Shown piece by piece: positions 1-62,954 of a DNA stretch of 62,954 bases. The DNA comes from a virus (taxonomy: Duplodnaviria > Caudoviricetes). Made by a program: the position numbers and the translations under genes. Within the stretch, counting starts at the first letter, position 1; the number at the start of each line of letters is the position of its first letter. Where the stretch lies: IMG/VR virus record IMGVR_UViG_3300035703_000093, positions 1-62,954 of that record; one strand, written 5' to 3'. The notes below the pieces were generated by a model that made no database searches, was not told where the DNA came from, and was given only the letters and a program-made list of their open reading frames with translations.

Positions 1-162
1 ATGTGTGAGCGCGGCATGATCGGCACGGCGCTCTGGATCGGCTCGGCCGACCAGTCCATCGCGCTCCAGAATTACCAGCACGGTGTCGGCCAACTGGCCG
101 CCCGCAGCAACAACCGCGGGCATTCCCAGCGGGCTAAAATTCGAACCAAACGAGGATACTGA
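1..162 (+). CDS. 3' part of a probable virion gene (partial at window start)
   Basis: Open frame MCERG...KRGY* stops 2 nt before the next ATG. It may be the C-terminus of the gene that starts at 62888. Confidence 0.45.
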   Translation: MCERGMIGTALWIGSADQSIALQNYQHGVGQLAARSNNRGHSQRAKIRTKRGY

Positions 163-163
163 T

Positions 164-460
164 ATGCTGACCATCACCCACGTCCCCGCCACGAACCGCT
201 CTGGCAGCATCTCCGCTGGAGGCACCGCCCAGGATGTTTACACCGCCGACCAGCAGCCTAAGCACGGGTTCGAGTTCTACAACAAGTCGGACACGGCGAT
301 GTATCTCGACTGGGACACCGACGCGACGGCAGCCAATGGGGTGCCGGTGCCTGCGGGTGGCAGCTATTACCTGCCTGGGCCTGGTGGGGCGGTGCCTCCA
401 GGCCGCATGAGTGTGCTGTGCGCCACCACCGGGAAAACCTTCACCTGCAAAACCTTCTAA
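164..460 (+). CDS. Small beta-rich virion protein
   Basis: ATG at 164 (MLTITHVP...). The FYNKSDTAMYL...GVPVPAGGSY pattern is typical of small phage structural proteins, and the gene is tightly packed. Confidence 0.65.
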   Translation: MLTITHVPATNRSGSISAGGTAQDVYTADQQPKHGFEFYNKSDTAMYLDWDTDATAANGVPVPAGGSYYLPGPGGAVPPGRMSVLCATTGKTFTCKTF

Positions 461-464
461 CGCC

Positions 465-1469
465 ATGCCTGCCGGATCTACACCTTCGACTTTTGGGACT
501 CTCGGCGGCGCTCCCACCGACAACGCGGCGCTGGCGGCGGCGCTGGCGAGCGCTGGAGGATCGACTATTGATCTTACTCTGCAATCATGGGTGGATGCCA
601 CGGCAGGCGACGACCTCACGGGCGAGGTGGGCTCTCCGGCGGCCCCGTATGAAACCATCCAAGCAGCTTACGATGATGGTGCGAGGGTGTTTCATGTGAA
701 TGGCAGTGTAGGTGCGCTGTCCTTGGCGGATGCCACGCAGCATGTAGTCCTCTTGGGTGTAGGACGTGATCGCTCATTGGTAGGAGCTATCACGCTGGCG
801 GCAGGGAGTAGCCGCACTGTGCAAATTTCGGGCAACGGTGCGGCGCTCGTCAGCGTGGCAAGTATTACAACGACTTCTCCGTCGGACACGACGGGAGCCT
901 ATTTGTTGATCTCCAGTCTTTACCTGAGTGGGACACTTGTCAGGTCTGGCATGACCGGCTCACACTCTACCTCCAGCACCCCAAGCAATCCCGGAGCGCC
1001 GGGAGGCACTGGCGGTTACTCAGGTCCAACCAAGATGACCGGTGTGGAATTTAATGGTCACATCACCTTTACGGGCGGCAATGGAGGGACTGGTGGGCCA
1101 GGAGATGTGGTGGAGGATTTCGGCTCAGACGGAGGCGAGGGAGGCGCGGGCGGCTTCGGAGGCGAGCTGCACATGGTCCGGTGCTCAAGCGCCGGGACAT
1201 TAAACATCGTGATGTCTGGCGGATATGGTGGAGCTGGCGGCGATCCAGGATCGGGCGCGGAATCCACTGGAAATCCGGGCAATTCCGGCCCCACAGGCGA
1301 CGGCGGGAATCTAACCTTGGAGTATTGCAACATGCCGAATGTGACGCCGATCCTGTCGGGTGGCAATCCAGGCAACCTGATCTCTCAATTCTCCATTTAC
1401 TCGACTCCAGCCGATTACGCCCCAGGAGGCGAAGTCGCCAACATCATCGCCGGGGTCTGGACACCCTAA
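465..1469 (+). CDS. Glycine-rich tail fibre/spike-like protein
   Basis: WVDATAGDD...GSPAAPYETIQAA (DUF1565-like start of a beta-helix) followed by repeated GGxGGxGG tracts. Confidence 0.65.
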   Translation: MPAGSTPSTFGTLGGAPTDNAALAAALASAGGSTIDLTLQSWVDATAGDDLTGEVGSPAAPYETIQAAYDDGARVFHVNGSVGALSLADATQHVVLLGVGRDRSLVGAITLAAGSSRTVQISGNGAALVSVASITTTSPSDTTGAYLLISSLYLSGTLVRSGMTGSHSTSSTPSNPGAPGGTGGYSGPTKMTGVEFNGHITFTGGNGGTGGPGDVVEDFGSDGGEGGAGGFGGELHMVRCSSAGTLNIVMSGGYGGAGGDPGSGAESTGNPGNSGPTGDGGNLTLEYCNMPNVTPILSGGNPGNLISQFSIYSTPADYAPGGEVANIIAGVWTP

Positions 1470-1515
1470 AACCAAACCATGAGCCTCCTCGCCCAAACCT
1501 TCGAGTGACAGAATT

Positions 1516-1833
1516 ATGAGTGAAATTCTCCGCAACCTCAAAGCCTTTGGACTGACGCCCTGGCAGCTCGTGCTGGGGGCGGCCATAGCCTATGGGTGGG
1601 TCAATAGCCTCATGCCGATGCCATCGGCCATGCAGGCGATGAACGGCGAGGTTCGGGCACTCAACAAGACTGTGCAGGATCTGGGGACCAAGGTGGAAAT
1701 TCATGCAGTGCTCATCTCGCAGATTACCGAGATCAAGACCGAGATGTCGAGCATGCGACGCGAACTTTCCACCATCGAGGGCCGGCTGGCGCACTCCTCC
1801 AATTACCGCGCCAAGGGCGGTTCTGAACCGTGA
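1516..1833 (+). CDS. Membrane-anchored coiled-coil protein (holin/spanin-like candidate)
   Basis: N-terminal hydrophobic segment WQLVLGAAIAYGWV followed by a heptad-like helix. Confidence 0.5.
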   Translation: MSEILRNLKAFGLTPWQLVLGAAIAYGWVNSLMPMPSAMQAMNGEVRALNKTVQDLGTKVEIHAVLISQITEIKTEMSSMRRELSTIEGRLAHSSNYRAKGGSEP

Positions 1834-1903
1834 CGCCGGCGCTTGACACTTTTCCGACCTGCCACCCTTTTTTTCAAAGAACCCCTAACACCCAAAAACG
1901 ACC

Positions 1904-2692
1904 ATGAAACACATCGCACTCCTCCTCACCACGGCCCTGCTGTGGTTTTCCCATGTCCCCGCCTCCGGGCAGGTTGCCAACATCACCCAGACCCGCCAGG
2001 GCATCTCCTACGCGGCCTCGGCGAAGACAGTGATGAGCGCTTACACGGCCCAACGCGAGGACCACACGCTCCTCGCGAACGCCACGTCGGCGGCTTTCAC
2101 GATCTCGCTGCCCCCGGTGAGCACGAAGGCCTACCCTTACCTGGTGATCAAAAAGAGCGACAGCAGCACCAATGCCGTCACGGTTGACCCTTACGGCAGC
2201 CAGACCATCGACGGGCAGTCCTCGCTGACGCTGGCGGTGCAGTATGCCGGTGTCGTGCTCCATGCGGACGCCACCGAATGGCGGGTGATTGCGACCATGC
2301 CAGTGATCGAGCTGACGGAAAACACGACGACCACCAATGCCATCACGGCGGCTGAGAGTGGCAAGACCTTCCTGCTCAACTCCGCCACTGAATTCGTCAG
2401 CACTTTGCCCGCGCCGCAGGTCGGTCTGCGATACACGTTCATTGTGGCGGCGGCTCCGACGGGAGCCAGCTACACCGTGGTGACCACCAGCTCCGCCAAC
2501 GTCATCAAAGGCATGCAGGTCTGTGCTGCCGACGCCGCCGGCGACACGGGCACCGCGGATGACACCATTAGCTTCGTCGATGGGCAGGCGGTGGCAGGCG
2601 ATATGGTCACGGTCTGGTCGGATGGCACCTCTTGGTTTGCGGTGGCGCATTCCCGCGTGGCAGCAGGCATCACCTTCACCCAGGCCAGCTAA
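1904..2692 (+). CDS. Protein with two tail-fibre-type beta repeats and an N-terminal signal peptide
   Basis: MKHIALLLTTALLWFSHVPASG signal-like leader. Two repeats of the form LL.N...F..tLP......Y..I...........V......I.G.............V....D...W. Confidence 0.65.
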   Translation: MKHIALLLTTALLWFSHVPASGQVANITQTRQGISYAASAKTVMSAYTAQREDHTLLANATSAAFTISLPPVSTKAYPYLVIKKSDSSTNAVTVDPYGSQTIDGQSSLTLAVQYAGVVLHADATEWRVIATMPVIELTENTTTTNAITAAESGKTFLLNSATEFVSTLPAPQVGLRYTFIVAAAPTGASYTVVTTSSANVIKGMQVCAADAAGDTGTADDTISFVDGQAVAGDMVTVWSDGTSWFAVAHSRVAAGITFTQAS

Positions 2693-2696
2693 CCCC

Positions 2697-3188
2697 ATGC
2701 GCACGATCACGGCTGACCACCAACCGGATGTCCGTCCTATCAGGGACGCGGGCTTTTTGTGGGGAAAGCCGTGGTATCGCGTGCAGTCCGACTGGGAGCT
2801 GGAATACAATGGCATTTTAATCCTGGCGCGGAAACACTACGGATTTGACGGGGCCAGTGTGCCCCGTCTTTGCTGGGGCCTCATGGGTTACACTCCCGAC
2901 GGCCTGCACCGTGCGGGTGCGCTGGCGCACGACATCGGGTGCGACCGTGAGGGCATGCTCATCACCGGCGCGGCGATTGGACGGCCGGAATACCCGGCGG
3001 TGCTGTTGGGGGATTCGTCGGTTCGCATCACCTTGAGCACCTTTGCCGGACAGATGGAATCTGATGAGGTGCATCAAATGTTTCGGGACATCCTCGACCA
3101 CACGGAAGGGAGCCGTCCGCGAAAGAACAAGATTTTCCACGGATCGGTGCGGGCCTTCGGACCGCGCTGGCCGACGCTCCAGCCATGA
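2697..3188 (+). CDS. DUF1353-like protein
   Basis: Motifs GFDGASVPRLCW and AGALAHD, and C-terminal VRAFG. Confidence 0.75.
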   Translation: MRTITADHQPDVRPIRDAGFLWGKPWYRVQSDWELEYNGILILARKHYGFDGASVPRLCWGLMGYTPDGLHRAGALAHDIGCDREGMLITGAAIGRPEYPAVLLGDSSVRITLSTFAGQMESDEVHQMFRDILDHTEGSRPRKNKIFHGSVRAFGPRWPTLQP

Positions 3189-4261
3189 GCAAGAATTTCG
3201 ACTGGTATGACCTGCCGGACCCGACGAAGCGCGGGTTCACGGTGCTGGCGCGTGAAACAGACCGGGATGTGGACATTCCAGACTTCCTTGGGACGCCGAC
3301 AACCTTTGCCGATTGCCCCGCCTGGATCACCCATGGGTGCAACGTCATCAGCCCCTTGGATGAGTATGTGCTGGTCCACGCCGAAAAGGCCGGGGAGCTG
3401 CAACGGCGGTTTTACTTTGCCCCAGATTTGCCGCGTGAGACAGCCCAGACGCCGTTCCGCACCTACTATGAAACCGAGCCAAGCATGTATTGGCCCAAAG
3501 TGCTGCTTTCTCTCAAGGCCTACAGGCGGTCTGAAAATGATGCCTACATTGTCCGTCCGCGCTACAAAGAAGCCTATCAAGGGCCGACGCGGGTGAAAAT
3601 TGAGGAGTTTTTCTCCCCAACGCCGTTTGAGATCCCGCTTTATGAGCCGATGGTCGAGCGCGGGCTCAATGAAGAAATCGGGTTTGAATACTACGATGGG
3701 GTGGATGGGCCGTATTGGCTTTCGGTGGGGAGCTTGAATTTGGACTCATGCTTGCATCCAGCCATCTCCATCACGGTTCCACTGAACCCTGCCATCGAGA
3801 TCGGCATTGTCACTTACACGACCGCCAGCCTCTCGGACACAGCCACCAATTACGAGGACTGGCCGGATGAGCTGGTGATTGATGACAGGCCGCGTCAGGT
3901 GCTCGGTGGCTGGGTGCGTCGGCGTGTGACGGCTTTGCGGCCCATGATTGTGAGTGTCACCTTGCCAACCAGCGCCAGCATCACCAGCACGGGGGCAACC
4001 TTGGGCGGCACTGTGGCGATAGAAGACAATGCCGTGGTGACGAGTCGCGGCGTGGTCTATGCGCCGACCGCACAGGATGCCAACCCAGAAGTTGGCAACT
4101 CCACCGCCACCTCTGCCACCACCTCCGGCACGACTGGAACCTTTACCTTGGCAGTCACGGGTTTGACGCCGAGCACGGCTTACAGCTACAAGCCTTGGGC
4201 GCTGACGAGCCAGGGAGTGCGGGTGTATGGGCCAGTCGGAACCTTCACCACCTCCGCGTGA
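3185..4261 (+). CDS. Virion protein with C-terminal fibronectin-III-like domain
   Basis: C-terminal ITSTGATLGG...SRGVVY...VTGLTPSTAYSYKPWA...YG. ATGA overlap with the upstream gene. Confidence 0.7.
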   Translation: MSKNFDWYDLPDPTKRGFTVLARETDRDVDIPDFLGTPTTFADCPAWITHGCNVISPLDEYVLVHAEKAGELQRRFYFAPDLPRETAQTPFRTYYETEPSMYWPKVLLSLKAYRRSENDAYIVRPRYKEAYQGPTRVKIEEFFSPTPFEIPLYEPMVERGLNEEIGFEYYDGVDGPYWLSVGSLNLDSCLHPAISITVPLNPAIEIGIVTYTTASLSDTATNYEDWPDELVIDDRPRQVLGGWVRRRVTALRPMIVSVTLPTSASITSTGATLGGTVAIEDNAVVTSRGVVYAPTAQDANPEVGNSTATSATTSGTTGTFTLAVTGLTPSTAYSYKPWALTSQGVRVYGPVGTFTTSA

Positions 4262-5283
4262 TGCTGCCTGCTTTGCGAGCTTTGTTCAACGAGCCGCGCC
4301 GCTTGTGGGCAGGCAAGGGAACGAAAATGCAGGGATACGGCCAAAAGAAGTCTATCAGTGGGGTGCAGGCCACCGGCACGGGTGGTGTGCTGACTTTGGG
4401 GCGGTCGGATAAATCAGGCACCACGCCTGACCAAGGTAGCGCCGAAGAACCAGTGGAACTTCGTGCCGGCCAGGGGGTGCGCCTTCATGGCTACGGGGGC
4501 ATTCACACACTGGAGCGGTTGCCAGTGCCACCGGTCGAAGACAAGCCAATCCTCGGCACCGCCCGGCTTGAGTGGGACATTGAGGTGTCGCGAGGTTATG
4601 CAACCCTCTGCCATTTGGGGGAGAGTTCTGAAAACCCAGGAAACTGGGTGATCAGCAATGAAACCCAGCAGATTTACACGCTCGGCTCGTATGTGGAAAG
4701 CAATACCGCCAGCGGCGTGGTGCGTGCTTGGGGTGCTGGCGAGACGCCGCCTGACGCCTGCGATGCGCCGGTTTTTGAGTCGGATGAGGACCCAGGCTTC
4801 GATTACGGCGATTTTGTTAGCTCGTCCTACTCGGAGGAGGTTATTCCTTTTGAGGATATCATTCCTGATGCCATTGCAGCCATCGAGGTGGATGGATCTA
4901 TTGCTAGCTCCGCCCAGGAATGGCCGAGTGAATCATGGGAGGATGTCAGCAAAGGGGTGATTGCTTTTTCTCAGTATCTGGGCGCTGTCGCCGCTTTTGT
5001 GACTCAGGATTTTGACGTGGTGCCAGGCGAGGCAGATGGCGCGGTGGCGACCCGCACACGCTTTCGGCTGCGCAACGCGGGAGACTGCATGCTCCGCGTC
5101 AATTGCGGTTTCTACGGCAGCGGGCTGCCAGGAGGCGCAACCGATGACGCTCGCGACATCTACCTGCCCAAGGGGGCGCAAACTGGCTGGATCGAATCTG
5201 CGGCTGTTAATCCCGACCCGCTCAAAGGGCTCTCTGCCTCCATCCAGCGGGTGCGAATTGGTCCATGGAAGTATGTGGCGTGA
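4261..5283 (+). CDS. Hypothetical virion-associated protein
   Basis: ATG overlaps the TGA of the previous gene. Last gene of the plus-strand operon, abutting the integrase stop. Confidence 0.6.
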   Translation: MLPALRALFNEPRRLWAGKGTKMQGYGQKKSISGVQATGTGGVLTLGRSDKSGTTPDQGSAEEPVELRAGQGVRLHGYGGIHTLERLPVPPVEDKPILGTARLEWDIEVSRGYATLCHLGESSENPGNWVISNETQQIYTLGSYVESNTASGVVRAWGAGETPPDACDAPVFESDEDPGFDYGDFVSSSYSEEVIPFEDIIPDAIAAIEVDGSIASSAQEWPSESWEDVSKGVIAFSQYLGAVAAFVTQDFDVVPGEADGAVATRTRFRLRNAGDCMLRVNCGFYGSGLPGGATDDARDIYLPKGAQTGWIESAAVNPDPLKGLSASIQRVRIGPWKYVA

Positions 5284-6483
5284 TCAGGCCACGGTCGCGG
5301 AGATGGCACGTTGCAAGACAGCGGCCAGTTTTGAAGCGGAGCGGTGCGTGTATCGTTCGTTTTGGCGTGCGCTGGAGTGCCCGGTGATGTCTTTGCGGAC
5401 TTCATAGGGCACGTCGGCCTCGTCGAGCAAAGTGTTCGTGGTGTGGCGGAAGCTGTGGAAGGTTTTGTTGGTGAATCCCCGCCCTTTGGAGGTGGGGTCT
5501 TTCTCGCGGCGTTCGCGCACGACGCCGGCGGCGTCCAGGATGGCGCTGAATTGCTCGCTAAGGCCCCCATTACCTCCGGTGGGCGTTCCAGCCAGGCTGG
5601 GAGCCAAAGGCACGCCTGGGCGCAAGGAAAGCGTGCGGAGATGGCTTTCCAGCGGCTCCACGATGGGGATGTGGAGGAGCTTACCGGTCTTGCCCTGTGT
5701 GTTGTGCCACACGCGGGGTTCTTTTTTGGTCGCCGCGGTGAAGTCCTCCGGCTTGGCGTCGGCGCAGTCCTGGAGGCGCTGTCCGGTGCAAATGCCCAGC
5801 AGGCAGACGGTCAGCCAGTCGGTCTGCTTCGTCCTCCGCAGGTGAGCGAGGATCTTGGCGAGATCGTCGGTGTTGAACGGCTCCCGGATGTCAGCGGTGC
5901 CATACTGGCGGAGCACCAGCTCTGCCGGATTTCGCGGGCAGAAGCCCTCCGCACGGGCTCGGTCGAAGATGGCCTGGAGCGTTTTGACGGCATTGTTGGC
6001 CGTGGCGGGCTTCCGCCCCTCGTCAATCATGTCGAAATACCATTCCTGGAGCGTGTCGCCGTCCATGAGGTTCAGCGGCCGGGTTTTGTCGGGACCAAGC
6101 CATCGGGTGAGCAGCCGGACATGGCCGGCGTAGGATTCCAGCGAGCGGGCGGCGATGCGGGACTTTTGCAGCGCCAGCCATTCGTGCGAGTATTCGTCCC
6201 ATTGACGGGTTTCCAGCACAGGGCGGTGTCCGGCGGTTTTGAGGATGTCGTTCACGACTTCGAGCACGTCCTCGCGTGTGAGGCGGACGGTGCTGCGGTC
6301 TGGTGCCACACGAAAAGCGACAGCCTGGAATTCATCGGCCACTTTCTGGGCGGTCTTCGCCTCGCTGCATTTGGTCGATTTCATCACCCTGCGCCAGCGG
6401 CCCTGGCTGGCGTCGTAAACCCAAAATTGAGCCTGCCAGAACTGACTGTTCGGGTGGTGGCGAATGGAGGCGGTGTAGTTCAT
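5284..6483 (-). CDS. int: Phage tyrosine integrase
   Basis: Complete catalytic set: TGQR, QGKTG, HSFRH, TGH, ERY. N-terminal arm-binding-like region. Adjacent to attP. Confidence 0.93.
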   Translation of the reverse strand: MNYTASIRHHPNSQFWQAQFWVYDASQGRWRRVMKSTKCSEAKTAQKVADEFQAVAFRVAPDRSTVRLTREDVLEVVNDILKTAGHRPVLETRQWDEYSHEWLALQKSRIAARSLESYAGHVRLLTRWLGPDKTRPLNLMDGDTLQEWYFDMIDEGRKPATANNAVKTLQAIFDRARAEGFCPRNPAELVLRQYGTADIREPFNTDDLAKILAHLRRTKQTDWLTVCLLGICTGQRLQDCADAKPEDFTAATKKEPRVWHNTQGKTGKLLHIPIVEPLESHLRTLSLRPGVPLAPSLAGTPTGGNGGLSEQFSAILDAAGVVRERREKDPTSKGRGFTNKTFHSFRHTTNTLLDEADVPYEVRKDITGHSSARQNERYTHRSASKLAAVLQRAISATVA

Positions 6484-6655
6484 CTGGCGGGGGCGGGTTG
6501 GATGATGTTCAACGCAAACTTCAACGGTGGTTCCGCTGATTCTTCAACAGAAAGCAAATAAGCGAATCGCGCAACTGAAAAAGCTAAACGGGCATTTTCC
6601 CTGCGTAGAGCGTATTTTGTGGGGTTGGAGTTGAGGGTGTTTTAAGTGGTTCTAT

Positions 6656-6689
6656 CGTGTCGGCGGTTCGATCCCGTCCCGAGCCACCA
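6656..6689 (+). other. attP core, equal to the 3' half of a tRNA-Phe-like gene
   Basis: CGTGTCGGCGGTTCGATCCCGTCCCGAGCCACCA contains a T-arm, the 3' acceptor strand and CCA. It closely resembles bacterial tRNA-Phe 3' ends as I recall them. No 5' half is present upstream. Confidence 0.85.
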
Positions 6690-6719
6690 CGAGGCCGGAA
6701 GCCTTGATTTTCCTTGGAT

Positions 6720-6742
6720 GCAGCGCGAACGCTGCTTTTTTT
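6720..6742 (+). terminator. Rho-independent terminator downstream of the att core
   Basis: GCAGCG-CGAA-CGCTGC followed by T7. Confidence 0.7.
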
Positions 6743-6818
6743 ATGATGGAGGTTCAACGCAAAGTTCAACACATTAAGCCGTAGTTGCGCGTTTTGCTCA
6801 AGTGGCTAGCTTGCTCCC

Positions 6819-7076
6819 GTGCCAATCGCTGACCCCCATGCCCGCCGAGAGTACATGCGTGACTACCACGCGGAGTTCCGGCTTGGGCTGCGGCGCTCGG
6901 AAGCGCCGGCGGTGGCGGAGGCAAAGATGGACACCCGCCGGGCGGAGCGTGAGGAGTATTTGCGGCGCTGGGCGGCGGAGAACAAGGAGCGCCGAACCGC
7001 GCAGCGCCGTGAACAGCGCCGGGCGGCGCGGCAGGCGGCCCTGGCGTCGGCGCTGGGCAAGGTAACGACGACATAA
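6819..7076 (+). CDS. Small Arg/Ala-rich hypothetical protein
   Basis: GTG start, charged helical sequence, 8 nt before the next gene. Confidence 0.5.
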   Translation: MPIADPHARREYMRDYHAEFRLGLRRSEAPAVAEAKMDTRRAEREEYLRRWAAENKERRTAQRREQRRAARQAALASALGKVTTT

Positions 7077-7084
7077 CCGATTTT

Positions 7085-7735
7085 ATGAGCACAACCCAAA
7101 TCACAACGATTGAACTGGAGGTGGAGGGCATCACGCGGGCGGAGCGCGAGGTGCTGGCGGACATTTTGAACGATGCGCGGTTGTCTGCGGAGCGGCTGGC
7201 GAGGGCGGCGAGCAAATGGGTGGCGCTGTCGGTGGAGTCGCGGGAGAAGATCGCGGCGCAGAGCAATCCCTCGCTGCGGGAGTTTTGGGCGCGGTTGACC
7301 CGCGTGGGAGAGGGTTTGCTGCACCCGCAACTGGTGATGATCGGCGGAAAGGCGGCGACGTGCCTGGGGAAGCTGCCGCTGGAAGATCAGGAGCGGTATT
7401 TGCGCGAGCGGGTGCCGGTGGTGGTGCGGCGCGGTCGCGGTTTTGATGTGCGCCTGGTGGATGTGGCGGAGATGAACGACGAGCAGCGTCGGCAGGTGTT
7501 CAAGGTGTCGGACAGTGGCGCGGTGGTGGTGCGTGATGAAGAAGCGCAGAAGGCCTATTTTGCGAACCGGGCCGCGCAGCTTCTCGTGGAGCGGGAGAAG
7601 GCGGACGCGATGAAGAAGGTGGAGCGCGTGGGCTGGCGCGTGGAGGGTGGCAAGGTGTGGGTGAAGCCGGACAAGGTGGAGAGCGGTCTTACGCGGCGGG
7701 ACGTGGTGACGATGCTGCGGGATCTGGGGGAGTGA
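7085..7735 (+). CDS. Hypothetical protein
   Basis: 216-aa ORF with protein-like composition. Confidence 0.7.
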   Translation: MSTTQITTIELEVEGITRAEREVLADILNDARLSAERLARAASKWVALSVESREKIAAQSNPSLREFWARLTRVGEGLLHPQLVMIGGKAATCLGKLPLEDQERYLRERVPVVVRRGRGFDVRLVDVAEMNDEQRRQVFKVSDSGAVVVRDEEAQKAYFANRAAQLLVEREKADAMKKVERVGWRVEGGKVWVKPDKVESGLTRRDVVTMLRDLGE

Positions 7736-7771
7736 GAGGAGATGATGAAGCCCGAATGAGGAATGACGAAT

Positions 7772-8467
7772 TCACCAGCGGTCGCGTTCGGTCCATGAGT
7801 GGTGGTTGGACCCACTCGCTGGGCTTTTCATGAAAACGAGCCAGTGGGTTTTCGCTGTCTTCCCACAGCGTTGACCGACGAGCGGACGCTCAGGAGTCAG
7901 CGCGAGAATTTGCGACACTGGCACCTCATGTTCGTTCCATTTGAAGATCAGCGTCCCCTCTGGCTTGAGGACTCGGAAGCACTCAGTGAATCCTTGGCGG
8001 ATCATCTCGCGCCAGTCCCCTTCCAGTTTCCCGTATTTCTTGGCCTGCCATCCTTTTTTCCCAGCGCGGACAAGATGCGGCGGATCGAACACAACCATTG
8101 CAAAATGATCGGCAGGGAACGGCAGTTCGGTGAAGTCCGCCACAATATCGGGATTGATTTCGAGAGTGCGGACCCCGCCCGCGCTGCTCACGTCTGGCAG
8201 AGCATGAGTCTCACGGCGGTTGTCCACGAAAACGGCTCGGCTATCTTGCCGGTCGAACCAGAACATTTTAGAGCCACAACAGGCGTCAAGGACGGGAGCT
8301 GGTGGTGGAGGTGTCCAGCCCAACTCAATCAATTTTTCACGCACGCAGCGCTCTTTGAAGCAGGCGATTTCACGGTGGATGTCGTGGAGCATGCCCGCAG
8401 TCTCGAAAAGCAGGGTTTGGGTTTCTGGGTCCCATTTGGGAGTGATGTTGAGTTTGAAGGCGTTCAT
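7772..8467 (-). CDS. Class I SAM-dependent (DNA) methyltransferase-like protein
   Basis: VLDACCGSKMFWFD (SAM motif I), VVFDPPH (motif IV), FRVLKPEGTLIFKW. ATGA overlap with the upstream gene. Confidence 0.85.
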   Translation of the reverse strand: MNAFKLNITPKWDPETQTLLFETAGMLHDIHREIACFKERCVREKLIELGWTPPPPAPVLDACCGSKMFWFDRQDSRAVFVDNRRETHALPDVSSAGGVRTLEINPDIVADFTELPFPADHFAMVVFDPPHLVRAGKKGWQAKKYGKLEGDWREMIRQGFTECFRVLKPEGTLIFKWNEHEVPVSQILALTPERPLVGQRCGKTAKTHWLVFMKSPASGSNHHSWTERDRW

Positions 8468-8820
8468 GCTTCTTCGGGGGTGTTCTGTGGACAATAGTGG
8501 GCGTTTCCTAGCTGATAGTCGCCGCGATCACACGCAGCGCAGCCACGTTTGAGGCTTCTGGCCTTGATCTGCTCGAAGCGACGTGTTTGTAGGGCTTCCA
8601 GCGTTGTTTCTCGTTTCGCGGCGAACTGTGACAGCACAATCAGTGCGTCTCCTAGCTCCTGGTCGAGATCGGCGGCGGTTGCTCGGAGTTCGGGAATTTT
8701 GACGACAGCGCCCGCGATTTTACCCGTTTCTTCGGCGAGTTTGACGGCGAGGCGCTCCAGGGTCTTCTCACCCCATTGTTCCGTGGCAAATTTCAGGATC
8801 TCTGATTCGATGGTCTTCAT
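8464..8820 (-). CDS. MazG-like nucleotide pyrophosphohydrolase
   Basis: KLAEETGK...DQELGDALIVL helical MazG motif, with a C-terminal CAAC...HYC tail. Confidence 0.7.
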   Translation of the reverse strand: MKTIESEILKFATEQWGEKTLERLAVKLAEETGKIAGAVVKIPELRATAADLDQELGDALIVLSQFAAKRETTLEALQTRRFEQIKARSLKRGCAACDRGDYQLGNAHYCPQNTPEEA

Positions 8821-9110
8821 GCTTTTTCGGTGGCGGGTTGGTCTGGGGGGCGGGTGTTGAGGCGCAGAATGAGCGATTTGTCCTCGTTTTTCATTGCATC
8901 GAGAGGGTGGCCAACGTGCGGGTTGGCGAGAATGTCCGGCACCGATGATTGGCGCACCCACCCGCCGCGGCAGTCGTAGAAGCTGCCAATGAACACGTTG
9001 GTTTGGGGTTTTTTGCCTTGGAGGGAGTGAACAACGTTTTTCTCGAACTCGTTTTCCGGGGTGAGCACCACCTGGATGGTGCCGTCTTCAATGTAAATGG
9101 CAGTTTTCAT
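8817..9110 (-). CDS. Hypothetical protein
   Basis: MKTAIYIEDG...; ATGA overlaps at both ends. Confidence 0.65.
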   Translation of the reverse strand: MKTAIYIEDGTIQVVLTPENEFEKNVVHSLQGKKPQTNVFIGSFYDCRGGWVRQSSVPDILANPHVGHPLDAMKNEDKSLILRLNTRPPDQPATEKA

Positions 9111-9520
9111 GGGGTGTCTGCTTTTGGTGTGGCGGGAGTGACTGTGTTGAGGGTGAGGTTGTGGGTGGTGAGGAGGCTGGCGTTGACGACGTTTTGGACG
9201 GTCTGGAGGGTGGAGTCGAGGAGGCGGGTGGTGTGCTCCAGGTGGCGCTCGGTGGCGGCGAGCTGGCCGGTGGAGCCGTGGCCTTCGGTGGGGCGAATGC
9301 CGAGCTGCCAGAGCTGGTCGATGAGGGATTGGAGGTCGGCACGTTCCAAGGTGAGCCATGGGTCGCAGGTCTGAGGCGCTTCTTCCAGCTTCATCGAGCG
9401 CATGGTGACCGTGGTTTCTGGGATGGCGACGCGGTCGGGACTGAGTCGCTGCCAGAGGTGCAATTCGTAACGTCCGAGGAAGGGGTGAGGAGTGAAAGAG
9501 AAATGTGTGGTGGCGTTCAT
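9107..9520 (-). CDS. Conserved-looking phage hypothetical protein
   Basis: LIDQLWQLGIRPTEG.GS.GQLAATERHL motif; translationally coupled. Confidence 0.7.
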   Translation of the reverse strand: MNATTHFSFTPHPFLGRYELHLWQRLSPDRVAIPETTVTMRSMKLEEAPQTCDPWLTLERADLQSLIDQLWQLGIRPTEGHGSTGQLAATERHLEHTTRLLDSTLQTVQNVVNASLLTTHNLTLNTVTPATPKADTP

Positions 9521-9561
9521 GAAGTGACGAAGGGGTGACAGGATTGACCGCATTGACGGGA

Positions 9562-10215
9562 TTAGATGGCGGTGTGGGCTTGATCGCGGGCGGTGTTGAG
9601 TTCACTCATGGCTTCGTGGCTGCCGCCGGGCAGGTCGGGGTGGCAGACTTTGGCGCGGTCGCGCCATGCGGCGTCGATGACGGCGGGGTCGCGGGTGGGT
9701 GGAATACCGAGCACCGTCCAACAGGTGCGTGCCTGGACATCACCGGGAGCTGGTAGGGCTTCAAAACCGGTGAAGGCGCGGTTGCACTCGCTGACGCCCC
9801 AGCGTTCGATGCTGCGGAGCGCATCGAGTGTGGCAGCGATGCCGGCGATGTTGTCGGCGACGCGGCTCCATTTATCGCAGCACATCACCTTGTCTTTGCC
9901 ATCGAGGCGGAAGTAGATGGCTGCTCCGGGGTCGGCGGGCTCGGGTTGTCCGCTGGAGGGGAGTCCGTCGAGGCGGGTGCGCAGGTTGGTGGAGAGAATA
10001 GCGTCCGGGACGTGGCAGCGGTCGTAATGGGTGCGGCTGTTGAAGCCATCGAGCGCAGATTGGAGGCGTTTCACGGCCTCGGCAATGGTGAGGCGCTGCC
10101 GGTTTTTCCATTGAGATGCACCAGCGTTTTTGATGGTGCCGAATTGAGCGTTGGAGCGCGATGTGGTGCGCTGGTAGCCAGTAGGCCAGGCGAGAGGGTA
10201 GCGAGTGACGGACAT
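9562..10215 (-). CDS. J-domain (DnaJ-like) phage protein
   Basis: N-terminal YPLAWP.G..RT; C-terminal WTVLGI...AKVCHPD..GGS..AMSELN (HPD motif). Confidence 0.85.
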   Translation of the reverse strand: MSVTRYPLAWPTGYQRTTSRSNAQFGTIKNAGASQWKNRQRLTIAEAVKRLQSALDGFNSRTHYDRCHVPDAILSTNLRTRLDGLPSSGQPEPADPGAAIYFRLDGKDKVMCCDKWSRVADNIAGIAATLDALRSIERWGVSECNRAFTGFEALPAPGDVQARTCWTVLGIPPTRDPAVIDAAWRDRAKVCHPDLPGGSHEAMSELNTARDQAHTAI

Positions 10216-10235
10216 GGGGGCGGGGGTGTGTGGTT

Positions 10236-11081
10236 CTATTCGGCGAATTGGTCGGGTTTGGAGGTGAGGTGCCAGAAGCTGCAACGGGGGCACTCGTAGG
10301 CGCGGAGGTAGGCGGGGCGGGTGTTGCGGCGAGGTTGGCGGCCTTGGGTGCGGTGGTTGATGGCGGTCTGGGCTTCTTTGAGGGTGCCGTAGCAGTGTTT
10401 GGTGCATTGGGTGGTGCCGTCTGGCATCTCGCGATGGAACTGGGGGCCGGCGGGATTGTCGGCGGTGGCGTGGCCGTGGGTTTTGCGCCAGTCGTCGGCG
10501 TCGGCGGCTGCGGCGCGGGTGCTGACGAGGCTGGCCCCGAGGTCGAGGGCGATTTTTTGAGCGGCGGGGGTGAGGAGATAGTGAGGCGGGGCGGTGGCGT
10601 CTGCGGGACGAAACCACTGCCGCCAGAGGTCGAGAGCGCCGTGGGCGAAGGCGTGGAGGTAGGGGAGGTGGTCGTCCTGGGTGACGTAGAGCCGGGACGC
10701 GCCCTCGCGGAAGATGCCTTTGGAGCCGGGGTGGATGCGGACGGCATCGACGGTGAGGGTGATTTCCGGCAGGGGCGCGGGTGGCAGGGGGAAGCGGGAG
10801 AGGTAGTCGCGCACGGGCTGCCATTCGCGCCAGGTGGCGGCCCATGGCTGGGCGTCGATCCAGCGGAGGTAGTCGGTGGGGACGGCGCGGAGGTGTTTGC
10901 CGCTATGGTCGCCGATGGGCATGAAGTCGTCGGGCATGAGGACGCGTCCGCCGTCGGTTTTGACGCTGCGGCGGGCGTGGTAGGGCATGCCGGCCTTGGC
11001 GGCGGCCTGGGTGGGGTCAAACTGAGGGCCGTTGAAGAGCCGGTGGCGGCGGCGGTCGTCGGCGTTGAAGATGGCGGGCAT
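10236..11081 (-). CDS. Multidomain protein: DUF3820-like + DUF4031-like + C-terminal zinc finger
   Basis: MPIGDHSGKHLRAVPTDYLRW; LHAFA...RQWF...PHYLLT; RAYECPRCSFWHLTS. Confidence 0.7.
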   Translation of the reverse strand: MPAIFNADDRRRHRLFNGPQFDPTQAAAKAGMPYHARRSVKTDGGRVLMPDDFMPIGDHSGKHLRAVPTDYLRWIDAQPWAATWREWQPVRDYLSRFPLPPAPLPEITLTVDAVRIHPGSKGIFREGASRLYVTQDDHLPYLHAFAHGALDLWRQWFRPADATAPPHYLLTPAAQKIALDLGASLVSTRAAAADADDWRKTHGHATADNPAGPQFHREMPDGTTQCTKHCYGTLKEAQTAINHRTQGRQPRRNTRPAYLRAYECPRCSFWHLTSKPDQFAE

Positions 11082-11113
11082 GGCGGGGAGTGGGGAATGA
11101 CGAATGCGGAATG

Positions 11114-11692
11114 TCAGGGATGGATGAGGTGGGCGTGTTCTTCGAGGAGTTCGAGCAAGCGGCAGAAGGAGCGGAAGGACAAAGTGCGGCAGAAGGTTTC
11201 GTAAAGCTCGCTGGTGTCTGGGTCCGTGATGAAGGGATAACAGCCACCGGTGCCGGTGGAGTGGTCGTTGTAAACGCGGAGACGGAGCGCCTCGTAGAAC
11301 GGCCTGAGTCTGGCATTGCGCTCGGTGGTGGGCAGATTGCGCATCTTGCCGAAGAAAAGTTGGGGCACGGGGCCTGACAGCTCGGGCATTTCACGCACGA
11401 GTTTTGTAAAGAGCTGGTTGGCAAGTTCTGCGAGGAAGTGTCCGGGTTGTTTGAGTCCGGCCATGGCGCGGCGGTCCACTTGGACCGCGACGCAATAGAC
11501 CTCTCCTGGGGGAGTCTCATGAACGGAGGTGACGCCGATGGAGGACAGCCGGCTCTTGAGGGATTCTATCTGCCGCTGTTTTTCGCTGACGATGCGGTTG
11601 ATGGCGTCGTAACGGGTTTGGGCCTCCTTTTCGGACTCGCGCAACTGGCGGCGGAGGAGTTTGGTTTTGGAGAGATTTTTGGGGCGGCTCAT
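11114..11692 (-). CDS. Hypothetical protein with N-terminal coiled coil
   Basis: MSRPKNLSK...; ATGA overlap. Confidence 0.6.
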   Translation of the reverse strand: MSRPKNLSKTKLLRRQLRESEKEAQTRYDAINRIVSEKQRQIESLKSRLSSIGVTSVHETPPGEVYCVAVQVDRRAMAGLKQPGHFLAELANQLFTKLVREMPELSGPVPQLFFGKMRNLPTTERNARLRPFYEALRLRVYNDHSTGTGGCYPFITDPDTSELYETFCRTLSFRSFCRLLELLEEHAHLIHP

Positions 11693-11946
11693 GGTGGTGG
11701 CAGGAGGGTGCGGAGGTGGGCGGTGAGGCGGTCGATGACTTGATGGCCGGTGTCGGTAATCTCGTAGAAGGGACTGTGGGCGCGGCGCGGATCGGGGGAG
11801 GCCTTGGATTGGCTGAGCCAGCCTGCGGCCACCATGGGAGCCAGGTGCTCGGTGGTGAGGCCGGGGATGTTGAGCAAGCCGACCTGCATGCGGCGGTTGA
11901 GGCGTGCGAAACGCAGCAGGGCTTCGAGGGAGAGGTCGCAGATCAT
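11689..11946 (-). CDS. Small winged-helix-like protein
   Basis: HLAPMVAAGWL...FYEITDTG pattern. Confidence 0.55.
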   Translation of the reverse strand: MICDLSLEALLRFARLNRRMQVGLLNIPGLTTEHLAPMVAAGWLSQSKASPDPRRAHSPFYEITDTGHQVIDRLTAHLRTLLPPP

Positions 11947-12218
11947 GGGTGTTTAGTCGGTGTGGGTGAGGAGGGGATGCGGTAGATGTCGTAGCCGCCA
12001 TTTTCTTTGCGTACTTTGAAGGTGGCTCCGGTCAGGGTGGCGACGGCGGCGGCTGTGTGGTAGGCTTTGGAGCGTGCGTGCGGTTGGGTTGGCCTCCAGC
12101 GGAGCACTTCACCCTCCTGCAACTGCTCCAGTTTCAGCCGCAGGTCTGATTTAGGGCTGCCACGCCCGATGATGGGCGGGGCCTCAGCGCGTTCGATGGT
12201 GAATTCTTCTGGCGGCAT
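11943..12218 (-). CDS. Small putative DNA-binding protein
   Basis: LEQLQEGE...FKVRKENGGYDIYR. Confidence 0.55.
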   Translation of the reverse strand: MPPEEFTIERAEAPPIIGRGSPKSDLRLKLEQLQEGEVLRWRPTQPHARSKAYHTAAAVATLTGATFKVRKENGGYDIYRIPSSPTPTKHP

Positions 12219-12396
12219 GGGGGTTAACTGCGGCGTGGCGTGGTGTGGGAGGAATCGCGCCAGTTTGGTCGATGGTATGGGTCAGCCCAGACGCGTCCGT
12301 AGGGTGATTTGATGAGGGTCTTGATCCAAGACCTGGGAGAATTTGGCGGCGCGGGAGATTTCATGACGTGATGGACTGGATTGACCGGAGGGACGG

Positions 12397-13410
12397 TTAG
12401 GAGGCGAAGGGCAGCGGGGTGAAGGTTTGGAAGCCGGCGGCGCAGGGGTGGCCGCCTCCGCCGGGGGCCATGGCGGCGGCGATTTCGGAGACGTTGACGT
12501 GACCGTGCGGGTGGCCTAACTGGCGGCTGCGGAGGGAATAGACGGCGGCCCCGGTGGTAGGATGGATAAACCAGGAAGCGGCAAAGGGCGTGTCGGGGTA
12601 GGCGCGGAGAAGCTCGGTGCAGGCGTCGGAGATGAGGCCGGTGTCGAGGCCGTTGACGGCGGGGATGCGTTTCAACTTCCAAGTTCCAAGTTCCAAGTTG
12701 GGAAGCTGGGAGAAGTCGAGCCAGTGGCAGGCGTTGACGGCGCTGGCGATGATGCAGCCGTCGGCGACGCGGAGGCGGGCACCGATGGCGATGGCCTCGA
12801 TCAACGATGGGTTGTGATTGAGGGGATTGCCAGACAGCAACTTCCACCAAACACCGAATTCTCGCGGAATGCAGCGGAAGAGGTAGGCGTGAAGATTGAG
12901 CGCCTTGGTGGACAGTGGGTGATCCGGCTGTTGGAAGGCGTGGCCGAGATCCCGCCATTCGATCAAAGAGGTGGCTGGGCTTGTGTCGGCGGTTTGGAAA
13001 AAGTGTTTCCATGTCAACCCTGCGCCGGAATGGATGAAGCTAAAAATGGACTTGAAAGGCGGGATTGATTTTTTGTGTCTAAACAGGGGGGTGTCGCCAG
13101 GAGAGTACCCGTGCAAAGGAGAGGCTTTCTCGTGGTGGTCGATGATGGTGAGGGGGATGATGTTGTCCGGGTAGTCCTCCAGGAAGCGGTCGATGACGTT
13201 TTGCGGGGGCGTGTAGTCGAGGTAGGTGAGGGTGTCGCCGGTGTAGAGCACCTGGTCAGCGCCGAGCGGCATTTGGTCGCGGTCGCCGTAATTGACGGGC
13301 TGCGGGTTGATGTGTTCGAGCGCGACTCCTTGTGAGAGCAAGGCATGGCGGGCGATGCAGGCGGCGGCGAAACCGTCGGCGCAGTTGGCGTGGTAGAGGA
13401 GGTGGTGCAT
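12397..13410 (-). CDS. DHH/DHHA1 family phosphoesterase
   Basis: YHANCADG, IIDHH, YSLRS, GGGHPCAAGF. Confidence 0.9.
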   Translation of the reverse strand: MHHLLYHANCADGFAAACIARHALLSQGVALEHINPQPVNYGDRDQMPLGADQVLYTGDTLTYLDYTPPQNVIDRFLEDYPDNIIPLTIIDHHEKASPLHGYSPGDTPLFRHKKSIPPFKSIFSFIHSGAGLTWKHFFQTADTSPATSLIEWRDLGHAFQQPDHPLSTKALNLHAYLFRCIPREFGVWWKLLSGNPLNHNPSLIEAIAIGARLRVADGCIIASAVNACHWLDFSQLPNLELGTWKLKRIPAVNGLDTGLISDACTELLRAYPDTPFAASWFIHPTTGAAVYSLRSRQLGHPHGHVNVSEIAAAMAPGGGGHPCAAGFQTFTPLPFAS

Positions 13411-13449
13411 GGTGGGAAAGGTGGAATGACGAATGTGGAATGACGGGGA

Positions 13450-13785
13450 TCAGGACAGGAGGATGTGGCGGAGGGTTTCGAGGGTGGCGGCGCGGAGCTT
13501 GGTTTTGGTTTCGGTTTTGCCGTTGGCCTTGGGAACGTCCTCGTTGCGGAGCTTGCCGGTGACGAGGATGCGGTCGCCTTTGGTGAGCTTCATGGCGCGG
13601 TCGCGGACGGGGCCGTAGCAGACGACACCGATGAAGTCGGTGCGCTCCTGGAGCTGCTTGTCCTTGTCGCGCCACTGGTCGGCGACGGCGAGGGTGAAGT
13701 CGCAGCCTTCGCCGGTGTCGGTGACAAAAGGCCGGGGGTCGGCGGTGAGGTGGCCGGAGAGGTGGGTGTCGTTGTGGTCGCGCAT
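13450..13785 (-). CDS. ssb: Single-stranded DNA-binding protein
   Basis: LSGHLTADP...FTLAV...ERTDFI.VVCYG...LTKGDRILVTGKLR. No acidic tail. Confidence 0.88.
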   Translation of the reverse strand: MRDHNDTHLSGHLTADPRPFVTDTGEGCDFTLAVADQWRDKDKQLQERTDFIGVVCYGPVRDRAMKLTKGDRILVTGKLRNEDVPKANGKTETKTKLRAATLETLRHILLS

Positions 13786-13822
13786 GCTTTTTTAAGGGTT
13801 CTCGGTTCGCTGTTCTCGGTTC

Positions 13823-14500
13823 TCAGTTGTTGGCGGATTCGAGGGTTTCGATGCGTTCTTCGAGTTTGAGGAGGTGGTTGCGCAGGCCGGAGAGGATGGT
13901 GGCAAGGTCGTTGTCCTTGAGGGGATCAAGCTGGATGCCGTGCTCGATGACTTTGGCCTGGAGTGCCGCGAGGTCGATGTTGTGCGCGGGCTCGGCGGCG
14001 GGTTTGGCGGGCTTCACCTTGTCGATGCCGAGGATCTTGCGCATGCTGGCGATGTTGCCGGCGGTGATGGTGATGGCTTTCTCGGCGAGGTCTTGCGTGG
14101 CTTTGATGGCTGCGGCGTTGTCGGACTCGGTGGCGACGTAGGCTTCATTATCGGCCTGCTGCATCCAGTATTGCAGGGTTGCCCGTTCGGTGAAGGTGAG
14201 GGCGTTGGTGGTGCGGGTGCGCTTGTTGGCCGGGGGTGGTGGGATGGAAGGAATGTGTAGGGTGAGGGCGACGCTGGCCTCGCGGTCCCAGTGCTTGGAG
14301 AGGGCGCGGTTGAGGTAGTCGTGCTGGGATGGACTGGTGAGGATGTCGTAGCTGTGCGGGGTGGTGACTTCGGCGAGGATGTGGTCGTCGCCGATGTGGG
14401 TGACGAGGATGTCGAGCAGGGCGGCGGAGATGAGGGGGCGCTCGGCGTCGATGAGGGCGGCGAGTTTCGGGAAGGCGGTGGCGAGGGGTGTGGGCTGCAT
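13823..14500 (-). CDS. Hypothetical protein
   Basis: MQPTPLATAF...; codon pattern matches neighbours. Confidence 0.6.
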   Translation of the reverse strand: MQPTPLATAFPKLAALIDAERPLISAALLDILVTHIGDDHILAEVTTPHSYDILTSPSQHDYLNRALSKHWDREASVALTLHIPSIPPPPANKRTRTTNALTFTERATLQYWMQQADNEAYVATESDNAAAIKATQDLAEKAITITAGNIASMRKILGIDKVKPAKPAAEPAHNIDLAALQAKVIEHGIQLDPLKDNDLATILSGLRNHLLKLEERIETLESANN

Positions 14501-14553
14501 GGTGCTGTGTAGGGTTGACGGTTGTTGACTTGGTTGACGTTGTTGACGGTGGT

Positions 14554-15087
14554 TTAGGAGGCGGGTTTTGAGGGTGGGAGGGGTTTGGGGAGGTGGCGCT
14601 GGAGGGAAGCGAGGTGGCGGAGGAGTTCGCGGTATTCGTCGGTGCCGGGGGCGATGTTGGCGCTGGCTGCCTCGATGGCGGGGGTGAGCCAGGCCAGGGC
14701 CTCCTCGTTGGTGGCGGGGCGCACGATCACAGCGCGGGCGGCGGGGCGGTGAGAGACGTGGCTGACGATGATCTGGGCGGGGGTGAAAAGCTGGATGAAC
14801 CAGGTGGCCTTGTCCTCGGGGTGCAGTTTGATGAGACGGCCGGTGGGCATGCCAAGGCCGCTGGCCTTGACGATGATGACGGCGGCGATGTGCTGGAGGT
14901 CGCCATTGAGCGGCGGTTCCTCGGTGATCTCCGTGGCGCACTGGCGGCAGTGGGGCGGGTGCTCGGTGAGCAGGTTGAGGAGGGTGGCGGGATCGGTGAC
15001 GGGGTAGGCGTGGTAGACGCCGAGGGTTTTCTCACAGCGGTGGCATTGGCCGCCGCGGAGGGCGAGGAGAGTGGCGGGGGTGAGCAT
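14554..15087 (-). CDS. Hypothetical protein with two CxxC motifs
   Basis: CHRC and CRQC. Confidence 0.6.
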   Translation of the reverse strand: MLTPATLLALRGGQCHRCEKTLGVYHAYPVTDPATLLNLLTEHPPHCRQCATEITEEPPLNGDLQHIAAVIIVKASGLGMPTGRLIKLHPEDKATWFIQLFTPAQIIVSHVSHRPAARAVIVRPATNEEALAWLTPAIEAASANIAPGTDEYRELLRHLASLQRHLPKPLPPSKPAS

Positions 15088-15091
15088 GGTA

Positions 15092-15136
15092 GAATGAGGA
15101 ATGAGGAATGAGGAATGAGGAATGAGGAATGACGAA
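15092..15136. repeat. Heptamer tandem array GAATGAG/GAATGAC
   Basis: About 6 units. Related GAATG(A/C)(G/C) runs at about 7754, 11095, 13424, 16844, 17500, 49560 and 52147, mostly intergenic. Confidence 0.9.
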
Positions 15137-15138
15137 GG

Positions 15139-15345
15139 TCAGGTTTCTGGAGGGGAAGCGGGTTGTTTTTCTTGCTGCCATTCCCGCCCAGCCATGCGGA
15201 TGGCGTCGATGCTGTCGAGCCCGGCCTTGATGAAGAGCGGCACAAACAGCCAGCGTGGACAACCTGCTTCGAGGGCGCAAAAAGCGACGATGAACCAGAG
15301 GGCGGAGATGACTTCTTCGACTTTGGAGGGGGTCCAGGAGCGCAT
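15139..15345 (-). CDS. Small membrane protein
   Basis: Two hydrophobic segments. Confidence 0.45.
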   Translation of the reverse strand: MRSWTPSKVEEVISALWFIVAFCALEAGCPRWLFVPLFIKAGLDSIDAIRMAGREWQQEKQPASPPET

Positions 15346-15391
15346 GGGGAGAGTAGAAGCAGGAGGACGAGCAGGAGTGCCGGTGGTGAGG

Positions 15392-15679
15392 TTATTGGCA
15401 CATGGGGAGATCGGCGAAGGGGATGCCGAGTTCGTGGCAGTGGGTGGTGGCGTGCGGGTGGGAGGCGGGGCGGCGGTGGTGATGGAGGCCGTGGTTGGAG
15501 GACATCAAGCTGCGTGGCAGGGCGTTGAGGCCGGTTTCCGGCATGAGGGAGCCGTCGTCGTCACGCGGGGCGAGATCGGCGGGGACGCAGGGGGCGATGT
15601 CGTGGAGGAAGCAGCCGGAGAGGAGCCGGTGGCAGAGGTGGCAGTTGCCGTCCTGGTCGGTGTCATTGGGGCAGTTCAT
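15392..15679 (-). CDS. Cys/His-rich hypothetical protein
   Basis: CPNDTDQDGNCHLC; ATGA overlap with the replication gene. Confidence 0.55.
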   Translation of the reverse strand: MNCPNDTDQDGNCHLCHRLLSGCFLHDIAPCVPADLAPRDDDGSLMPETGLNALPRSLMSSNHGLHHHRRPASHPHATTHCHELGIPFADLPMCQ

Positions 15680-16833
15680 GCGGCGGCGGGGTTTGTTGCG
15701 ACGGTGGCGAGGTGGGAGGGGATTTTACCGCCCTGGGCGGCGAGGAGGCCGAGGAAGGCGTTTTCGTTGGCGGCGGGGGTCGGCGGGGTCGTGTTTGCGC
15801 GGGTGGACAGGCTGGCAGCTTGTTTCACGACGGGAGGGCCGAGGCGGGGCTTTTTGCAAAGTTTCCAAGTGGTGGTCGCTCGTTTGATGATGCCGTCGAG
15901 GCCGTCGATGAAGACGCCTTTTTTTGCGGTGAGCCGCTCGGGGTTGTTTTGATTTTGGTTGGCGGGCGAGTCGATCCACTGCGCGAACCAGCGTAAGAGT
16001 TGCCATTGCTGGTCGGTCACGGCTTCGAGCGAGGCTAGATGCTGAAGAACTTTGCTTTCGTCCTCGTATCCCCAGAGTTTTAGCTGGTTCCATTCGTCGC
16101 AGACGGCGTCAATCCTGGCCTTTTGGCGGTTGATGCGTGACAGGGTAGAGTTGGGGTCTGAGGCGGAAAGCCGGATGCGGACGGGGGCGTCCGCGCTCCG
16201 TTCAGAGTCAGAGTCAGAGTCAGAGTCAGAGATAGATGAAGAACAAGATAAAGAGGGCGTTACGTTATTCTCCTCGTGATGTTGCGTGACGGGGGGCGTG
16301 ACGCGTGACGTTACGGCGTCACGGGGGGTGTTGACCGTGTTGGCGGCGTTGACGGAGGGTGACGGTGCTTCCTGGAATTGTTCCTCAGCGGCTTTGCGCC
16401 GGTCGCGCAGGCGCTGCTGACGCCTCGCGGCGGCGGTCTTGCTGCGCTCGCCGTTTTTGTCGGGCGCGTTGTGTTCCACAAACCGGGGGAGGGTGACGGT
16501 GTGGGCTTCGGCGTCGTGGATGGCGTAGCCGACGGAGGCCATGGCGGCCCCGAAGCCGGGGATGTGGGCGAGGTCGTCGAGGTAGGAGAGATCGGCGTGA
16601 CGGAAGACGCCGTCGGTGGTGTGGTCGTTGGCGGCGAACCAGACGCGTGACAGGCCCATCACCGTCACGTCACGCAGGGCGTTACGCGTGACGGTGTCCG
16701 TCACGCTTCCAAACAAGTCCTTGGACTGGTAGGTGAGGATGTAGCCGGGGGCGGATTTGGCGATGTGGGCGGCCATGCGGTGGACGCGGGGGTCGCTTTC
16801 AAGGTCGGCGCGGATTTTGATCCAGGAGGGCAT
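15676..16833 (-). CDS. Phage replication initiator-like protein
   Basis: N-terminal WIKIRADL..DPRV..MA...GLSRVW; LPRFVEHN; A.RQQR.R; (SD)n linker encoded by (TCAGAG)5 at 16202-16231. Confidence 0.75.
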   Translation of the reverse strand: MPSWIKIRADLESDPRVHRMAAHIAKSAPGYILTYQSKDLFGSVTDTVTRNALRDVTVMGLSRVWFAANDHTTDGVFRHADLSYLDDLAHIPGFGAAMASVGYAIHDAEAHTVTLPRFVEHNAPDKNGERSKTAAARRQQRLRDRRKAAEEQFQEAPSPSVNAANTVNTPRDAVTSRVTPPVTQHHEENNVTPSLSCSSSISDSDSDSDSERSADAPVRIRLSASDPNSTLSRINRQKARIDAVCDEWNQLKLWGYEDESKVLQHLASLEAVTDQQWQLLRWFAQWIDSPANQNQNNPERLTAKKGVFIDGLDGIIKRATTTWKLCKKPRLGPPVVKQAASLSTRANTTPPTPAANENAFLGLLAAQGGKIPSHLATVATNPAAA

Positions 16834-16878
16834 GGGTGGTGGAAATGACGAATGCGGAATGCGGAATGTTGGCGTGGG

Positions 16879-17205
16879 TTACTGTGGCTGAACGGTGGTT
16901 GACGGTGGTGTCTGGGAGGTTGGAAGGATGAATTCGAGGTTGATCCGCTCGCAGTGTTTTTTGAACTCGTCCGGGCTCAAACGAAGGCCGCCGGCGTAGC
17001 AGATGCCACGTGACTGGGCGGCGAGGTAAGGTTGGCACATGCTTTCAGGCTTGCCTGGCTCGTAGCGGGTGGCACACACGTCGCGGCAGGGTGGAAGGTT
17101 GCTGAGATCGCCGTGGAATCGGTAGTCCACGAAGCAGACGATGCGGTGGTGGGGCATCAGGCTCAGGAGCAGGTCGTAGTCGCGGCTTGTGGTGTAGGTG
17201 GGCAT
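16879..17205 (-). CDS. Hypothetical protein
   Basis: MPTYTTSRDY...IVCFVDY...CRDVCAT. Confidence 0.65.
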   Translation of the reverse strand: MPTYTTSRDYDLLLSLMPHHRIVCFVDYRFHGDLSNLPPCRDVCATRYEPGKPESMCQPYLAAQSRGICYAGGLRLSPDEFKKHCERINLEFILPTSQTPPSTTVQPQ

Positions 17206-17253
17206 GGGGGCGGGGGGGTGGATTGAGGACAGGCTGGCAGCCTGTTTCACGGG

Positions 17254-17490
17254 TCAGGCGGGGCGGCGTTTGGCGAGGCGTTTGGTGATGTGGTAGTAGA
17301 GGCGGCGGGCCTCGGCCTCGGTGAGCTTTTTTTCTTGCGCGATGGCGTCCTTGATGCGCACGGCGGGCCAGTCCTGGTCGGCGAGGTAGTCGATGGTGGG
17401 ATCGACGCTGGCGTAGGCGAGTTTGGAGCGGGCCGGGGTGGCGGGCCGGGTCCAGGTGCGGGCTTTGGCGAGGAGGTCGGCGGCGGTCAT
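17254..17490 (-). CDS. Hypothetical protein
   Basis: MTAADLLAKAR... Confidence 0.55.
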   Translation of the reverse strand: MTAADLLAKARTWTRPATPARSKLAYASVDPTIDYLADQDWPAVRIKDAIAQEKKLTEAEARRLYYHITKRLAKRRPA

Positions 17491-17646
17491 GGGCGGGGGA
17501 AATGACGAATGCGGAATGCGGAATGCGGAATGTTGGCGTGGTTTACTGTGGCTGAACGGTGGTTTGGGTGCCCCGATACCTGGCGCTAGCTGCCGGGTTT
17601 GCGATTGTGCTCGGGGCCACACACCGGGCCGGTTTGGCGGCGAGGG

Positions 17647-17871
17647 TTACTTGCTGGGCTCGGGACTGACGAGGGTGATCTCGGGCGCGGCCGGGGTGAT
17701 GAGGATCTGGCCGGTCTGGCGGGCGAGGTCGGCGTCCTCGGGCTTGAGGACTTTCTTGGCGACGAGGACACGCAGTCCGAGATCGCCGATGGCGACGGCT
17801 TTCTGGGTGGTGGCGGGGTTCTGGCAGCTTGTGAGGGCGGCGAGGATGAGGAGGGGGAGGATGTGTTTCAT
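17647..17871 (-). CDS. Small lipoprotein
   Basis: MKHILPLLILAALTS-C lipobox. Confidence 0.65.
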   Translation of the reverse strand: MKHILPLLILAALTSCQNPATTQKAVAIGDLGLRVLVAKKVLKPEDADLARQTGQILITPAAPEITLVSPEPSK

Positions 17872-17920
17872 GGGATGTGTTTGCGGTGGTTTGCTGTTGT
17901 TGGCGTTGTTGGCGGTGGTT

Positions 17921-18865
17921 TCAGATGCCGAGGGAGAGGGGTTCGGGTGCGCTGGGAGCGGTGCCGGAGTAGATGGGGGCGATGTTCTCGAAGGCGGTGC
18001 GAAGGAAGGTGACTTCCTCCTCGAAGAGTTTGTCGATGATCTCGTCGAGGTGGCGGAGGGCGAACCAGAAGCGGAGGCTCTTGGTGCCGGTGCAGTTGCC
18101 TTCCTTGTCTTTGTTGTCCACGATGCGGTGGAAGAGGCGGGCTTCGATGGCGACTTTTTCCCCGCCCTGCCAGATGGGGATGCCGATGGTGAAGCGGTCG
18201 ATGATGGCGGTGGAGACATCGCCTTCGCGGGCGTCGGTGAAGGTGTAGTTGGTTTCGCCGGAGGCGAGCTTCACGGCGGCTTTGAAGACCTGGGTGGAGG
18301 TGGCTTCGAGGTTTTCCGCGAAGGAGAGCACCTCGGCACCGGTGGGGGTGGCGATGTCGTGGATGACCTCGTCGAGGAAGAGGGCAAACTGCTCCTGGGT
18401 CATGTGCTGGTTGTTGACCTTCTTCCAGCGGTCGAACTGGTGGGAGTTTTTGAAGGCGACCTTGGCGGTGTGGTTGAGCCAGCGAGCGTCGCTGCCGGCG
18501 TGGTGGTAGTCGAGGAAGGCTTTGATGGTCATGCTGTCGCGGTCGGCGAAAATCACGGGCAGGTCAGGGTTGGCGACAGTTGCTTTATTGTCGGTCGAGG
18601 TGCGCACAGTCTGCGCGATGACGTAGGCGTGGAGGTCGCGGGCGGTGTGCAGCGCGATGTGGATCTGCGGCCGCAGGGGTGCGGGCATGAAGCGCTCCAT
18701 GGACTCCAGGGTGATGTCCTGGGGAGCGATGAGGAGCGGCGGGAGGTAGTCGCGCTCCTCGGTGATGCGGGCCTGGGAGGGATCGCGGTGGGAGAGGGCG
18801 AGGGCGGCTGCGACGCCGGCTTCGGTGGTGAGGTCGGGGTTGTGGAGGATGTCGATGGGTTTCAT
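17921..18865 (-). CDS. DUF2303 (YfdQ-like) family protein
   Basis: AFLDYH...W..H.A; MTQEQFALFLDE...DI..P.GAEVL; F.IGIPIWQG. Adjacent to its usual partner gene. Confidence 0.85.
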   Translation of the reverse strand: MKPIDILHNPDLTTEAGVAAALALSHRDPSQARITEERDYLPPLLIAPQDITLESMERFMPAPLRPQIHIALHTARDLHAYVIAQTVRTSTDNKATVANPDLPVIFADRDSMTIKAFLDYHHAGSDARWLNHTAKVAFKNSHQFDRWKKVNNQHMTQEQFALFLDEVIHDIATPTGAEVLSFAENLEATSTQVFKAAVKLASGETNYTFTDAREGDVSTAIIDRFTIGIPIWQGGEKVAIEARLFHRIVDNKDKEGNCTGTKSLRFWFALRHLDEIIDKLFEEEVTFLRTAFENIAPIYSGTAPSAPEPLSLGI

Positions 18866-18924
18866 GGGGTGGTGGGTGGGGAGTTGACGTTGTTGACGGT
18901 GGTTTACTGTTGTTGGTTGGGGGA

Positions 18925-19377
18925 TTAGGCGATTTTGCGGGCGGGGGTTTCTTCTTCCACGTCGATGACGCGGCGGGCTTCGACATCGTGGGTTTTGACG
19001 ACGCGGAGGTCCATGCGCTGCTGGTCGGGGTCGTGAGCGAGGAGCTGGCCGTCGGGGGTGACGAAGAGGGTGGTGTCGGCGCGTTCTTCCTGGGGCACTT
19101 TTTTGGAGATGCTGGCCGTGATGCCCATCTTGCGGGCACCGTTGGGGCTGAATTTCAGCTTGATGGTGACCTCGCCTTTTTTGGTGAGGTTGTAGGATGC
19201 GGCGGCGACTTCGAGGAGCGTGGCACCGAGTTCTTCGATGAAGCCACCGCCTTCAAGACGGCAGAGGGCGACGACAGCGGGGCTGGCGATGGTGGTGGGG
19301 CGGAGATCGGCGGGGACTTCGATGGTCTGGATGTCGAGGGATTGCTCGGCTTGTTTGCTGGGGGCGAGTTTATTCAT
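18925..19377 (-). CDS. Partner of DUF2303 (YfdP-like)
   Basis: EVAAA....KKGEVTIKLK...LFVTPDGQL...DP.Q. Confidence 0.75.
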   Translation of the reverse strand: MNKLAPSKQAEQSLDIQTIEVPADLRPTTIASPAVVALCRLEGGGFIEELGATLLEVAAASYNLTKKGEVTIKLKFSPNGARKMGITASISKKVPQEERADTTLFVTPDGQLLAHDPDQQRMDLRVVKTHDVEARRVIDVEEETPARKIA

Positions 19378-19429
19378 GGTGTTGGCGGTGGTTTGCGTTG
19401 TTTGCTGTGGTTTGCGATGGTTGGGAGGA

Positions 19430-19645
19430 TTAGCGGGCGTGGAGGTCGTAGCTGAGGGTGTGATGGGTGAAGCAGGTTTTGCCGAAAAGGGCGGTGGCGT
19501 AGGGGTTGTAGCGGTAGGGTTGGCGGGGGGCGGGGTGGTCGGTGTCGGCGTAGATCTCGATGCAGTGGGCGGGAACGTCGTCCATGTCTTCGCCATCGAG
19601 CGGGCCGCCGATGAGGTGGACGGTTTGGACGGTGGTGAGGCTCAT
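19430..19645 (-). CDS. Hypothetical protein
   Basis: LIGGPLDG motif; translationally coupled. Confidence 0.55.
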   Translation of the reverse strand: MSLTTVQTVHLIGGPLDGEDMDDVPAHCIEIYADTDHPAPRQPYRYNPYATALFGKTCFTHHTLSYDLHAR

Positions 19646-19887
19646 GGGATGGGAAGCCAGCCGAGGAGGTGGGCGGCGTAGGTGAGGGCGGTGAAGGCCA
19701 AGAAGGCGATGCCGGCGTATTTGATGATGCGGGCGGTGTCTTCGGCGTCCTGGCGGGCTTCGATGCGCCAGCGGGGCTCGGGGGAGCAGCCGGGGGTGAG
19801 GCTGCCGTGGGGAAGGTCGAGGTGGCGGTTGAGGTCGATGCCTCGGAGGTGGGTGACGATGGGGCAGGTGTCGCGGGGGAGTTGCAT
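19642..19887 (-). CDS. Small protein with C-terminal transmembrane segment
   Basis: YAGIAFLAFTALTYAAHLLGWL. Confidence 0.55.
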   Translation of the reverse strand: MQLPRDTCPIVTHLRGIDLNRHLDLPHGSLTPGCSPEPRWRIEARQDAEDTARIIKYAGIAFLAFTALTYAAHLLGWLPIP

Positions 19888-19892
19888 GGGGT

Positions 19893-20014
19893 GTTCTCGG
19901 TTCTCGGTTCTCGGTTCTCGGTTCTCTGTTCTCTGTTCTCGGTTCTCGGTTCTCTGTTCTCGGTTCTCTGTTCTCTGTTCTCGGTTCTCTGTTCGCGGTT
20001 CTCTGTTCGCGGTT
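19893..20014. repeat. Heptamer tandem array, about 17 units of GTTC(T/G)C(G/T)
   Basis: GTTCTCG/GTTCTCT/GTTCGCG units read directly. Shorter copies at about 13798, 25611, 26990, 30296, 36584, 37661, 39731, 42535, 42751 and 43581. Confidence 0.95.
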
Positions 20015-20016
20015 GG

Positions 20017-20784
20017 TCAGGCGGTGAGTTGCAGGATGTTGGTGGCGGTGGAGGTTTGGGCGGGAAGGTTGAGGCGGCGGCGGAGCCATTCGACGCCTTT
20101 GGGGGTGATGCGGGTTTGCGTGAAGGCGTGCTCGTGGGCCTCGCCGGTGCGGACGGTGAAGTAGCCGTCGCGCAGGTGCTCGGCGTAGGGCTGGAGGTGG
20201 CCGCCTTCGCGGAAGCAGAGGCGCTGCTTCTCAAGGCGGGTGGTGAACTGCTTCGGGGGCAGGCCGAGCAGCTTGGCCGTCTCCCGCAGGCCGAAGGTGC
20301 CCTCGGTCTGGACGTAGGACTCGACGAACTCGACGGCGGGGCGCTGGGCCTCGACCTGGAGTTTGAGGGCCTCGGCCTGCTCGCAGGAGTCGGCCAGCAG
20401 GCGGAGGGCCTCGGAGAAGGTCTTTGGCAGGTCGAAGGGCGGCGGGGGAGGGGCTGGGACGACGGTGTAGGTGCCGGTGCGGCGGAGGGTGGGGAGGACT
20501 TCACTGGTCACCCATTTGCGGAAGGTCTGGGCTTCGGGCTTGCGGGACTTGAAGACGAGAGTGTAGAGGCCGGACTCGGTTATGGTGACCACGGTTCTCT
20601 TGCCGTCGGCTGTCTCAGTAATACTTAGACCGCGCTCATCTTCGGCTAGACCTTTCGCGGCTTCGGTTGGGTTGGTAAGGCCTAAAGCGTTACATATATC
20701 GTGCATAACGAACTTGACCTGCCCGTCCTCGATGACGGTGCGGACGTTTTGCGTGCCGAAGGTGAAGGTTTGGAGGGTGGTCAT
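20017..20784 (-). CDS. Antirepressor, BRO-N + ANT/KilAC domains
   Basis: ITESGLYTLVFKSRKPEA..FRKWVTSEVLP.LRRTG.Y; LPKTFSEALRLLAD; TRITPKGVEWL. Confidence 0.92.
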   Translation of the reverse strand: MTTLQTFTFGTQNVRTVIEDGQVKFVMHDICNALGLTNPTEAAKGLAEDERGLSITETADGKRTVVTITESGLYTLVFKSRKPEAQTFRKWVTSEVLPTLRRTGTYTVVPAPPPPPFDLPKTFSEALRLLADSCEQAEALKLQVEAQRPAVEFVESYVQTEGTFGLRETAKLLGLPPKQFTTRLEKQRLCFREGGHLQPYAEHLRDGYFTVRTGEAHEHAFTQTRITPKGVEWLRRRLNLPAQTSTATNILQLTA

Positions 20785-20819
20785 GGTGCGGGTGGGGCTG
20801 GACAGGCTGGCAGCCTGTT

Positions 20820-21377
20820 TCACGCGGGGAGGTAGTGGGTGTCCCAAGGGTTGCCGTCGGCCTCGATGTTCCGCACGAGGCCGCGGTCGGTGAGGGCGTA
20901 GAGGTAATCTTGGACCTCATCGGCGGTGCGGTTGCAGTGCATGGAAACATCGTCCGGGGAGAAGCCGCCGGTGGGCTGCGGGGCGGCGTTTTTGACAAGG
21001 TGGCGCAGGGCGGCGAGAATTGATTCTTCGGCGGGCAAGAGGGCACCGTCCTTCATTTCTGCGCGGGCAGCGGTCATAGCTGCGCGGGCAGCGGTCATAG
21101 CTGCGCGGACGTAAGCGACGTAGGCGGTGAGGGCAGCTTTGGTTTCTGGGAGGTTGGGTTCAGTGAGGTTTGATTCTTCAATGGCGGTGAGACAGTTTTC
21201 CAATGCCTGTGGGTCAGCTTCCTCCAGGACGATAGGCAGCCATGCGGCGACACTGGCCAGCACATGACCAGATCTGTTATTTTTAACGAGGTAAACCGCA
21301 TGCGGCGTGCTTTGCAGGGTGTGTTCAAGGAAGGACGCGTGGTGATAATCTTCGAGGGTGGGAAGTGGGTCTTGCAT
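20820..21377 (-). CDS. Hypothetical protein with C-terminal winged helix
   Basis: EVQDYLYALTDRGLV; internal 21-bp tandem duplication at 21060-21108 (AAMTAAR x2). Confidence 0.6.
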   Translation of the reverse strand: MQDPLPTLEDYHHASFLEHTLQSTPHAVYLVKNNRSGHVLASVAAWLPIVLEEADPQALENCLTAIEESNLTEPNLPETKAALTAYVAYVRAAMTAARAAMTAARAEMKDGALLPAEESILAALRHLVKNAAPQPTGGFSPDDVSMHCNRTADEVQDYLYALTDRGLVRNIEADGNPWDTHYLPA

Positions 21378-21420
21378 GGCGGGTGTGGATTGAGGACAGG
21401 CTGGCAGCCTGTTTCACGGG

Positions 21421-21630
21421 TCAGGCGGGTTCGAGGGTGATGCCGGCGTGGGTGAGCTTGCGGCTGATGAGCTTGGCGAGCAGGCCGGCGGGGGTGGTGC
21501 GCTGGAGGTGGGCGTTGGCCTCCAGGTCGGCTCGGAGATCGGCGGGGAGGTTGCGGGTGTTGAGCTTGAGGAGGACGATGCCGTCGTCCTGGTCAGGCGG
21601 GGAGGCGGCGGGAGCGGGGTGTTTTTCCAT
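21421..21630 (-). CDS. Small RHH-like protein, first gene of the leftward operon
   Basis: LNTRNLPADLRADLEANA...TTPAGLLAKLI. Confidence 0.55.
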   Translation of the reverse strand: MEKHPAPAASPPDQDDGIVLLKLNTRNLPADLRADLEANAHLQRTTPAGLLAKLISRKLTHAGITLEPA

Positions 21631-21669
21631 GTTGCGGGTGGGTGGTTGCGGGTTCAGGGTGGGGGCGCT

Positions 21670-22017
21670 ATGAAAGACGGGATCGAGAAAATCGTCGGGG
21701 CAGTGGTTGCCATTCTGGGCGTCGCGCTTGGAGTGTTTGTGACCTTTGTGGTGTATTTACAGGCGGCCAGCGTGATGGCTGGATTTGCCGCGGCTTGCGG
21801 CATCATTTTGCTGCTGACGGTGGCGTTCTGGCCCTTGTATTTGCTGCTGGGAGTCCTGCTGAAATGTTGGGACAACCGGGAGCCTGTTGTCGAAATGCTG
21901 AGGCATTGGGCCTGGGTGGTGCAGCGGGCGCTTTTGTGGGCGCTGGGATTGTTTTTCGCCGTTCTCGTGACGTATGCCATTCTCATGGCTGTCTTTGGCT
22001 GGATTGATGGGCGGTGA
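21670..22017 (+). CDS. Membrane protein with about 3 TM helices
   Basis: Strongly hydrophobic ORF upstream of the repressor. Confidence 0.6.
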   Translation: MKDGIEKIVGAVVAILGVALGVFVTFVVYLQAASVMAGFAAACGIILLLTVAFWPLYLLLGVLLKCWDNREPVVEMLRHWAWVVQRALLWALGLFFAVLVTYAILMAVFGWIDGR

Positions 22018-22120
22018 TTTGCTGGTATGTGCATATCGTGCTGCTCTGTGTTTTTCGCACAGGCGGCTCGGGTTGGCAACTTTTATTTGCATATTCTGCG
22101 ATTTTGTGCATTTTGCACCC

Positions 22121-22738
22121 ATGACAATCGACGCAACTTCATTGAAGAGCTGGCGCGAAAGCCGAAAGCTTTCCCAGCTCGATCTTGGTGGAATGCTTGG
22201 CGTTTCACACTCGGCGGTGAACCGCTGGGAGAACGGGCAGGAGATCCCCGGACCGGTGCAGATGCTCCTGCGTCTGCTCATCCACGGCGAGATGCCGTTT
22301 GGCGGCGGGCAGGAGGACACGGTGAAGGAGGAGGCGAAGCACTTCTGGTCGCTCAAGCTGACGCTGGGGGACTGGCACAAGCTGGAAGGGTTGGCGTCCT
22401 CGGCGGGCTTTCCCACGGTGCGGGACTACCTGCTGCATCTTATCCGTGAGCATTTGGAGGAGGAAACCTCCAAAACTTTGTTTATCAGCAATAATCAAGA
22501 TGCCGATACCGTTGGAAATGAGTGCTGCCCGCCCTCGTCAAGTGTCTCGACTGCAACTTCCTGCGAAACCGGCCCCACAGCGCGATCACCCCTGGCCTCG
22601 GCTGCGCCCATTGTCCCGCTACCGACAGCGCACTGGTCCGGGACCGGCGGCGGCGCACCCGCCGCAGGCGCGGGCGGCGAAATGGCGCGGCAGGATGTGG
22701 TGTATGAGAAGCCGAGGAGGCGGCGGAAAGCGGAGTGA
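22121..22738 (+). CDS. XRE-family HTH repressor (CI-like)
   Basis: LKSWRESRKLSQLDLGGMLGVSHSAVNRWENG. Divergent from the early operon. No peptidase domain seen. Confidence 0.82.
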   Translation: MTIDATSLKSWRESRKLSQLDLGGMLGVSHSAVNRWENGQEIPGPVQMLLRLLIHGEMPFGGGQEDTVKEEAKHFWSLKLTLGDWHKLEGLASSAGFPTVRDYLLHLIREHLEEETSKTLFISNNQDADTVGNECCPPSSSVSTATSCETGPTARSPLASAAPIVPLPTAHWSGTGGGAPAAGAGGEMARQDVVYEKPRRRRKAE

Positions 22739-23013
22739 AACCTTACGCCAGACAATGCGGCGGATCTCCGCCTGAACTATCCACGCAGTCCCATGCAGGC
22801 CGTCACAGTTTGGGAATGCAAGGGCGATCACCGAACGGACGCTTCATCGCCGACAAAACTCAATACTGCGAGTCCAGGCCTGGGGCGAAAGAGAAAATAC
22901 GCAACGCCAAACGCGCCTTGAAAAAACGTGCCAGACAACAACTCAAGCGCGAAATGCTGAGTGAGAACAATCAAACTGTGCCGACCGCTGGGGCGCTCGG
23001 TGCATCCGACTAA
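22735..23013 (+). CDS. Small basic protein (distal cassette-like gene, stop codon inside attC1)
   Basis: GTGA overlap with the repressor; NAKRALKKRARQQLK. Confidence 0.6.
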   Translation: MKPYARQCGGSPPELSTQSHAGRHSLGMQGRSPNGRFIADKTQYCESRPGAKEKIRNAKRALKKRARQQLKREMLSENNQTVPTAGALGASD

Positions 23014-23062
23014 ACCCAAAAGCCCAACCGCCCCAGCGGTTGGCACCAGTGCCGGGTTTAGC
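22962..23062 (-). other. attC site 1 (101 bp)
   Basis: Minus strand: GCTAAAC-CCGGC-ACTGGTGC-...stem...-GCACAGT-TTGATT-GTTCTCA, i.e. R'', 5 nt, 8-nt L'', 7-nt L', 6 nt, R'. Confidence 0.85.
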
Positions 23063-23073
23063 CCCGAATCACT

Positions 23074-23391
23074 ATGGACCCACTAATCACAAAAATCGAA
23101 GACCTCACAGAGTTTGCCGGACTGGAGCCAGAAACGATCACGCTGCTAAAGATGGCCGCCGAAGCTCAAAGGACGGGGAAAATGCCGCCGCTACCGATCA
23201 CGACTGCACCGGAACCAACAGTGGGATGGGTAAAATCACCGCGCCGAAACGATTTGGCTGAACGACCAAGCTCACGGCACTGCCGGGGGCGGAAACCAAC
23301 CTCAAACACACTGACTCTATGGCTAAGAAAAAAGCATCCAAAACACCCAGCGCCCCGGCAGTTGACCGTGCAGTGCCTGGTTCGCGCTTGA
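23074..23391 (+). CDS. Cassette E hypothetical protein (reads through attC2)
   Basis: ATG 12 nt after attC1; the C-terminal part is encoded by attC2. Confidence 0.5.
   Translation: MDPLITKIEDLTEFAGLEPETITLLKMAAEAQRTGKMPPLPITTAPEPTVGWVKSPRRNDLAERPSSRHCRGRKPTSNTLTLWLRKKHPKHPAPRQLTVQCLVRA
23257..23386 (-). other. attC site 2 (130 bp)
   Basis: Minus strand: CGCGAAC-CAGGC-ACTGCACG-...CTGCCGGGG/CCCCGGCAG...-CGTGAGC-TTGGTC-GTTCAGC. Confidence 0.88.
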
Positions 23392-23567
23392 TGCGAGTGT
23401 CTGACTTTGAGAACGCTTGCTCCGCTGATCTGAACTGCGACCTGTGGGATGGCTCGCTAAATGCACAGTATGGAGGTAAGATCACGCTGGCTGTGTCGGA
23501 GATGCGATACATCGCAAACGCCTTGCGCTTCATGCAGGGTAGAAGGCAACGCACATGCCTAGACTGA
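23319..23567 (+). CDS. Cassette D hypothetical protein (start inside attC2)
   Basis: MAKKKASK...; AVDRAVPGSR is encoded by the attC arm. Confidence 0.6.
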   Translation: MAKKKASKTPSAPAVDRAVPGSRLMRVSDFENACSADLNCDLWDGSLNAQYGGKITLAVSEMRYIANALRFMQGRRQRTCLD

Positions 23568-23568
23568 G

Positions 23569-23662
23569 CGCGAACGCGGAGGTAAACCAGCCATGAGCGC
23601 CTTTGATATTGACCCTGTGACAGCCCTGCCGCGAATGGCTTGGCTTCACCGTTTTGTTCAGG
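23569..23662 (-). other. attC site 3 (94 bp)
   Basis: Minus strand: CCTGAAC-AAAAC-GGTGAAGC-...AGCCAT/ATGGCT...-GTTTACC-TCCGC-GTTCGCG. Confidence 0.8.
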
Positions 23663-23895
23663 CTTTTCGGGCGTGGAGGCGTGGACGGCTGGAGAGACGA
23701 GCAGTTGCCATCGGAGCCAGATTGGAGCGCATCGAAATAGCTCGCGAGGTGATGAAGATATTTGGAGAAGATGCACTCAAGATCGGCTCGGGCTTTATTG
23801 TCGAGATCATCATGGATAGAATGGAGGCCGAGCGTTCCGAACATGGCCGCCTCAGTAACGAACTCGCACAGATCGAGAAAAGCCTGAACCGATAA
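23593..23895 (+). CDS. Cassette C hypothetical helical protein (start in attC3, stop in attC4)
   Basis: 100-aa ORF filling the cassette. Confidence 0.65.
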   Translation: MSAFDIDPVTALPRMAWLHRFVQAFRAWRRGRLERRAVAIGARLERIEIAREVMKIFGEDALKIGSGFIVEIIMDRMEAERSEHGRLSNELAQIEKSLNR

Positions 23896-24020
23896 AACGC
23901 AGCAACCCCATAGGGCATAAACACGATGGACTCTCCACTACCAACACCCGCCGCCGAAGCGGCAGACTCTCAACCTCCGACAGACGGCCCTATGGGGGTG
24001 GCTGCCGTGCCGTGTTCTGC
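23883..24020 (-). other. attC site 4 (138 bp)
   Basis: Minus strand: GCAGAAC-ACGGC-ACGGCAGC-...CCCCATAGGGC/GCCCTATGGGG...-GCTGCGT-TTTATCG-GTTCAGG. Confidence 0.85.
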
Positions 24021-24207
24021 GTTGGACGCGCTCGACTACGCAATTTACACCTGCAACAATAGGGCGGGAAGCCTGCGTCACGTTGCTTACAACGCAGCGT
24101 GTCACGACATCATTTGTTTTCTTGAGGCGGCAAAGGGTCGCCTCTTGGATGGCGGAGAATTATACGATTATGCGGTTACGCAGAACGACAAGGCTGAGGC
24201 ACCGTAG
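23926..24207 (+). CDS. Cassette B hypothetical protein (start in attC4, stop in attC5)
   Basis: 93-aa ORF filling the cassette. Confidence 0.62.
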   Translation: MDSPLPTPAAEAADSQPPTDGPMGVAAVPCSALDALDYAIYTCNNRAGSLRHVAYNAACHDIICFLEAAKGRLLDGGELYDYAVTQNDKAEAP

Positions 24208-24231
24208 GTTGCCTCCAGCCGCTAGTTCTCA
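24180..24231 (-). other. attC site 5 (52 bp)
   Basis: Minus strand: TGAGAAC-TAGCG-GCTGGAGG-CAACCTACGGTG-CCTCAGC-CTTGTC-GTTCTGC. Confidence 0.85.
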
Positions 24232-24273
24232 TTCCGTGGTCTATGTCGCCGAAAAATAATTTCACTTTGGCCG

Positions 24274-24302
24274 TTGAAAACCTAGCTAGGTTGTGGTTTA
24301 AT
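24274..24302 (+). promoter_or_regulatory. Sigma70-type promoter with palindromic operator
   Basis: TTGAAA-17 nt-TTTAAT with extended -10 TG. Perfect palindrome AACCTAGCTAGGTT (24279-24292) in the spacer. Confidence 0.7.
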
Positions 24303-24367
24303 GGTCGTGTTCTCAATCGAGGACACCGCGCCGGGCGGTTCCCGGCCACTGCTCAAAGCACACTGAC

Positions 24368-25087
24368 ATGAAACACACCATCGAAATCCGCAACGGCTCC
24401 GGCTGGAACAACTATGCTGGCCTCAAAGACCTCAAATCCCTGCCCGCAGGCACCAAGGGGTTGATGAAGAAAAACGGCGTCGCTGAAATCCACATCGGCC
24501 CCGCCGATGATGAAAAACCATTCGGAGTCGCCGCTCGCTATTACGACGCAGACGGCGAAATGATCTGGGAGCAATCGTTTGGCGAAGACAGTTCAGCAAG
24601 CTGGATCAGGAGCCGAGTGACCGCGCTGCTTGAAGAAACAATCAGCGTCCGCCGTGAAAAAGTCCGCGCTGAACGTGCGGCGGAGGCACTCAAGAAAGCC
24701 AACGCAGCAGGCTTCGCGACCGCAAAAGAACACAGCGATCATCTCGCTGCGATGGCGGCCGAGTCGAAAGCAAAAGCAGCAGCAGAACGTGATGCCCGTT
24801 GGGCATGGCTCAAGGGCGAAAATGGCGGACAAGAAGCCGCCGCTGCGGCTCTTGAGAAAATGCGTGAACTGCGCAAAGCCTGCCCGCAAGCCGACGGCAT
24901 GACTCGCGGCGGCAAGCTCGGTAAGCTCATCAATCCTGCCTCCCCATCGGGAGGGTGGGCCGAAGTGTTCGAGGCTTTCGTGATCGACAACGAAACCCGC
25001 AGCAATGGAATGCTCGCATGGCTGCTGCAAAACGGCCACCGCGCCGGTCTCGATGACCGTCATTTCTTCTTCGTCGCAGCCGCATGA
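24368..25087 (+). CDS. Cassette A hypothetical protein
   Basis: 239-aa ORF with A/C-rich codon usage distinct from the phage backbone. Confidence 0.75.
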   Translation: MKHTIEIRNGSGWNNYAGLKDLKSLPAGTKGLMKKNGVAEIHIGPADDEKPFGVAARYYDADGEMIWEQSFGEDSSASWIRSRVTALLEETISVRREKVRAERAAEALKKANAAGFATAKEHSDHLAAMAAESKAKAAAERDARWAWLKGENGGQEAAAAALEKMRELRKACPQADGMTRGGKLGKLINPASPSGGWAEVFEAFVIDNETRSNGMLAWLLQNGHRAGLDDRHFFFVAAA

Positions 25088-25263
25088 AACGTGAATCTCT
25101 CGAACTCCAAGAATCAGACTGGCAGCGGCTCACGGAAGTGGCCGCTGCCACGTCGTCAATTTACTCCGACCGGCCATCATGGCGCAGGCTCATCCTGCGC
25201 ATCGCTCGCGGCGAAGTCCGCTGCTCGGAAGCGCCGAAGGCCAAGAAGCGCCCGAAGGAATGA
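25084..25263 (+). CDS. Cassette A small RHH-like protein (59 aa; not in ORF track)
   Basis: ATGA overlap; MKRESLELQESDWQRLTEVAAATSSIYSDRPSWRRLILRIARGEVRC...; its stop TGA is the first 3 nt of the att box. Confidence 0.65.
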   Translation: MKRESLELQESDWQRLTEVAAATSSIYSDRPSWRRLILRIARGEVRCSEAPKAKKRPKE

Positions 25264-25290
25264 GAACACTGATTCTCAAACAAAAGTCGC
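25261..25290 (-). other. Putative attI
   Basis: Minus strand TTGAGAA-TCAGT-GTTCTCA, with no attC hairpin, 36 nt from the intI start. Its R box is complementary to R'' of attC5. Confidence 0.7.
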
Positions 25291-25302
25291 CGATTAACCC
25301 CG

Positions 25303-25599
25303 ATGAAAACGCGCTCTCCATCCGCTCGTGCTACATTGCAAAAATGCGTCGATCTCCTTCGCAGGAAGCATTACGCGCTCACCACGGAACAGAGTTACTG
25401 TCAGCACATTGGTTCGTATATTGACTGGCTGCGTGATGTGCAGGAACTGCTGGGCCACGCCATCCTGAACACGACGATGATCTACGTCCATGGCGACGGC
25501 GAACGGGTGAGGAGTCCGCTGTCTGCGATGCCGCTGCCTGCCAACGTGGTGCCGTTTGAGTCGCAACAGTCGCAACAAAACCTGGGGAGGGTTGCGTGA
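25303..25599 (+). pseudogene. intI: Internally deleted integron integrase (98-aa open frame)
   Basis: IntI N-terminal motif LRRKHYALTTEQSY joined in frame to the C-terminal RDVQELLGH...TTMIY.H....VRSPL. The central catalytic domain is missing. Confidence 0.88.
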
Positions 25600-25645
25600 T
25601 GGAAACGCCAGTTCTCAGTTCTCAGTTTCCTGCTAACGAATCATC

Positions 25646-26071
25646 ATGAAAGCCCGAGCCGCCATTTGGAAAACACTGGTCGATGAATGCCTGGACAAGG
25701 GGATGTCCCTGCGGGCGACGGCGGCGTTTCTGGCGCTGCCGGTGGGGACGGTGAAGACCTGGAGGCATCGGCAGAGGAAGCAGGCGGACAAGAGTGTCCG
25801 CGTTTCCATGAAACCAGCGATGAAACCGGCTCCTGCGAAGGAGAGGGCCACGGCCATGAAACCAGGCATGAAACCGGGGGTGCATCGCGGGCTGACGGTG
25901 GAGATGATGCCGGGGCGGACGGGGTGGGAGCGGCGGATGACGTGGAGCCTGTTTAGGCGCGGGGAGTGGCCGCCGAAGGAGTGGCGCATTCCGGCGGATT
26001 TGGAAGGCCCGGCGCTGGCGTCGGCGCTGGGGGAGAGGGCGTTCAAGAGCAAACCGAGGGGGGAGGCGTGA
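25646..26071 (+). CDS. HTH protein with MKP repeats
   Basis: GMSLRATAAFLALPVGTVKTWRHR; ATGAAACC repeated 4 times. Confidence 0.6.
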   Translation: MKARAAIWKTLVDECLDKGMSLRATAAFLALPVGTVKTWRHRQRKQADKSVRVSMKPAMKPAPAKERATAMKPGMKPGVHRGLTVEMMPGRTGWERRMTWSLFRRGEWPPKEWRIPADLEGPALASALGERAFKSKPRGEA

Positions 26072-26496
26072 GTTTGGAGTTTCAAGTTTCAAGTTTCACG
26101 TTGGAAGCCGGGCCGGAGAGGCCGGTGGTGCCGGGGTGTGTGGAGATGGCGAAGTTGCCGAAGACGCGGCAGGTGGTGCGGCGGCCGATGACGGCGGACG
26201 AGGCGGAGATGGTGAAGGCCATCCGGCGCTGCGTGACGTTTTCGGTGGGGCACTGGGACAAGAAATTCATGCGGCAACTGCCGGAGGAGATCACGGAAAA
26301 GCAGGCGGTGCAGGTGTGGCGCATTTTCAGAACCTACCGGCGGCAGATCGTGACGAAGGTGCCGGAGGCGGTGATGACGTGGGAGCGGAAGGAGGAGCTG
26401 CTGCGGGCGGCGGAGGTGGTGGTGGAGGCATTTCAAGCAGAGGGACTGGACACCGCGAGAGGTGGGATAACCGCAGAGAAGAAGGAGCCTTTATGA
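26068..26496 (+). CDS. Hypothetical protein
   Basis: GTGA overlap (alternative ATG at 26146); DKKFMRQL...ITEKQ...YRRQI. Confidence 0.6.
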   Translation: MSLEFQVSSFTLEAGPERPVVPGCVEMAKLPKTRQVVRRPMTADEAEMVKAIRRCVTFSVGHWDKKFMRQLPEEITEKQAVQVWRIFRTYRRQIVTKVPEAVMTWERKEELLRAAEVVVEAFQAEGLDTARGGITAEKKEPL

Positions 26497-26798
26497 GCAC
26501 GAATGTGGCCTTGAAATACCTTCGTGACAAAGAGTGGGCGATGGGCAATGGACAGTGTCATGACTGCTGCGGAAAACAGCCGCGAAAGGGTTGGTGGACT
26601 GACACCGTTGGGCACCGCCGCGGATGTGCTCTTGCCCTCGCGATTGAATCTTTGGGTGCTACCGTGGTGTGGGAGCGAGAAAACCGCTCTAAGGCGCGGC
26701 TGGAGCATGAAAGGTGGGGTAAGCAGATGTTCCGAGAAATCATGAAAGGTGTGATGGAAGAACTGAAAACTAAAAATGGAGGAACTGAGAATGGCTGA
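26493..26798 (+). CDS. Hypothetical Zn-binding protein
   Basis: CHDC...GHRRGC; ATGA overlap. Confidence 0.6.
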   Translation: MSTNVALKYLRDKEWAMGNGQCHDCCGKQPRKGWWTDTVGHRRGCALALAIESLGATVVWERENRSKARLEHERWGKQMFREIMKGVMEELKTKNGGTENG

Positions 26799-26831
26799 GA
26801 CGGACCAGACACCGGGAGGGACGGGATTGAC

Positions 26832-27383
26832 ATGAGTAACCGGATTGACGGGGAATCCCCTGCCCTGCGGCTGTGGCTGCCGGGGTATCATACGCCGTCG
26901 TTGAACCGGACGGCGGGAAAGCACTGGGCGAAGGTGCGGCGGCTGCGGCTGGAAACGGCGGAGGCGCTGTATGAGGCGCTGCGGGGCGGGTTCTCGGTTC
27001 TCGGTTCGCGGTTCGCGGTTGAGGAGGCGCGGAGGGTGTTGTCGAAGATGCTGCTCAAGGTGCCGCTGGAGACGCGGCGGGGCAAGAAGCCGGACAAGCC
27101 CCTGGTGCCGGCGTATCTGCGCATTGAGCGGGTGGCGTGCGTGCTCCTCGATGAGGAAAACTTCAAGGGCGGCACGAAGGGCCTGACGGATCTGCTGCGC
27201 TACGCGTTTCCCACGGTGCTGCTGGACGACGGGCCGGGGTATGTGGTGATGGAGCACGTCCAGACCAAGTGCTCGAAGCGGTGCGAGGAGGGGACGTGGG
27301 TGGAGCTGAGGCTGGGGAAGGCGGAGAACGAAGGGCGGAGGGCGGAGGGGATGTCGGCGGCGGTCATGGGCGGTGGAGGATGA
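26832..27383 (+). CDS. RusA-like Holliday junction resolvase/endonuclease
   Basis: PSLNR; LDEENFKGGTKGLTDLL; LLDDGP. In-frame heptamer insert at about 26990-27020. Confidence 0.65.
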   Translation: MSNRIDGESPALRLWLPGYHTPSLNRTAGKHWAKVRRLRLETAEALYEALRGGFSVLGSRFAVEEARRVLSKMLLKVPLETRRGKKPDKPLVPAYLRIERVACVLLDEENFKGGTKGLTDLLRYAFPTVLLDDGPGYVVMEHVQTKCSKRCEEGTWVELRLGKAENEGRRAEGMSAAVMGGGG

Positions 27384-27570
27384 GGGTGGTGCCGGGGGTG
27401 TTGAGGAGGTCGAGGAGGGATTGGAGGCGTTTGGCGCGAGCCTGAACGGCGGCTTGGGTGAAGGGGGGAGCATCCCACAAGGCCGCGCTGGCTTCGTTGG
27501 CAGCTTGGACTGCGGAGGTCACGGCACCAGTGATGTCGGTGCGCTGTTCGGGGGTGAGTTCGAGGGTCAT
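27364..27570 (-). CDS. Hypothetical protein
   Basis: 68-aa ORF, MTLELTPEQR... Confidence 0.5.
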   Translation of the reverse strand: MTLELTPEQRTDITGAVTSAVQAANEASAALWDAPPFTQAAVQARAKRLQSLLDLLNTPGTTLILHRP

Positions 27571-27589
27571 GGGGCGGGTGGTGGAAGTT

Positions 27590-27814
27590 TCAGGTTTCAG
27601 GTTTGGCTTCGCCTGTCTCGCAGGCTCGGCTCAAGAGTGGGAAGGTGGCGATGATGAGGGCGCTGGGGGTTTTGTGTCCGGCGGCTTTGGCGGTGCGCTG
27701 GAGGTGTCGGCGGAAGTCAGCGTTGGGAAGTGTGAGGGTAAGGGTGACGGCGCGGGCGCGTTTGGGTTTGCGGGGGCGGCCGGGGCCGCGGCGTTTGCGG
27801 GGAGCGGAGGGCAT
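27590..27814 (-). CDS. AT-hook + RHH-like small DNA-binding protein
   Basis: KRRGPGRPRK then VTLTLTLP...HLQRTAKAAG..TPSALI. Confidence 0.6.
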   Translation of the reverse strand: MPSAPRKRRGPGRPRKPKRARAVTLTLTLPNADFRRHLQRTAKAAGHKTPSALIIATFPLLSRACETGEAKPET

Positions 27815-27826
27815 AGGGCGGAGGGT

Positions 27827-28333
27827 TTAGATCTGGATGCCGTGCTGGGTGAGGGTGTGCTTGGTGGAGGCGACGAGCATGCGGCGCTGGTCGAGGTTCT
27901 CGGGCGTCATGTGCCGGCCTTGGTGGAGGAGAACGGTGTCGAGGGCGGCGGTGACGTTGGCGAGGGTGTCGAGGAGGCTGCCAGGGCTGGTTGGGAGCGT
28001 GGTGGCGGGCTCGATGCCGCGCTTGAGGATGTCCTGGCAGCGGCCGAGGACGAAGCCGGGGCCGCCTTCGAGGTTGATGGGGTGGCCGTCGAGTTCATCG
28101 ACAAACCGGCGCAGGTTGTTGAGGACCTGCTGCGGGGTGTAGGGTTTGGAGGCGGTGGGGATGGGTTCGTTGTTGGCGAGGGCGGTTTTGGCGGCGAGGT
28201 AGCTTTCGGTGCTGACGACGCGGAGTGATGTTTCACCGTCGGCCGTCTCAATTTCCTCGACGAGATCAGCGAGGGCTTTGGTGACGCGATTGACGGGGAG
28301 AGGGGCGGTTTCTTTGGGGGCTTTGGCTTTCAT
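27827..28333 (-). CDS. Hypothetical protein
   Basis: 168-aa ORF downstream of an AT-rich promoter-like region. Confidence 0.65.
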   Translation of the reverse strand: MKAKAPKETAPLPVNRVTKALADLVEEIETADGETSLRVVSTESYLAAKTALANNEPIPTASKPYTPQQVLNNLRRFVDELDGHPINLEGGPGFVLGRCQDILKRGIEPATTLPTSPGSLLDTLANVTAALDTVLLHQGRHMTPENLDQRRMLVASTKHTLTQHGIQI

Positions 28334-28368
28334 GAGGCGTGCGGTTGAGGGTTTTGTTGCGACACGTC

Positions 28369-28396
28369 ATAATAAGGGTAGCGTGGATTATTTCAA
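28369..28396 (-). promoter_or_regulatory. Sigma70-like promoter
   Basis: Minus strand TTGAAA-16 nt-TATTAT with an AT-rich upstream tract. Confidence 0.5.
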
Positions 28397-28409
28397 CGAG
28401 AATATTTAT

Positions 28410-28871
28410 TTATTTCATTGAGGAAACCCGCCTGCGGCGGGAATGACGAAACCCGAATAGCGAAGGAGGAATGAACAGGCTGGCAGCCTGTCTCACGGTG
28501 GGGCGGTCGTGTTGGAGGTAGAGGTTCCAGGCTTTGCGGCCGTGGGGTTTGAGGGCGCAGTCGTGCGGCCCTCGGGGCTCGTCGATGCGCTTGTGCTCGG
28601 CTGCGACCATGTCGTCGATTTCTTCGGTGGCGGCCCAACTGCCGCATTCCTGCTGGAGCATTTCCCGGTAATCGAAGGCTCCGAGCTGGGCCTTCAAAGC
28701 CAGCATGAGGGTTTCAGCCTCCACGGCGGCGGTGGTCCAAGGCACGGCGATGAGGTCGAGATCGGTGGTGACGGTGCCGTGGATGGCTAGGGCGTAGCCG
28801 TGCTCTCTGGCTTTGTCACACAAGGCCGGGTAGAGACAGGCGTAGAAGGGCGCGGGGTTGGCGGGTTTCAT
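28410..28871 (-). CDS. Nucleotidyltransferase-like small phage protein
   Basis: AREHGYALAIHGT...DLDLIAVPW...KPHGRKAW. Confidence 0.65.
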   Translation of the reverse strand: MKPANPAPFYACLYPALCDKAREHGYALAIHGTVTTDLDLIAVPWTTAAVEAETLMLALKAQLGAFDYREMLQQECGSWAATEEIDDMVAAEHKRIDEPRGPHDCALKPHGRKAWNLYLQHDRPTVRQAASLFIPPSLFGFRHSRRRRVSSMK

Positions 28872-29137
28872 AGGTGACAAAGAGGATGTCCGGGGTGGCG
28901 TTTGGCTTGCTGGGCGCGGTAGGCTTTCATTTTGGCGGCGTGGTCGGGATCGCCCATCCAGCGGAGGAGAAGGTCATTGACGGCGATGTCGCAGGCGAGG
29001 CAGAGAGGGCGGTAGAGGCGTTTGTCGGAGCAGATTTGCCACTGGTGGAGCGCGGTGGCTCCGCAGCGGACGCAGGGGATGCGCTCGATGCCGATGGAGG
29101 TGTAGGGGCGGCGGCGGCCGTGGCGTTTGTGGGGCAT
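28868..29137 (-). CDS. Zinc-finger protein
   Basis: CVRC...WQICSD...PLCLACD. Confidence 0.65.
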   Translation of the reverse strand: MPHKRHGRRRPYTSIGIERIPCVRCGATALHQWQICSDKRLYRPLCLACDIAVNDLLLRWMGDPDHAAKMKAYRAQQAKRHPGHPLCHL

Positions 29138-29148
29138 GGGGAGCGGGA

Positions 29149-32100
29149 TCACAGGCTGGCAGCCTGTCTCACGAGGAGAGGGGCGCGTTGTTTGATGCGC
29201 TGGAACTCCTGAAGGGCGTTTTCGAAGGCGGCGCGGGCCTCGCCGGTGAGGGAGGCGCGGAACATGGATTGAGCGTCTTGAGCTGAAATGCCTTTGCGCT
29301 TGATTCCACCGACTACCATCAAAGGATTGCGGTAGAAGAGGAGCTTGTTGATGTCCTGCTCGGTGCGGACGGGGTGGCCCATTTTTTCGAGTGATCCAAG
29401 GATGTTTTTGATCGCTTTAAGGTTTGGTTCGTCCTGCGCGAGCTGGGCAAAGAGGGCCTTGCGGGCGCGGGAGGCGGGCGTTGTTGAGCCGTAGTCCATG
29501 CCTTCCTGCACTTCTCCTCCTTGGGCGATGATCCAATCGTGGGCTTTGCGGTAGAGGTCCGGGGTGGCGTTCTTGACGTTGAGGCCGACGACGGCGCGGG
29601 TGAAGGCCTGGGCGGGGTCGTAGGTTTCGAGGGTCTTGTTCGTGGCGCGGTCGCCGGCACGCATGAGGGTGTTGAAGGCGGTGCCACCGGGGGCGAGGGG
29701 TGGCAGGGCGACGCCGGCGGCGTGCTTGGTGTAGGCTTTGATCTTCTCGAGCGGCGTCATGCCGAACTCGGCGATGGGGCGGCGGGTGAAGGCGTCCTCG
29801 TTGTGCCTCCAGGCATCGACCAGGGAGAGCACGGGGCCGCCGGAGACGATGCCGCGCCAGAAGCGGTTCCACGGGTCCTCGGTGGCATCGGTGACGGCGA
29901 CGCGGGTGCCGAGGAGATCGGCGAAGGGCATGATGGCGGAGATGTCGAACTGCTGGACGGCCCCTTGGGCGCTGCGGAAGGGCAGCAGCATGGAGAACAG
30001 CGGGGTGTCAAAGGCGAAGAGCTTCCCCTTCCCTGCCATGTCTTTCTGGATTTCCTCCATGTCGTCGTCATCGAGGCCGAGCAGCATGGCGGAGATCGCG
30101 GTCACGATGGCCGGGAAGCTGAGGGCTGCGGTGAGGGCGAGCGGGCGCTCGGCGACGGCGGTGCCGAGGATGCGGGTGGACTCGCGGAAGAAGGAGAAGA
30201 ACGGGTTCACGAAGCGGCCGACGGCGCGGGTGGTGCCGGACTGGCCGAGGCGGTCGTAGTAGGGGAACCATTTCCGCACATGTTCCGCTGCGCGGGTTCT
30301 CTGTTCGCTGTTCTCGGTTCCCTGTTCAGCGAGTTCGGCCTTAGCTTTGAAGTAGGCGGCGGCTTTGAAGAGGTCGTCGGGGAGGCGGCGGAGGCTGGCG
30401 AGGAACTCGTGGGAGCCGTGGAGGGTGGCACCAAAGCCGAAGAGCATGCGCTGGACGAGGCCGGGGTCGTAGTCCTCGATGGTCTTGGGGTCGGGCAGGA
30501 GGCCTTTCAGGCGCTCCTTCACGAGGCCGGTGTAGGCGTCGCCACCGATGACCTGCTGTTCGATGAGTTCGGCGAAGTCTTTGCCCCCGGTGCGGAGGGC
30601 GGCGATGGCCTGCTGGTAGTAGGGCCAGTTGCCGGGGTTCCAGAGGCTGTTGCCGGCGAGGGTGGCGAACATGGTGTTGCCGACGGCGTCGCGGATGTGG
30701 GAGCCGGGGTTCCAGACGAGTTTCCCAGCCTTCCACTTGCGCAGGATGGCGTCGTAGAACTGGAGCGCGGCGTTTGGCACATCGACGAGGTCGAGGATCT
30801 GCGCGGCGATGTCCTTGCGGACGTGCTTGCCGGCGAGAGGGCCGAAGCGGGAGGCGTCGGGAATGGCGGTGAAGCCGTTGAGGGCGATGTCGCTCACCCA
30901 TTCGGGGTGCTGGGCGGTTTTGCGCAGCAGCTCCATGGTGGCGGCGTTGTGGGTCTGGCCGAGGACGTAGCGGGCAACGGCATAGACGGGGTCCTTCACG
31001 AGTTTGGCGGGCTCGAAGGGGTCCTTCGGCAGGAAGCGGTCGTATTGGTGCTTCTTGGCCTGCTTCACGATGCCGGCGAGCATGGGGGAGAGCTTCGCGG
31101 TGTTGGCGATCTGGTCCACGGTGAGGGACTTGATCTGGTCGCGCATCGAGGCGCGTTCGGAGCGCGAGAGCGGGGCGAGCATGTCGGCCACGGTCTTGTC
31201 GCCACGGTCCTGGAGCATGTTCAGCGTCTGCTGGCGCACGAAGTCGTGGTAGAAGGCGTCGCGGGAGGCGGCGTCGCGGAAGCGCCAGCGGTTGCGTTTG
31301 CCGCCCTCGTCGCGGGAGACAGTCACATACTGGCCGGTCTTGTCCTTCCGGGTGGTATCGACGATGTGGTAGGCGGTGGAGCGCTGCTGGAGGAGATCGC
31401 GCACGCCGAGCTTGAACGCGGCGAGGAAGGAGCCGGCGGACTCGCGGGCCTCGTCCTCGGTGTAACGGGGCATCCAGCCGTTCGACTGGAGTTCCTCGAA
31501 GGTGTCCGGGTTCATGAGGCCCTGGCGCACGAGTTCGGAGCCGGTCTGGCGGAGGAGATCGCGCAGGCGCTCCCCGAGGCGCTGCATTTCCGGCGGCAGT
31601 GTGGCCATGGGGACGCGGCCCTCCATGGCATCGAAGAGCTGGGCGCGGGCGGCGGGGTTCTCGGCGAACTCCTTCGGGTAGGCGAGATCGGAGAGGCGGG
31701 GATTGCCGGAGAGGGCGCGGATGAGGTCGTTCGCCGTCTCCTGGCCGTGGGCGGATTTGCGCTGCATCTCGTGGTGCAGGGCGAGCCATTCACGGGGCAG
31801 GAGGGCGGTGGGGAGGACTTGATCGACGAGGCCTTTGATGGACGGGGCGAGGCCGTCCGGCTTGTCGAGCCAGGTTTCGACGGCAGCTTTGGCGCTGCGG
31901 AGCTTGGGGCCGGCGAGCTTGTCGAGCTGGGCGGCGAGGCGTTTGTCGAGGTTGTTCGAGCCGAAGGTGGCGAGGGGTTGCTGGATGCCGAGGGCGTCGG
32001 CAAGGTAGCCGTTCACGCGCAAGGGCACGAGAGGTGCCTGGACGAGGCCTTTGATGACCTTTGAGGCCAGTGCGCCCGTGAGATCGACGGCTTTGCCGGC

Positions 32101-35100
32101 GAGGTCGAGGGACTGGGCGGCACCGGGGACGGTGAGGAGTTTGCGGTCGAGGGCGACGGCTGTTTCGGCGATTTCGCGAGCGTTGGGAGTGGCGGCTCCG
32201 ATGGCGGTGCCGATTGTGCCGCCGATGGCTGCACCGGGGGCTCCTGCGACCAAAGCGCCTGCGCCTGCGCCGATGCCGCCCCCGATGAGGGCACCGCTGG
32301 TGGTGTTTTTGAGGCGGTTGGAGGCGTAGAGAACGCCTGTCAGTCCGTCGGGCAGGCCTTCTCGGCTTCCAATCTGAGAAAGTAAACCCTCAGATTCGCC
32401 TCTTTGAAATGTTTCAAGCGCGGATGCCGTGACGATTGCTCTTTGAAGCGTTGCCAGTCCAATTCCAGATGTGTCGGGATGGGCGTCAAGGACCGCACGC
32501 TCGATTTGCTGCTGCCCCACGGGCTGTCCGGTGCTGTCGATGAACTCGTCACGAGTGAAATCGTAGCGCCAGTTCCGGGCTTCCGCAACCGCCTTGAAAG
32601 CGTTGTCCATCTCCTTGGTCAAAAGCGCGGCGGTGTTGATGGCGGCATTTTTCCCCCACGGCACCTTCTGGCGGTCGTGAGGTTTGAGGTGCTTGGTGGT
32701 GCCGTGGCGCAACGCACTGCTGGCAAAATTCGACGTGCGGCGGATGGCGTTGATGCTGGTAAGCCCGCCCGGATCGTCTTTGATGCGTTTGCCGTTGTTG
32801 TGAATCCAATCCAGCGCTGCCTGGTAAATTTGCGCTCCTCCCCCGCCTTTTTTGCCTTTGGATTCGGCCGCAGTGCTGCGGATGTAGGGGCGGTCAGTGT
32901 CGGCATCATGGATGTCCAAGTAGCCGTTTTTGCCGTGAAAACGCACGGTGTCACCCTGACTCGCGGCCGTGACGAGCTTGCCTGGAATCGACACCGCCTC
33001 AGCGATTTTGCTGGCGCTGGCGTTGCTGGTGCGTCCGTATTGGAATGCCTCATCATGGGCCGCCAGAGCACGCCAGACCTTGGCGACAAACGTGCGGGCC
33101 GGAGCGCGGGCTTCTTCGTCACGCTGATCCAGAATGTCCTGCCACCAAGACGCCGTGCCCATCGGCTGGGCGGGCGTGTTGGGTGGGAACCACTGCGGCA
33201 GCCAGCGGCGGTTGAGTGCGTCCATGTCCTCCTGCTGCTGGCTGGCCTCTTGCTGGAGAAATTCCAGCGCCAGTCGGGATGACTGCTTTTCCATGCGCTC
33301 CTGAACCACCTCGGAAGAATAGATGTCAACATCCGCCCCCAATTTGATCAGCTTGAGGCGTTTTTCCAAGTGTTCACCCCAGCCATTGATCTCGTTGGGT
33401 GTTACGAAAGACAGTAGCTCTAGCGCCCTGTTGAGATACTTTTGGAACTGCTCATCAAGCAGTGTTTGCGGGTAGATGTTTGAGGCGGCTCCTTGGTCAA
33501 TGAGGGCGGCACGGGCGGCTTTTCTTGAATCTAAAACTTCAGCGGCTTTGTTAGCCGTTGGGTGGATGCCATATGAAAGAAGCGACTCATTCGCCAGCCG
33601 CTTCAACTGGTTGTTTTTGTCGATCTTGCTGCGGATTTCCTGAAGTGCTGGCGTTCCGTTGAGGAACCATTGTTGATCCTGCGGTAAATCGTCATGCGTG
33701 CCGCCGTTCCTCTGGAGTTTTTCCAAAAATGTCCGCATGGCAGGCAGCGCCTCCTGCTGGAGCTTGGCACGGCGCTGTTTTTCAGCATCTTGTTCAGCTT
33801 GGAGACTGGCTTGTTTCGCCTGAGCGTCGGACAATGCCGACTCGTTTTTCTTGATGCGCGTCTCGATCTGCCAGCGGGCCGCTTGGCCGGTGTCTCCCAC
33901 GGTTTCACCGCCGCCGTCATACCTGGACCCCAGCACGGGCACGGTGCGGTTTTCGGTGGCAGAACCGATCTGGAAACCCACGATCTCCACCTTGTCACCT
34001 GCGGCTTTTCGCAGATCCTTGATCATGTCCGCCATGTAGCCGGAGCGCGTGTCCGGGCCGTCGCTGAAGTCGATGCCTGGCAGGTTTTCCACCGCCAAAC
34101 CCGTCGCCACATGGCCGGGCTGCTGCGGCTGGGCCAGGAACCGCAGGAGTCCAAGTTCCTCATAGTCGTCATTTTGCGGCGGGCGTGGTGGCAGAGCGCG
34201 GGCGCGGCGACTCCAGAAGTTCAGCAGAGCGGTGCGGGGGTTGGTGTAATTGCTGCTGGTTTGCCGCTCTCCAGCGGAGTTCTCGACCCGAAACTCACCG
34301 CGCTCTGTGCGGCCCATTTTGAAACCTTCGGGTAGATCTGGAAGTTTTTGGTAGGTTACAACAAATTCAGCCGCATTCATCTTGATCCGGTCACCGGCCT
34401 TATTGACCACAATGACCGCATTGATAGGCTCGTTGTGGTTGAGGTAATAGCCGGTGCGACTATGGGGTAGCGAGCGAGTGAGAGCCGCCTTATCGGCAGC
34501 AATGGACTCAATCAGTCCTGACACCTTGCGCTGAACAGAACTGATTTCATCCCGCTGGCTCTGGGATGTGAAGGGGTTTGTCATTGACCACCAATCGGCA
34601 ATTTTGGCAGCCGCGTCAGAATCCAATTGCGGAAGCGCTTCAGTTGGTTTATTATTCCCCGTCGCAGCGACAACATCCTCTGCCAGGGAGGATTCTCCGC
34701 TCCCCTCAATCTGGTTTGGGGAGCGGCCCCGTTGAAGCAATGACATGGGCTGGTTCGCCAACTCACTCTGCGACATCTCCCCGCCCTGGGAAACTGGGGC
34801 GGGGTTTTTTGTGCGTCCGGCGCTGGCAAGCAAAACCGGCTTGTCGTGGGGGCTGGTGGGTTGGGGCAGCGTCTTGGCGAGTTTTTCGATCTGCTCCTTG
34901 GTGACGGGCTGGGTGGTGTCGTGGGTGGTGAGCCAGTGTTTGAAGACGGGGATCGTGGTGGGGATGGCGCTTTGCAGGCCTTTCCAGCCTTTGGTGTAGC
35001 TGGCCATGTAGCCGCGGGCGGCTTCGGCGGGGGTGTTGAAGCCGAGCATGACCTTGTGCTCGTCGAAGTGGCCGTTGCCGGGTTTGCGCTGGTTCACGAT

Positions 35101-38100
35101 CAGCACAAGCTGGGAGTCGGGGTTCGGGCCGAGGAAGAAGTCGAGGTGGCCTTTGTCGCGGCCCACGGTGCCGAGGATGCGGCCGTAGTGATGCGGCAGG
35201 GTGACGGACCAGGGCTTGCCGGTGGCGTCGGTGCCGCTGCGGGTGCTGCCGGCGGGGTTTTCGATGCTGAGGCGCAGGCCGTGGACGTCCACCTTGCCGG
35301 TTTTGTAGTTCTCGGCGTCCTTCTGGGGCTGGGTGGGGTTGGTGTTTGTCGCTGCTGCCGCAGCGGCCACTTGCGTGGCGAGATCGGAGCGGACAGGAGT
35401 GTCCGCGCCCCCTTGGCGGTCGGAGGCGGCGAGAGGGGAGCGCTCGGTGGCGAGGCGTTCAAAGGTGGCGCGGAGGGCTCCGGTGGGGTGGAGGATGATG
35501 TTGTCGAAGACGCGGAGGAATGTGCCGTTGTCCTGGGTGATGGCGTTTTCGGTGTGGAGGTCGAGGACGGCGAGGTTGTCTGCCGGGCGGTAGTAGGCGG
35601 AGGGGGGATCAAGTTGGATGAAGCCTGCGGCTTCCATGGCGGGCTTGATGGCGGTTTCCTGCGCGGCGTATGCGCCCTGGTAGTGCGGCTGGGAGGTGAT
35701 GAGGGCGACGTTGCCGACGCGATCCGCCCAGACGGCGTGGAGGACGATGTCGTCGTGGAAGATGCTGTTGTGGAGCAGCAGCTTTTCGAGGTAGGAGGCG
35801 GCGTCCGCGCCTTCGCGGGCGATGTCCCATTCATCACGGTAGTCGCGGGGCTGGTAGCCGTAGGAGGTGCCGTCTCCACGGGTGATTTTCACCCAGCGGC
35901 CTTCCTGGTCGCGGAAAACGTGGTGTTCAGAGCCGCCTTTGTCGAGGGGACCGTCGAGGTCGTAGCGGGAGGGTGGGTCTGTGATGAGGATGCCGGCGGC
36001 GCGTGCCCAGTCGGTCAGGAGGGCTTTGTCGCGGCGGCGGTCTGCTGCTCTTCGAGCTGCCGCATCCGGCGCAGATGATCCGCCTGTGCGTTGGCTTCGG
36101 CGGAGGTGTGAGAGGAGAGCCGGGAGTTGAGCGCGGCTGCTTCCTGCCTGGTCGGCAGGCGGGGTTTCGGCGATGGGGCGGCGTTTTCCATGGAGGTAGG
36201 CATCTATCGCATGAATGCGGGTTTCTTCCAGTGCTTTAGCTTCGGGCGTGGAGAAAGGTGGCTCGGTGATGCGGGCGCTGGAGGCGAGGGGGACCATCAT
36301 ATCGGTGGACATGATGCCGGAGGCGTTGCGGAGTTTGAAGGGGCCGGCGGCGGCGACGGTGGCGGCGGACTCGGGCGGGGAGAGGAGGACGGCGCCGGTG
36401 TCGTCGCCTTCCTTCACGCCGCGCATGAAGGCGGCGGGGGTGACGGCGGGGTTTTGGGCGTGGAACTGGTTCCACACGGCGCGGATGGGGAGCCACTGCG
36501 AGGACTGGCCGCGCAAGGCGGACTGGTAGGCGCGGGAGATGAGGACCGGGGTGACGGGAATGAGGGCGGTGAGGCCCTGGCCGGTTTGCGGTTCGCGGTT
36601 CGCGGTTCTCTGTTCGCGGTTGCGGAAGAACGCGGCGCTGGAGCCGAGGGTGGTGGGCGTGAGAGCGCGGTCGAGCGGGAAGCGCTGGGAGGCGAAGAGG
36701 GCCTGGCCGGCGAGGGCGGAGTCGCGCATCTGGTGGGTGATGCGGATGAGGTGGATGGGGGTTTCGGAAGCAGGGAGACTTGAAGACGGGGAGACAGGCG
36801 GAGTGGTGGGGTTGTCGAGTTCTTCCTGGAGGCGAATCTGAGCGCGTTGTTGAGACGGGTATTGACCGAAGACGCCGTTGGGGAATTCAATGCCCCACGT
36901 TCCGGGCTGCATTTGGACAACGCCAATTGGGGGGCCTTGGGGCTGGGAGTCGGAGGTGGCACGCTGTTTTGCGGTGATGCTGCTGCTTTCCACGGTGCCG
37001 CCCCAGGGTTTGACGTATTTGGCGAACTCTTTGACGAGGATGTCGTCGTAGAATTTGCGCATGCCCTGGCCGCCGACGCGGAGGTCGAGGCCGGTGTAGT
37101 TTACGACGCGAGAGGGTGAGGCGAATCGGAGGTCGCTGACGATGCGTTCGGCGAGTTCTTTGCCAACGATTTCCGGCAGTTCCTCGGCGGTGAAGGCTTC
37201 CTTGGGCAGCCGCACTTCGTGGTCGTTTTTATCGAGGACGGCGATCTCGTAGCGTGTCTGGTCGAACTTCTTGGCGTCGATGCGTTTGACCTGCTTGCTG
37301 AGGTCGTAGCGGTCGGCCTGGGTGTCGCCGGTGGTCCAGCCGATCCACTGCTTGCCGGACTGGACGGCATCGAGCAGGGCGCGTTTGAAGAGCATCAGGG
37401 GCCAGGAGGCGCGGTAGGGGGCGTCGGGGACTTTGGCTGCTTCTTCGGGCGATGCGGGCACGGTGCCGCCAAACACACCGGGGACCGTCTGCATGGTGTC
37501 CCGGTAACCCTTGTCCCGGCCCATCTGGTGCCATTTGGACTGGAATTCTTCGACGAGGAGGCCGTTGCCGGCGGCATTGGTGCGGTCGGTGGTGCGATAC
37601 CAGGCGAGTGCGTCGAGATCGCCGTAGTGGGTGCGGTCGGTGTCGAGGTTGGGGGAGTTGGTTCTCGGTTCGCTGTTCTCGGTTCGCGGTTGGTTCCAGG
37701 TGATGACGACTTCCTGGGGATTGGTACCGCCGGGGAGGGTCAACTGGGTGTTGCGGGTGGTGGACTGCATGCCGCCGGGGTTCACGCGGTTGTAGCCGTC
37801 GTTCATGTCGGCAACGGTTTCCTGGGCGGAGGCTTCGGTGGGCTCCCAAATGACGAATTCGCCGGCGGGATTGATGACGTCGAAGCCTTGGCCGTTGCGC
37901 TCCGGGCGCAGGGTGGGGCGATAGGTGAAGCGGTCGCTCAGGTTGCCGAAGCGGGTGACGGTGAACTTCACGCTGCCTTCGGTGGCGAGGTAGGCGAGGA
38001 CCTGGTCCTGGGTGATGGGGCCGTCCTGGGCCTGGGACTGGAGCCACTGGCGGATGCCGGTCCATTTCATCTCCTCTTCTTTGAGTCCGGCGTTTTTGAG

Positions 38101-41100
38101 GATGCCGAGGATATGCTCGGGGGTGGCGCGGGCGGGCATCTTGGCGCGGACGGCTTCCGCAAGGGCGGAGTAGAAGCCGGGCTCGACGTATTCGACGCGG
38201 CGGTTGGAGGCGCTTAGGCTGACGTCATTGACGTCGTTGTCCTCATTGACGGATGGGGAGCTGAAGCGGTCGGCGTCTTCTTGGAGCTGGGCTTCGAGGT
38301 CGGCGAGATCGATCTCGGGGGAGGTTTCGAGCGGGTCGTCGCCGGGGCGGCGGTCGGCGTCGAGTTCGGCGGCGACGCGGGCGCTGGTTACGCGGTCCCA
38401 GCCGGGGCCGCCGGCGAGGGTGGCGTCGAGGGCGGGGGTGTATAGGCCGGATTGAGGATCACGCTTTCCAGTTTGGCGCGGTTCTCCGGCAGGTAGTCCG
38501 CGTTGATTTTGCGCAGCTCCTCCAGACTGAGTTTGGAGAGGTCCGTCACTGTCTCCGAGGGGGATGCCGCCGGGGCCGTAGGTGCGGACGGGGGCGGAGG
38601 GGAGACGGAGGTCTGCGACGGCGGCGGGAGAGAGGGCAATGAATTCATGGCTCGGTTTCTTGGGACTACCACGGAAGGTTCGGAGGACGGTCCAACCAGC
38701 CTTTTCAAGCTGATCGACGACGCGACCGTTGAAATTGTTGGTCACCACATACCGCACATCGCTCCCCTTGGGAAGCAGATACTTTTCGAACTTCTGGAAC
38801 CAGAGGGCGGGGTTGGCATCGCCGAGGGTGGTGTTGCCGTAGTTCATGACGGCCGCGCCGGCGGCGGTCTGCTCGTCGGTGGGGAAGTAGGAGGTATCGA
38901 CGAAGACGAGGGCACCGGCGGGGGCATCGGCGGCGAGCTGCCAGCCGTCGCCCTGGCGGATGGTGGCCTCGGTGAAGCGGCGGGAGGCGTCGCGAATGAG
39001 AGCTGGCATGTCCGCACTCCAGACGCGGGAGGGGCGGTTGTGCTTCATCGAGTTCGAGGGGTTGTCCCAGTAGATGAAGGCGAAGTCGTCCTTGCCGTTG
39101 AGTTTGCCGCCGGTGAACGTGCGCGGTTTGCCCTCGGCATCGAGGTCGAAATCCACGACGCGGTTTTCCGCCATGTTGTTCTGGAGGAAGAGGTAGAGGG
39201 CTGCGGTGCGCGGGGTGTCGGGCAGCGGGAAGCGGCCCATGGCGTCACGGGCCTGCGTGGGGAGGTAGTCCTCCAGCGTCTGGTTGATCCAGGCGTGGAT
39301 ATTCCGGCGCTTCTCCATGGTGGCCTCGTAGGTGGGCTGGATATCGGTGATGGGGAAGGCGGTGTCGAAGGCAGAGCGCAGGCTGATGAGTTCGCGCACG
39401 ACGGCGGCGGGGGCGTCCTTGATCTGGCGGTTGGTGATGCTGCGGGAGTATTCCCATTCGTTCCAGGTGGAGCCGGCGGGGAGGTTGCCCTGCTGGGCGA
39501 GGAAGTGGGTGTAGATGGCGGCTCCGCCGAAGGCATCGAGCACGACGGTGGCGGGCTCGACGAGGGAGAGGTAGAAGGTGCCGTGGCGGCCGAGGAGGTC
39601 GCCTTTGTTGCCGCTGATGAGGTAGGGGGCGATGGCTTTGATGGCGTTCGCCGTCATCGGTGAGCCTTCGGGGACGGGGAGGGTTTCGAGGCGGTAGTCG
39701 TCGAAGGAGGTGCCCCAGAAGTCGGCCTGTTTGTTCTCGGTTCCTGGTTCGCTGTTCTCGGTTGAAACAGGGCGGACAGGAGTGTCCGCGCTCCCTTGAG
39801 GAACAGCGACGGGGAAGCTCATGTCATCTTCGTCGAGGGCGGCTTGGCGGCGGGCGATGTCCGGGGGCATCTCACCGAAGCGGCGTTCGATATGGGGCGC
39901 GTAGGGGCGGAGGGCCTGCTGGGCGGCCTCGGGGGTGATCTCGGGGAGGTCACGCTCGGCCATGACGGTGTTCCAGGCGCTGCGGAGGTGCGGGTGCTTG
40001 AGCGCGTGGAAGGCGTCGGCGGGGAGGCGTTTGACGAGGTGGGCGAGGAGCTGCGGGAAGGCGGTGATGCCGTGGCGCTCGACCGCGCCATCGACGAGGC
40101 GGGAGGCGGCGTCACGGAGGCGGGGGGAGGCGGCGAGCAATCCTGCCTCCTGGAGGGCGGCGATGACTTCGGCGTCGTCAGCGGCGTCCAAGGCATCGCG
40201 GGCAGGATTGCCCGCGCTATTGTTGAGGCGCAGGTGGTTGGGGCCGGCGGTGAGGTTGAGGGTCTGGCCGGGCTGGGGGGTGACGGAGCCGAAGCGGTCG
40301 CTGTCGAGGGTGAGGGGGTCGGTGTCCTGGACGGTGAACCATTCGGAGCCGATCTGGATCTCGTCCTCGGGCTCGAGTTCGCGGGCGAGTTCCTCGGTGG
40401 TGAAGGGCTGGCCAGTGGCTCCGGCGGCGTAGGCGGCGAAGTCCTGGGCGCTGGCGAGGGCTTCTGCGGCATCGCGGGCTTCGATGTCCTGCACGCTGTC
40501 TGTGTTCTTGGCGGCCATGCGGGCATCGAGGGCATCGAGGATGGCAAGGCCGAGTTCCTGGCCGGAAGAAACGGACCACGGGCGGGCGATGCGGGTGTCC
40601 TGCTCGGTGGTTTGCTCGGTGTCAGAAAGCTGACCGGCGGCTTCGTCGATGCTGGATGGCTCGGAAAGGTTAACGATGCCTTCCTGAAGCAGCCAGGCGC
40701 GTTTGCGGGCGGGGTCGCTCACATCCCCCTTCCGTGCAGCGGTCTGCGCTTCACGTTTGCTTTGAGTTGGGCCGTTTTCGGCGTCGCGGGTGAGGTCGCG
40801 CCACCAGTCCCAGTTGGAGCTTTCATTTGGGCCGCCGATGCCGCCAAAGCGCTCCTTGAGTTCGGAGATGATGTCTCCTCCCACGGGTGGTGGCAGGGCT
40901 TTGGATTTCGACTCCGGCATTTTGGCCCAGGAGCGAAAACTGACGGGGCGGAAGATGGAGAATGACGAGGCTTTGGGCGCTTCCTCGACAAGGTGGTCAT
41001 GGTAGGCTTTGAGCTTTTCCTCGATTTCGGCGGAGGTGAGCGTGGTGTGCTCCATGAGCCTGGCGATGAGCGCGAGTCCACGCTGCTGCGCTTTTTGCTT

Positions 41101-44100
41101 CTCCGCCTTGGTCGCAGTGTCGGACTCCATGATTTTCGCATCGAGCTTGAACTGGAAGGCGGCGAGGGAGTCGGCGTCGGGGAAGGAGGCTTCCCGGCTG
41201 GTGCCTTTCTTGGCGAGGGGGATTTTGAAATCGAGTTTTACCTTTTGCGGAGGTGTGTCCCGAGTTTGCACCACGGGCATTCCGTCGGATCGCATTCCTT
41301 GCGGCCATGCAGCCACATTGTCAGTTCCCGTGGGCACTCCGGCGGGGTTTCCGCCTGCATTCTCTGGCGAAAGGCCCGAGCCTGTTGCAGCGTCTGCTGA
41401 ACCGATACCGGGCAGTCCGGCTTGAGAGGCGGGCGCTGGTAAAGCGGTGCTGGCAGATGCGCTATCACGGTTTGAACTCTTAGTAGCAGGCCGGCCGATG
41501 CGCAAGATTTCTTCTGTTCCGGCGTTATTGGTAGAGGGGCTGGTGTTTCCTCCACCAAGAATGGGTTGTTCTCCTCCAGCCATTTTTCGTGAGTCATTTC
41601 GTGAGTCATTGTTTTTATTGGGTAGATTATTTTGGGAAACTGGGGATTCGGCTACGGCAGGCGCAGGCGTGGTGGTGGCGGGCTGGGGGCGGCGGCTGAT
41701 GCGCAGGAGGCGCTCGGCTTCGCTGTGGGGGATGGTTGCGGCGACGTGGGGGTAGGTGAGGGCGAGGTCGTCAAGGGCCTGCTGGCGGATGACGACGCGG
41801 TCGTTGCGCACGTAGGCGGCTCCGGCGGGATCTTCGGCGGTCTGCCATTTGGCGGGCTGGGACTGGACGTAGGCGAGGTCGTCGAGCGCGAGCTGGTGCT
41901 CCAGGCTGCCGGCGAGGGTGAACTCGACGGCGAGGAGGGCGGACTTGAGGCGGGAGAGGGTGTAGATGCGGGCTCCGCCTTCGTCGATGGCGGACTGATC
42001 CACGCCGAGGCCGAGGGCGGCGAGCATGCGCTGCTCGCTGATGCCGATGGTGCGCCAGTCGGCGGCACGGCGGCGCTGGCCGATCTTGCCGGTGCCGAGG
42101 AGCATGAGGAGGGCGGCCTTGGTGGCGTCCTGGCGTCCGGCCTGGCGGGCGAGTTCGAGTTCGCGGGCGGCGTTGTCCTCCAGGAAGAAGCGGGCGCGGT
42201 TCTGGGCCACGACCACGGCGCGGGCGGCGGCGGCACGCTCCTGCTCCTCCAGGCGGTATTTGGCGGTGACGAGGTTGTCGAGCTTGTTGGCCTTGGCGAA
42301 GTCCTCGATCTCGGCGTCGCGGGCGGCGAGCGCTTCCTCAACCTGGGCCATGCGGGCGGTGCGCTGCCGGGCCTGTTGCACCATGGCCTCGACGGCGGCC
42401 TCGTTGATGAAGGCGGGCTTGATCTGGCCGGGGCGCGGGGCCTCGGTGATCTGCAACTTTGGCAGGGTGACGGGCGGCCTATCTTTGACAAGCTCGGAAG
42501 GTAGAGAAGCAAACGCGGCGAGGCGTTTGTTGGTGTTCTCGGTTCGCTGTTCGCTGTTCGCGGTTGTCGGAGGCAGGGACTGGACGAAGCGGGCTCCGGC
42601 GAGGTCGGCGGCGGCTTTAAGCAGGCCGACGTGGAGGGTGGCGAGGGCGGTTTTGGCGGCGTCCGGCTGGGCGGAGAGCAGGCGCTGGAGGTCGGTGCGC
42701 TGGTCCGGGGCCGTGCGGGAGACGAGGCTGGAGACGAGGCGGGTGAGGAGGTTCGCTGTTCGCTGTTGGCTGTTCGCGGTTGGGGCGCGGGGGGCGGAAG
42801 GAAGCGGGCCGCCGGAGGCACGCGAGGGGTTAAAAGAGTTGACTTCGGGCGGAGTGGCTTCACCCTTCGTCGGCGATTGCTGCTGTGCATCTTCAATGGT
42901 GCCAACCGGACCCCTGCCTAGCACGTCCGATTGATTCCGAGCTTCATCTATATCCGGGTTCCCGGTGCGAATAGCACGAGCAGCAATCGCCTTTTCTGTT
43001 TTTGGATCGTTTTCGGCAAGCCACTCAACAGCCTCTATCAGTCCAATAGTGATTTGCACAAAATCTAAGGCGTCATCAACCATCACATAGTGGTCAACTG
43101 GCCTCAGAACTTTTGCGTGATCTCGAACGGAAACTTCCAAATTGCCGCCACGACCAAGGATATACCAAGAACCATGAAATGTTGCTCCAGAATTGCGGTA
43201 GCCAAAAGACAACAGCTTGTCAGATAATTCTCTTTTTAACCTGAATCCAAGCTGGCGAATTTCTTCATCTACCTCGGCTTCTGTCAGGCCAAAACCTGAC
43301 TCAACGGCATCTTTGCGATACTCTCGGCGAATTTCTGCCGACTCATTTTCAAATTCGCTGCGAAAATCATCAATGGCATCAAGGGCTTGCTTGCTTGCCT
43401 CCGCCTCAGTCAGACCGCCCGGCGAAGGCTCATTGTTTTGGGCGGCCCCGGAGTCGGATGCCATGGGGGAATCTGCGCGGTCGGCGCTGCCAAGCAAGGT
43501 GTTTTGGACTTGCCGGCGGGTGAGGTCGCTGGCGGCCATGTCGGCGAGGAGGTGACGCATCAGGGCGTCCTTGGGGGCTTTGTTCCCGGTTCGCTGTTCT
43601 CGGTTCGCGGTTCGCGGTTGGGCGGAGCGCCAGCTTTGGAAGGCGAGGGACTGGAGGGCGGGGGTGAGCAGGTCGAAGAGGCGGGCGAGTGGCTCAGGGG
43701 CGAGGGCGGGGTCGGTCTTGGCGAGGTGCTCGAAGAGCACGCCGGTGCGCATGGCCTGGACGGCGATGGAGCCGGGATCGCGCAGGATGACGGGACGGGC
43801 GGCGGCGTCGGGGTTGGCTGCGGCGGCTGAATCCACCTGCGCGAGGTGGGCGTCGATGGCCTGGGCCATCTGGTCGAGCTGCTGCTTGAACTCGGGCTGC
43901 ATGCGGCCGGCGATCTGGCGCACGAGATCGGCGAGGGCGGCGAGCATGTCCCGCAGCCAGCCGATGAGGCCGGCGGGTGGGTCCACGGCCTCGGTGACGG
44001 CTCCCTGGCGGAAGACGCTCTGGAAATACATGCGCTCATACTCGCGCATGAGGTGGTAGGCCTGGGCGTCAGAGAGCGCGGTCTTCGGCAGGGTGGCGTC

Positions 44101-47100
44101 CTCCTTGCGGCTCTTCTGACGGAACTTGCTGTTGTGGTAGGCGACGTAGATGCTGCGCTGGTCCTCACGGGAGAGGGAGCGCCATTTCGCGATGGTGGCG
44201 GCGCGGCCGAACTGCTCCGGGAACTGCTGCTCAAGGCGAAGCTGGCCGGCGTGGACGTTTTCCTCCTCGTTCGTGGCGGCGAGGGCCTGGGCGGGGCTGC
44301 CGAGGTAGCCGAACTGGGCGAGCATGGCGTCCAGGTCGATGAGGCGGGTGATGCGTCCGTCGATGTTCTCCACGGCGGTCATCTGGCCGCCGAGGCGTTT
44401 CACAGCCACGGGGCCGATGGCGAGGGCGTCGTAGAGTCCGCCGGCGAGCTTCGCGGCGACGTCGTTCTCGAGCAGGTTGAGGAACTGTCGCGCCCAGGCT
44501 TTGCGGGCGTTGAGGGCCTTCTGCCTGGCTTCCTTCTTCGCCTTGTCCTTGGTGCGGGCGATGGAGGGGTCTTTGATGCGCGAGAGGCTGGCAAGGCGGG
44601 CACGGGTCCAGGCGGCGGACTTGCGCAGGGCCTTCGCAGGCGCGGTGCTGCCCTGCGGGATCTCGATGCGGCCGGCGGTGGGGTCGGAGGCGGTGGGTGA
44701 GGGTTTGCCGTTGTTGGCGGTGGTTTGCCGTTGTTTCTTGGCGGCGGCGAGGGGGATGGAGGACTGGGATTTGTCACCGAAGTGGAGGGCGGCGGCGGTG
44801 TTGGCGCGGGTGGGGTTCCAGCCGAGTTTGTTTTCGAGCGCCTGGCGCAGTTCGGTGTGATCTAGAGCGCCGGACTGCTGGGCGACGATGGCGGCGGACT
44901 GCTGCTCGGTCATTTCCTTGGCCTGCACCGCTTTTTTGACGGCGGCAAAGACTTCCTGGGAAGGTTGACCGGGGATGGCGTCGTCGAGGGCGGTTTGGAC
45001 GGCTGGAGGAAGGTTGGAAGCGGGAGCGGAAGCCACGGCAGACGCGGAGGTCTGCCCTCCGGTGGCGGCGGCGGCCTTGGCTTCCATCTCGGCCTTGACC
45101 TTTTCGAGGCGTCCGCCGGGGTTGGCCTTGAGGGGGTTGGTGGCGATGTCCTTGGAATTGAGCGAGCCGGTGATGCCGAGGTCGTCGAGGGCGGCGCGGA
45201 ACTTCGGGCCTTCGGCGATGATCTGCTCGTAGGACAGGCCGTCGAACTCCGGCAGGGCGGTGATCTTCGCGGCGGCGGCCTTGGCATCCGCCTCTGGCAG
45301 ACCGCGTTGGACGAGGTGATTGGCGAGGGTGTCGGCGACAGTGGCGGGGGCTTCGGTCACGGCAGACGCGGATGTCTGCCCTCCTACCTCATTCCCAGGC
45401 TGTGGAGCAGGCTGCCCGCTTGGTGACGGCTGAGTCCCTTGTCCAGCAGGATTTTGAACTGGGCTTTGGTTGGGGCCTGCGACAGCGTCAGGTGCAGCAC
45501 CTTGCGCTGGTCCGGGTTGAGGTTGCTGAGGTCCGGGTTGAGTTTGTCCGGCAGGCTGCTGTCCGGGCTGGGTGGTTTGGGCATAACGGTTGCGGGTTGC
45601 GGTTTCGGTGCCGGGGATGGCGTTGGCGACGGCTTCGAGGCCGTGATCGCGCAGGGCCTGGACGTAGCTGTCCTTGATGACTGGCAGGCCGCCTTTGTCG
45701 ATGTCGAGCACCTTCGGTCCCTGGTAGTCCTTGAGCGGCTTGAAGTCGGTGCCGTCACGGGTCCAGCCAGCGGCGTTGAGGTCGGCCTCGTCCACGTCGA
45801 AGAGTTCACCCCCTTGGGCGAGGTGCAGGGCGAGCGATGCGCGGCGCTGCTGCTGCTCGGTGAGCGCGGCGTCCACCTTGCCAGCGGCGTCGATAGCCTG
45901 GTGGTTGTCGATGGCGGTCCAGGCGGTGGCGACGGTTTCCGGGAGGTTGGCGGGGTTGCGCTCGTTTTCCGGCAGGACGGTGCTGTCCTGGAAGGCGGCG
46001 GCTCCCTGGCCTGCGCCACCGAGGACGGTGGTGGCGACGGCGAGTTCGGGAAGGCCTTTGCCGAGGAAATCGACGAGGGCCTGCTTGGCGGCGGCGTTCT
46101 CCTGGCCGGGCTTGGCGGTGGCGGCAGCGGCGAGCATCTGGGAGATCGCCTCATCCGGGGCTTCCTCGAGGGTTTCCCAGGCTCCGCCTTTGATGAATTC
46201 TTTCCCCACGAGGCCCATCTGTTGCAGGCGGCTGGTGAAGACCTTGGCGGCGAGTTCCTTGGCCTCCTGCGGGCGGGTGAGGAAGCGCTCGATGCCTTTG
46301 GAGCCGAAGGTGAGGGTGAGGAGGCTGGTGGAAAGACCAGACCAGAGCGCGGGCATCTGGGCCTGCTGGAGGGCCTCGGCGTGCGTCATCTCCGGGTGGT
46401 CCTTGCGGAGTTGGGTGTAGATGTCGCCAAGCTGGGCGGCGTAGGTCTGCGCACCTCCGGCGGTGGCGGCCCCGGCCATGCCGGCGCGGCGCAGAGTATC
46501 GACCGCCTTGACCATCTGCGGCATGCTGGCGGATTCCGCCACGGCGGCGGACAGGCTGGGCAGGAAGCGGGCACCGAGCTTGGTGGCAGCGAAGGCGCGG
46601 GTGGCGGACATGGCGACCTTGGCACCGCCGGCGGCGGGCACGAGGGAGCCGGCGAGGCGGGGGAGCTGGTCGAACAGGCCTCGGGTGAGGAAGTTGTCGC
46701 TGGTCTGACCATAGACAGCCTTCTGCTGGCCGAGGGCCTCGGCGCTGTTCGAAGCACGCTGGCTGAGGCCCATGAGTTCTTCGTCGGCGATGCCACGGGT
46801 GACGCGGTTCGAGCCTAGGATGCCCGCACCGAGGGCGGCGGACTGGCCGACGAGGTCGGCGACGGACTGGAGCAGTCCGACGCCAAACTGCTTGGTTTTG
46901 GCGAGCATGGTGCCCAGTGGTCCTTCGGCGGCGGTCTTGTTCTTCTCGACAAACTGCAAGGCCCATTCCTCGGGCGTCACATCTTTGGGGCGTTTGGTTT
47001 CCCAGGCTTTCCAGGTGGCGTCCTCACCGAGCACTTTCTGGTAGTGCTGGATGGTGTCGAGCGTTTGCTTTGCCTGCTGGGCGCGGATCTCGGGATAGCG

Positions 47101-49038
47101 GTCGAGCGCGTCCTGCTTGGCCTCCGGGGAGGCGTTGGAGGCCTGGACAGCTTCCTGGTAATCCTTTTCGGAGGTCAGGCTGGGGTGGACGATGACAGCG
47201 CCGTTGCTGAGGAGGCGGGTTTTGCGGGCGTCCTCGGCCTGGGTCATGTTCTTGCCAGACTTCCACGACTCGGACACGAGGCCCTGGTTCATCTCGTCGG
47301 CGGTGACCTGGTCCCAGTCGAGCGCCTCGGCGTCGGCGAGCAGGCGGCGGGCCTCTGGCTCGGAGAGGCCGGTGGCGTTCATGAGTTTCTGACGGGCGGC
47401 GATAAAGAGATCACCGGCGCTGGCGTGCAGGTCGGGATTGTCGGCGAGCTGCTTCTGGATGTCCGCATAGATCTGCACGGCGGTCTGGATGCGCTGCTGG
47501 CCGGTGGCGATGGAAGCCTGGGCCTTGGCGTCGATGTCCTGCTGGAGGGCCTGCTGGGCGGCCTCGGGGACGCCGTCCGGGTACATCTCGGCGAGGGCCT
47601 GCTGGCGCATCTCGGCATCGCTGCGGAGGGCGTCGAGTTCCTGCGCGGTCTGCTCCATGCCGGGGGTGAACTGGAGGCGGCGGCGGCCGGTGTCGATCTG
47701 CTGCTTCTGCTGGGCCTGCTGGCGGGTCTGGAGGTGTTGGGCGGCTTCGTTCAGGAGCTGGACCTCGCGCTCGTGCTCCTGCTGCTCGATCTGGAGGCGT
47801 GCCCAGTCGTCCTGCTGCATGGCCTGGGTGTCCTGGGCGCGGGCGGTGATCTCCTCGCGCTTCGCGGCGAGGTCCTTCGGCCAGTGCTCGACGGTGCCGT
47901 CCGGCAACTGGTAAACGACCATTTCGCCGGCGGTGAGGCCCTGCTGGCGGCGCTGGGCGGCTTCGGAGTTTAAGGTTTCAAGTTTCAGGTTCCAGGTGTC
48001 AAGCTGGGCGTTGAGCGCGGTGGCTTTCTCCTCGATGGCGGCGCGGCGCTGGTCGAGGTCGGCGGCACTGGCCTCGAGGTCGGCCTTGAGTTCCTCCGGC
48101 GGGAGACGGAGACGGCGCTGGCGCTCGGCTTCGAGCCAGGCGTCGGGGTTGTCGCGCTTGAGTTTGAGATTGTAAATGGCCGCGGCATTCTGGTCGTGCC
48201 ATTGCTGGTTTTCGTCGTCCTTGGCAAGACTGGCGCGGAGATCGCGGATTTTCTGGGCGTGAGGTTTTGTCGCGTCGTTGGCCTCCAGCAACGCCAGATC
48301 CTCGTCGGTGAGTTCTGGATTGGTGGGGTCGAGACTTTGCAGCCGTTGGAGGTGCTGCTGGGCTTTTTGGGCGTCCTCGGTGGGGGATTCGTTCCAAGGA
48401 ATCCAGTCGTTGCCGTTGTTGAGCGCCTTGGCGCGTTCCTGCAACGCGGTTTGGAGACCTGGGAGCGCGTAGTTCTGCGTGATGTTTTTGATTTCCTCGA
48501 CTGTTTTGTCCCGGTCGGTGGATTTCATGCGGCGGCGTGCCGGGTCGCCCATGGTCGCTCCCAAGGCGCGGAGCTTCTCGTCGTAAATCTCGCGGCGCTT
48601 TTTCTGCGCTTCCTGCGCCATGCGGGCGGCGACGTCGGCCTCGGTTTCGTGGGCGATGGGGCTGCCATCGACGGGGTTGAGGCTGTGGCGCACGCCTTTG
48701 CGGGTGAGATCGGCGCGGGCCTGCTTGTTCTTGAGTTCGAGGGCGTCTTTCTCAGCCTTGGCCTGGGCTTCGGCGGCTTTTTCGGCCTGCTTTTGCTCCC
48801 AAAGGGGATCGGGGTGGAGGTTGCCGTCGGCGGTGGTGACGGGGATCATGCCCTGGCGGCGGTATTCCAGCTCTTTCTGGGACAGCTCGGCCTTGCGGGC
48901 CTCCCTGGCCTGGGCTTCGGCCTGTTTGGCGGCGGCCTTGGCGGCCTGGTCCTGCTCGCGCTGGCGCTGGGCGACGAGGCGCTCGGCGTCGGCTTGTTCT
49001 TGCTGGGCGCGGCGGTAGGGGTCGGGTTGAGTGGGCAT
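29149..49038 (-). CDS. Giant (6629 aa) polyvalent internal-virion/DarB-like protein
   Basis: Uninterrupted ORF containing a Dam-like MTase (about 38630-39640), a FYSAL...EEMKW.G domain (about 36700-38180), a polyvalent-type kinase (about 35470-35940), a polyvalent inorganic-pyrophosphatase-like domain (about 34940-35335), a GNAT-like segment (about 32580-33090) and a helical LPD-type C-terminus. Confidence 0.88.
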   Translation of the reverse strand: MPTQPDPYRRAQQEQADAERLVAQRQREQDQAAKAAAKQAEAQAREARKAELSQKELEYRRQGMIPVTTADGNLHPDPLWEQKQAEKAAEAQAKAEKDALELKNKQARADLTRKGVRHSLNPVDGSPIAHETEADVAARMAQEAQKKRREIYDEKLRALGATMGDPARRRMKSTDRDKTVEEIKNITQNYALPGLQTALQERAKALNNGNDWIPWNESPTEDAQKAQQHLQRLQSLDPTNPELTDEDLALLEANDATKPHAQKIRDLRASLAKDDENQQWHDQNAAAIYNLKLKRDNPDAWLEAERQRRLRLPPEELKADLEASAADLDQRRAAIEEKATALNAQLDTWNLKLETLNSEAAQRRQQGLTAGEMVVYQLPDGTVEHWPKDLAAKREEITARAQDTQAMQQDDWARLQIEQQEHEREVQLLNEAAQHLQTRQQAQQKQQIDTGRRRLQFTPGMEQTAQELDALRSDAEMRQQALAEMYPDGVPEAAQQALQQDIDAKAQASIATGQQRIQTAVQIYADIQKQLADNPDLHASAGDLFIAARQKLMNATGLSEPEARRLLADAEALDWDQVTADEMNQGLVSESWKSGKNMTQAEDARKTRLLSNGAVIVHPSLTSEKDYQEAVQASNASPEAKQDALDRYPEIRAQQAKQTLDTIQHYQKVLGEDATWKAWETKRPKDVTPEEWALQFVEKNKTAAEGPLGTMLAKTKQFGVGLLQSVADLVGQSAALGAGILGSNRVTRGIADEELMGLSQRASNSAEALGQQKAVYGQTSDNFLTRGLFDQLPRLAGSLVPAAGGAKVAMSATRAFAATKLGARFLPSLSAAVAESASMPQMVKAVDTLRRAGMAGAATAGGAQTYAAQLGDIYTQLRKDHPEMTHAEALQQAQMPALWSGLSTSLLTLTFGSKGIERFLTRPQEAKELAAKVFTSRLQQMGLVGKEFIKGGAWETLEEAPDEAISQMLAAAATAKPGQENAAAKQALVDFLGKGLPELAVATTVLGGAGQGAAAFQDSTVLPENERNPANLPETVATAWTAIDNHQAIDAAGKVDAALTEQQQRRASLALHLAQGGELFDVDEADLNAAGWTRDGTDFKPLKDYQGPKVLDIDKGGLPVIKDSYVQALRDHGLEAVANAIPGTETATRNRYAQTTQPGQQPAGQTQPGPQQPQPGPAQGAAPDAVAGPNQSPVQNPAGQGTQPSPSGQPAPQPGNEVGGQTSASAVTEAPATVADTLANHLVQRGLPEADAKAAAAKITALPEFDGLSYEQIIAEGPKFRAALDDLGITGSLNSKDIATNPLKANPGGRLEKVKAEMEAKAAAATGGQTSASAVASAPASNLPPAVQTALDDAIPGQPSQEVFAAVKKAVQAKEMTEQQSAAIVAQQSGALDHTELRQALENKLGWNPTRANTAAALHFGDKSQSSIPLAAAKKQRQTTANNGKPSPTASDPTAGRIEIPQGSTAPAKALRKSAAWTRARLASLSRIKDPSIARTKDKAKKEARQKALNARKAWARQFLNLLENDVAAKLAGGLYDALAIGPVAVKRLGGQMTAVENIDGRITRLIDLDAMLAQFGYLGSPAQALAATNEEENVHAGQLRLEQQFPEQFGRAATIAKWRSLSREDQRSIYVAYHNSKFRQKSRKEDATLPKTALSDAQAYHLMREYERMYFQSVFRQGAVTEAVDPPAGLIGWLRDMLAALADLVRQIAGRMQPEFKQQLDQMAQAIDAHLAQVDSAAAANPDAAARPVILRDPGSIAVQAMRTGVLFEHLAKTDPALAPEPLARLFDLLTPALQSLAFQSWRSAQPRTANREQRTGNKAPKDALMRHLLADMAASDLTRRQVQNTLLGSADRADSPMASDSGAAQNNEPSPGGLTEAEASKQALDAIDDFRSEFENESAEIRREYRKDAVESGFGLTEAEVDEEIRQLGFRLKRELSDKLLSFGYRNSGATFHGSWYILGRGGNLEVSVRDHAKVLRPVDHYVMVDDALDFVQITIGLIEAVEWLAENDPKTEKAIAARAIRTGNPDIDEARNQSDVLGRGPVGTIEDAQQQSPTKGEATPPEVNSFNPSRASGGPLPSAPRAPTANSQQRTANLLTRLVSSLVSRTAPDQRTDLQRLLSAQPDAAKTALATLHVGLLKAAADLAGARFVQSLPPTTANSEQRTENTNKRLAAFASLPSELVKDRPPVTLPKLQITEAPRPGQIKPAFINEAAVEAMVQQARQRTARMAQVEEALAARDAEIEDFAKANKLDNLVTAKYRLEEQERAAAARAVVVAQNRARFFLEDNAARELELARQAGRQDATKAALLMLLGTGKIGQRRRAADWRTIGISEQRMLAALGLGVDQSAIDEGGARIYTLSRLKSALLAVEFTLAGSLEHQLALDDLAYVQSQPAKWQTAEDPAGAAYVRNDRVVIRQQALDDLALTYPHVAATIPHSEAERLLRISRRPQPATTTPAPAVAESPVSQNNLPNKNNDSRNDSRKMAGGEQPILGGGNTSPSTNNAGTEEILRIGRPATKSSNRDSASASTALPAPASQAGLPGIGSADAATGSGLSPENAGGNPAGVPTGTDNVAAWPQGMRSDGMPVVQTRDTPPQKVKLDFKIPLAKKGTSREASFPDADSLAAFQFKLDAKIMESDTATKAEKQKAQQRGLALIARLMEHTTLTSAEIEEKLKAYHDHLVEEAPKASSFSIFRPVSFRSWAKMPESKSKALPPPVGGDIISELKERFGGIGGPNESSNWDWWRDLTRDAENGPTQSKREAQTAARKGDVSDPARKRAWLLQEGIVNLSEPSSIDEAAGQLSDTEQTTEQDTRIARPWSVSSGQELGLAILDALDARMAAKNTDSVQDIEARDAAEALASAQDFAAYAAGATGQPFTTEELARELEPEDEIQIGSEWFTVQDTDPLTLDSDRFGSVTPQPGQTLNLTAGPNHLRLNNSAGNPARDALDAADDAEVIAALQEAGLLAASPRLRDAASRLVDGAVERHGITAFPQLLAHLVKRLPADAFHALKHPHLRSAWNTVMAERDLPEITPEAAQQALRPYAPHIERRFGEMPPDIARRQAALDEDDMSFPVAVPQGSADTPVRPVSTENSEPGTENKQADFWGTSFDDYRLETLPVPEGSPMTANAIKAIAPYLISGNKGDLLGRHGTFYLSLVEPATVVLDAFGGAAIYTHFLAQQGNLPAGSTWNEWEYSRSITNRQIKDAPAAVVRELISLRSAFDTAFPITDIQPTYEATMEKRRNIHAWINQTLEDYLPTQARDAMGRFPLPDTPRTAALYLFLQNNMAENRVVDFDLDAEGKPRTFTGGKLNGKDDFAFIYWDNPSNSMKHNRPSRVWSADMPALIRDASRRFTEATIRQGDGWQLAADAPAGALVFVDTSYFPTDEQTAAGAAVMNYGNTTLGDANPALWFQKFEKYLLPKGSDVRYVVTNNFNGRVVDQLEKAGWTVLRTFRGSPKKPSHEFIALSPAAVADLRLPSAPVRTYGPGGIPLGDSDGPLQTQSGGAAQNQRGLPAGEPRQTGKRDPQSGLYTPALDATLAGGPGWDRVTSARVAAELDADRRPGDDPLETSPEIDLADLEAQLQEDADRFSSPSVNEDNDVNDVSLSASNRRVEYVEPGFYSALAEAVRAKMPARATPEHILGILKNAGLKEEEMKWTGIRQWLQSQAQDGPITQDQVLAYLATEGSVKFTVTRFGNLSDRFTYRPTLRPERNGQGFDVINPAGEFVIWEPTEASAQETVADMNDGYNRVNPGGMQSTTRNTQLTLPGGTNPQEVVITWNQPRTENSEPRTNSPNLDTDRTHYGDLDALAWYRTTDRTNAAGNGLLVEEFQSKWHQMGRDKGYRDTMQTVPGVFGGTVPASPEEAAKVPDAPYRASWPLMLFKRALLDAVQSGKQWIGWTTGDTQADRYDLSKQVKRIDAKKFDQTRYEIAVLDKNDHEVRLPKEAFTAEELPEIVGKELAERIVSDLRFASPSRVVNYTGLDLRVGGQGMRKFYDDILVKEFAKYVKPWGGTVESSSITAKQRATSDSQPQGPPIGVVQMQPGTWGIEFPNGVFGQYPSQQRAQIRLQEELDNPTTPPVSPSSSLPASETPIHLIRITHQMRDSALAGQALFASQRFPLDRALTPTTLGSSAAFFRNREQRTANREPQTGQGLTALIPVTPVLISRAYQSALRGQSSQWLPIRAVWNQFHAQNPAVTPAAFMRGVKEGDDTGAVLLSPPESAATVAAAGPFKLRNASGIMSTDMMVPLASSARITEPPFSTPEAKALEETRIHAIDAYLHGKRRPIAETPPADQAGSSRAQLPALLSHLRRSQRTGGSSAPDAAARRAADRRRDKALLTDWARAAGILITDPPSRYDLDGPLDKGGSEHHVFRDQEGRWVKITRGDGTSYGYQPRDYRDEWDIAREGADAASYLEKLLLHNSIFHDDIVLHAVWADRVGNVALITSQPHYQGAYAAQETAIKPAMEAAGFIQLDPPSAYYRPADNLAVLDLHTENAITQDNGTFLRVFDNIILHPTGALRATFERLATERSPLAASDRQGGADTPVRSDLATQVAAAAAATNTNPTQPQKDAENYKTGKVDVHGLRLSIENPAGSTRSGTDATGKPWSVTLPHHYGRILGTVGRDKGHLDFFLGPNPDSQLVLIVNQRKPGNGHFDEHKVMLGFNTPAEAARGYMASYTKGWKGLQSAIPTTIPVFKHWLTTHDTTQPVTKEQIEKLAKTLPQPTSPHDKPVLLASAGRTKNPAPVSQGGEMSQSELANQPMSLLQRGRSPNQIEGSGESSLAEDVVAATGNNKPTEALPQLDSDAAAKIADWWSMTNPFTSQSQRDEISSVQRKVSGLIESIAADKAALTRSLPHSRTGYYLNHNEPINAVIVVNKAGDRIKMNAAEFVVTYQKLPDLPEGFKMGRTERGEFRVENSAGERQTSSNYTNPRTALLNFWSRRARALPPRPPQNDDYEELGLLRFLAQPQQPGHVATGLAVENLPGIDFSDGPDTRSGYMADMIKDLRKAAGDKVEIVGFQIGSATENRTVPVLGSRYDGGGETVGDTGQAARWQIETRIKKNESALSDAQAKQASLQAEQDAEKQRRAKLQQEALPAMRTFLEKLQRNGGTHDDLPQDQQWFLNGTPALQEIRSKIDKNNQLKRLANESLLSYGIHPTANKAAEVLDSRKAARAALIDQGAASNIYPQTLLDEQFQKYLNRALELLSFVTPNEINGWGEHLEKRLKLIKLGADVDIYSSEVVQERMEKQSSRLALEFLQQEASQQQEDMDALNRRWLPQWFPPNTPAQPMGTASWWQDILDQRDEEARAPARTFVAKVWRALAAHDEAFQYGRTSNASASKIAEAVSIPGKLVTAASQGDTVRFHGKNGYLDIHDADTDRPYIRSTAAESKGKKGGGGAQIYQAALDWIHNNGKRIKDDPGGLTSINAIRRTSNFASSALRHGTTKHLKPHDRQKVPWGKNAAINTAALLTKEMDNAFKAVAEARNWRYDFTRDEFIDSTGQPVGQQQIERAVLDAHPDTSGIGLATLQRAIVTASALETFQRGESEGLLSQIGSREGLPDGLTGVLYASNRLKNTTSGALIGGGIGAGAGALVAGAPGAAIGGTIGTAIGAATPNAREIAETAVALDRKLLTVPGAAQSLDLAGKAVDLTGALASKVIKGLVQAPLVPLRVNGYLADALGIQQPLATFGSNNLDKRLAAQLDKLAGPKLRSAKAAVETWLDKPDGLAPSIKGLVDQVLPTALLPREWLALHHEMQRKSAHGQETANDLIRALSGNPRLSDLAYPKEFAENPAARAQLFDAMEGRVPMATLPPEMQRLGERLRDLLRQTGSELVRQGLMNPDTFEELQSNGWMPRYTEDEARESAGSFLAAFKLGVRDLLQQRSTAYHIVDTTRKDKTGQYVTVSRDEGGKRNRWRFRDAASRDAFYHDFVRQQTLNMLQDRGDKTVADMLAPLSRSERASMRDQIKSLTVDQIANTAKLSPMLAGIVKQAKKHQYDRFLPKDPFEPAKLVKDPVYAVARYVLGQTHNAATMELLRKTAQHPEWVSDIALNGFTAIPDASRFGPLAGKHVRKDIAAQILDLVDVPNAALQFYDAILRKWKAGKLVWNPGSHIRDAVGNTMFATLAGNSLWNPGNWPYYQQAIAALRTGGKDFAELIEQQVIGGDAYTGLVKERLKGLLPDPKTIEDYDPGLVQRMLFGFGATLHGSHEFLASLRRLPDDLFKAAAYFKAKAELAEQGTENSEQRTRAAEHVRKWFPYYDRLGQSGTTRAVGRFVNPFFSFFRESTRILGTAVAERPLALTAALSFPAIVTAISAMLLGLDDDDMEEIQKDMAGKGKLFAFDTPLFSMLLPFRSAQGAVQQFDISAIMPFADLLGTRVAVTDATEDPWNRFWRGIVSGGPVLSLVDAWRHNEDAFTRRPIAEFGMTPLEKIKAYTKHAAGVALPPLAPGGTAFNTLMRAGDRATNKTLETYDPAQAFTRAVVGLNVKNATPDLYRKAHDWIIAQGGEVQEGMDYGSTTPASRARKALFAQLAQDEPNLKAIKNILGSLEKMGHPVRTEQDINKLLFYRNPLMVVGGIKRKGISAQDAQSMFRASLTGEARAAFENALQEFQRIKQRAPLLVRQAASL

Positions 49039-49126
49039 GGTTCAGGTTTGGCTACGCCTGTCTCGTGGACTCGGCTCAGGTTTCACGTTGACCGCCCTAT
49101 GAGGCCGGGCGGCGGTGGCGCGGGGA

Positions 49127-49513
49127 TTAATGGAGGAAAGGCTCGGACTCGTCTTTGGGTGTGACAGTGAGTTTCCATTCGCGATAAGCGGTTTCGGTTT
49201 GTATTGAATAGAAGCCGCTGTCGTCACTCACGTCGTCCATGGTTTGAGCGGTTTTTGCTCCAGAGCGTTGCTGGTGTTCCCAGAAGGCCTGCCGGTAAAA
49301 GAGGTTGATTCGTTTATTCAACAAATTCAGAAGGTTCTGCATGCATTCCATCTGCTCTCCTAAAAATTTTCTTTCTGAAAAACAGAGCGCTGGAAACTGC
49401 GGGGATTGGTCAATAAAAATCCTCAACTTCGAAAGGCGGAGGGCGAGTTCATCACGTTCGGCGATGACGCGGAGCTGATGAGGGGCGAGGATGGGGGGAT
49501 GGGGTATGTTCAT
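49127..49513 (-). CDS. Small helical protein (crAss001_48-like)
   Basis: HQLRVIAERDEL..RLSKL..FI....F...L.EQ...M..L..LL..RI. Confidence 0.65.
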   Translation of the reverse strand: MNIPHPPILAPHQLRVIAERDELALRLSKLRIFIDQSPQFPALCFSERKFLGEQMECMQNLLNLLNKRINLFYRQAFWEHQQRSGAKTAQTMDDVSDDSGFYSIQTETAYREWKLTVTPKDESEPFLH

Positions 49514-49556
49514 GGGGCGTTGGTCTTTGTTTGTGTCTGTGGTGGGTTGGGAGAAA

Positions 49557-49751
49557 TCAGAATGGCGAATGACGAACGTCGAGGAGAAGCAGGGGGTAGC
49601 TGGAGCCGATGGGTTGGTCGTAGGGCACGCAGGAGGGAATGTGGGAGGTCTGTTCGCTCGTGTTCTGCCCGCGCTGCAAATACCGCAGACAAGCGGCGTT
49701 GTGCGGGCAGCCTGAATCATGGCAGCGAGTTTTGTCGGCGGGGAGGGTCAT
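49557..49751 (-). CDS. Small Cys-rich protein
   Basis: D.TRC....CP....CLRY; ATGA overlap with the endolysin. Confidence 0.5.
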   Translation of the reverse strand: MTLPADKTRCHDSGCPHNAACLRYLQRGQNTSEQTSHIPSCVPYDQPIGSSYPLLLLDVRHSPF

Positions 49752-50290
49752 GCTTCGTTGGTGGAGAGGCCGCCGGAGGCCTTGAGGAGGTAGGGCTTCA
49801 CGCTGGCGGGCATGTTGTTGTAGGGAGGGCGGCGGGCGGCGATGAGGCGGTTTTTCTTGATGCGGGTGATGCAGGCCTTGTTGGACTGGTTGCCACCGAG
49901 GACGTGGTAGGCGGTGGCATCTTCGGCGACGTAGAAGCCGACGTGGCCGCCGGTGCCGCGCTCAAACACGAGGACGTCACCCAGCGCTGCGCGGGGGGCT
50001 TTGGTGCCGAATTTGGCCCAGTTGCGAGCCCAGAGCGGATCTTTGACGACGGGTTTGCCGGCGCGGTGGCAGACGATGGCGGCGTAGAGCCCGCACCAGG
50101 GGATGTCGTCGTCGGAGTAGCCGGTGATCTTGACGCCGGCGAGGTTCAGCTCGTCGCGCCAGTCGAGGATGGTCTTATTGCTCCCCTTCCCCACGATCTC
50201 CTGGACGCCGTAGAGGCGCATGGCCTCCTGGAGGGTGCGGGGGAGCTGGCCGAGGGTGGACAGCCAGGCATAGGCGGGCGGTGGGTTCAT
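49748..50290 (-). CDS. TIGR02594-like CHAP/NlpC-P60 peptidoglycan hydrolase (endolysin)
   Basis: DDIPWCGLY; ARNWAKFG; GDVLVFERGTGGHVGFY; VLGGNQSN. Confidence 0.88.
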   Translation of the reverse strand: MNPPPAYAWLSTLGQLPRTLQEAMRLYGVQEIVGKGSNKTILDWRDELNLAGVKITGYSDDDIPWCGLYAAIVCHRAGKPVVKDPLWARNWAKFGTKAPRAALGDVLVFERGTGGHVGFYVAEDATAYHVLGGNQSNKACITRIKKNRLIAARRPPYNNMPASVKPYLLKASGGLSTNEA

Positions 50291-50399
50291 GCGGGGGGGA
50301 GGGGCAAGGGGCAAAAGGAGAGGGGAAAGGTGACGGGAGGCAGGGTGCCGAGGGCTTCCCATTCGGCGCGTTCGATGTCTCCAAATTCGGGCGGCGGGG

Positions 50400-51854
50400 T
50401 CATGGGAGTAGGTTTTTGCCGGCGAATTTGGAAGGCGGAGCGATTTTAGTTTTTGTGGGCTGGTTGGTGGTGAGTCTTCCAAAAACTCCCAAAGGATTGC
50501 GTGCCGCCTGCTGCTGCATGACTCCGGTGATGGTTTTGATGGCGTTTTGTCCGGCCTGCTTGGCGCGGAGCAGCGGGGAGGCGGCAATGGGGGCGACGAC
50601 TTGGGCGGCGTTTGTGATGTTTTGTCCGCCGGTCTTGATGCTGTTTTGGAGCATGCCTGCGGCTTCGATGCCTTTGGAGATGATGCCGTCAGGGTTATTG
50701 GCGGCTTTTTGGGCAAAGTAGCCTGGAGTTGGGGGAGTTTGCGGCGGTTGGCTGTTGTTGGCGATGGTTTGCGGTGGAGAGGGAGAAGCAGGGGCGGGGG
50801 TAGGTGGGAGGACTCCTTGCTTGGCACGCTGGGCATTGACGCCGGGGCGGATGGCTTCGGCGAGGTCTTGGGCCGGTGTGGTTATTTGTGCTCCTGGGCC
50901 CGTTGCGTCGATACTGGCGATGCCATTGTTGAGTTGTTTGACGGGCGCATAGGGCTTCATCATGTCCTTTTGCAACTGGCGATGCGGCGCTTCACGCTGG
51001 GTTTTAAGGGTGTTTTGGGCGTCCGCGATTTGTCCGCGTCTTTCGGCTGCGAGCGCGTCGGTCTGGGCCACCGTCATGACGTTGGGGTTGGCTGCGTTGA
51101 AATCGGAGAGGGCTTTGGCGGCTGGCCCCTGTGACGGTGACGGTGGCGTCACGGGCGGCGTCACGCGTGACGTGACGTTACGCGTGACGTTATTCGTCAC
51201 GGGGGGCGTGATGGCGCTGGCGACGGTGGGGAGCTGGACGGCGGGCGGGGCCACGCCATTGCGGGCGGTCTGGCGCGGGATTTGGGTCTGGGCGGCCTTG
51301 GTGGCGGCGATTTCCTCGGTGGCGGGGCGTCCGTTGATGAGGCCGCCGGGGCGCGGCGCGGCGGGGCGTTTGAGGGTGGGCGGGAGAACGGAGGGCGGGC
51401 TGGGGACGTCTGTTTGCTGAAAACTGGAGGCCGGAGCCGTGGCCCGGACCTGTCCTTTGTTGTTCACCTCGCCGCCGGGCACGGGAGTCCATCCTGGGGT
51501 GCCGTTGACGGTGGTTGACGGTGGTTGTCCTGGTTGACTGGCGGGAGTATCGGACTGCCAAATATAGGAGCCTGGGCTGTGGCCGGGGATGAGCTGTCCG
51601 CCGGGTTTGGCGGTGGTGGCGGCGGGCGGCGGGGCGATGATGTTGCCCGCCTCGTCCATGCTGTGGCCGGTGGCCTGGCCTGCCTGGTTGTAGGCGGCGC
51701 GTTTGGCTTCGAAGGTGCCGTCGGCACGGGAGGCAAGGATGTTTCCCTGCCGGGTGGGAGGCGGGCTGACCGTGGGGAGGCCTGCCTGCGTGCGGGAGGG
51801 TTTGGCGGCGATGCGGGCGGCGTCTTCGGCGACCAGGCGGGAGGTGGTTCTCAT
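50400..51854 (-). CDS. Pro/Ala/Gln-rich low-complexity protein (possible ejection protein)
   Basis: Long ORF between the portal and the giant protein. Confidence 0.6.
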   Translation of the reverse strand: MRTTSRLVAEDAARIAAKPSRTQAGLPTVSPPPTRQGNILASRADGTFEAKRAAYNQAGQATGHSMDEAGNIIAPPPAATTAKPGGQLIPGHSPGSYIWQSDTPASQPGQPPSTTVNGTPGWTPVPGGEVNNKGQVRATAPASSFQQTDVPSPPSVLPPTLKRPAAPRPGGLINGRPATEEIAATKAAQTQIPRQTARNGVAPPAVQLPTVASAITPPVTNNVTRNVTSRVTPPVTPPSPSQGPAAKALSDFNAANPNVMTVAQTDALAAERRGQIADAQNTLKTQREAPHRQLQKDMMKPYAPVKQLNNGIASIDATGPGAQITTPAQDLAEAIRPGVNAQRAKQGVLPPTPAPASPSPPQTIANNSQPPQTPPTPGYFAQKAANNPDGIISKGIEAAGMLQNSIKTGGQNITNAAQVVAPIAASPLLRAKQAGQNAIKTITGVMQQQAARNPLGVFGRLTTNQPTKTKIAPPSKFAGKNLLP

Positions 51855-51856
51855 GG

Positions 51857-52141
51857 TCAAATGTGCTGTTTCAGTTTGTGGGCTGCGGTGGCTTTCTCTT
51901 GCCGACAGGCGGCGACGATCTCGTGGAGGCCGTGGTAGGTGGCGAGGTCTTTGGGGGCGGGAGCCTCGCCCTTGGCATGGGCGGCGAGAATGGCCTCTCC
52001 AGCGGCATCGTAGGCCTTGAACAGCTTCGGGGCCAGCCATTGCGTGAAGCCGTGGCAGCGCTCCAGCGAGGCGATGTGCGCGAGCGTGCGCTCGGCACTG
52101 GAGCGCTCGGCGGTGGCTTTGATCTCGGCGGGAGTGGGCAT
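51857..52141 (-). CDS. Small protein downstream of portal
   Basis: 94-aa helical ORF in a position common in podovirus head modules. Confidence 0.6.
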   Translation of the reverse strand: MPTPAEIKATAERSSAERTLAHIASLERCHGFTQWLAPKLFKAYDAAGEAILAAHAKGEAPAPKDLATYHGLHEIVAACRQEKATAAHKLKQHI

Positions 52142-52283
52142 GGGGGAATGACGAAATCAGAATGAGGAATGACGAATTTCAATGACCCGGTCCGGCCAGC
52201 GCCGTTGGGCGAGCGTCAGCATGCGGTCGAGCGAGGATTGTGGTCTGATGAGGACAACGACTTTCATATGGCGGGCTTGGGCG

Positions 52284-52514
52284 TCAGACGAAGCAATTGT
52301 AAGCGTGGTAGGTGTTTATGCTGGTGATGCGGCAGTTGTCGGCCTGTGTGAACCCTCCTTTTGCGGCGCGGTGGAAGATGACGAAGAAGCCAAACCTTGG
52401 CGCGTTACGATGCGGTTTTTTGAGCAACGGCAATGGAATGGGGAGTTGGATGCGGTTCTCGTAGCGAAAGCATTCGCGGAGCCCAGAGCGGAGGAATGTG
52501 AGCAGTGTTTTCAT
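52284..52514 (-). CDS. Hypothetical protein
   Basis: 76-aa ORF after the portal stop. Confidence 0.4.
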   Translation of the reverse strand: MKTLLTFLRSGLRECFRYENRIQLPIPLPLLKKPHRNAPRFGFFVIFHRAAKGGFTQADNCRITSINTYHAYNCFV

Positions 52515-52534
52515 GGTGTTTAGGTTGAGGGAAA

Positions 52535-54724
52535 TTAGAGCGCGGGCTGGGGCGGTTCGGCGGGGGCGGGGCTGGCTCCGGGGGTGGGAGAGCCCGTTGG
52601 CGGCAGGAGAGCCATGAGGGGAGCGATGATGGCGTCGGCATTTTTGACCCCGTTGGCCTTGAGGATCTGGCGGAAGAGCGGGGCCAGGCGGGCCTGCACC
52701 TCGACGTTGGGCTGGGCGTAGAACGAGGTGGCGGCGGAGGCGGCCTGGGAGTTTTGCTGGAGTTCCTGTTCGCCACGATACTTGGTGAGCTGGAGATCGA
52801 CGTCGAGTGTGAGGTTCTTCACCTCGTCCGGGGTGATCTGGGCGAGGGAGCCGAGGTTGCCGTCGAAGAAGCGGAAGGTTTTTTCGGTTTGCAGGTTGGC
52901 GGCGGCGAGGAGCATCAGTGACTTCAACACGTCGCGGATGCCGCTGCGGAGGTCGGACACCATTTTGTCCGTGAGTTCCTGTCCGCTCTTTTCCAGGTTG
53001 CGGACGCCGGTGGCGAGCTTGGTGGTGTCGAGCCCGAGGGCCTGGCCGTCGTTGACGTTGCTGACGCCGCTCATGTTCATGGCGATCTGCATGAGGAACT
53101 CGATCATCTCACGCAGGGGCTGGCCTTTGGTGTCGTAGATGTCCACCTGCTGGACCGTCTCGGAGAGGGTCTTGCCAGGCTTGAGGTGGAGTGTCTCCCC
53201 GCCGTTGAGTTCGAGATCCGGGTTGGCCTCGCCTTCGGTGGTGTTTTCCGGCTGCCAGGCGATGATCTTGCCGCTGCGGGACATGGAGAACTGCCAGCGG
53301 TTGAAGAGCAGGTCGATGGCGGTCTGGAGGGGCTCAAACAGCTCGGCGAGGCCCTGGCCGTGGGCGCGGCCGGGGATCTTGTTGACGGAGGGCAGGCGGT
53401 AGGGGCGGCGTTTGTCCGGGGTGATGTTTTCGATGTAGTCGTAGAACAGCGGGGTGGTGCCGTCCCTCGTCATGATGAGGAGGATGTTACCCTGGTTGCC
53501 GGTGTTGAGCGCATCATACCAGAGGCAGAAGCGGGACCAGTTCACCTGGGGCTCTCGTTTGTCCTGGCCGATGCCATCGAGGGGCTCATTGAGATCTGCG
53601 CGGCCTTTGTTGGCGGCGGCGCGGGCCTCCGGGGTGGACACGGCTAGCAGGCGGTGAGTGAGATTGGCGACATACTCCATGACCTGATCGGGGGCCACGT
53701 CGTCGAGGGTGAGTAAACGGTGGACGAGGGTGATGAGAGGCTCGTCGTAGTGGTGGACGGTGGCGTCCGCGAGGTCGAGGTTTTTGCAGTTGAGCGGGTA
53801 GAGGAAGTCCGAGGGGAGAAGGATCTCGGCCTGGGGGCCTTCTTCCACAATCGTCCTGCGCCAGATGATCTGCGTCTGGTAGTTCTCGGTGCCGGGGTGA
53901 GGGGTGGTGCCGTCGCGTTTGAGCACGAGCTGACCGGTGGGCTGCATGAGCGGCTGACCGGTCTGGGGATCGGCGGCGGGCTGCTGGGTGGCGGGGTCGA
54001 TGACCGGGGCCTGGGCCTCGATGAACTGGTCCTCGCCCTGGATGATGACGTCGCCATCGGCTCCGGTGATGGGTTTGCCATCCGGGCCGATGAGGATGGC
54101 TTTTTCTGCCTGGTAGTAGCTGACGCGCTTCTGGTAGAAGAGCGAGACGGGGCACTCGCCGCAGATCAAGACGCGCTCGATGATGGAAGCGAGCGCGCTT
54201 TTGGTGTCGTTTTCGCTGTCGAGGACGTGGCGGAGCCATTTGTCGAGGCGGTCGGCGAGTTCCTGGTCCTCGATGCCGACATCGTAGGCGGCGAAGTAGG
54301 GGTCGCTGCCGAGGTAGTAGTTGATCATTCGGGCGATGACCTGCTGCAGGATGCGCCGGGTGAGAGGAATGTGGAGATTGGAATCCGCGAAGATGCCGCC
54401 GAGGACGGCTGGCCGCCATTCGAAGCGCATTTCATAGGACATGAGGGCCATGTGGCGGGTGTCGAGGTGTCGGCGGCGGAAAGTGCCGTCCTCCTCGAAG
54501 GCGGAGGCGTGCCAGTTGGGCGAGTCGAAGTCGCGCAGGCCCAGTTCTTCGCCCAGCTCCGCGGCGCGGGTCTTGGCGTGGAGCAGGAGGGCGTCCTCCT
54601 GGGCGCGGGTCATGGACCTGGACAGCGCTGAGGGGATGAGCACGCGAGGCTGGTCGGGGGCGGTCTCCAGGAGCGGCGGGAGCTTGGAGGCAAGGGCCTG
54701 GGCCTGTGGCAGAGCAGAATCCAT
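52535..54724 (-). CDS. Portal protein (P22-like)
   Basis: About 729 aa; PGRAHGQGLAELFEPLQ..ID; SGVSNVNDG; TKLATGV; Pro/Gln-rich insert and tail. Confidence 0.8.
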   Translation of the reverse strand: MDSALPQAQALASKLPPLLETAPDQPRVLIPSALSRSMTRAQEDALLLHAKTRAAELGEELGLRDFDSPNWHASAFEEDGTFRRRHLDTRHMALMSYEMRFEWRPAVLGGIFADSNLHIPLTRRILQQVIARMINYYLGSDPYFAAYDVGIEDQELADRLDKWLRHVLDSENDTKSALASIIERVLICGECPVSLFYQKRVSYYQAEKAILIGPDGKPITGADGDVIIQGEDQFIEAQAPVIDPATQQPAADPQTGQPLMQPTGQLVLKRDGTTPHPGTENYQTQIIWRRTIVEEGPQAEILLPSDFLYPLNCKNLDLADATVHHYDEPLITLVHRLLTLDDVAPDQVMEYVANLTHRLLAVSTPEARAAANKGRADLNEPLDGIGQDKREPQVNWSRFCLWYDALNTGNQGNILLIMTRDGTTPLFYDYIENITPDKRRPYRLPSVNKIPGRAHGQGLAELFEPLQTAIDLLFNRWQFSMSRSGKIIAWQPENTTEGEANPDLELNGGETLHLKPGKTLSETVQQVDIYDTKGQPLREMIEFLMQIAMNMSGVSNVNDGQALGLDTTKLATGVRNLEKSGQELTDKMVSDLRSGIRDVLKSLMLLAAANLQTEKTFRFFDGNLGSLAQITPDEVKNLTLDVDLQLTKYRGEQELQQNSQAASAATSFYAQPNVEVQARLAPLFRQILKANGVKNADAIIAPLMALLPPTGSPTPGASPAPAEPPQPAL

Positions 54725-54819
54725 GCCGGTCACGGTGGGTGGCAGAATGACGAATTGGCAAGCGGGTTTTGTTGCGATGTTGGGGGAAATGGGGTAGGGT
54801 GGGACGATAAAGGCCGCAG

Positions 54820-55014
54820 ATGAATGGTGACACTCCAATCGACAATGACTTTGAGTGCCCGGTGTGTGGCTCCGATTGCTTCGAGCTTTTCGAGGGCTAT
54901 TGCAAGCCTTGCCTCGACGAGAGGCAGCGTCAACTCGACGATCACAATCACAGTTTCTCCGAATGGGAGAGCCTGACCTCAGACCAAAAAGAACAACGAA
55001 TCAAAAACGGGTGA
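54820..55014 (+). CDS. Small zinc-ribbon protein
   Basis: CPVC...CKPC. Confidence 0.55.
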   Translation: MNGDTPIDNDFECPVCGSDCFELFEGYCKPCLDERQRQLDDHNHSFSEWESLTSDQKEQRIKNG

Positions 55015-55222
55015 CGGTGCCGTTTGCGTATAGAAATTCCAGTCTTGGATTTTGGCCTGATAGCAGCGAAAATGTCGCATGACTCCCCGCCGCTCCGGGC
55101 AGTTCCTTCCCGCCGTGTGAGCCACGTAAAAGCAGAGACCCCCGCGACTACTACCAACCAGGACAGGAAGAAAGGAAATCGCGGAGGTCTCAGGGAGGGA
55201 ACCCTCACCAAAACTCAAACAT

Positions 55223-55295
55223 GGGCACGTAGGTTAAAGGCAGACCACCATGGCTAGGCACCCCGGAAGTCTGGGTTCAATTCCCAGCGTGTCCA
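55223..55295 (+). tRNA. tRNA-like element with aberrant anticodon arm (pseudo-tRNA)
   Basis: Acceptor GGGCACG/CGTGTCC; D stem GGTT/GACC; T arm CTGGG-TTCAATT-CCCAG. The anticodon stem is mismatched and no CCA is encoded. Confidence 0.65.
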
Positions 55296-55420
55296 CACTG
55301 AGTTTCGATTTGAAACTACACTCATCATTTCACTTTTCAACACCATTCTGACCATCAAGCCACTCGCCAAGCAGGCGATCTAGCAGTGCCGCATGTTCAA
55401 GGTGGGTGTGCAAATCGCCA

Positions 55421-55455
55421 TTGACTTAATGACTTAAATATGTATTATGTAAGTC
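55421..55455 (+). promoter_or_regulatory. Sigma70-like promoter with GACTTA repeats
   Basis: TTGACT-16 nt-TATTAT. GACTTA occurs twice directly and once inverted (TAAGTC). Confidence 0.55.
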
Positions 55456-55458
55456 GTT

Positions 55459-55569
55459 ATGAGCAACAAAACGCCACCCGTCGGAACCTTCGCTGAACGC
55501 AAAGCCGCCTTCGATGCGGTGTATGACTACAAACTCTCCATCCTGCCGAAGGAGGATGGAGATGAGTAA
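55459..55569 (+). CDS. 36-aa peptide
   Basis: MSNKTPPVGTFAERKAAFDAVYDYKLSILPKEDGDE*, immediately after the promoter and overlapping the next start. Confidence 0.45.
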   Translation: MSNKTPPVGTFAERKAAFDAVYDYKLSILPKEDGDE

Positions 55570-55912
55570 GCTGGTGATAAGTCCGCCGCCTGGCTGTTTG
55601 AAAGCGTGGCAACGCGCCGCCGATGCGGCGGCGTTGCCGGTGGACAAGTGGGCTATCAAAGCCTGCAACACTGCCGCCGGTCACAGGCCCAGTAACACGG
55701 GGTTTCTCGGAGTCTCTGACTCCGCACCGAAGCGAATGGCCTTCCGTGTGAATTGGTCGGAAGGCGGTGTGAAGAAATCGACCACGATGGCCTACACGCC
55801 CGCCACGCGTGAGGAGCGGTTAAAAGAAGCCTTCGAGTTCCTCGAAGCCCGCGAACGTGGCGAGCCTCGGCCCCCAACGCGTCGAGGACGGAAGCCTTTG
55901 GAGAACAAATAG
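55562..55912 (+). CDS. RHH-like + AP2-like DNA-binding protein, stop inside attC6
   Basis: WQRAADAAALPVDKWAIKAC; NTGFLGVS...FRVNW; ends ENK* on GAGAACAAATAG. Confidence 0.6.
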   Translation: MSKLVISPPPGCLKAWQRAADAAALPVDKWAIKACNTAAGHRPSNTGFLGVSDSAPKRMAFRVNWSEGGVKKSTTMAYTPATREERLKEAFEFLEARERGEPRPPTRRGRKPLENK

Positions 55913-55953
55913 CTGACCGACCGCGGAGCGGGTCGGTCCAGCGCATGTTCGGG
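55900..55953 (-). other. Isolated attC-like site 6 (54 bp)
   Basis: Minus strand: CCCGAAC-ATGC-GCTGGACC-GACC..GGTC-GGTCAGC-TATTT-GTTCTCC. Spacers are 4 and 5 nt, one shorter than canonical. Confidence 0.65.
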
Positions 55954-55993
55954 GGTGGACAACGGCGGGGAGTGATGCCTATGAGGCGGGATT

Positions 55994-56788
55994 GTGGCGA
56001 AAAAGAAGAGCCAGCAGCCCCCTCAGAGCAACCGCACCGAGCCTGTGCCTGTGAGCACGGTGGCGGTGCCGTCGGCATTGGGCGAGGGCGAGGTGAGGCT
56101 CTACGACCTGCGCAAGAGCAGGCTGCCGGAGGTGGCGGTGCCTCCCCCGGAGATGGAGCTGGCGGAGTGGTCGTTCTGGCTGGTGCATTTCCCCTCCCGC
56201 CGCTGTGCGCCTGTGAAGGGGGACCGTGGCGAGGCGCTGGCTGCCATGAAAAAACTGGGGCGCGGGCAGGATATGGCGGGTGTTTTGCCTGCGAAACCGG
56301 CCAAAATCACGCGTGCGCGTGCGCGTGTGTGTGTGACCGATGAACCCGCCGGGGAGGCTGCGGAAGCCGGACACGGGGAGCCGAAGCCGCCGGCGAACCG
56401 GATGGCCTACACCTCGGTGCCGGAGGGCGCGGACTTTGACCAGGCGATGGCGCATGTGTTTCCGGTGGCGAGGTTGACGCAGCATTTTGAGCGGCTGCTC
56501 ATGGCGGAGGAGGATGTCTTTGACAAGGACGGGAACTGCACGGGGTCGAAGCCGGCCTTCGCGACGCAATTCCAGACGCTCAAGGCGCTGACTGAGTGGC
56601 ACCAGGGGCGTCCTCGGGAGCGCGAGAAGAAGAAGGACACGCGCCCGGTGCTTGGCATCCAGGAACTGCGGCAGAAGCTGCTCATCTCGCCGGAATACCG
56701 GCAGGCCATGCTGGAGATGATCCGTGACTGCGAGGCCCAGGCGGCGGCGATGGCGGGCAGCGGAACCAAACCACCGGCGGGAGGCTGA
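55994..56788 (+). CDS. Putative terminase small subunit
   Basis: Directly upstream of TerL; helical C-terminal half. Assigned by position only. Confidence 0.5.
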   Translation: MAKKKSQQPPQSNRTEPVPVSTVAVPSALGEGEVRLYDLRKSRLPEVAVPPPEMELAEWSFWLVHFPSRRCAPVKGDRGEALAAMKKLGRGQDMAGVLPAKPAKITRARARVCVTDEPAGEAAEAGHGEPKPPANRMAYTSVPEGADFDQAMAHVFPVARLTQHFERLLMAEEDVFDKDGNCTGSKPAFATQFQTLKALTEWHQGRPREREKKKDTRPVLGIQELRQKLLISPEYRQAMLEMIRDCEAQAAAMAGSGTKPPAGG

Positions 56789-56792
56789 GGCC

Positions 56793-58751
56793 ATGGCATA
56801 CAAGCAAATCTGCCACGACAACCTGACGAGCACGGGCACCATGCAGGCGGTGCATGCGGCGGAGCTGCGTGGCATGAGGGGGGAGACGCACGAGGATCTC
56901 GACCAGCTCGTGGTGCGCAGCCGTCCGGGGGCGTGGTTTGAAACGGAGGGGCACATCATCGACAAGGCCGGCGTGGAGCGTGGATCGCGCAGCCAGGAAG
57001 GCGCGGCGCTGCATGCGAACTGGCTGCAAAAGCGGCTGTTTGAGATTGCCCAGTGGTGTTTGGAGAACAACGAGCCGTGCCGGCTCCTCGTTTACAAGCC
57101 TCGTCAGAAGGGCTGTAGCACGGGCACGATGGCGCTGGCCTACTGGTGGAGCCGGAGGCAGCGGTCGAACTGCCTGCTCATGGGCGGCCAGTATTCGCAG
57201 GTGGAGAACCTGTGGGGTATTTTCAGCCACTACGCGTCTCGGGACAGTTTTGAGTGGGGGAACACCATCGACAAGCTGAACACGGACAGCGCCTCGTTCT
57301 CCAACGGGTCGGAGTGGCAGTGGGAGACGGCGCGAGATCCTGAGGCCGGGCGGTCGGGCACCTATCAGGTGGCCGTGCTCACGGAGGTAGCACGCTGGGC
57401 CGAGCAGGGCGTGGCGAATGCCTCAAAAGTCCTTAACGGCGTGCAGAACTGCGTGCCCAAACTGCCCGGCACGCTGGTCATCATGGAAACCACCGTCAAA
57501 GGAGGCTTCGGTGAGTTTTTCCTCAAGTGGTGCGGGGACAAGGACAAAAACGTGCCCGGTGCGGTGAGTTTCGAGGACTTCAAACGCGGCAAGCGTGGCA
57601 ACGGCTGGATCAAGGTCTTCGCCCCGTGGTTTGTGTTTGAGGACTCACGCATCGCGTGCCGTGATGAGCAGGAGGCGGCGGACATCATGGCGGGAATCGG
57701 GGCCATTTCCGAGGAGGAAAAGAGCGCGGAGCAGGAGATGATCCGGCGTTTTCGGCTGGGGCCGGAGCAGATCAAGTACTGGCGCGACGTGCTCATCAAC
57801 GAGTGCCAGCGCGATCCTGACAACCGGGACCGGGAGTATCCGCCGACGCCGGAGGCTGGATTCAAGAGCACACTGCCAGGACGGTTCAACCGCATCGGTC
57901 TGCGGAAACTGCGGGAGCTGGCGGAGAGGCAGCGGGATGCCATGCGGCGGGTCATTCTGGAGAATCCCAGCGGGGACCGGAAGAGCTATGTGCCGCGCAT
58001 TGTGCGCGAGGACAGCGATGCCAGCTACTACATCTGGGAGCCGCCGAAGGTGGGTTATCGCTATTTGCTGGCGGCGGATTTGGCGGCGGGCGAGGAAATC
58101 ACCGAGGGTGGTGACCGGGACTGCCAGACAGTGCTCGTCATCCGGCAAGGGTTCATGTCCGCCCAGCGGGGCGTGTGGATGCCTCCGAAAGTGGTGGCGA
58201 CGATCAAGCCCAACTGCCGGGTGGACCAGCTTGTGCTGGCTGACATGGCCTGGAGGCTGAGTCGCTACTATGGCGGGTGCTTGATCGTGCCGGAGGTGAA
58301 CTACGACAAGGGTTTCATCCGCGCCTTGCGGGACCGGGGAGCGCATCTTTACGAGCGGGAGCGTGCCGCGACGGAGAAGGAGGACCAGAAGCCGACGAAG
58401 AAGTATGGCTTCCTCACACGGGGCACGGATGGCGAGGGCATGCGCGGCTGGTGTATCGAGCGGCTGGCGGCGGCGATTCGCGAGTGGGACGTGCAGGGCA
58501 GCGGCATCGACTGCCCGGCGGAGTTCATCCTGGCCGAGCTTGAATACTTCATCCGCACTGAATCGGGCCGTGAAGAGGCGGCCCCTGGCAAGCATGACGA
58601 CTGGGTGCTGGCGCTGTGCATCGGCCTGGCGACGCTGGACGGGGCGACGCTTTACCGTGCGGAGGTCACGCGGAGCGCGGAGCCGGCGTATCGTGAGAAG
58701 CAGCGGCAGCGGGAGCTGGCGGCAAAGCGGGGGCAGCGCGGGATGAGGTGA
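56793..58751 (+). CDS. terL: Terminase large subunit
   Basis: YKPRQKGCST (Walker A), VLTEV (Walker B), IMETT, REYP, YLLAAD, VPEVN, HDDWV. Confidence 0.92.
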   Translation: MAYKQICHDNLTSTGTMQAVHAAELRGMRGETHEDLDQLVVRSRPGAWFETEGHIIDKAGVERGSRSQEGAALHANWLQKRLFEIAQWCLENNEPCRLLVYKPRQKGCSTGTMALAYWWSRRQRSNCLLMGGQYSQVENLWGIFSHYASRDSFEWGNTIDKLNTDSASFSNGSEWQWETARDPEAGRSGTYQVAVLTEVARWAEQGVANASKVLNGVQNCVPKLPGTLVIMETTVKGGFGEFFLKWCGDKDKNVPGAVSFEDFKRGKRGNGWIKVFAPWFVFEDSRIACRDEQEAADIMAGIGAISEEEKSAEQEMIRRFRLGPEQIKYWRDVLINECQRDPDNRDREYPPTPEAGFKSTLPGRFNRIGLRKLRELAERQRDAMRRVILENPSGDRKSYVPRIVREDSDASYYIWEPPKVGYRYLLAADLAAGEEITEGGDRDCQTVLVIRQGFMSAQRGVWMPPKVVATIKPNCRVDQLVLADMAWRLSRYYGGCLIVPEVNYDKGFIRALRDRGAHLYERERAATEKEDQKPTKKYGFLTRGTDGEGMRGWCIERLAAAIREWDVQGSGIDCPAEFILAELEYFIRTESGREEAAPGKHDDWVLALCIGLATLDGATLYRAEVTRSAEPAYREKQRQRELAAKRGQRGMR

Positions 58752-59190
58752 TGGATTGCTCCTCGTCTTCGATGGCCTGCAATTCGGCGGTGAGTTCATC
58801 CTCGTCGATCAAGATCAAGGTGTCGTTATCGAACCACTGCAAACTGCCGCTTTTAGGTTGGAGTGAAGCCTCCTGGTGCTTGTCGTTTGGTGCAGCAAAC
58901 TCGTGTTTTTTGAGCGTCCAATGGTAAGGAGGGTGGCGCTGGCCTGCTGGTAGGTCACTTTTGTCCCCTTCTCCTATGATTTTAAGCGTGGCGGCATCAA
59001 CCAACTGCCACCAATCCACTTCCAGGGATTGCAGATGCTTTTCGGCGGCTTCGGGACTGGGAAAAACACCACACATGTCTTTCAATCCTCTCTTTGGGTA
59101 ATAATCACTGCCGGCGAACAGGATGAGCCGTGCGGTTTCTTCCAAGTTGTGGAATGTCCGTGTTTTGGTGGAGGAAGGGGGCGTTTCCAT
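58666..59190 (-). CDS. Inserted hypothetical protein (moron-like)
   Basis: LFAGSDYYP..GLKD...DWWQLVD; lower GC; antisense to its neighbours. Confidence 0.6.
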   Translation of the reverse strand: METPPSSTKTRTFHNLEETARLILFAGSDYYPKRGLKDMCGVFPSPEAAEKHLQSLEVDWWQLVDAATLKIIGEGDKSDLPAGQRHPPYHWTLKKHEFAAPNDKHQEASLQPKSGSLQWFDNDTLILIDEDELTAELQAIEDEEQSITSSRAAPALPPAPAAAASHDTPAPRSA

Positions 59191-59270
59191 TCCGGAACCT
59201 ACCACGTCCGGTGAACGTCGCAACAAATCCCGATTGACAGTTTGAGGCAAGGATGCCTCCCATCTGCGGC

Positions 59271-60518
59271 ATGTTTGCGGTTTCAACCCACACAGCCCCG
59301 CCCCCAGCCGACACGGTCCAGCCTGTCGCAGGAGCACCCACGTCCGCACCCGTCTCTCCGGCGGGTGACAACACCACCCCCAACCCCAACGCAAATCAAC
59401 CGGCTGCTACTTTGGAGACGCAGGCTGGAGCGGGAGGGGGCGTGGACTTCGAGAAGATGGATGCCAATGCCTACGAGCGCTACATCGAGAGCCTGCCTGA
59501 TGACGGCGCGGTGATCGAGTCCGACGACCTGGACAAAGGGTCTGCGGCGGCTCCGGCGGCCACTCCTGCTGCTGCCGCGCCTGCGGCGGCCCCTGCTCCC
59601 CCACCGCCCGAGGTCAAGCCCGGCGAAGGCACGGAGCACGAAGAAGGGATTCTGGCTCCGGGAAAACTGCCGGCGAGGCTCAAGGTGCCGACCGATGACG
59701 AGCTTTCCTTCCACACGGCCCGGTTCTTCAAGGAATCGCGGCAAAGCGGAGGTAAGATGACCTTTGGCGAGGCGGAAGCCCTGGCGAAGCAGTTTTTGGG
59801 TCTGGGCGGTGACACAGCGGCTCCGGCCGCAGGTGCCACGGCTGAACCTGGGGCCGCTGAACCGGCGGCGACACCCACGGAGGCCCCGGCAACGGGGCGT
59901 CTGGCGGAGCTGAACCAGGCTTTGGAAGCCGCCACGACCGCCTTTGAAGAGGCGTCGGGGTTGTTTGATGCCAATGCCCAAGGCAAGGCCCTGCGGGAAA
60001 TCAACCGGCTCAACCGGGAGATCGCCCAGGCCACGGTGGAAGCACAACGCGACGAGGCCGCAGCGGTGACGCAGCAGGCCGCCGCGCAGGAGGCTTTCAT
60101 GCAGCAATGGCAGGCCACCGAGGCGCAGGTGCATGGGATGTTTGCCCATGCCAAGGCCGCCGACCCGGCCAGCCCCCTGCACCAGAGAGCCGCCGAGATC
60201 CAGGCCAGCTACCGCGACAGCCAGGACCCAGCCATGCAGGCGATCTATAACAGCCCGAACAGCGTGCTGTTGTATTTCACCCAAGCTGCCGCCGAACTCG
60301 GCATCCAGCCGTCTGCGGCCCCGGCCCCGGCGGTTGCCTCCCCACCATCTTCTGTCAAGTCCACGCCTCCCCCCGTTTCACGTCACGTCCCCGTCGGAGC
60401 AGCCCTGCTCGCCACCCAACAAAGTGGCAACAAACCGGCAGTTCCTGGAGGACTCAATCTCGACGCGATCACCACGTCTCATCAGCTCGAAGCGCTGATT
60501 GAGCGGATGGCCGCGTAG
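59271..60518 (+). CDS. Capsid scaffolding protein
   Basis: Acidic, Ala/Pro-rich, coiled coil; immediately upstream of the capsid gene. Confidence 0.7.
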   Translation: MFAVSTHTAPPPADTVQPVAGAPTSAPVSPAGDNTTPNPNANQPAATLETQAGAGGGVDFEKMDANAYERYIESLPDDGAVIESDDLDKGSAAAPAATPAAAAPAAAPAPPPPEVKPGEGTEHEEGILAPGKLPARLKVPTDDELSFHTARFFKESRQSGGKMTFGEAEALAKQFLGLGGDTAAPAAGATAEPGAAEPAATPTEAPATGRLAELNQALEAATTAFEEASGLFDANAQGKALREINRLNREIAQATVEAQRDEAAAVTQQAAAQEAFMQQWQATEAQVHGMFAHAKAADPASPLHQRAAEIQASYRDSQDPAMQAIYNSPNSVLLYFTQAAAELGIQPSAAPAPAVASPPSSVKSTPPPVSRHVPVGAALLATQQSGNKPAVPGGLNLDAITTSHQLEALIERMAA

Positions 60519-60562
60519 GGGCCGAGGCTGACAGGGGCCGCCATACCCCAAACACCACGATT

Positions 60563-62068
60563 ATGGCATACTCACTCGACGGCCCCAATGACGGAGCCTC
60601 ACTCGCCGCGCAGTCGGACCCGCGCTTTCTTTGGTCCAAAGCCATCAGCATTTATGAAGGAGAAGAAGATCCCTTCATGGCGATGGAAGGTGGCGGCGAC
60701 GCCATCATCGAAACGAAAACCGAAACCGGCGCGGACGCCGGCACCACCATCCGCTTCCAAGTCACCTCCGAGTTCGGGGATGAGGGCAAGCAGGGTGACG
60801 AAACCTTCGAGGACAGCGACGACTACGAGGAAATGCTCCTCGGAGACTTCGAGCTGACCGTCGATTGGCTGCGTCACGGCACCCGCTGGAAGAAACGAGG
60901 CATGGAGATCATGGGCATCGGTGGCGAACTCAAGCGCCACATTCCCAAACTCCTGGGCCGCTGGCTCGGCAAGGCGAAGTCTCACAGCATGCAGATGACC
61001 ATGCTGCACAAGACCAACGCCGCCAATCACTTCTACACGGCTGGCAGCCAGGACGGCATCACCATGGGCGACTGCCTGACCTACGACGAGATCGTCAAAG
61101 GTGGCGCAATCCTCAAGCCTCTCGGCGGCACTCCAGCCCGCATCGGCCGCGACAGCGCGGGCAATCCGATCTGGGGCGCGACAATCCTGGCCACAGACAA
61201 CGCCACCTACGGCCTCAAGCTGGACCCGGTTTACCGGCTCAACCTCCAGAACGGGTTCACCCGTGGAGGTGACAACTACCTGTTCTCCGGCGGCGTCGCC
61301 AATGTGGACGGCCATCTCATCAAGGAGTATGTGCCGAAGCGTGGTGACATCGAAGGCGCGGTGGGTTCTCCCCTCAACCCGCAGGCGCTGCTCGGCGTCG
61401 CCATCACCGGCGCCACCACTGCCCTGGAAATCAAGGGCGGCGGCAACGCCACCTCGGCGGCGAAGACGAAGAAGAAATACTTCAAATATTTCCCCAAATT
61501 CGCCTATTCCTGGCGTGCCGCGCAGGGCAGCCGCACGGCTGACACCCTTTCCGCCACGTCCGAGATCTGCTGGGACCTCACGGCGCTCGGTGCGGATGGT
61601 GCCACGGCGAACGTGTTCTACGTCCGCATCACCAATCCTCCGAATGCTGCCACGGACCCCGGCAAGTGGTGCATTTATGAGATCACCACCAACGATGGCA
61701 ACATCCTGACCACCAGTGCCCGGCTGGGTGCTTCTTCCTCCGGTCAGCGCTACACCACGGTGGGAGCGGTGACATGGGATGCCAACAAGCACACCGTCAC
61801 GCATGGTGTCGGCTCCCTCGTCACCCTGTGCAACGCCTCCGGCGTGCCTCTCGGTGCCACCCTGGTGCTCTACCGCCAGGCTGCCTACCGTGGCTACGGC
61901 TCGGTGCGCAACAACCGCGTCGAAGACTCGAAGGAAGGCGGCTTCATCCAGGAGCGCTACATCGAGAGCGTCTTCGGCCAGTGTTTGCGTGAGGACCGTG
62001 TCGGGAACAAACCCGGCATCGCGGTCATCAAGCATGCCATTCACTACCCCGGCATCATTGATGCCTAA
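60563..62068 (+). CDS. Major capsid protein (DUF4043/N4-gp56-like)
   Basis: AGTTIRF...G.EG..GDE; LTVDWLRHG; L.RWLG; LK.DP.Y; YLFSGGVANVDG. Strong codon bias. Confidence 0.82.
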   Translation: MAYSLDGPNDGASLAAQSDPRFLWSKAISIYEGEEDPFMAMEGGGDAIIETKTETGADAGTTIRFQVTSEFGDEGKQGDETFEDSDDYEEMLLGDFELTVDWLRHGTRWKKRGMEIMGIGGELKRHIPKLLGRWLGKAKSHSMQMTMLHKTNAANHFYTAGSQDGITMGDCLTYDEIVKGGAILKPLGGTPARIGRDSAGNPIWGATILATDNATYGLKLDPVYRLNLQNGFTRGGDNYLFSGGVANVDGHLIKEYVPKRGDIEGAVGSPLNPQALLGVAITGATTALEIKGGGNATSAAKTKKKYFKYFPKFAYSWRAAQGSRTADTLSATSEICWDLTALGADGATANVFYVRITNPPNAATDPGKWCIYEITTNDGNILTTSARLGASSSGQRYTTVGAVTWDANKHTVTHGVGSLVTLCNASGVPLGATLVLYRQAAYRGYGSVRNNRVEDSKEGGFIQERYIESVFGQCLREDRVGNKPGIAVIKHAIHYPGIIDA

Positions 62069-62074
62069 CCCCTC

Positions 62075-62113
62075 GGTGGAGCCGGGGGCCAGTGATGGCC
62101 CCCGGTTTCTACC
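62075..62113 (+). terminator. Long GC hairpin after the capsid gene
   Basis: GGTGGAGCCGGGGGCCA-GTGA-TGGCCCCCGGTTTCTACC followed by a pyrimidine tract. Confidence 0.6.
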
Positions 62114-62150
62114 TTTCCTCTGCCTCCCCTCCCCTGCCCCCCTCTTTTTT

Positions 62151-62861
62151 ATGAAACAAGTTCTTGGCCTCATTTACATCCCCGTCGTGTCACGCAGCGT
62201 GTCGCGGGTGAAGGAATTCCGGCGCTGCCCGGAGCACGACAACCTGCTGGCCTACGAAGGCCGGGCTTTGTCGGTCGAGGAATTCAACAAAGCCGCGCCC
62301 AAGGTCATGGGTGCGGGGGCTACGTCGCTTTACGGCGTGCAACCCATCGCCAAGCTCGTCGAAGTCGAGGTGGCGGAATCCGCCCCGGTCGAGGCACCGC
62401 CGGCGAAACCCGCGCCCAAAGCCAAGCCTGCGCCGGTCATCGAGCTGCCCAAGGTCACGCTGGAGCCTTCCGGCGACGGCTTTGTGCTGGTGAACTACGA
62501 AGGCGACGAGGCCCGCTACATGGGCGAGTCACTAGCCTGGGAGTCGGATGTGTCCCTGGTCATTCCTTTTGCCACCGAAGATGCCGCACGGGCGGCGTGT
62601 CCTGGCGTGCTCGTTGACAAAGCCCCGGCTGCCAACGAGCCAAGCGAATCTCTGACGGCGGACTCGGGGGCGAGTCCAAAGTTGGTTGAGGAAAGCGCCC
62701 CGGCTCCGCAAGAGCCGGAGGCGCAGCCCTCGTCGCCTGCCGTCGATCCGGCGAACATCCGCAACACGGTGATGAAGGCCCAGTCTGAAAAGCGGGCTGC
62801 CAAAGCCGCCCGGAATGCTCCGGCCCCCAAGAAAGTCACGCCGCCTCCTGCGGCCAAGTAA
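62151..62861 (+). CDS. Hypothetical Pro/Ala-rich head-module protein
   Basis: MKQVLGLIYIPV... Confidence 0.6.
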   Translation: MKQVLGLIYIPVVSRSVSRVKEFRRCPEHDNLLAYEGRALSVEEFNKAAPKVMGAGATSLYGVQPIAKLVEVEVAESAPVEAPPAKPAPKAKPAPVIELPKVTLEPSGDGFVLVNYEGDEARYMGESLAWESDVSLVIPFATEDAARAACPGVLVDKAPAANEPSESLTADSGASPKLVEESAPAPQEPEAQPSSPAVDPANIRNTVMKAQSEKRAAKAARNAPAPKKVTPPPAAK

Positions 62862-62887
62862 CCCCTGCCATGCTCCTGCTGCTCGCC

Positions 62888-62954
62888 ATGACCATTGCCC
62901 AACTGTTCACGCAAATGTCGCAGAACCTCTCGAAGGTTCCGGCGTCCATGGACT
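62888..62954 (+). CDS. 5' end of a probable head-tail adaptor gene (partial)
   Basis: MTIAQLFTQMSQNL..., open to the window end. Confidence 0.45.
   Translation, partial: MTIAQLFTQMSQNLSKVPASMD

Follow-up and report, generated by a model that had tools for sequence, protein, structure and literature searches.

Here we describe a viral contig of 62,954 nt (IMG/VR record IMGVR_UViG_3300035703_000093, analysed over its whole length and referred to as the window), in which five attC-like hairpins, five cassettes and an attI site occupy the segment 22961-25302, directly 5' of an internally deleted integron integrase gene, intI (Table 1). Our preferred reading, to which we assign a probability of about 0.8, is that of a decayed integron with reversed cargo, which a temperate phage carries in its early rightward operon. 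The platform itself is canonical: attI lies 36 nt 5' of intI, whose transcription leads away from it, and in each attC the recombining bottom strand corresponds to the intI sense strand. The mobile unit is an attC hairpin followed by a gene segment, cut at AA^C. The cargo, by contrast, occupies the bottom-strand side; each gene follows its own attC and is directed towards attI and intI, opposite to the genes of ordinary cassettes.

The contig, by its gene content a temperate phage of ~63 kb, has genes for an SU10-type portal, a crAss001_48-like protein, a Bro-N/ANT antirepressor and a phage integrase; its host is probably a member of the Verrucomicrobiota. The cassette ORFs all lie on the plus strand, co-directional with the HTH regulator gene (22121-22738), homologues of which are present in the related phages L001 and L002. 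In L001 the HTH gene is followed directly by the next backbone gene with no array between them, and L002 carries a different array, also of five sites, at the same spot; the array is thus an insertion. A blastn comparison of 22700-25700 with 50,697 deposited phage records gave no match, and an Rfam scan of the whole window at gathering thresholds returned a tRNA as its sole match and no attC-like family. The phage is rich in heptamer repeats starting GTTC. The joints of run X1 have short sides, and at least the joint at 26996 and the loose ends at 26989-27021 are located at a heptamer repeat; these joints are taken as assembly ambiguities.

Table 1. Features of the array and its surroundings (window coordinates; bit scores from the attC covariance model).
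Feature	Position	Strand	Remarks
HTH (XRE-family) regulator gene	22121..22738	+	Pfam HTH_3, E 7.7e-9; first gene of the array-bearing rightward operon
ORF A	22735..23013	+	flank left of the last attC; codon score +36.7
attC site 1 (last attC of the array)	22961..23063	-	crossover AA^C 22967/8, bottom strand on plus; 68 bits plus vs 19.9 minus
ORF B	23074..23391	+	cassette part 23074-23262; tail runs through attC site 2
attC site 2	23256..23387	-	crossover 23262/3; 60.2 bits; loop and 3' arm encode the ORF C N-terminus
ORF C (82 aa)	23319..23567	+	start in attC site 2, stop directly 5' of the R box; codon score +20.3
attC site 3	23568..23663	-	crossover 23574/5; 52.4 bits; arm asymmetry +2
ORF D (100 aa)	23593..23895	+	start 23593 or 23635 in site 3; stop in site 4, 6 nt beyond AA^C
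attC site 4	23882..24021	-	crossover 23888/9; 54.8 bits; fold
ORF E (93 aa)	23926..24207	+	longest-ORF start in site 4; stop in site 5, 21 nt beyond AA^C
attC site 5 (short, 54 nt)	24179..24232	-	crossover 24185/6; 42.1 bits plus vs 12.2 minus; fold
Promoter-like element	24274..24302	+	TTGAAA, 17 nt, TTTAAT; inside the first cassette
ORF F (239 aa)	24368..25087	+	member of a conserved phage protein family
ORF G (59 aa)	25084..25263	+	ATGA overlap with F; stop within the R box
attI	25260..25302	+	crossover AA^C 25266/7, 36 nt before the intI ATG
Integron integrase gene (intI)	25303..25599	+	in-frame internal deletion of ~243 codons, junction near 25431

The five hairpins are imperfect palindromes bounded by AAC and GTT, and they show the features by which integron attC sites are recognised: AAC/GTT R boxes, an unpaired spacer, extra bases on one arm and a variable loop. 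Site 3, for example, has a five-base unpaired spacer on each arm and two extra bases in the plus-strand 3' arm. All five AA^C crossover points proposed in a preliminary description of this DNA were recovered, and a sixth, absent from its list, marks the attI junction at 25266/7. Furthermore, the 8-mers flanking the segments between hairpins are mutually reverse-complementary, with 8/8 matches in four consecutive segments and 7/8 in the fifth, and cassette ends are thus complementary across the gene segment, as in integrons. An automatic chain detector joined just three of the five segments; among 40 mononucleotide shuffles of the whole window, a chain of three occurred in 2 and a chain of at least four in none. 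An earlier version of the detector that tolerated 7/8 matches was dropped as unspecific, having produced chains of three to four in 5/5 shuffles.

Several lines of evidence bear on which strand recombines. By the rule given in PMC5027507, the bottom strand is the one with 5'-AAC in R' and extra bases near L''. By eye, 1-2 extra bases lie in the L stem on the plus-strand 3' arm in 5/5 sites; an arm-alignment script, used instead of a fold-based measure that proved noisy, gave values of 0, 3, 2, 1 and 0 for sites 1 to 5, three positive and none negative. The same asymmetry was positive in 62, zero in 9 and negative in 11 of 82 hairpins from 18 viral arrays lying 5' of intI, and positive in 13, zero in 4 and negative in 4 of 21 hairpins from five bacterial arrays; in L086, where the array is 3' of intI, its sign is negative. 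The ends of the array agree: it starts with a full hairpin and ends with a segment plus AAC adjoining attI, and pairs of loci with a common intI and attI part ways exactly at the attI-side AAC. Also, an exact 305-nt duplication in L029 has the unit AAC-hairpin-GTT-segment-AAC, its second copy abutting attI, and three alignments join a hairpin to the segment that follows it rightwards, and none joins a segment to the next hairpin in that direction. The extra-base side, the array ends, the conserved attI and the exact cassette duplication all place the bottom strand on plus and hence the attC top strand on minus.

The attI site lies beside intI, where the first cassette joins it, as expected of an integron. 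A three-way alignment with L004 and L003 shows conservation between AGAAC and the ATG of intI, with unrelated sequence further left; an X4 contig breaks at 25264. The best NCBIfam match of the intI remnant is TIGR02249 (E 3.7e-9), at 36.4 bits, well short of the 265-bit cut-off by which a complete integron is called; seven of eight full-length relatives exceed that cut-off (270-277 bits), and the eighth, P0002, scores 259.3. The assignment is further supported by alignment to full-length relatives and by blastn to L004. A quick tree of IntI proteins contains a well-supported clade of 28 rows that includes L003 and L004, and loci with reversed cargo occur elsewhere in the tree too. With five attC sites and a large internal deletion in the adjacent intI, the array is functionally a CALIN (at least two attC, no functional intI nearby) with a pseudo-intI, and because of the deletion this copy would be reshuffled only with an integrase supplied in trans.

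A different polarity has been weighed, in which the cassettes are ordinary, plus is the top strand, each gene runs rightward from a GTT core to its own attC, and the integrase remnant is unconnected. That ATG 23391 and TTG 24022 directly follow R boxes, that stop codons lie within or close to the following hairpin, and that the homology of ORF E and of ORFs F-G begins exactly at the GTT box would all fit this arrangement. It would, however, put the extra bases on the wrong arm and leave unexplained why, in the window, L003 and L004 alike, a segment plus AAC adjoins an attI that is conserved and lies 36 nt 5' of intI; the L029 duplication is bounded by AAC rather than GTT, ORFs C and D require start codons left of the GTT box, and the segment-hairpin alignments described above go the other way, three to none. 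We consider it improbable.

To extend the comparison beyond the window, a home-made covariance model was built from the window's sites and four L002 sites; for the window its scores are circular, the model having been trained on its own family. At E<=0.01 it found no site on the plus strand beyond the five in 63 kb, and on the minus strand sites 1 and 5 reach only 19.9 and 12.2 bits. In 60 other loci it gave 63 matches at E<=0.01, of which 60 lie on the intI strand. Site 1 is 76% identical to a hairpin (7065-7148) of L004, a locus where 13 linked cassettes end 35 nt 5' of an intact intI. Contigs of run X3 match 23260-23385 and 23263-23383, the latter match being flanked on both sides by unrelated sequence. 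It is very improbable that the hairpins are intergenic phage palindromes, such as terminators or regulatory repeats, lying beside an integrase fragment by coincidence. Such an origin would suit the absence of any Rfam family match, the terminator-like form of two sites on the minus strand and the abundance of GTTC heptamer repeats in this phage. Against it, the reverse-complementary 8-mers flank the segments and not the hairpins, the mark left by cassettes that move site-specifically; sites of this family also lie 5' of intact integron integrases in viral contigs, nearly always on the intI strand (60/63) and in L004 as a linked series reaching intI, and the model finds no other such site in the 63-kb window.

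The preliminary description had placed the attC sites on the minus strand and every cassette ORF on plus, reading towards attI, and this is borne out by the controls on hairpin asymmetry, ORF length, Pfam matches, the L029 duplication and the attC model. As it also stated, the ORFs ending at 23013, 23895 and 24207 stop within sites 1, 4 and 5, and ORF 23074-23391 crosses site 2. It had further counted ORF A (22735-23013) among the cassette genes; the ORF is on plus and stops in site 1, but it lies outside the array with no attC match to its left, and is therefore not a cassette gene. ORF A is only a tentative gene, and it matched no family in Pfam or PHROG. A codon discriminator, trained on its own family and correct in 87/89 and 79/81 cases in cross-validation, scored ORFs A to G positive; for ORF B, which had no homologue in the viral-contig scan, the score was +35.5 in the cassette part and +3.6 in the tail.

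Homologues were found on the plus strand for ORFs C, D, E, F and G. ORF D, with a codon score of just +3.1, has remote homologues including P0035 (E 3.4e-14) and P0037 (E 6.9e-4); an exhaustive search gave three relatives, and a word-based search returned ORF D alone. ORF E (codon score +16.8) has a relative in L139 with 76% amino-acid identity, the nucleotide similarity covering just 24014-24187. Relatives of ORF F occur in 9 metagenome loci at 38-94% identity. L050 carries a 90% identical relative of F and G that differs chiefly at third codon positions: 59 synonymous and 15 non-synonymous codon differences in F (11/7/66 by codon position), 10 and 2 in G (2/1/11). Searches of the window's cassette ORFs against Pfam, PHROGs and NCBIfam (ORF A omitted from the last) detected no family, and no toxin-antitoxin pair was found for F/G in these collections at usable E-values; ORF F had no usable match in the ESM Atlas, and viral-contig scans with F and C gave no match. 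Taken together, these results support the placement of the cassette genes on plus, reading towards attI, as a real design and not an accident of annotation.

The preliminary description had itself named minus-strand genes as a threat to its reading, and that the real genes are on minus (e.g. 23198-23776, 23658-23924), the plus ORFs being chance frames in GC-rich DNA, is the least credible of the alternatives: long minus ORFs are present, a stop-free test was undecided (3/5 window cassettes) and the minus ORF 23530-23844 scores +1.6 against the +3.1 of plus ORF D, but minus ORFs straddle cassette boundaries, 6/8 have negative codon scores (among them -17.7, -19.7 and -49), the one scanned, 23198-23776, matched neither Pfam nor PHROG, 0/81 minus ORFs of sister arrays match Pfam, and on plus, ORFs C to F have homologues and F and G show third-position substitution bias.

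The longest frames of ORFs C, D and E begin within sites 2, 3 and 4, and it had been proposed that attC supplies the start codon and N-terminus of all three. For C and D this stands. Four homologues of ORF C (60-79% identity) all conserve the N-terminal 24 residues encoded by site 2, and the internal Met is absent in two of them, so translation must begin inside the attC. The conserved core of the ORF D family starts at residue ~17, 5' of the GTT box, and the candidate ATGs at 23593 and 23635 are both within site 3, which leads to the same conclusion. For ORF E, similarity exists only past the GTT box, directly 3' of which an alternative start, TTG 24022, is available. Coding starts inside attC do not hold generally: in a set of 81 cassettes, the main frame, open 5' of the GTT box in 67, is hardly ahead of the other two (59 and 53).

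It had also been suggested that homology should stop at the AA^C points. For ORF E (against L139) and ORFs F-G (against L050) it does so at the right end; at the left end it begins instead at the GTT box, at 24014 for E and 24225 for F-G, so that the hairpin due to travel with the gene is not conserved. Moreover, 64 of 100 plus ORFs end past the AA^C boundary, which makes a self-contained mobile unit awkward. From the sequence, reshuffling would be expected to swap the C-terminal tails of ORFs B, D and E.

With regard to transcription, synteny suggests that the cassettes and the intI behind them would be expressed by read-through from a phage promoter 5' of the HTH gene. If so, a cassette promoter on the attI side would be needless, and expression of the integrase would be coupled to transcription of the phage. 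The stretch holding the promoter-like element is shared with L050, where the first hexamer is TTGACA, and F-G may run from their own promoter rather than by read-through; a scan for strict consensus promoters gave 0 sites, this element falling short of the consensus.

The reversed layout is shown to be general, in that it is found in many viral-contig integrons, and the bacterial ones compared are canonical. The longer ORF is on plus in 73 and on minus in 22 of 100 viral cassettes, whereas in five bacterial arrays of the same attC polarity the minus, canonical-strand ORF is the longer in 26/26 cassettes. In 18 viral-contig arrays, 89 plus ORFs match 15 Pfam families and 81 minus ORFs match none; the families include cytosine, N6/N4 and Dam methylases, Mom, Mu Gam, HNH and DUF551. 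The same attC model matched two Verrucomicrobiota MAG loci with ORFs on the canonical strand, L081 and L135. The genome loci L059, L062, L063, L099 and L135 scored plus in the discriminator survey, although by eye the ORFs of L135 are on minus.

Canonical integrons, both class 1 mobile and sedentary chromosomal, share with this array an attI directly 5' of an intI that is read away from it, the attC hairpin features, a bottom strand on the intI sense strand, and complementary cassette ends. They differ in that their genes lie on the attC top strand, before their own attC and directed away from attI; here each gene sits on the bottom-strand side, follows its own attC and is directed towards attI, the crossover is just ~35 nt from the intI start codon, and the integrase is internally deleted. 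In integron theory, bottom-strand recombination serves to orient promoterless genes for the cassette promoter. Many toxin-antitoxin cassettes of Vibrio arrays sit in reverse orientation. Toxin-antitoxin cassettes are described in PMC13108822 as carrying their own promoter, and the promoter-like element of F-G is a likeness in this independence from the cassette promoter; unlike there, all cassettes are reversed here, and no toxin-antitoxin family was detected. In Treponema, PMC3607928 describes an intI read towards attI, an array 3' of intI and a normal gene-attC relation. These 'inverted integrase' integrons, of which L086 is an example, are alike in having intI and cassette genes in the same direction; here, in contrast, intI points away from attI, both attI and the array precede the intI start, and gene orientation is reversed with respect to attC.

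Integron parts are carried by temperate and virulent phages, including attC clusters without integrase (Qi et al. 2023, PMC9892861); the main-text passages of that paper cover Vibrio, P1 and Shewanella cases as well as attC clusters in virulent phages, and match the present case in placing integron parts in phages, the reversed orientation being absent from those passages. Our literature search found no paper on wholly reversed arrays in phages, which is not proof of absence.

Beyond the single array, the odds are even that phage-borne integrons, taken with every element that follows, form a distinct architectural class. Their cargo would lie on the attC bottom-strand side and its transcription would run towards attI. 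Without any cassette promoter, cassettes and integrase would be a single unit controlled by the phage early system, and recombination would use the non-template strand displaced in transcription. The cargo would consist mostly of counter-defence and DNA-modification genes (methylases, Mom, Gam), and some attC would double as a translation start region and N-terminal coding sequence.

This array, and apparently a whole set of phage integrons, with every gene facing the other way, shows that a host element which supplies its own transcription can operate the integron platform in reverse. The findings raise the question of cassette birth, at which the orientation of gene to attC is fixed, and bear on the control of integrase expression outside the SOS system. 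Annotation tools limited to cassette genes on the attC strand would overlook the reversed genes. The cargo of the sister arrays, with its DNA methylases, Mom, Gam and HNH proteins, suggests counter-defence, and the layout bears on how phages stockpile and exchange accessory genes.

Five imperfect palindromes, each bounded by AAC and GTT, are present at the coordinates of the preliminary description (table below). Site 3 has the clearest anatomy: between AAC and GTT, two 5-base unpaired spacers enclose a 14-nt arm, a loop and a 16-nt arm, the second arm carrying two extra bases. That the array consists of real cassettes is indicated most strongly by the 8-mers that border the inter-hairpin segments, not the hairpins. 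These are exact reverse complements in four consecutive segments (23380/23575, 23656/23889, 24014/24186 and 24225/25267) and in the fifth (23056/23263) they pair at 7 of 8 positions. Reverse-complement ends across a segment are the product of integron recombination at G^TT. A strict chain detector joined only three segments of the window, because hairpin 3 did not pass its energy filter; when the window was shuffled 40 times, a chain of three arose twice and a longer one never.

As described by Nivina et al. (2016, PMC5027507), the 5' end of the attC bottom strand has 5'-AAC in R', and the extra bases lie in the 3' arm, near L''. By this rule, four independent lines, namely the extra bases, the array ends, attI and a duplicated cassette, place the bottom strand on plus; the top strand then lies on minus, which is where the sites had originally been assigned. 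Inspected visually, each of the five sites shows 1-2 extra bases in the plus 3' arm, within the L stem; an arm-alignment script scored sites 2-4 at +3, +2 and +1 and sites 1 and 5 at 0. For chained hairpins from every locus (n=138), the sign was positive in 97, zero in 16 and negative in 25, with corresponding counts of 62, 9 and 11 in 18 viral arrays upstream of intI (n=82) and 13, 4 and 4 in five bacterial arrays (n=21). L086, a locus with its array downstream of intI, gave -4 and -4. The left end of the window's array is a complete hairpin (site 1), and the right end is a segment with a bare AAC at 25265-25267, to the right of which there is no palindrome. At attI, the window and loci L004 and L003 are similar from AGAAC to the intI ATG and unrelated leftwards; several locus pairs are 86-98% identical over intI and attI and diverge at the attI AAC; and a groundwater-run contig from another study matches 25264-25296, with unrelated sequence before 25264. 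Finally, locus L029 contains an exact 305-nt repeat (6842-7146 and 7522-7826) whose unit comprises an AAC box, a hairpin, a gene segment and the next AAC, and whose second copy adjoins attI. It is a cassette copied into first position and defines the mobile unit as a hairpin together with the segment on its right. The duplication resembles a recent copy-and-reinsert event. With nine sites from the window and the related locus L002 as input, a covariance model detected 63 sites (E<=0.01) across 60 further loci; 60 sites lay on the same strand as intI and three on the opposite one.

The cassette genes had also been assigned to plus, reading towards attI, and homologues, third-position differences and codon composition all bear this out. 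Four homologues were found for C, three for D and one for E; none was found for B in viral contigs. F has relatives at nine metagenome loci (38-94% identity), on eight of which (L058 left out) the attC model found no sites. Array context for an F relative is provided by L050, which is 90% identical to the window across 24225-25272; the codon differences are 59 synonymous and 15 non-synonymous in F (11/7/66 by codon position) and 10 and 2 in G (2/1/11). A codon discriminator trained on plus versus minus ORFs of 18 sister arrays, with 87/89 and 79/81 correct calls when each locus in turn was left out, scored all seven plus ORFs positively. D, at only +3.1, is weak by composition but does have homologues. 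The minus ORF at 23658-23924, which had been named as an example of the genes that might prove real in place of the plus ORFs, scored -19.7, in company with 23198-23776 (-17.7) and 24593-25063 (-49.0); two other minus ORFs were weakly positive (+1.6 and +6.2).

Putative ORFs in and beside the array, attC sites and selected phage features of the window
Feature	Position	Strand	Codon score	Remark
ORF A	22735-23013	+	+36.7
ORF B	23074-23391	+	+40.8
ORF C	23319-23567	+	+20.3
ORF D	23593-23895	+	+3.1
ORF E	23926-24207	+	+16.8
ORF F	24368-25087	+	+91.4
ORF G	25084-25263	+	+22.1
attC site 1	22961-23063
attC site 2	23256-23387
attC site 3	23568-23663
attC site 4	23882-24021
attC site 5	24179-24232
intI remnant	25303-25599	+
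Tyrosine integrase	5284-6483	-
Bro-N/ANT antirepressor	20017-20847	-
SU10-type portal	52535-54838	-
tRNA-Pro	55223-55296	+		anticodon AGG; single in window; low-GC stretch close to right end of phage block
Heptamer arrays (examples)	13797-13828, 19893-20014, 26989-27020, 36582-36625, 43582-43619

The reversed layout is general. Chains were present in 30 of the 138 loci, among them L004, a 56.8-kb viral contig with an intact intI and 13 linked cassettes ending 35 nt upstream of it. Across 100 cassettes in 18 viral arrays, the longer ORF was plus in 73 and minus in 22, and it was minus in all 26 cassettes of five bacterial arrays. Pfam matched 15 families in 89 plus ORFs (three C-5 methylases, two Mom, two N6/N4 methylases, one each of Dam, Mu Gam, HNH, DUF551 and GNAT, and others) and none in 81 minus ORFs of the viral arrays. 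In the 2.5 kb upstream of intI, viral loci outside the training set had positive-scoring ORFs only on plus (12/12), and genome loci were minus-dominant in nine cases, plus-dominant in five and without a call in three; visual inspection of one plus-dominant locus, L135, placed its ORFs on minus. L135 and L081, both Verrucomicrobiota MAG contigs, share the site family and polarity of the window and carry canonical lipoprotein-like and other genes on minus. Three attC-like sites also occur at 2325-3243 of L139, a 30-kb viral contig, where the last cassette is a relative of ORF E and adjoins a gene read by eye as the small terminase subunit; there is no intI within the 6.2 kb examined.

Integron parts in phages (PMC9892861) and single promoter-bearing cassettes (PMC13108822) have already been published, and the Treponema layout differs from that of the window in that its intI points towards attI (PMC3607928). 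The literature searched yielded no description of arrays reversed throughout, a point on which Table S2 of PMC9892861 could bear.

Homology had been expected to stop at the AA^C crossover points. It does so on the right, at 24187 for E and 25272 for F-G, but not on the left, where the GTT box (24014 and 24225) is its limit. The relatives of E and F-G carry hairpins unlike those of the window, and an all-against-all comparison revealed that hairpins and segments are often conserved independently; three alignments joined a hairpin with the segment on its right (L029-L033, L013-L043 and L015-L022) and none joined a segment with the hairpin on its right. This may be due to occasional top-strand excision followed by normal insertion, which would re-pair a segment with its neighbour's hairpin. 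Top-strand recombination has been put at about a thousand-fold below bottom-strand recombination (PMC13108822).

The proposal that attC sites supply starts and N-termini stands for C and D. The C start at 23319, within the attC loop, is real because the N-terminal stretch encoded by site 2 is kept in all four homologues, two of which have no internal Met. The core of the D family starts at residue ~17, which site 3 encodes with its L'' arm, spacer and R'' box; the two candidate ATGs, 23593 and 23635, are inside this site, and GGAGG is located 8 nt upstream of 23593. For E, similarity to the L139 relative begins only at the GTT box, and L139 has an in-frame ATG within its own, different hairpin. 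In 81 sister cassettes, the main frame was open over 45 nt upstream in 67, versus 59 and 53 for the other frames; an attC-encoded start is not a general property of these cassettes. Run X3, a freshwater metagenome from another study, contains a ~88% identical copy of site 2 (window 23260-23385) flanked by unrelated sequence on both sides, and past its GTT box the frame of the site-encoded peptide continues into different sequence; different proteins may carry this peptide at their N-terminus. At the other end of the genes, 36 of 100 plus ORFs stop at or before AAC, 17 of these at the TAA of a TAAC box, and 64 stop past it. D stops 6 nt and E 21 nt inside the neighbouring attC, and B runs through site 2, ends that agree with the suggested swapping of C-terminal tails by reshuffling, a predicted effect.

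The window, a complete 62,954-bp record, encodes, besides the portal, antirepressor and tyrosine integrase, a crAss001_48-like protein, a CHAP-domain protein and a DUF2303 protein, and is therefore a temperate phage. In the related phage L001, the next backbone gene is directly 3' of the HTH gene, and L002 has its own five-site array at this spot, where intI survives only as a trace of its 3' end; on this comparison, the integron is an insertion in a rightward operon extending from 22121 to about 27383. The 22-26 kb stretch has a GC content of 0.56-0.60, versus 0.61-0.68 in the adjoining kilobases, and a GC skew of ~0, versus +0.28 to +0.41 in the flanks. Since the cassette genes and intI are all co-directional, with only 36 nt from crossover to intI ATG, read-through from a phage promoter would be the simplest way to express them. 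F-G has a promoter-like element at 24274-24302, in the stretch common to L050. Terminator-like signals were found at two attC sites on minus (sites 1 and 2) and at none on plus.

Elsewhere in the genome, about one third of the phage is taken up by a single 6,629-codon ORF (29149-49038, minus), whose coding score is good. Short tandem heptamer arrays (GTTCTCG, GGTTCGC etc.), with 4 to 17 copies each, are numerous genome-wide, and their unit is similar to the phage's own attC R-box motif; in metagenome run X1, a contig joint at 26996 and loose ends at 26989-27021 coincide with one such repeat (26989-27020). A methyltransferase-like backbone gene (7827-8299, minus) has 75% DNA identity to an array cassette on viral contig L043 (3562-4046), so that one gene can occur both in a phage backbone and in a cassette array.

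The intI remnant matches the SAM_4 N-terminal domain and the final 25 positions of the tyrosine recombinase catalytic domain, and its top NCBIfam hit is the integron integrase TIGR02249 (E 3.7e-9), followed by XerC (4.6e-6). Its longer relatives number 29 and have 176-366 residues (313-366 in 28 cases), and one is named an integron integrase in its source; seven of eight tested exceed the TIGR02249 cut-off of 265 bits (270-277), and P0002 falls below it at 259.3. Aligned to these relatives, the remnant protein retains residues 1-43 and the last ~55, with ~243 between them missing in frame; at the DNA level the junction is near 25431. The deleted gene was also found in a groundwater run of another study (X4, contig covering 25307-25621). 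The closest genome-borne integrases are from Verrucomicrobiota, at 46-51% identity. Without an integrase acting in trans, the window's copy of the integron is probably static. In L002, the end of ORF 10466-10825 is similar to the last residues of the remnant (window 25560-25599), and L002 may therefore keep only the 3' tip of intI. If so, integrase decay would have occurred twice, independently, in one phage lineage.

What the first reader, a model, noticed from the sequence alone, without database searches (positions are those of the whole stretch)
22962..25267. R-box relay records real cassette integration events
Seen: each R' heptamer is complementary to the R'' of the next distal attC rather than to its own site. 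attI GTTCTCA pairs with attC5 TGAGAAC (7/7), attC5 GTTCTGC with attC4 GCAGAAC (7/7), attC4 GTTCAGG with attC3 CCTGAAC (7/7), attC3 GTTCGCG with attC2 CGCGAAC (7/7) and attC2 GTTCAGC with attC1 GCTAAAC (6/7). Known: this is expected when circular cassettes with self-complementary R boxes integrate by crossover at G^TT. All R' boxes are GTTC-NNN rather than GTTRRRY. Inference: the near-perfect preservation suggests recent or continuing activity.
Basis: partly seen in the sequence, partly recalled or inferred. Interest (0 to 1): 0.78.

Follow-up and report, generated by a model that had tools for sequence, protein, structure and literature searches.

The report
Decayed integron inside a phage genome

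Summary
All heptamers lie where stated. The region holds 13 perfect GTTCNNN/NNNGAAC pairs against 1.4 in shuffles (0 of 2000 reach 13), and a 4-link relay that no shuffle and no other part of the window reaches. It is an integron array: five attC hairpins on the minus strand (22962-24231), an attI crossover at 25266|25267, and an intI remnant (25303-25599) lacking 251 central residues. A covariance model built only from attC sites of other loci finds exactly these five sites, with exact ends. Circularising each cassette in silico raises R''/R' pairing from 5,5,5,4,3 to 7,7,7,7,6 of 7. The relay itself is the textbook consequence of crossover at G^TT. The context is less ordinary. The window is a complete 63-kb temperate phage record. 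Intact relatives of the integrase lie on 47 viral contigs, with arrays of up to 13 cassettes. In these arrays most cassette genes lie on the attC bottom strand and point towards intI (62 of 79). Continuing activity in cis is excluded, because the integrase is dead.

The parts
25303..25599 (+). Remnant of an integron integrase gene (98 codons, still an open frame). It equals residues 1-42 plus 294-338 of the full-length relative P0006. About 251 residues (about 742 bp) are deleted, with the junction near 25430.
   Evidence: The best NCBIfam hit is TIGR02249 integron integrase, C-terminal positions 279-315, E 3.7e-9, 36.4 bits against a cut-off of 265. The N-terminus matches Pfam Phage_int_SAM_4. 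BLASTP to P0006. blastn: 25343-25431 matches L003 8041-8129 and 25430-25521 matches L003 8872-8963. The junction is bridged by contigs of runs X2 and X4.
25261..25310 (-). attI region. The R' box GTTCTCA (minus strand) lies at 25261-25267, with the crossover between 25266 and 25267, 36 bases upstream of the intI start codon.
   Evidence: In an alignment of the window with L003 and L002, sequence on the intI side is conserved from the R box onwards, while the cassette side is unrelated. The first R' box lies at the same offset from intI in the window, L003 and L002.
24186..25266 (-). It contains two overlapping + strand genes, 24368-25087 (239 aa) and 25084-25263 (59 aa).
   Evidence: Own R''/R' pairing is 7/7 plus 4 further bases. 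The 239-aa protein has 10 homologues at 54-94% identity, 8 of them full length. It has no Pfam, PHROG, NCBIfam or PADLOC match.
24180..24231 (-). attC of cassette 1 (52 nt): R box stem, unpaired spacer of 4 and 5 nt, and an L stem with one extrahelical base on the R''-L'' arm.
   Evidence: Fold z -2.5 and -2.9. Constrained fold events (1,4,5),(6,1,0). Covariance model hit E 9.3e-6 with exact ends.
23889..24185 (-). Cassette 2 (297 bp). The + strand ORF 23926-24207 (93 aa) starts in its own attC and ends 22 nt beyond the cassette junction.
   Evidence: Own R''/R' pairing is 7/7 plus 2 further bases. ORF list.
23883..24020 (-). attC of cassette 2 (138 nt).
   Evidence: Fold z -1.9 and -2.7, with the R boxes closing the stem. 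Covariance model hit E 5.5e-3 with exact ends.
23575..23888 (-). Cassette 3 (314 bp). The + strand ORF 23593-23895 (100 aa) has GGAGG 9 nt upstream of its start.
   Evidence: Own R''/R' pairing is 7/7 plus 6 further bases. The ORF has no homologue other than itself.
23569..23662 (-). attC of cassette 3 (94 nt). This is the weakest hairpin of the five.
   Evidence: Unconstrained fold z +0.4 and +0.7. The constrained fold gives an 18-bp stem with spacers of 5 and 5 nt and two 5'-arm bulges. Covariance model hit E 2.3e-5 with exact ends.
23263..23574 (-). Cassette 4 (312 bp). The + strand ORF 23319-23567 (82 aa) has its stop codon 1 nt before the R box.
   Evidence: Own R''/R' pairing is 7/7 plus 2 further bases. 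In run X3, three contigs match only 23260/63/69 to 23383/85 and go on unlike beyond 23263 and 23383.
23257..23386 (-). attC of cassette 4 (130 nt).
   Evidence: Fold z -0.9 and -1.8. Covariance model hit E 2.7e-6 with exact ends.
22968..23262 (-). Cassette 5 (295 bp), the most distal and presumably the oldest. The + strand ORF 23074-23391 starts just after its attC and runs on into the next attC.
   Evidence: Own R''/R' pairing is 6/7. ORF list.
22962..23062 (-). attC of cassette 5 (101 nt). Its R' box GTTCTCA (22962-22968) has the same letters as the attI core, as expected for the end of an array.
   Evidence: Fold z -3.7 and -4.4. Covariance model hit E 2.1e-7 with exact ends. 76% identical to an attC of L003.

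Best explanation
This is a small, now disabled integron that sits inside a temperate phage genome.

How it arose: circular cassettes, each carrying a folded attC site, were inserted one after another at attI. An integron integrase cut between G and TT of the R' box (on the window's + strand, between AA and C). Because of that cut, the last six bases of every R' box in the array belong to the next cassette. Each R' box therefore pairs perfectly with the R'' box of the cassette it opens, and only partly with the R'' of the site it closes. This is the 'relay'.

Layout: the array reads on the minus strand, leftwards from attI (crossover 25266|25267). The attC polarity towards intI is canonical.

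Later event: the integrase gene lost about 742 bp in frame, so the array is now a fossil unless another integrase acts in trans.

What is shown and what is inferred:
- Shown: the sites, their fold, the relay statistics, the integrase remnant and the homology break at attI.
- Inferred from established integron biology: the order of events and the single-strand mechanism.
- Inferred from ORF statistics only: the cassette genes lie on the attC bottom strand, co-directional with intI and the flanking phage genes, and are expressed by read-through from the phage side.
For: 1. Relay statistics: 13 pairs against a shuffle mean of 1.41, with 0 of 2000 shuffles reaching 13. The chain has 4 links; shuffles never reach 3. 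It is the only chain of 3 or more links in the whole window.

2. Covariance model R1 was built from 47 attC sites of ten other loci, none from the window. Run over the window with filters off, it returned the five sites with exact ends, all on the minus strand, as hits 1-4 and 6 of 26 (E 2.1e-7 to 5.5e-3).

3. Constrained folds show R stem, spacer of about 5 nt on each side, and an L stem with single-base bulges on the R''-L'' arm. Class 1 attC sites of aadA2 and gcuF, put through the same script, give the same pattern: (1,5,6),(4,1,0),(10,1,0).

4. In-silico circles: R''/R' pairing is 7,7,7,7,6 of 7 against 5,5,5,4,3 in the array form. The folding energy becomes lower by 4.6, 7.6, 10.5, 7.1 and 0.3 kcal/mol.

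5. The ORF at 25303-25599 matches the integron integrase family best. Full-length relatives P0006, P0012 and P0005 pass the TIGR02249 cut-off (275.7, 277 and 274.9 against 265), while P0002 falls just below (259.3). P0006 is 40% identical to IntI1 over 93-95% of its length.

6. The attI side is conserved from the R box onwards in the window, L003 and L002, and the cassette side is unrelated.

7. Relatives: 17 of 44 viral loci scanned show relays of 5 or more links upstream of intI, counting doubtful long last links and two duplicate pairs. L003 has 13.

8. Of 167 model hits in 47 viral loci, 160 lie on the strand opposite intI.

9. The window is a whole virus record with portal, terminase, major head protein, integrase, anti-repressor and replication genes on both sides of the array.
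Against: - The attC of cassette 3 folds no better than shuffles when unconstrained (z +0.4 and +0.7), and that of cassette 4 is weak (z -0.9 and -1.8).
- R' position 4 is C in 6 of 6 boxes, outside the GTTRRRY consensus.
- The integrase is not functional, and no second one is in the record.
- No recombination product was seen: contigs of four runs show no joint at an attC boundary, though contigs cannot show rare forms.
- Among 80 loci from reference genomes, only 1 had a perfect relay of 5 links. Long perfect relays are thus not general near related intI genes; many of those contigs are short.
- IntegronFinder and HattCI, the field's standard tools, could not be run here.
Confidence: 0.9

Rival explanations
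1. The array and integrase were captured as a block from a bacterial chromosomal integron by imprecise prophage excision, as described for Vibrio anguillarum phages. The relay would then record insertions that happened in a bacterium, not in the phage lineage.
For: Qi et al. 2023 (PMC9892861; section 9 part 1 read) describe such captures. The closest integrases in reference genomes come from Verrucomicrobiota assemblies, at 46-51% identity. ORFs between 22735 and 25599 have lower third-position G+C (0.55-0.69) than most of their neighbours.
Against: A distantly related phage record, G001 (methyltransferase 88% identical, part of the giant protein 50%, major head protein 34%), carries an intact integrase with 13 different cassettes next to a homologue of the window's gene 26832-27383. 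This suggests residence in the lineage with turnover of cassettes. The nearest integrases (72-93% identity over the matched parts) come from viral or metagenome contigs, not from reference genomes. The array is co-directional with the phage genes on both sides.
Confidence: 0.2
2. The array is still being reshuffled, by an integrase supplied in trans from the host chromosome or a co-resident element. The reader's 'continuing activity' would then hold despite the dead gene.
For: All five attC sites keep their structural features. Run X4 has a contig that matches 25264-25296 at one end and is unlike the window over its other 143 letters. This is a weak hint of another first cassette beside the same attI. 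In run X3, attC-only matches end at the predicted junctions 23263 and 23383.
Against: No excision or circle joint was found in contigs of four runs (contigs drop rare forms). The deleted allele with the same junction is present in runs of two studies, with cassette 1 beside it in run X2. No host genome was available to look for an integrase.
Confidence: 0.15
3. The heptamer matches and hairpins are not recombination sites. They would be chance inverted repeats or transcription terminators between small phage genes.
For: 7-bp GTTCNCN-like tandem arrays are common in this genome, which raises the local frequency of GTTC words. Two of the five hairpins are not better than shuffles. The terminator scan lists hairpins inside two of the sites.
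Against: 0 of 2000 shuffles reach the observed values. No other chain exists in the real window. The independent model finds the exact ends. The integrase remnant lies at the expected place. Bulge positions are identical to those of class 1 attC sites. The homology break falls at the crossover.
Confidence: 0.02

Closest known systems
Canonical integrons (class 1 and sedentary chromosomal integrons)
   Same: - intI and the attC top strands lie on opposite strands, with attI at the 5' end of intI.
- The attC architecture matches: R'', a spacer of about 5 nt, and an L box with extrahelical bases on the R''-L'' arm. The class 1 control was put through the same script.
- The crossover is at G^TT, giving the R-box relay. 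In the class 1 control, 2 of 3 cassettes show it at 7/7.
   Different: - The integrase is internally deleted.
- R' is GTTC-NNN.
- The cassettes are very small, 295-314 bp for four of the five.
- Cassette genes lie on the attC bottom strand and point towards attI/intI. In the class 1 control both scored cassettes have their longest ORF on the top strand.
- The whole element sits inside a phage genome.
Integrons and CALINs in phage genomes (Qi et al. 2023, Front Microbiol, PMC9892861)
   Same: Integron parts carried by temperate phages. Those authors found 3 complete integrons, 1 In0 element and 17 CALINs in 10,705 NCBI phage genomes (sections 5 and 9 part 1 read).
   Different: Their complete cases are fragments of Vibrio or Shewanella chromosomal integrons, or class 1 integrons on P1. 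Here the integrase clade is found on 47 IMG/VR contigs. One of them is a 75-kb record with direct terminal repeats, and arrays reach 13 cassettes. The likely hosts are Verrucomicrobiota. Their supplementary tables could not be opened, so overlap with their 17 CALINs cannot be excluded.
Treponema-type 'inverted' integrons
   Same: The integrase gene and the cassette genes point the same way.
   Different: In Treponema, intI is transcribed towards attI and lies on the same strand as the attC sites (passages of PMC3607928 and PMC4889954). Here intI is transcribed away from attI, and 160 of 167 attC hits are on the opposite strand. It is the genes within the cassettes that are turned round.
CALIN (cluster of attC sites lacking an integrase)
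   Same: In function, this is an attC array without a working integrase.
   Different: A recognisable intI remnant and an attI are still attached.

Membership tests
Integron | An integron integrase, that is a tyrosine recombinase with the IntI-specific extra domain; the proxy used here is NCBIfam TIGR02249 at or above its cut-off of 265 bits | tested here: not met
   The window's remnant scores 36.4 bits and covers only model positions 279-315; 251 residues are missing. Full-length relatives P0006, P0012 and P0005 score 275.7, 277 and 274.9; P0002 scores 259.3. The gene was an intI and is now a pseudogene.
Integron | attC sites with inverse cores ending in AAC and starting with GTT, an unpaired central spacer, an L box, and extrahelical bases on the R''-L'' arm | tested here: met
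   Constrained folds of the five sites show the same bulge pattern as aadA2 and gcuF attC. Model R1, built without the window, hits all five with exact ends. Two of the five are thermodynamically weak.
Integron | An attI site next to intI, with cassette insertion at G^TT | tested here: met
   The homology break lies at the R box in the alignment of the window, L003 and L002. The offset from intI is the same in all three. The crossover position itself is inferred, not observed.
Integron | Cassette boundaries such that each cassette's R'' pairs with the R' remainder at its own start | tested here: met
   Own pairing is 7,7,7,7,6 of 7, against 5,5,5,4,3 of 7 in the array form. 0 of 2000 shuffles reach the observed values.
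Integron | R' consensus GTTRRRY | tested here: not met
   Position 4 is C in 6 of 6 R' boxes of the window and in 42 of 74 boxes in ten related loci. The GTT triplet is invariant (74 of 74).
Integron | Cassette genes on the attC top strand, read outwards from a promoter near attI | tested here: not met
   The longest ORF lies on the bottom strand in 62 of 79 cassettes (5 of 5 in the window), binomial p 3.6e-7; the class 1 control gives 2 of 2 on the top strand. The 239-aa bottom-strand gene has conserved homologues. No promoter was identified.
Integron | Integrase-mediated excision and insertion of cassettes | not testable with these tools
   Only contigs of public runs were available, and they showed no attC x attC joints. 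This neither shows nor excludes activity.
Treponema-type inverted integron | intI on the same strand as the attC sites and transcribed towards attI | tested here: not met
   All five window attC sites, and 160 of 167 hits in 47 viral loci, lie on the strand opposite intI. attI lies at the 5' end of intI.

The most novel reading that the evidence does not exclude
Phage-resident integrons of this integrase clade may be a distinct organisational variant. The attC polarity towards attI and intI is canonical, yet the cassette genes are encoded on the attC bottom strand. Each gene then has its own attC upstream, and the longest open frame often starts inside it. The genes point towards intI, in line with the surrounding phage early genes. 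Cassettes would be expressed by read-through from the phage side rather than from a promoter at attI. The phage would use the integron to swap very small early genes (about 60-100 aa), possibly host-takeover or anti-defence functions.
Probability: 0.35. Interest if true: 0.8.

Novelty: new variant of a known kind. Interest (0 to 1): 0.58.

Why it matters
The relay itself only confirms textbook integron mechanics. What matters is where it was found and how the array is arranged.

- A complete temperate phage, probably of Verrucomicrobiota, carries an integron, and intact versions occur on dozens of uncultivated viral contigs. Published surveys of isolated phages found only a handful (PMC9892861). 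If phages keep integrons as their own gene-swapping platform, this gives a direct route for cassette traffic between hosts and a new kind of phage accessory-gene hotspot.
- The reversed gene orientation, if confirmed by transcript data, would show that integron arrays need not be read from a promoter at attI.

Tried and rejected
- **Cassette function:** Pfam, NCBIfam, PHROGs and PADLOC gave nothing for any cassette ORF. The protein atlas gave no usable hit for the 239-aa protein. The 100-aa ORF 23593-23895 has no homologue other than itself.
- **Cassette relatives in held loci:** a search of viral contigs for relatives of the 239-aa protein found none. blastn and tblastn of the window's cassettes against the 47 viral loci found only one attC match and the intI pieces. 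Strand assignment by substitution pattern was therefore not possible.
- **Promoters:** no sigma-70-like promoter was found in 21300-26200.
- **Phage relatedness:** a terminase protein search and a PHROG family search in five related virus records found nothing or one weak hit. Relatedness of G001 was shown instead by tblastn of all window proteins. G002 shares nothing at E 1e-5.
- **Relay scan in reference genomes:** the strict 7/7 scan performed poorly on the 80 reference-genome loci, where chains were mostly 0-3 links.
- **Metagenome scan:** it gave mostly short contigs with little sequence upstream of intI, and was used only for the strand-bias count.
- **Model structure:** the RNAalifold consensus used for model R1 kept only 9 base pairs of the L stem.
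- **Public runs:** all four runs are contigs only. The parts of the stretch without cover in X2-X4, and the two listed joints (21563>25710 and 26031>26996, with sides under 30 letters and the second one in heptamer repeats), are not evidence of anything.
- **Rejected reading:** I considered that the array reads on the + strand towards intI. I rejected it because the bulges lie on the arm that marks the minus strand as top strand, as in the class 1 control.
Full report
**1. The observation**

In 22962-25267 there are 9 GTTCNNN and 17 NNNGAAC words, which form 13 perfect reverse-complement pairs. In 2000 dinucleotide-preserving shuffles the mean was 1.41 pairs, and none reached 13.

The ordered chain runs pair, then a gap of 30-160 nt, then the next pair. 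No shuffle exceeded 2 links. Scanning the whole real window on both strands, the only chain of 3 or more links is this one. The complementarity extends 1-6 bases beyond the heptamers into the cassette.

**2. What the sites are**

- *Folding.* Each interval between an NNNGAAC word and the next GTTCNNN word folds as an imperfect hairpin. Three of the five are clearly better than shuffles: z -4.4 and -3.7 for 22962-23062, -2.7 and -1.9 for 23883-24020, and -2.9 and -2.5 for 24180-24231. Two are not: 23257-23386 gives -0.9 and -1.8, and 23569-23662 gives +0.7 and +0.4.
- *Constrained folds.* When the AAC/GTT pairing is imposed, the sites show an R stem, a spacer of about 5 nt on each side, and a stem with single-base bulges on the 5' arm when written on the minus strand.
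- *Positive control.* I put a class 1 integron (dfrA12-gcuF-aadA2, locus L050) through the same script. Its aadA2 and gcuF attC sites, written on the strand opposite intI1, give (1,5,6),(4,1,0),(10,1,0), which is the same pattern.
- *Literature.* Nivina et al. 2016 (PMC5027507, passages) state that the extrahelical bases lie near L'', on the arm opposite the cleaved AAC of the bottom strand. The window's + strand is therefore the recombinogenic bottom strand, and the array reads on the minus strand.
- *Independent model.* I built a covariance model from 47 attC sites of ten other loci, none from the window. Run over the window with filters off, its hits 1-4 and 6 of 26 are the five sites, with exact ends, all on the minus strand (E 2.1e-7, 2.7e-6, 9.3e-6, 2.3e-5 and 5.5e-3). 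Hit 5 is a lone site at 55900-55953.

**3. The integrase and attI**

- *The remnant.* ORF 25303-25599 matches integron integrase TIGR02249 best, but only its last 37 positions. Its N-terminus matches the SAM-like domain. Against the 341-aa relative P0006 it aligns as residues 1-42 plus 294-338. At DNA level, the stretch corresponding to L003 8130-8871 is absent. No other integron integrase match exists in the record.
- *Relatives.* P0006, P0012 and P0005 pass the curated cut-off, and P0002 is just below it. P0006 is 40% identical to IntI1.
- *attI.* Aligning the window with L003 and L002 around the first R' box shows conserved sequence from the R box towards intI and unrelated sequence on the cassette side. 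The box lies 36 nt upstream of the start codon and at the same offset in all three loci.
- *The deletion is real.* The junction is bridged without mismatch by a contig of run X2 (same study as the likely source) and with 4 mismatches by a contig of run X4 (another study).

**4. The relay explained**

The script cut each cassette at G^TT and closed it on itself. In this circular form, R''/R' pairing rises from 5,5,5,4,3 to 7,7,7,7,6 of 7, and the folding energy drops for all five cassettes. This is the expected result of insertion of circular cassettes at attI. The original work on cassette boundaries by Hall, Stokes and colleagues is recalled here and was not read.

The last R' box (22962-22968) reads GTTCTCA, the same letters as the box now at attI. 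That fits an original attI core left at the end of the array, although cassette 1 happens to have the same letters. In run X3, contigs match only the attC of cassette 4 and go on unlike beyond 23263 and 23383. These are the predicted junction and the end of the site.

**5. Context**

The window is an entire IMG/VR virus record, rated complete. It carries the following genes:
- phage integrase, 5284-6483;
- replication protein, 15676-16833;
- anti-repressor, 20017-20847;
- a 6629-aa ORF, 29149-49038;
- portal, 52535-54838;
- terminase, 56724-58751;
- major head protein, 60563-62068.

The integron lies between these genes, inside a + strand block running from 21974 to 27383.

Full-length relatives of the integrase occur on 47 distinct viral contigs. 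Of 44 loci scanned, 17 show relays of 5 or more links upstream of intI. This count includes two duplicate pairs and some doubtful long last links. L003 has 13 links. Controls were the regions downstream of intI in 80 reference-genome loci, where the maximum was 3 links.

The record behind L003 shares a methyltransferase (88%), part of the giant protein (50%), the major head protein (34%) and the gene next to intI (45%) with the window. The record behind L006 has direct terminal repeats and is rated complete. The closest integrases in reference genomes (46-51% identity) are from Verrucomicrobiota assemblies.

**6. An unexpected feature**

- *Cassette-level test.* With equal 100-nt flanks, the longest ORF lies on the strand of intI (the attC bottom strand) in 62 of 79 cassettes, and on the top strand in 17 (binomial p 3.6e-7). 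In the window it is 5 of 5. The class 1 control gives top strand for both cassettes scored.
- *Start positions.* Of the 62 bottom-strand ORFs, 47 start inside their own attC. This is an upper bound, because the first possible start codon was taken.
- *Homologues.* The 239-aa bottom-strand gene of cassette 1 has 10 homologues at 54-94% identity.
- *attC polarity.* It is nevertheless canonical: 160 of 167 model hits in the viral loci are on the strand opposite intI (47 of the 167 were training sequences, and some loci are duplicates).
- *Cruder measure.* I summed ORF length in the 2.5 kb upstream of intI. The intI strand is favoured in 26 of 30 viral loci, in 13 of 37 reference-genome loci and in 6 of 18 metagenome loci. 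This measure does not check that those ORFs are cassettes.
- *Difference from Treponema.* In Treponema, intI lies on the strand of the attC sites and points to attI.
- *Literature.* One full-text search for inverted or opposite-orientation cassettes found no description of such arrays. Nivina et al. write that cassettes inserted facing the promoter have not been observed, but that statement concerns attC orientation. I have not shown transcription in either direction.

**7. Verdict**

'Continuing activity' is not supported in cis. The GTTC box is a clade habit.

The added value is twofold. First, this is a decayed integron inside a complete phage. Second, it belongs to a set of phage-borne integrons that seem to carry their genes back to front.

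Noticed in passing
window 19893-20014; also 12669-12699, 13797-13828, 15092-15136, 25609-25627, 26078-26102, 26989-27020, 30296-30327, 36582-36625, 37660-37691, 42534-42565, 42751-42781, 43582-43619, 47968-48001, 52146-52177: Many tandem arrays of 7-bp units, mostly GTTCNCN-like (GTTCTCG x17.4 at 19893-20014), are scattered over the phage genome. Several lie inside the giant ORF. The unit resembles the R' box GTTCNNN. No link to the integron was tested, and their role is unexplained.
   Followed up: no
window 55900-55953 (minus strand): A lone attC-like hairpin far from the array was hit by the attC model at E 3.8e-3 (54 nt, R'' CCCGAAC, R' GTTCTCC). It lies between ORF 55514-55912 and the terminase region. 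It could be a stray attC, or a terminator that fits the model by chance.
   Followed up: no
window 29149-49038 (minus strand): A single open frame of 6629 codons, with one domain matching PHROG families annotated as DarB-like antirestriction, endolysin or minor head protein. Its C-terminal 980 residues are 50% identical to a protein of record G001.
   Followed up: partly
window 21059-21108: A perfect 21-bp tandem duplication (2.4 copies) inside ORF 20820-21377 on the minus strand.
   Followed up: no
window 25307-25621: The deleted intI allele, with the same junction, is present in a contig of a groundwater run from a different study (X4, 4 mismatches in 315 nt). The disabled form is therefore not private to this assembly.
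   Followed up: partly
window 24427-25224: The genes of cassette 1 occur at about 98-99% identity in contigs of a freshwater run from another study (X3). The context there could not be seen.
   Followed up: no
L041 342-434 and 895-988; L033/L034 207-299 and 554-612; L015 6065-6158: These are the 7 attC model hits on the same strand as intI, out of 167. They lie far from attI or downstream of intI, and may be inverted sub-arrays or second arrays.
   Followed up: no
window 24232-24315: An A+T-rich 84-nt stretch lies between the attC of cassette 1 and its first gene. It ends in a second GTTCTCA (24309) and, by eye, contains TTGAAA, 17 nt, then TTTAAT on the + strand. The promoter scan did not list it.
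   Followed up: partly

Follow-up and report, generated by a model that had tools for sequence, protein, structure and literature searches.

A block at ~22.74–25.57 kb of the window, by which we mean the whole 62,954-nucleotide stretch analysed, is very probably a true integron within the genome of a temperate phage, and one that is now decaying. Integrons carried by phages have been published before; what is added here is their recurrence across one phage lineage and the presence of cassette genes on the recombined strand. We infer a history of array build-up, cassette expression and mobilisation of the window's cassettes in trans, in which an integron integrase would have inserted circular cassettes at attI, with the crossover at 25265/25266. 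These insertions would have built a five-cassette array with classical attC geometry and a polarity toward intI as in class 1 integrons. A later in-frame deletion of 741 bp then took out the catalytic core of intI, leaving a copy unable to recombine alone. The cassettes would now be moron-like accessory genes, presumably expressed by phage transcription, and could still move in trans via the IntI of the host or of a co-infecting relative.

Table 1. Features of the putative integron, its phage flanks and a second docking site, by position in the window; bits and E values given after R1 come from the covariance model of that name
Feature	Position	Strand	Details
Left flank, repressor-like HTH protein, phage backbone	21974..22738	+	PF01381 HTH_3, E 1.1e-8; homologues in L002, L003, L004
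Whole inserted block: cassette array, attI and deleted intI	22739..25568	.	~2.8 kb; missing from relatives L002/L003
attC site 1, last in array	22962..23062	-	R'' GCTAAAC, R' GTTCTCA, L 7/7; R1 40.1 bits, E 1.2e-7; fold z -4.8
ORF of uncertain reality, 105 aa	23074..23391	+	start 12 nt past attC 1; runs through attC 2
attC site 2	23257..23386	-	R'' CGCGAAC, R' GTTCAGC, L 6/7; R1 38.4 bits, E 3.2e-7; fold z -0.85
Cassette ORF, 82 aa	23319..23567	+	alternative start at 23391, just past attC 2
attC site 3	23569..23662	-	R'' CCTGAAC, R' GTTCGCG, L 6/7; R1 44.6 bits, E 1e-8; fold z +0.34
Cassette ORF, 100 aa	23593..23895	+	start within the attC 3 loop
attC site 4, long loop	23883..24020	-	R'' GCAGAAC, R' GTTCAGG, L 7/7; R1 24.2 bits, E 8.3e-4; fold z -1.7
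Cassette ORF, 93 aa	23926..24207	+	start in the attC 4 loop; stop inside attC 5
attC site 5, 52 nt, attC of the first cassette	24180..24231	-	R'' TGAGAAC, R' GTTCTGC, L 7/7; R1 31.3 bits, E 1.7e-5; fold z -2.6
Cassette next to attI, 1081 bp	24186..25265	-	two + strand ORFs: 24368-25087 (239 aa) and 25084-25263 (59 aa)
attI	25261..25302	-	crossover box GTTCTCA at 25267-25261, then toward intI sequence conserved in L133, L134, L005, L006
Deleted intI, 98 aa	25303..25599	+	residues 1-43 match the N-terminal end and 44-98 the C-terminal end of integron integrases of 333-366 aa
Right flank, small HTH protein, phage backbone	25646..26071	+	weak HTH_28 match; homologues in L133, L004
Lone attC, second docking site after the portal gene	55900..55953	-	R1 27.1 bits, E 1.6e-4

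The core of the evidence is five attC sites on the minus strand. A sequence-only reading, made by a model without database searches, had claimed all five with their coordinates and architecture, and our anatomical and covariance analyses confirmed each of them. Every site consists of an R'' box (xxxxAAC), 5 nt, an 8-nt L'' box in which base 4 is an unpaired G, a stem, a 7-nt L' box, 5–7 nt and an R' box (GTTCxxx). The L boxes pair in all sites, and because the five sites carry five different L sequences, this pairing covaries. The sites are also chained, in that the R'' of each complements the preceding R' (five junctions, counting the one with attI: four at 7/7, one at 6/7); the same chaining is seen in two related loci, L004 and L006. 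Site 1 is 76% identical to an attC of L006, and the left arm of site 5 is common to an attC of another relative, G002.

Statistical support comes from several directions. We trained a covariance model (R1) on 50 attC sites drawn from 21 viral loci, with the window left out; with filters off, its top six matches in the window were the five array sites and the lone attC at 55900–55953 (E 1e-8 to 8.3e-4; the seventh match has E 0.46), a ranking to be read with the caveat that the training sites were chosen by an in-house AAC-5-L''...GTT pattern, of which the model is therefore not fully independent. Site 4 was found only with filters off, and the boundaries of the array sites fell exactly where the sequence-only reading had put them. 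A strict GAAC/GTTC scan of both strands gave six matches, four of them array sites, where 100 dinucleotide shuffles averaged 1.39 and never exceeded 5, and a looser AAC/GTT scan recovered all five array sites among 17 matches, against 10.4. Folding of the strands, also proposed as a check, gave a mixed answer: the L boxes pair as predicted, whereas the energies of sites 2 and 3, computed for the whole site on the minus strand, are no better than those of shuffles.

Could these hairpins be ordinary intergenic terminators or REP-like repeats whose likeness to attC is coincidental? A scan for terminator-like structures over 21400–26200 did find more than the 5.0 sites expected, namely 11, and attC 1 and attC 2 account for two of these; moreover, ORFs on the + strand stop at or within the attC sites. 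Chained 7-nt boxes, a bulge at a fixed position, the covariance scores and the adjoining attI and intI remnant nevertheless speak against this explanation, as do homologous attC sites beside the intact intI of L006, and we consider it the least credible of the alternatives, with almost no probability left to it.

The reading as an integron also accounts for the right-hand end of the array. A hairpin-less GTT box had been noted at 25261–25267; on the minus strand it reads GTTCTCA, which complements the nearest attC's R'' at every position. A conserved attI starts at this box. In an alignment of five loci (A2), conservation begins exactly at GAAC, and the preceding 3 nt vary and match each locus's own first attC. 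From this comparison we predict that attI adjoins intI at its 5' end and that the crossover falls at G|TT. The orientation of the sites agrees with a survey of 207 IntI loci, in which 230 sites with perfect L boxes lie on the strand opposite intI and 26 on the same strand. The opposite polarity, in which the + strand would be the top strand and each ORF would be followed by its own attC, was rejected by inference: the GAA|C box has the conserved attI on its intI side, only the attI + strand has AAC triplets, and the start signals within attC loops would fall to the neighbouring cassette.

The IntI-like ORF that had been pointed out after this box derives from an integron integrase rather than from another tyrosine recombinase, as judged from profile matches and alignment. 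Its best NCBIfam match is TIGR02249 (E 3.7e-9), which covers only the last 37 model positions and scores 36.4 bits against a cut-off of 265. In alignment A1, the kept parts are 68–79% identical to their relatives; 29 longer relatives were found, and seven of the eight full-length ones tested pass the TIGR02249 cut-off, the eighth scoring 259.3. The IntI clade in question shows 62–82% identity among seven related viral and metagenomic loci (BLAST), only ~40% to class 1 IntI and only 46–51% to the best match in 185,579 species genomes. In four of the seven loci, the genes beside intI include homologues of the backbone genes of this phage.

Compared with its full-length relatives, the remnant has lost ~247 codons in frame, and comparison with L133 shows the joint at 25430/25431. 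The catalytic tyrosine is kept and the rest of the catalytic core is missing; the lost stretches correspond in the relatives to what we take to be the first Arg, the Lys and the His-x-x-Arg motif. With most catalytic residues among the codons lost, this copy should be unable to drive recombination in cis. That the 98-aa product or the array itself still shuffles cassettes in cis is a very remote prospect. The frame survives the deletion, the C-terminal segment with its tyrosine is retained and both attC and attI appear intact, but a kept frame is explained by a one-in-three chance, and only 34 residues match TIGR02249. No second match of this type, and hence no intact intI, was found elsewhere in the record. 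IntegronFinder uses the category CALIN for at least two attC sites without a functional integrase nearby; with five attC sites within 1.3 kb and no functional intI nearby, the array falls into it.

The cassette spacings of 295, 312, 314, 297 and 1081 bp are as the sequence-only reading had given them. Contigs from another study match 24376–25270 and then diverge, their matches ending at predicted cassette borders. The 239-aa protein of the cassette next to attI has ten homologues, eight of them full length at 56–94% identity and two partial at 54%, and no relatives were found among viral contigs. The 82-aa ORF has 20 homologues at E<=1e-3, the best being 70% identical from residue 1, and several short ones begin near residue 25. 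For the 100-aa ORF at 23593–23895, the homologue search returned only itself. The attC 3 loop, in which that ORF starts, carries GGAGG and an ATG on the + strand, and the C-terminal NDKAEA of the 93-aa ORF is encoded by an attC arm, likewise in G002. Function matches were absent for the cassette ORFs in Pfam, NCBIfam, PHROGs, PADLOC and a protein atlas. For eight + strand ORFs, one by the lone attC and the other seven within the cassette block, tblastn found nothing in L002–L051 or the 207 loci; six minus-strand ORFs of the cassette region likewise gave nothing in the 207 loci.

Some features count against the integron reading. The cassette ORFs are read from the + strand, in the direction of intI and of the early genes on either side, which is the reverse of what is usual for cassettes, and some overrun the predicted cassette border by a few to ~130 nt. 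Orientation calls for cassette genes from the longest ORF in 60 other loci were ambiguous, with 97 co-directional with intI, 143 opposite and 81 undecided; high G+C gives rise to spurious ORFs in such counts, and the claim about orientation is limited to the window, L004 and L006. A scan for sigma-70-like promoters over 21400–26200 gave 0 against 1.3 expected, with a model that may not suit the host; the cassette ORFs also point opposite to a Pc promoter that would fire away from intI.

The phage residence of the block is evident from its surroundings. The window corresponds to the viral contig IMGVR_UViG_3300035703_000093, rated complete by CheckV, and the record has genes for a portal, an integrase, a CHAP-domain protein and a Bro-N/KilAC antirepressor. 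As had been claimed, the block sits beside the immunity region, in a repressor/antirepressor neighbourhood: it has a repressor-like gene on its left and an early HTH gene on its right, and both flanks are backbone genes common to L002, L003, L004 and L133. The left border can be placed only to the interval 22647–22962; the right border shows a 9-nt duplication at 25559–25577. For a 183-aa ORF further along (26832–27383), a RusA-like label was dropped for want of a Pfam match.

A chimeric assembly had been named as the outcome that would undo this reading, and the block could indeed be host chromosomal integron DNA that a faulty assembly, or a prophage call drawn too wide, has joined to the phage. 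GC content is 0.58 at 22–26 kb against ~0.63 for the rest of the window, GC skew falls from ~0.3 in the flanks to ~0.03 in the block, and metagenomic contigs may be chimeric. Against this, a 5,080-bp Logan contig, the product of another assembler, covers 21800–26479 with zero differences and crosses both block borders at ~200x; that contig and the record probably share one sample of origin, so the contig is not independent evidence. The joint of the intI deletion is also present in a second sample of the same study. The block is far from the phage integrase (~16–22 kb) and the portal gene (~27 kb), its flanks are backbone shared with four relatives, and in three relatives integron parts occupy either this backbone position or a second one. 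We therefore regard mis-assembly as highly improbable. Among the sequencing runs, X4 and most of X2/X3 cover only small parts of the region, and an X1 contig linking 23687 to 26079 via 37 other letters was set aside as a single contig present in one table only. A blastn search of 21400–27400 against 50,697 GenBank phage records returned no match.

Related contigs capture the same backbone spot in other states. Both flanks are present and the block is absent in L002 and L003, where window segments 22028–22647 and 25876–26095 lie ~400 bp apart (blastn). L133, whose backbone is 87.6% identical over 2.6 kb, carries an intact intI in the same place, its contig beginning at the attI crossover. L004 has five chained attC sites there with unrelated cassettes and without intI. 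In L006, an intact intI lies beside attC sites homologous to those of the window, and its array includes ORFs that resemble DNA methyltransferases, judged by eye. At the second docking site, the lone attC abuts backbone that in G002 follows an intI C-terminal remnant, and position 5462 of L213 corresponds to window position 55954. Flank homology was assessed by blastp at the ORF level, since tblastx of loci against the window drowned in low-complexity noise. With intact intI, other cassettes and an empty site among the relatives, these comparisons show that cassette gain and loss took place in this phage group. The proposal that the phage uses cassette recombination thus stands for the lineage, by its relatives' intI, cassettes and empty sites, and fails for this copy, which lacks the codons needed.

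The element resembles known systems to different degrees. Integrase pseudogenes beside attC arrays are a known state; compared with CALINs and decayed sedentary integrons, the case described here lies in a virus rather than a bacterial chromosome, and its pseudogene has lost an internal segment cleanly and in frame. Phage morons are accessory genes inserted among backbone genes. Like them, the cassettes are small genes of foreign composition, located between repressor-like and early genes and variable among close relatives; unlike them, they reveal in their sequence how they were inserted, namely by site-specific attI x attC recombination. A class 1 control (L052, plasmid NZ_CP126340.1) shares the intI-attI-array order and an attC top strand opposite intI, and four of its four attC sites show the window's layout, R''-5-L''(8, 4th unpaired)...L'(7)-5/6-R', with complementary neighbouring R boxes. 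The two differ in the unpaired L'' base on the top strand (C in 4/4 class 1 sites, G in 5/5 window sites), in the R' box (GTTA... in class 1, GTTC... in the window) and in the strand that carries the cassette genes (the top one in class 1, its opposite in the window).

The sequence-only reading had also held that integrons occur rarely in phages, a view that needs updating, as Qi et al. 2023 (Front Microbiol 14:1091391, PMC9892861) already list 3 complete integrons, 1 In0 and 17 CALINs in 10,705 phage genomes. The cases described there likewise have intI, attI and attC cassettes inside phage genomes, include attC clusters without integrase, and contain DNA methyltransferase cassettes, as the L006 array does by our visual call. 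By that account, a complete phage integron is either part of a host's chromosomal integron captured at a prophage end or a class 1 integron on P1. The element in the window instead sits inside the phage backbone at conserved positions, and across several related uncultivated phages the platform is found intact, with its integrase deleted, without any integrase, or as an empty site.

A broader proposal, which we put forward tentatively and hold to be about as doubtful as it is plausible, is that integrons are a resident, lineage-specific means of gene exchange in temperate phages that bear giant genes and probably infect Verrucomicrobiota. Such integrons would use two conserved docks in the backbone, one following the repressor-like gene and one following the portal gene, and carry genes on the recombined strand, with the RBS and start codon in the attC loop, and these genes would be expressed by phage read-through, not from Pc.

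Integrons are the best understood gene-capture machine of bacteria, and their cassettes are now known to hold phage-defence genes. The element in the window is a fossil that would rely on an integrase supplied in trans. Its relatives form a natural series in which to follow an integron through its acquisition, use and loss in a phage, and they supply attC, attI and IntI parts of a poorly studied clade, with an unpaired L'' base and a gene orientation unlike those of class 1. An integron at fixed places in a phage lineage would mean that phages can carry cassettes from host to host and also have the platform serve accessory genes of their own.

The attC array, attI and intI (integron integrase) remnant that the sequence-only reading had described in this phage are confirmed. 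All five minus-strand sites (Table) share one layout: R'' (xxxxAAC), 5 nt, an 8-nt L'' whose fourth base is an unpaired G, an imperfectly paired stem, a variable-length loop, a 7-nt L', 5-7 nt and R' (GTTCxxx); all five L sequences are different. Scanned strictly for this layout, the window yielded 6 hits, where 1.39 were expected (at most 5 in any of 100 shuffles); a looser scan returned 17, with 10.4 expected, and all five sites were among them. Folding energy by itself is weak evidence for them. A covariance model, R1, was built on an alignment of 50 attC sites from 21 loci, which remained when 11 of 61 candidates adjoining integrase genes in other viral contigs had been removed (six duplicates and five that looked atypical or lay far from an array). 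With filters off, its top six window hits (E 1e-8 to 8.3e-4; following hit, E 0.46), all on the minus strand, were these five at exactly the coordinates first proposed and a lone site at 55900-55953, although R1 is not wholly independent of our own pattern, by which its training sites were chosen. The cassette spacings (295, 312, 314, 297 and 1081 bp) also stand as first read.

Table. Features of the integron and of the phage genome around it
Feature	Position	Strand	L-box pairing	Folding z-score (minus strand)	Remark
Tyrosine integrase	5284-6483	minus
Bro-N/KilAC antirepressor	20017-20847	minus
HTH_3 repressor-like protein	21974-22738	plus
attC site 1	22962-23062	minus	7/7	-4.8
attC site 2	23257-23386	minus	6/7	-0.85
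attC site 3	23569-23662	minus	6/7	+0.34
attC site 4	23883-24020	minus	7/7	-1.7
attC site 5	24180-24231	minus	7/7	-2.6
Hairpin-less box	25267-25261				R' GTTCTCA
intI remnant ORF	25303-25599
Giant gene	29149-49038	minus
SU10-type portal	52535-54838	minus
tRNA-Pro	55223-55296				one tRNA-Pro in window
Lone attC	55900-55953	minus			R1 E 1.6e-4
CHAP-domain protein					domain match weak, sub-threshold

In integron arrays, every attC has an R'' complementary to the R' preceding its cassette, and this signature holds in the window array. The hairpin-less box pairs at 7/7 positions with R'' TGAGAAC, as do GTTCTGC with GCAGAAC, GTTCAGG with CCTGAAC and GTTCGCG with CGCGAAC; GTTCAGC and GCTAAAC match at 6/7. 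The chance of each perfect match is ~1 in 64, given the common GAAC/GTTC core. When the region upstream of intI was aligned for the window and four other loci (L133, L134, L005 and L006), conserved sequence started exactly at the GAAC box and the three preceding bases varied. Those bases equal the R'' of the locus's own first attC in all three loci where that site was read (window, L005 and L006), and the L133 contig starts exactly at the boundary. Such a pattern in the alignment is expected of an attI x attC junction.

The geometry is canonical, as a class 1 integron scanned in the same manner (L052) has the same layout in 4/4 attC sites, on the strand opposite intI1, and perfect-L-box sites in 207 loci with IntI relatives lay opposite intI in 230 cases and on the same strand in 26. 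Two features nevertheless depart from class 1. First, the unpaired L'' base on the top strand is C in 4/4 sites of L052 and G in 5/5 of the window; G also occupies this position in 150 of the 230 perfect-L-box sites. Second, the window has its credible genes on the recombined (bottom) strand, here the plus strand, in the same direction as intI. Among them are a 239-aa ORF with ten homologues, of which the eight full-length ones show 56-94% identity, and an 82-aa ORF (23319-23567) with 20. Plus-strand ORFs of the L006 array resemble, by eye, DNA methyltransferases and an HTH protein, and several long attC loops (window, L005, L006, L007 and L009) carry a Shine-Dalgarno-like motif and an ATG on the plus strand; some cassette ORFs run 5 to ~130 nt beyond the predicted cassette border. 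The opposite polarity, with the plus strand as top strand, was rejected by inference from the conserved attI on the intI side of the GAA/C box. It is also disfavoured by AAC triplets found only on the plus strand of attI, and the loop start signals would then serve the neighbouring cassette.

Two cassettes have further features. The core of the 82-aa protein (~residues 20-80) is repeated 2 to 13 times in P0044, P0050 and P0059, proteins of 1225-1689 aa, and is, on this sequence comparison, an unnamed repeat domain. Just past the short first attC lies a 15-nt A/T-rich motif (24250-24264; L006 9416-9430) that, among 215 loci including the window's own piece L001, occurs only in the first cassettes of the window and of L006; it may act as a promoter or operator within the cassette.

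The remnant ORF best matches the integron-integrase model, confined to its last 37 positions. A search for longer relatives yielded 29 proteins of 176-366 aa, and seven of eight tested (333-366 aa) pass the curated TIGR02249 cut-off (265 bits; the eighth scores 259.3). Remnant residues 1-43 align with their N-termini and 44-98 with their C-termini (68-79% identity), with ~247 residues absent between; relative to the intact L133 gene, ~741 bp were lost in frame at 25430/25431. The C-terminus keeps the tyrosine motif, and the other catalytic motifs of tyrosine recombinases fall in the deleted part. Judged by its sequence, the remnant cannot function as a recombinase. The evidence supports reading the locus as an integron and does not support the proposed ongoing, self-driven cassette shuffling in this genome. 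Where the block adjoins sequence common to integron-less relatives, the 3' end of the remnant carries a perfect 9-nt direct duplication (AGTCGCAAC twice, 25559-25577); L133 has one copy.

Evidence from sequencing runs consists of contigs throughout, in which cassette circles are not detectable. A 5080-bp Logan contig from the probable source sample covers 21800-26479 with zero differences, and the deletion joint is bridged by an identical 159-nt contig from another sample in that study. A freshwater metagenome of a different study has low-depth contigs (2-9x) that match 24376-25270 at ~98% identity and continue with 152 unrelated letters; further pieces end at 23263 or start at 24183 and 22971, within ~5 nt of predicted cassette borders. 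These are suggestive of window cassettes occurring in other contexts.

CheckV rates the window, an entire IMG/VR virus record of 62,954 bp, as complete, and the phage looks temperate. Its plus strand is G- and T-rich over ~5-54 kb, and the strong asymmetry at 5000-54000 (GC skew ~+0.3, AT skew ~-0.2), independent of gene direction, is broken only by the integron block. There, at 22-26 kb, GC is 0.58 and skew ~0.03, which places the locus in a compositionally foreign block. The giant gene, an uninterrupted 6629-aa frame whose GC3 (0.80) is coding-like and whose ends have homologues in L133 (88%), L004 (61%) and the related record G001 (50%), encodes a giant phage protein. The window also holds 7-nt tandem units (GTTCTCG, GTTCGCG, GTTTCAG, GTTCCAA and GAATGAG), in arrays such as 19893-20014, 25609-25627, 26078-26102, 26989-27020, 36582-36625 and 43582-43619, that look like attC R boxes without hairpins. 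The pattern GTTCTCRGTTCTC with at most one mismatch matches 25 times against 0.16 expected, and 25/25 matches of the GTTCTC type are on the plus strand, regardless of gene strand.

Comparing the locus in relatives, a check the sequence-only reading had proposed, revealed an intact intI, an integrase-less array with unrelated cassettes, or an empty site. An intact intI occupies the same position in L133, which shares 87.6% identity with the window across 2.6 kb of the giant gene. The repressor/HTH site is empty in L002 (relative G002; portal protein 89% identical), where the flanking genes lie ~400 bp apart, and in the more distant L003; in L004, also more distant, it holds five chained attC sites with no intI trace and cassettes unrelated to the window's. 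The segment after the portal gene (54839-55953) is variable; it has the lone attC at its edge and also carries the tRNA and small ORFs. After its portal gene, G002 has a C-terminal intI remnant of 86 aa along with two weak hits for attC, and its backbone restarts at the base that follows the lone attC in the window. Because this remnant precedes the same backbone junction, integrons have a second docking site after the portal gene. There, in L134 and L136, a homologue of window gene 56724-58751 comes after an intact intI. The IMG/VR record G001, rated 92% complete, has homologues of the giant gene and, more distantly, of the portal; it holds an intact intI with no fewer than 13 attC sites, one of which is 76% identical to site 1 of the window. 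Two attC sites in different phages and docking sites (L213 3863-3925, in G002, and window 24180-24231) have the same 20-nt left arm, which encodes the C-terminal NDKAEA of two otherwise unrelated ORFs. With one genome per species, the closest IntI matches (46-51% identity) are mostly Verrucomicrobiota MAGs, which hints at that phylum as host.

Among their results, Qi et al. 2023 (PMC9892861) report 3 complete integrons, 1 In0 and 17 CALINs (attC clusters without a functional integron integrase) in 10,705 phage genomes, and phage attC sites that recombine with IntI1; our literature search found no further paper focused on phage-borne integrons. The window integron is therefore a further example of a kind already known. 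What it adds is, first, the recurrence of an integron within a single phage lineage, in four states and at two sites of the backbone; second, a clade of IntI that occurs mostly on phage-like contigs; and finally, reversed gene orientation together with a different unpaired L'' base.
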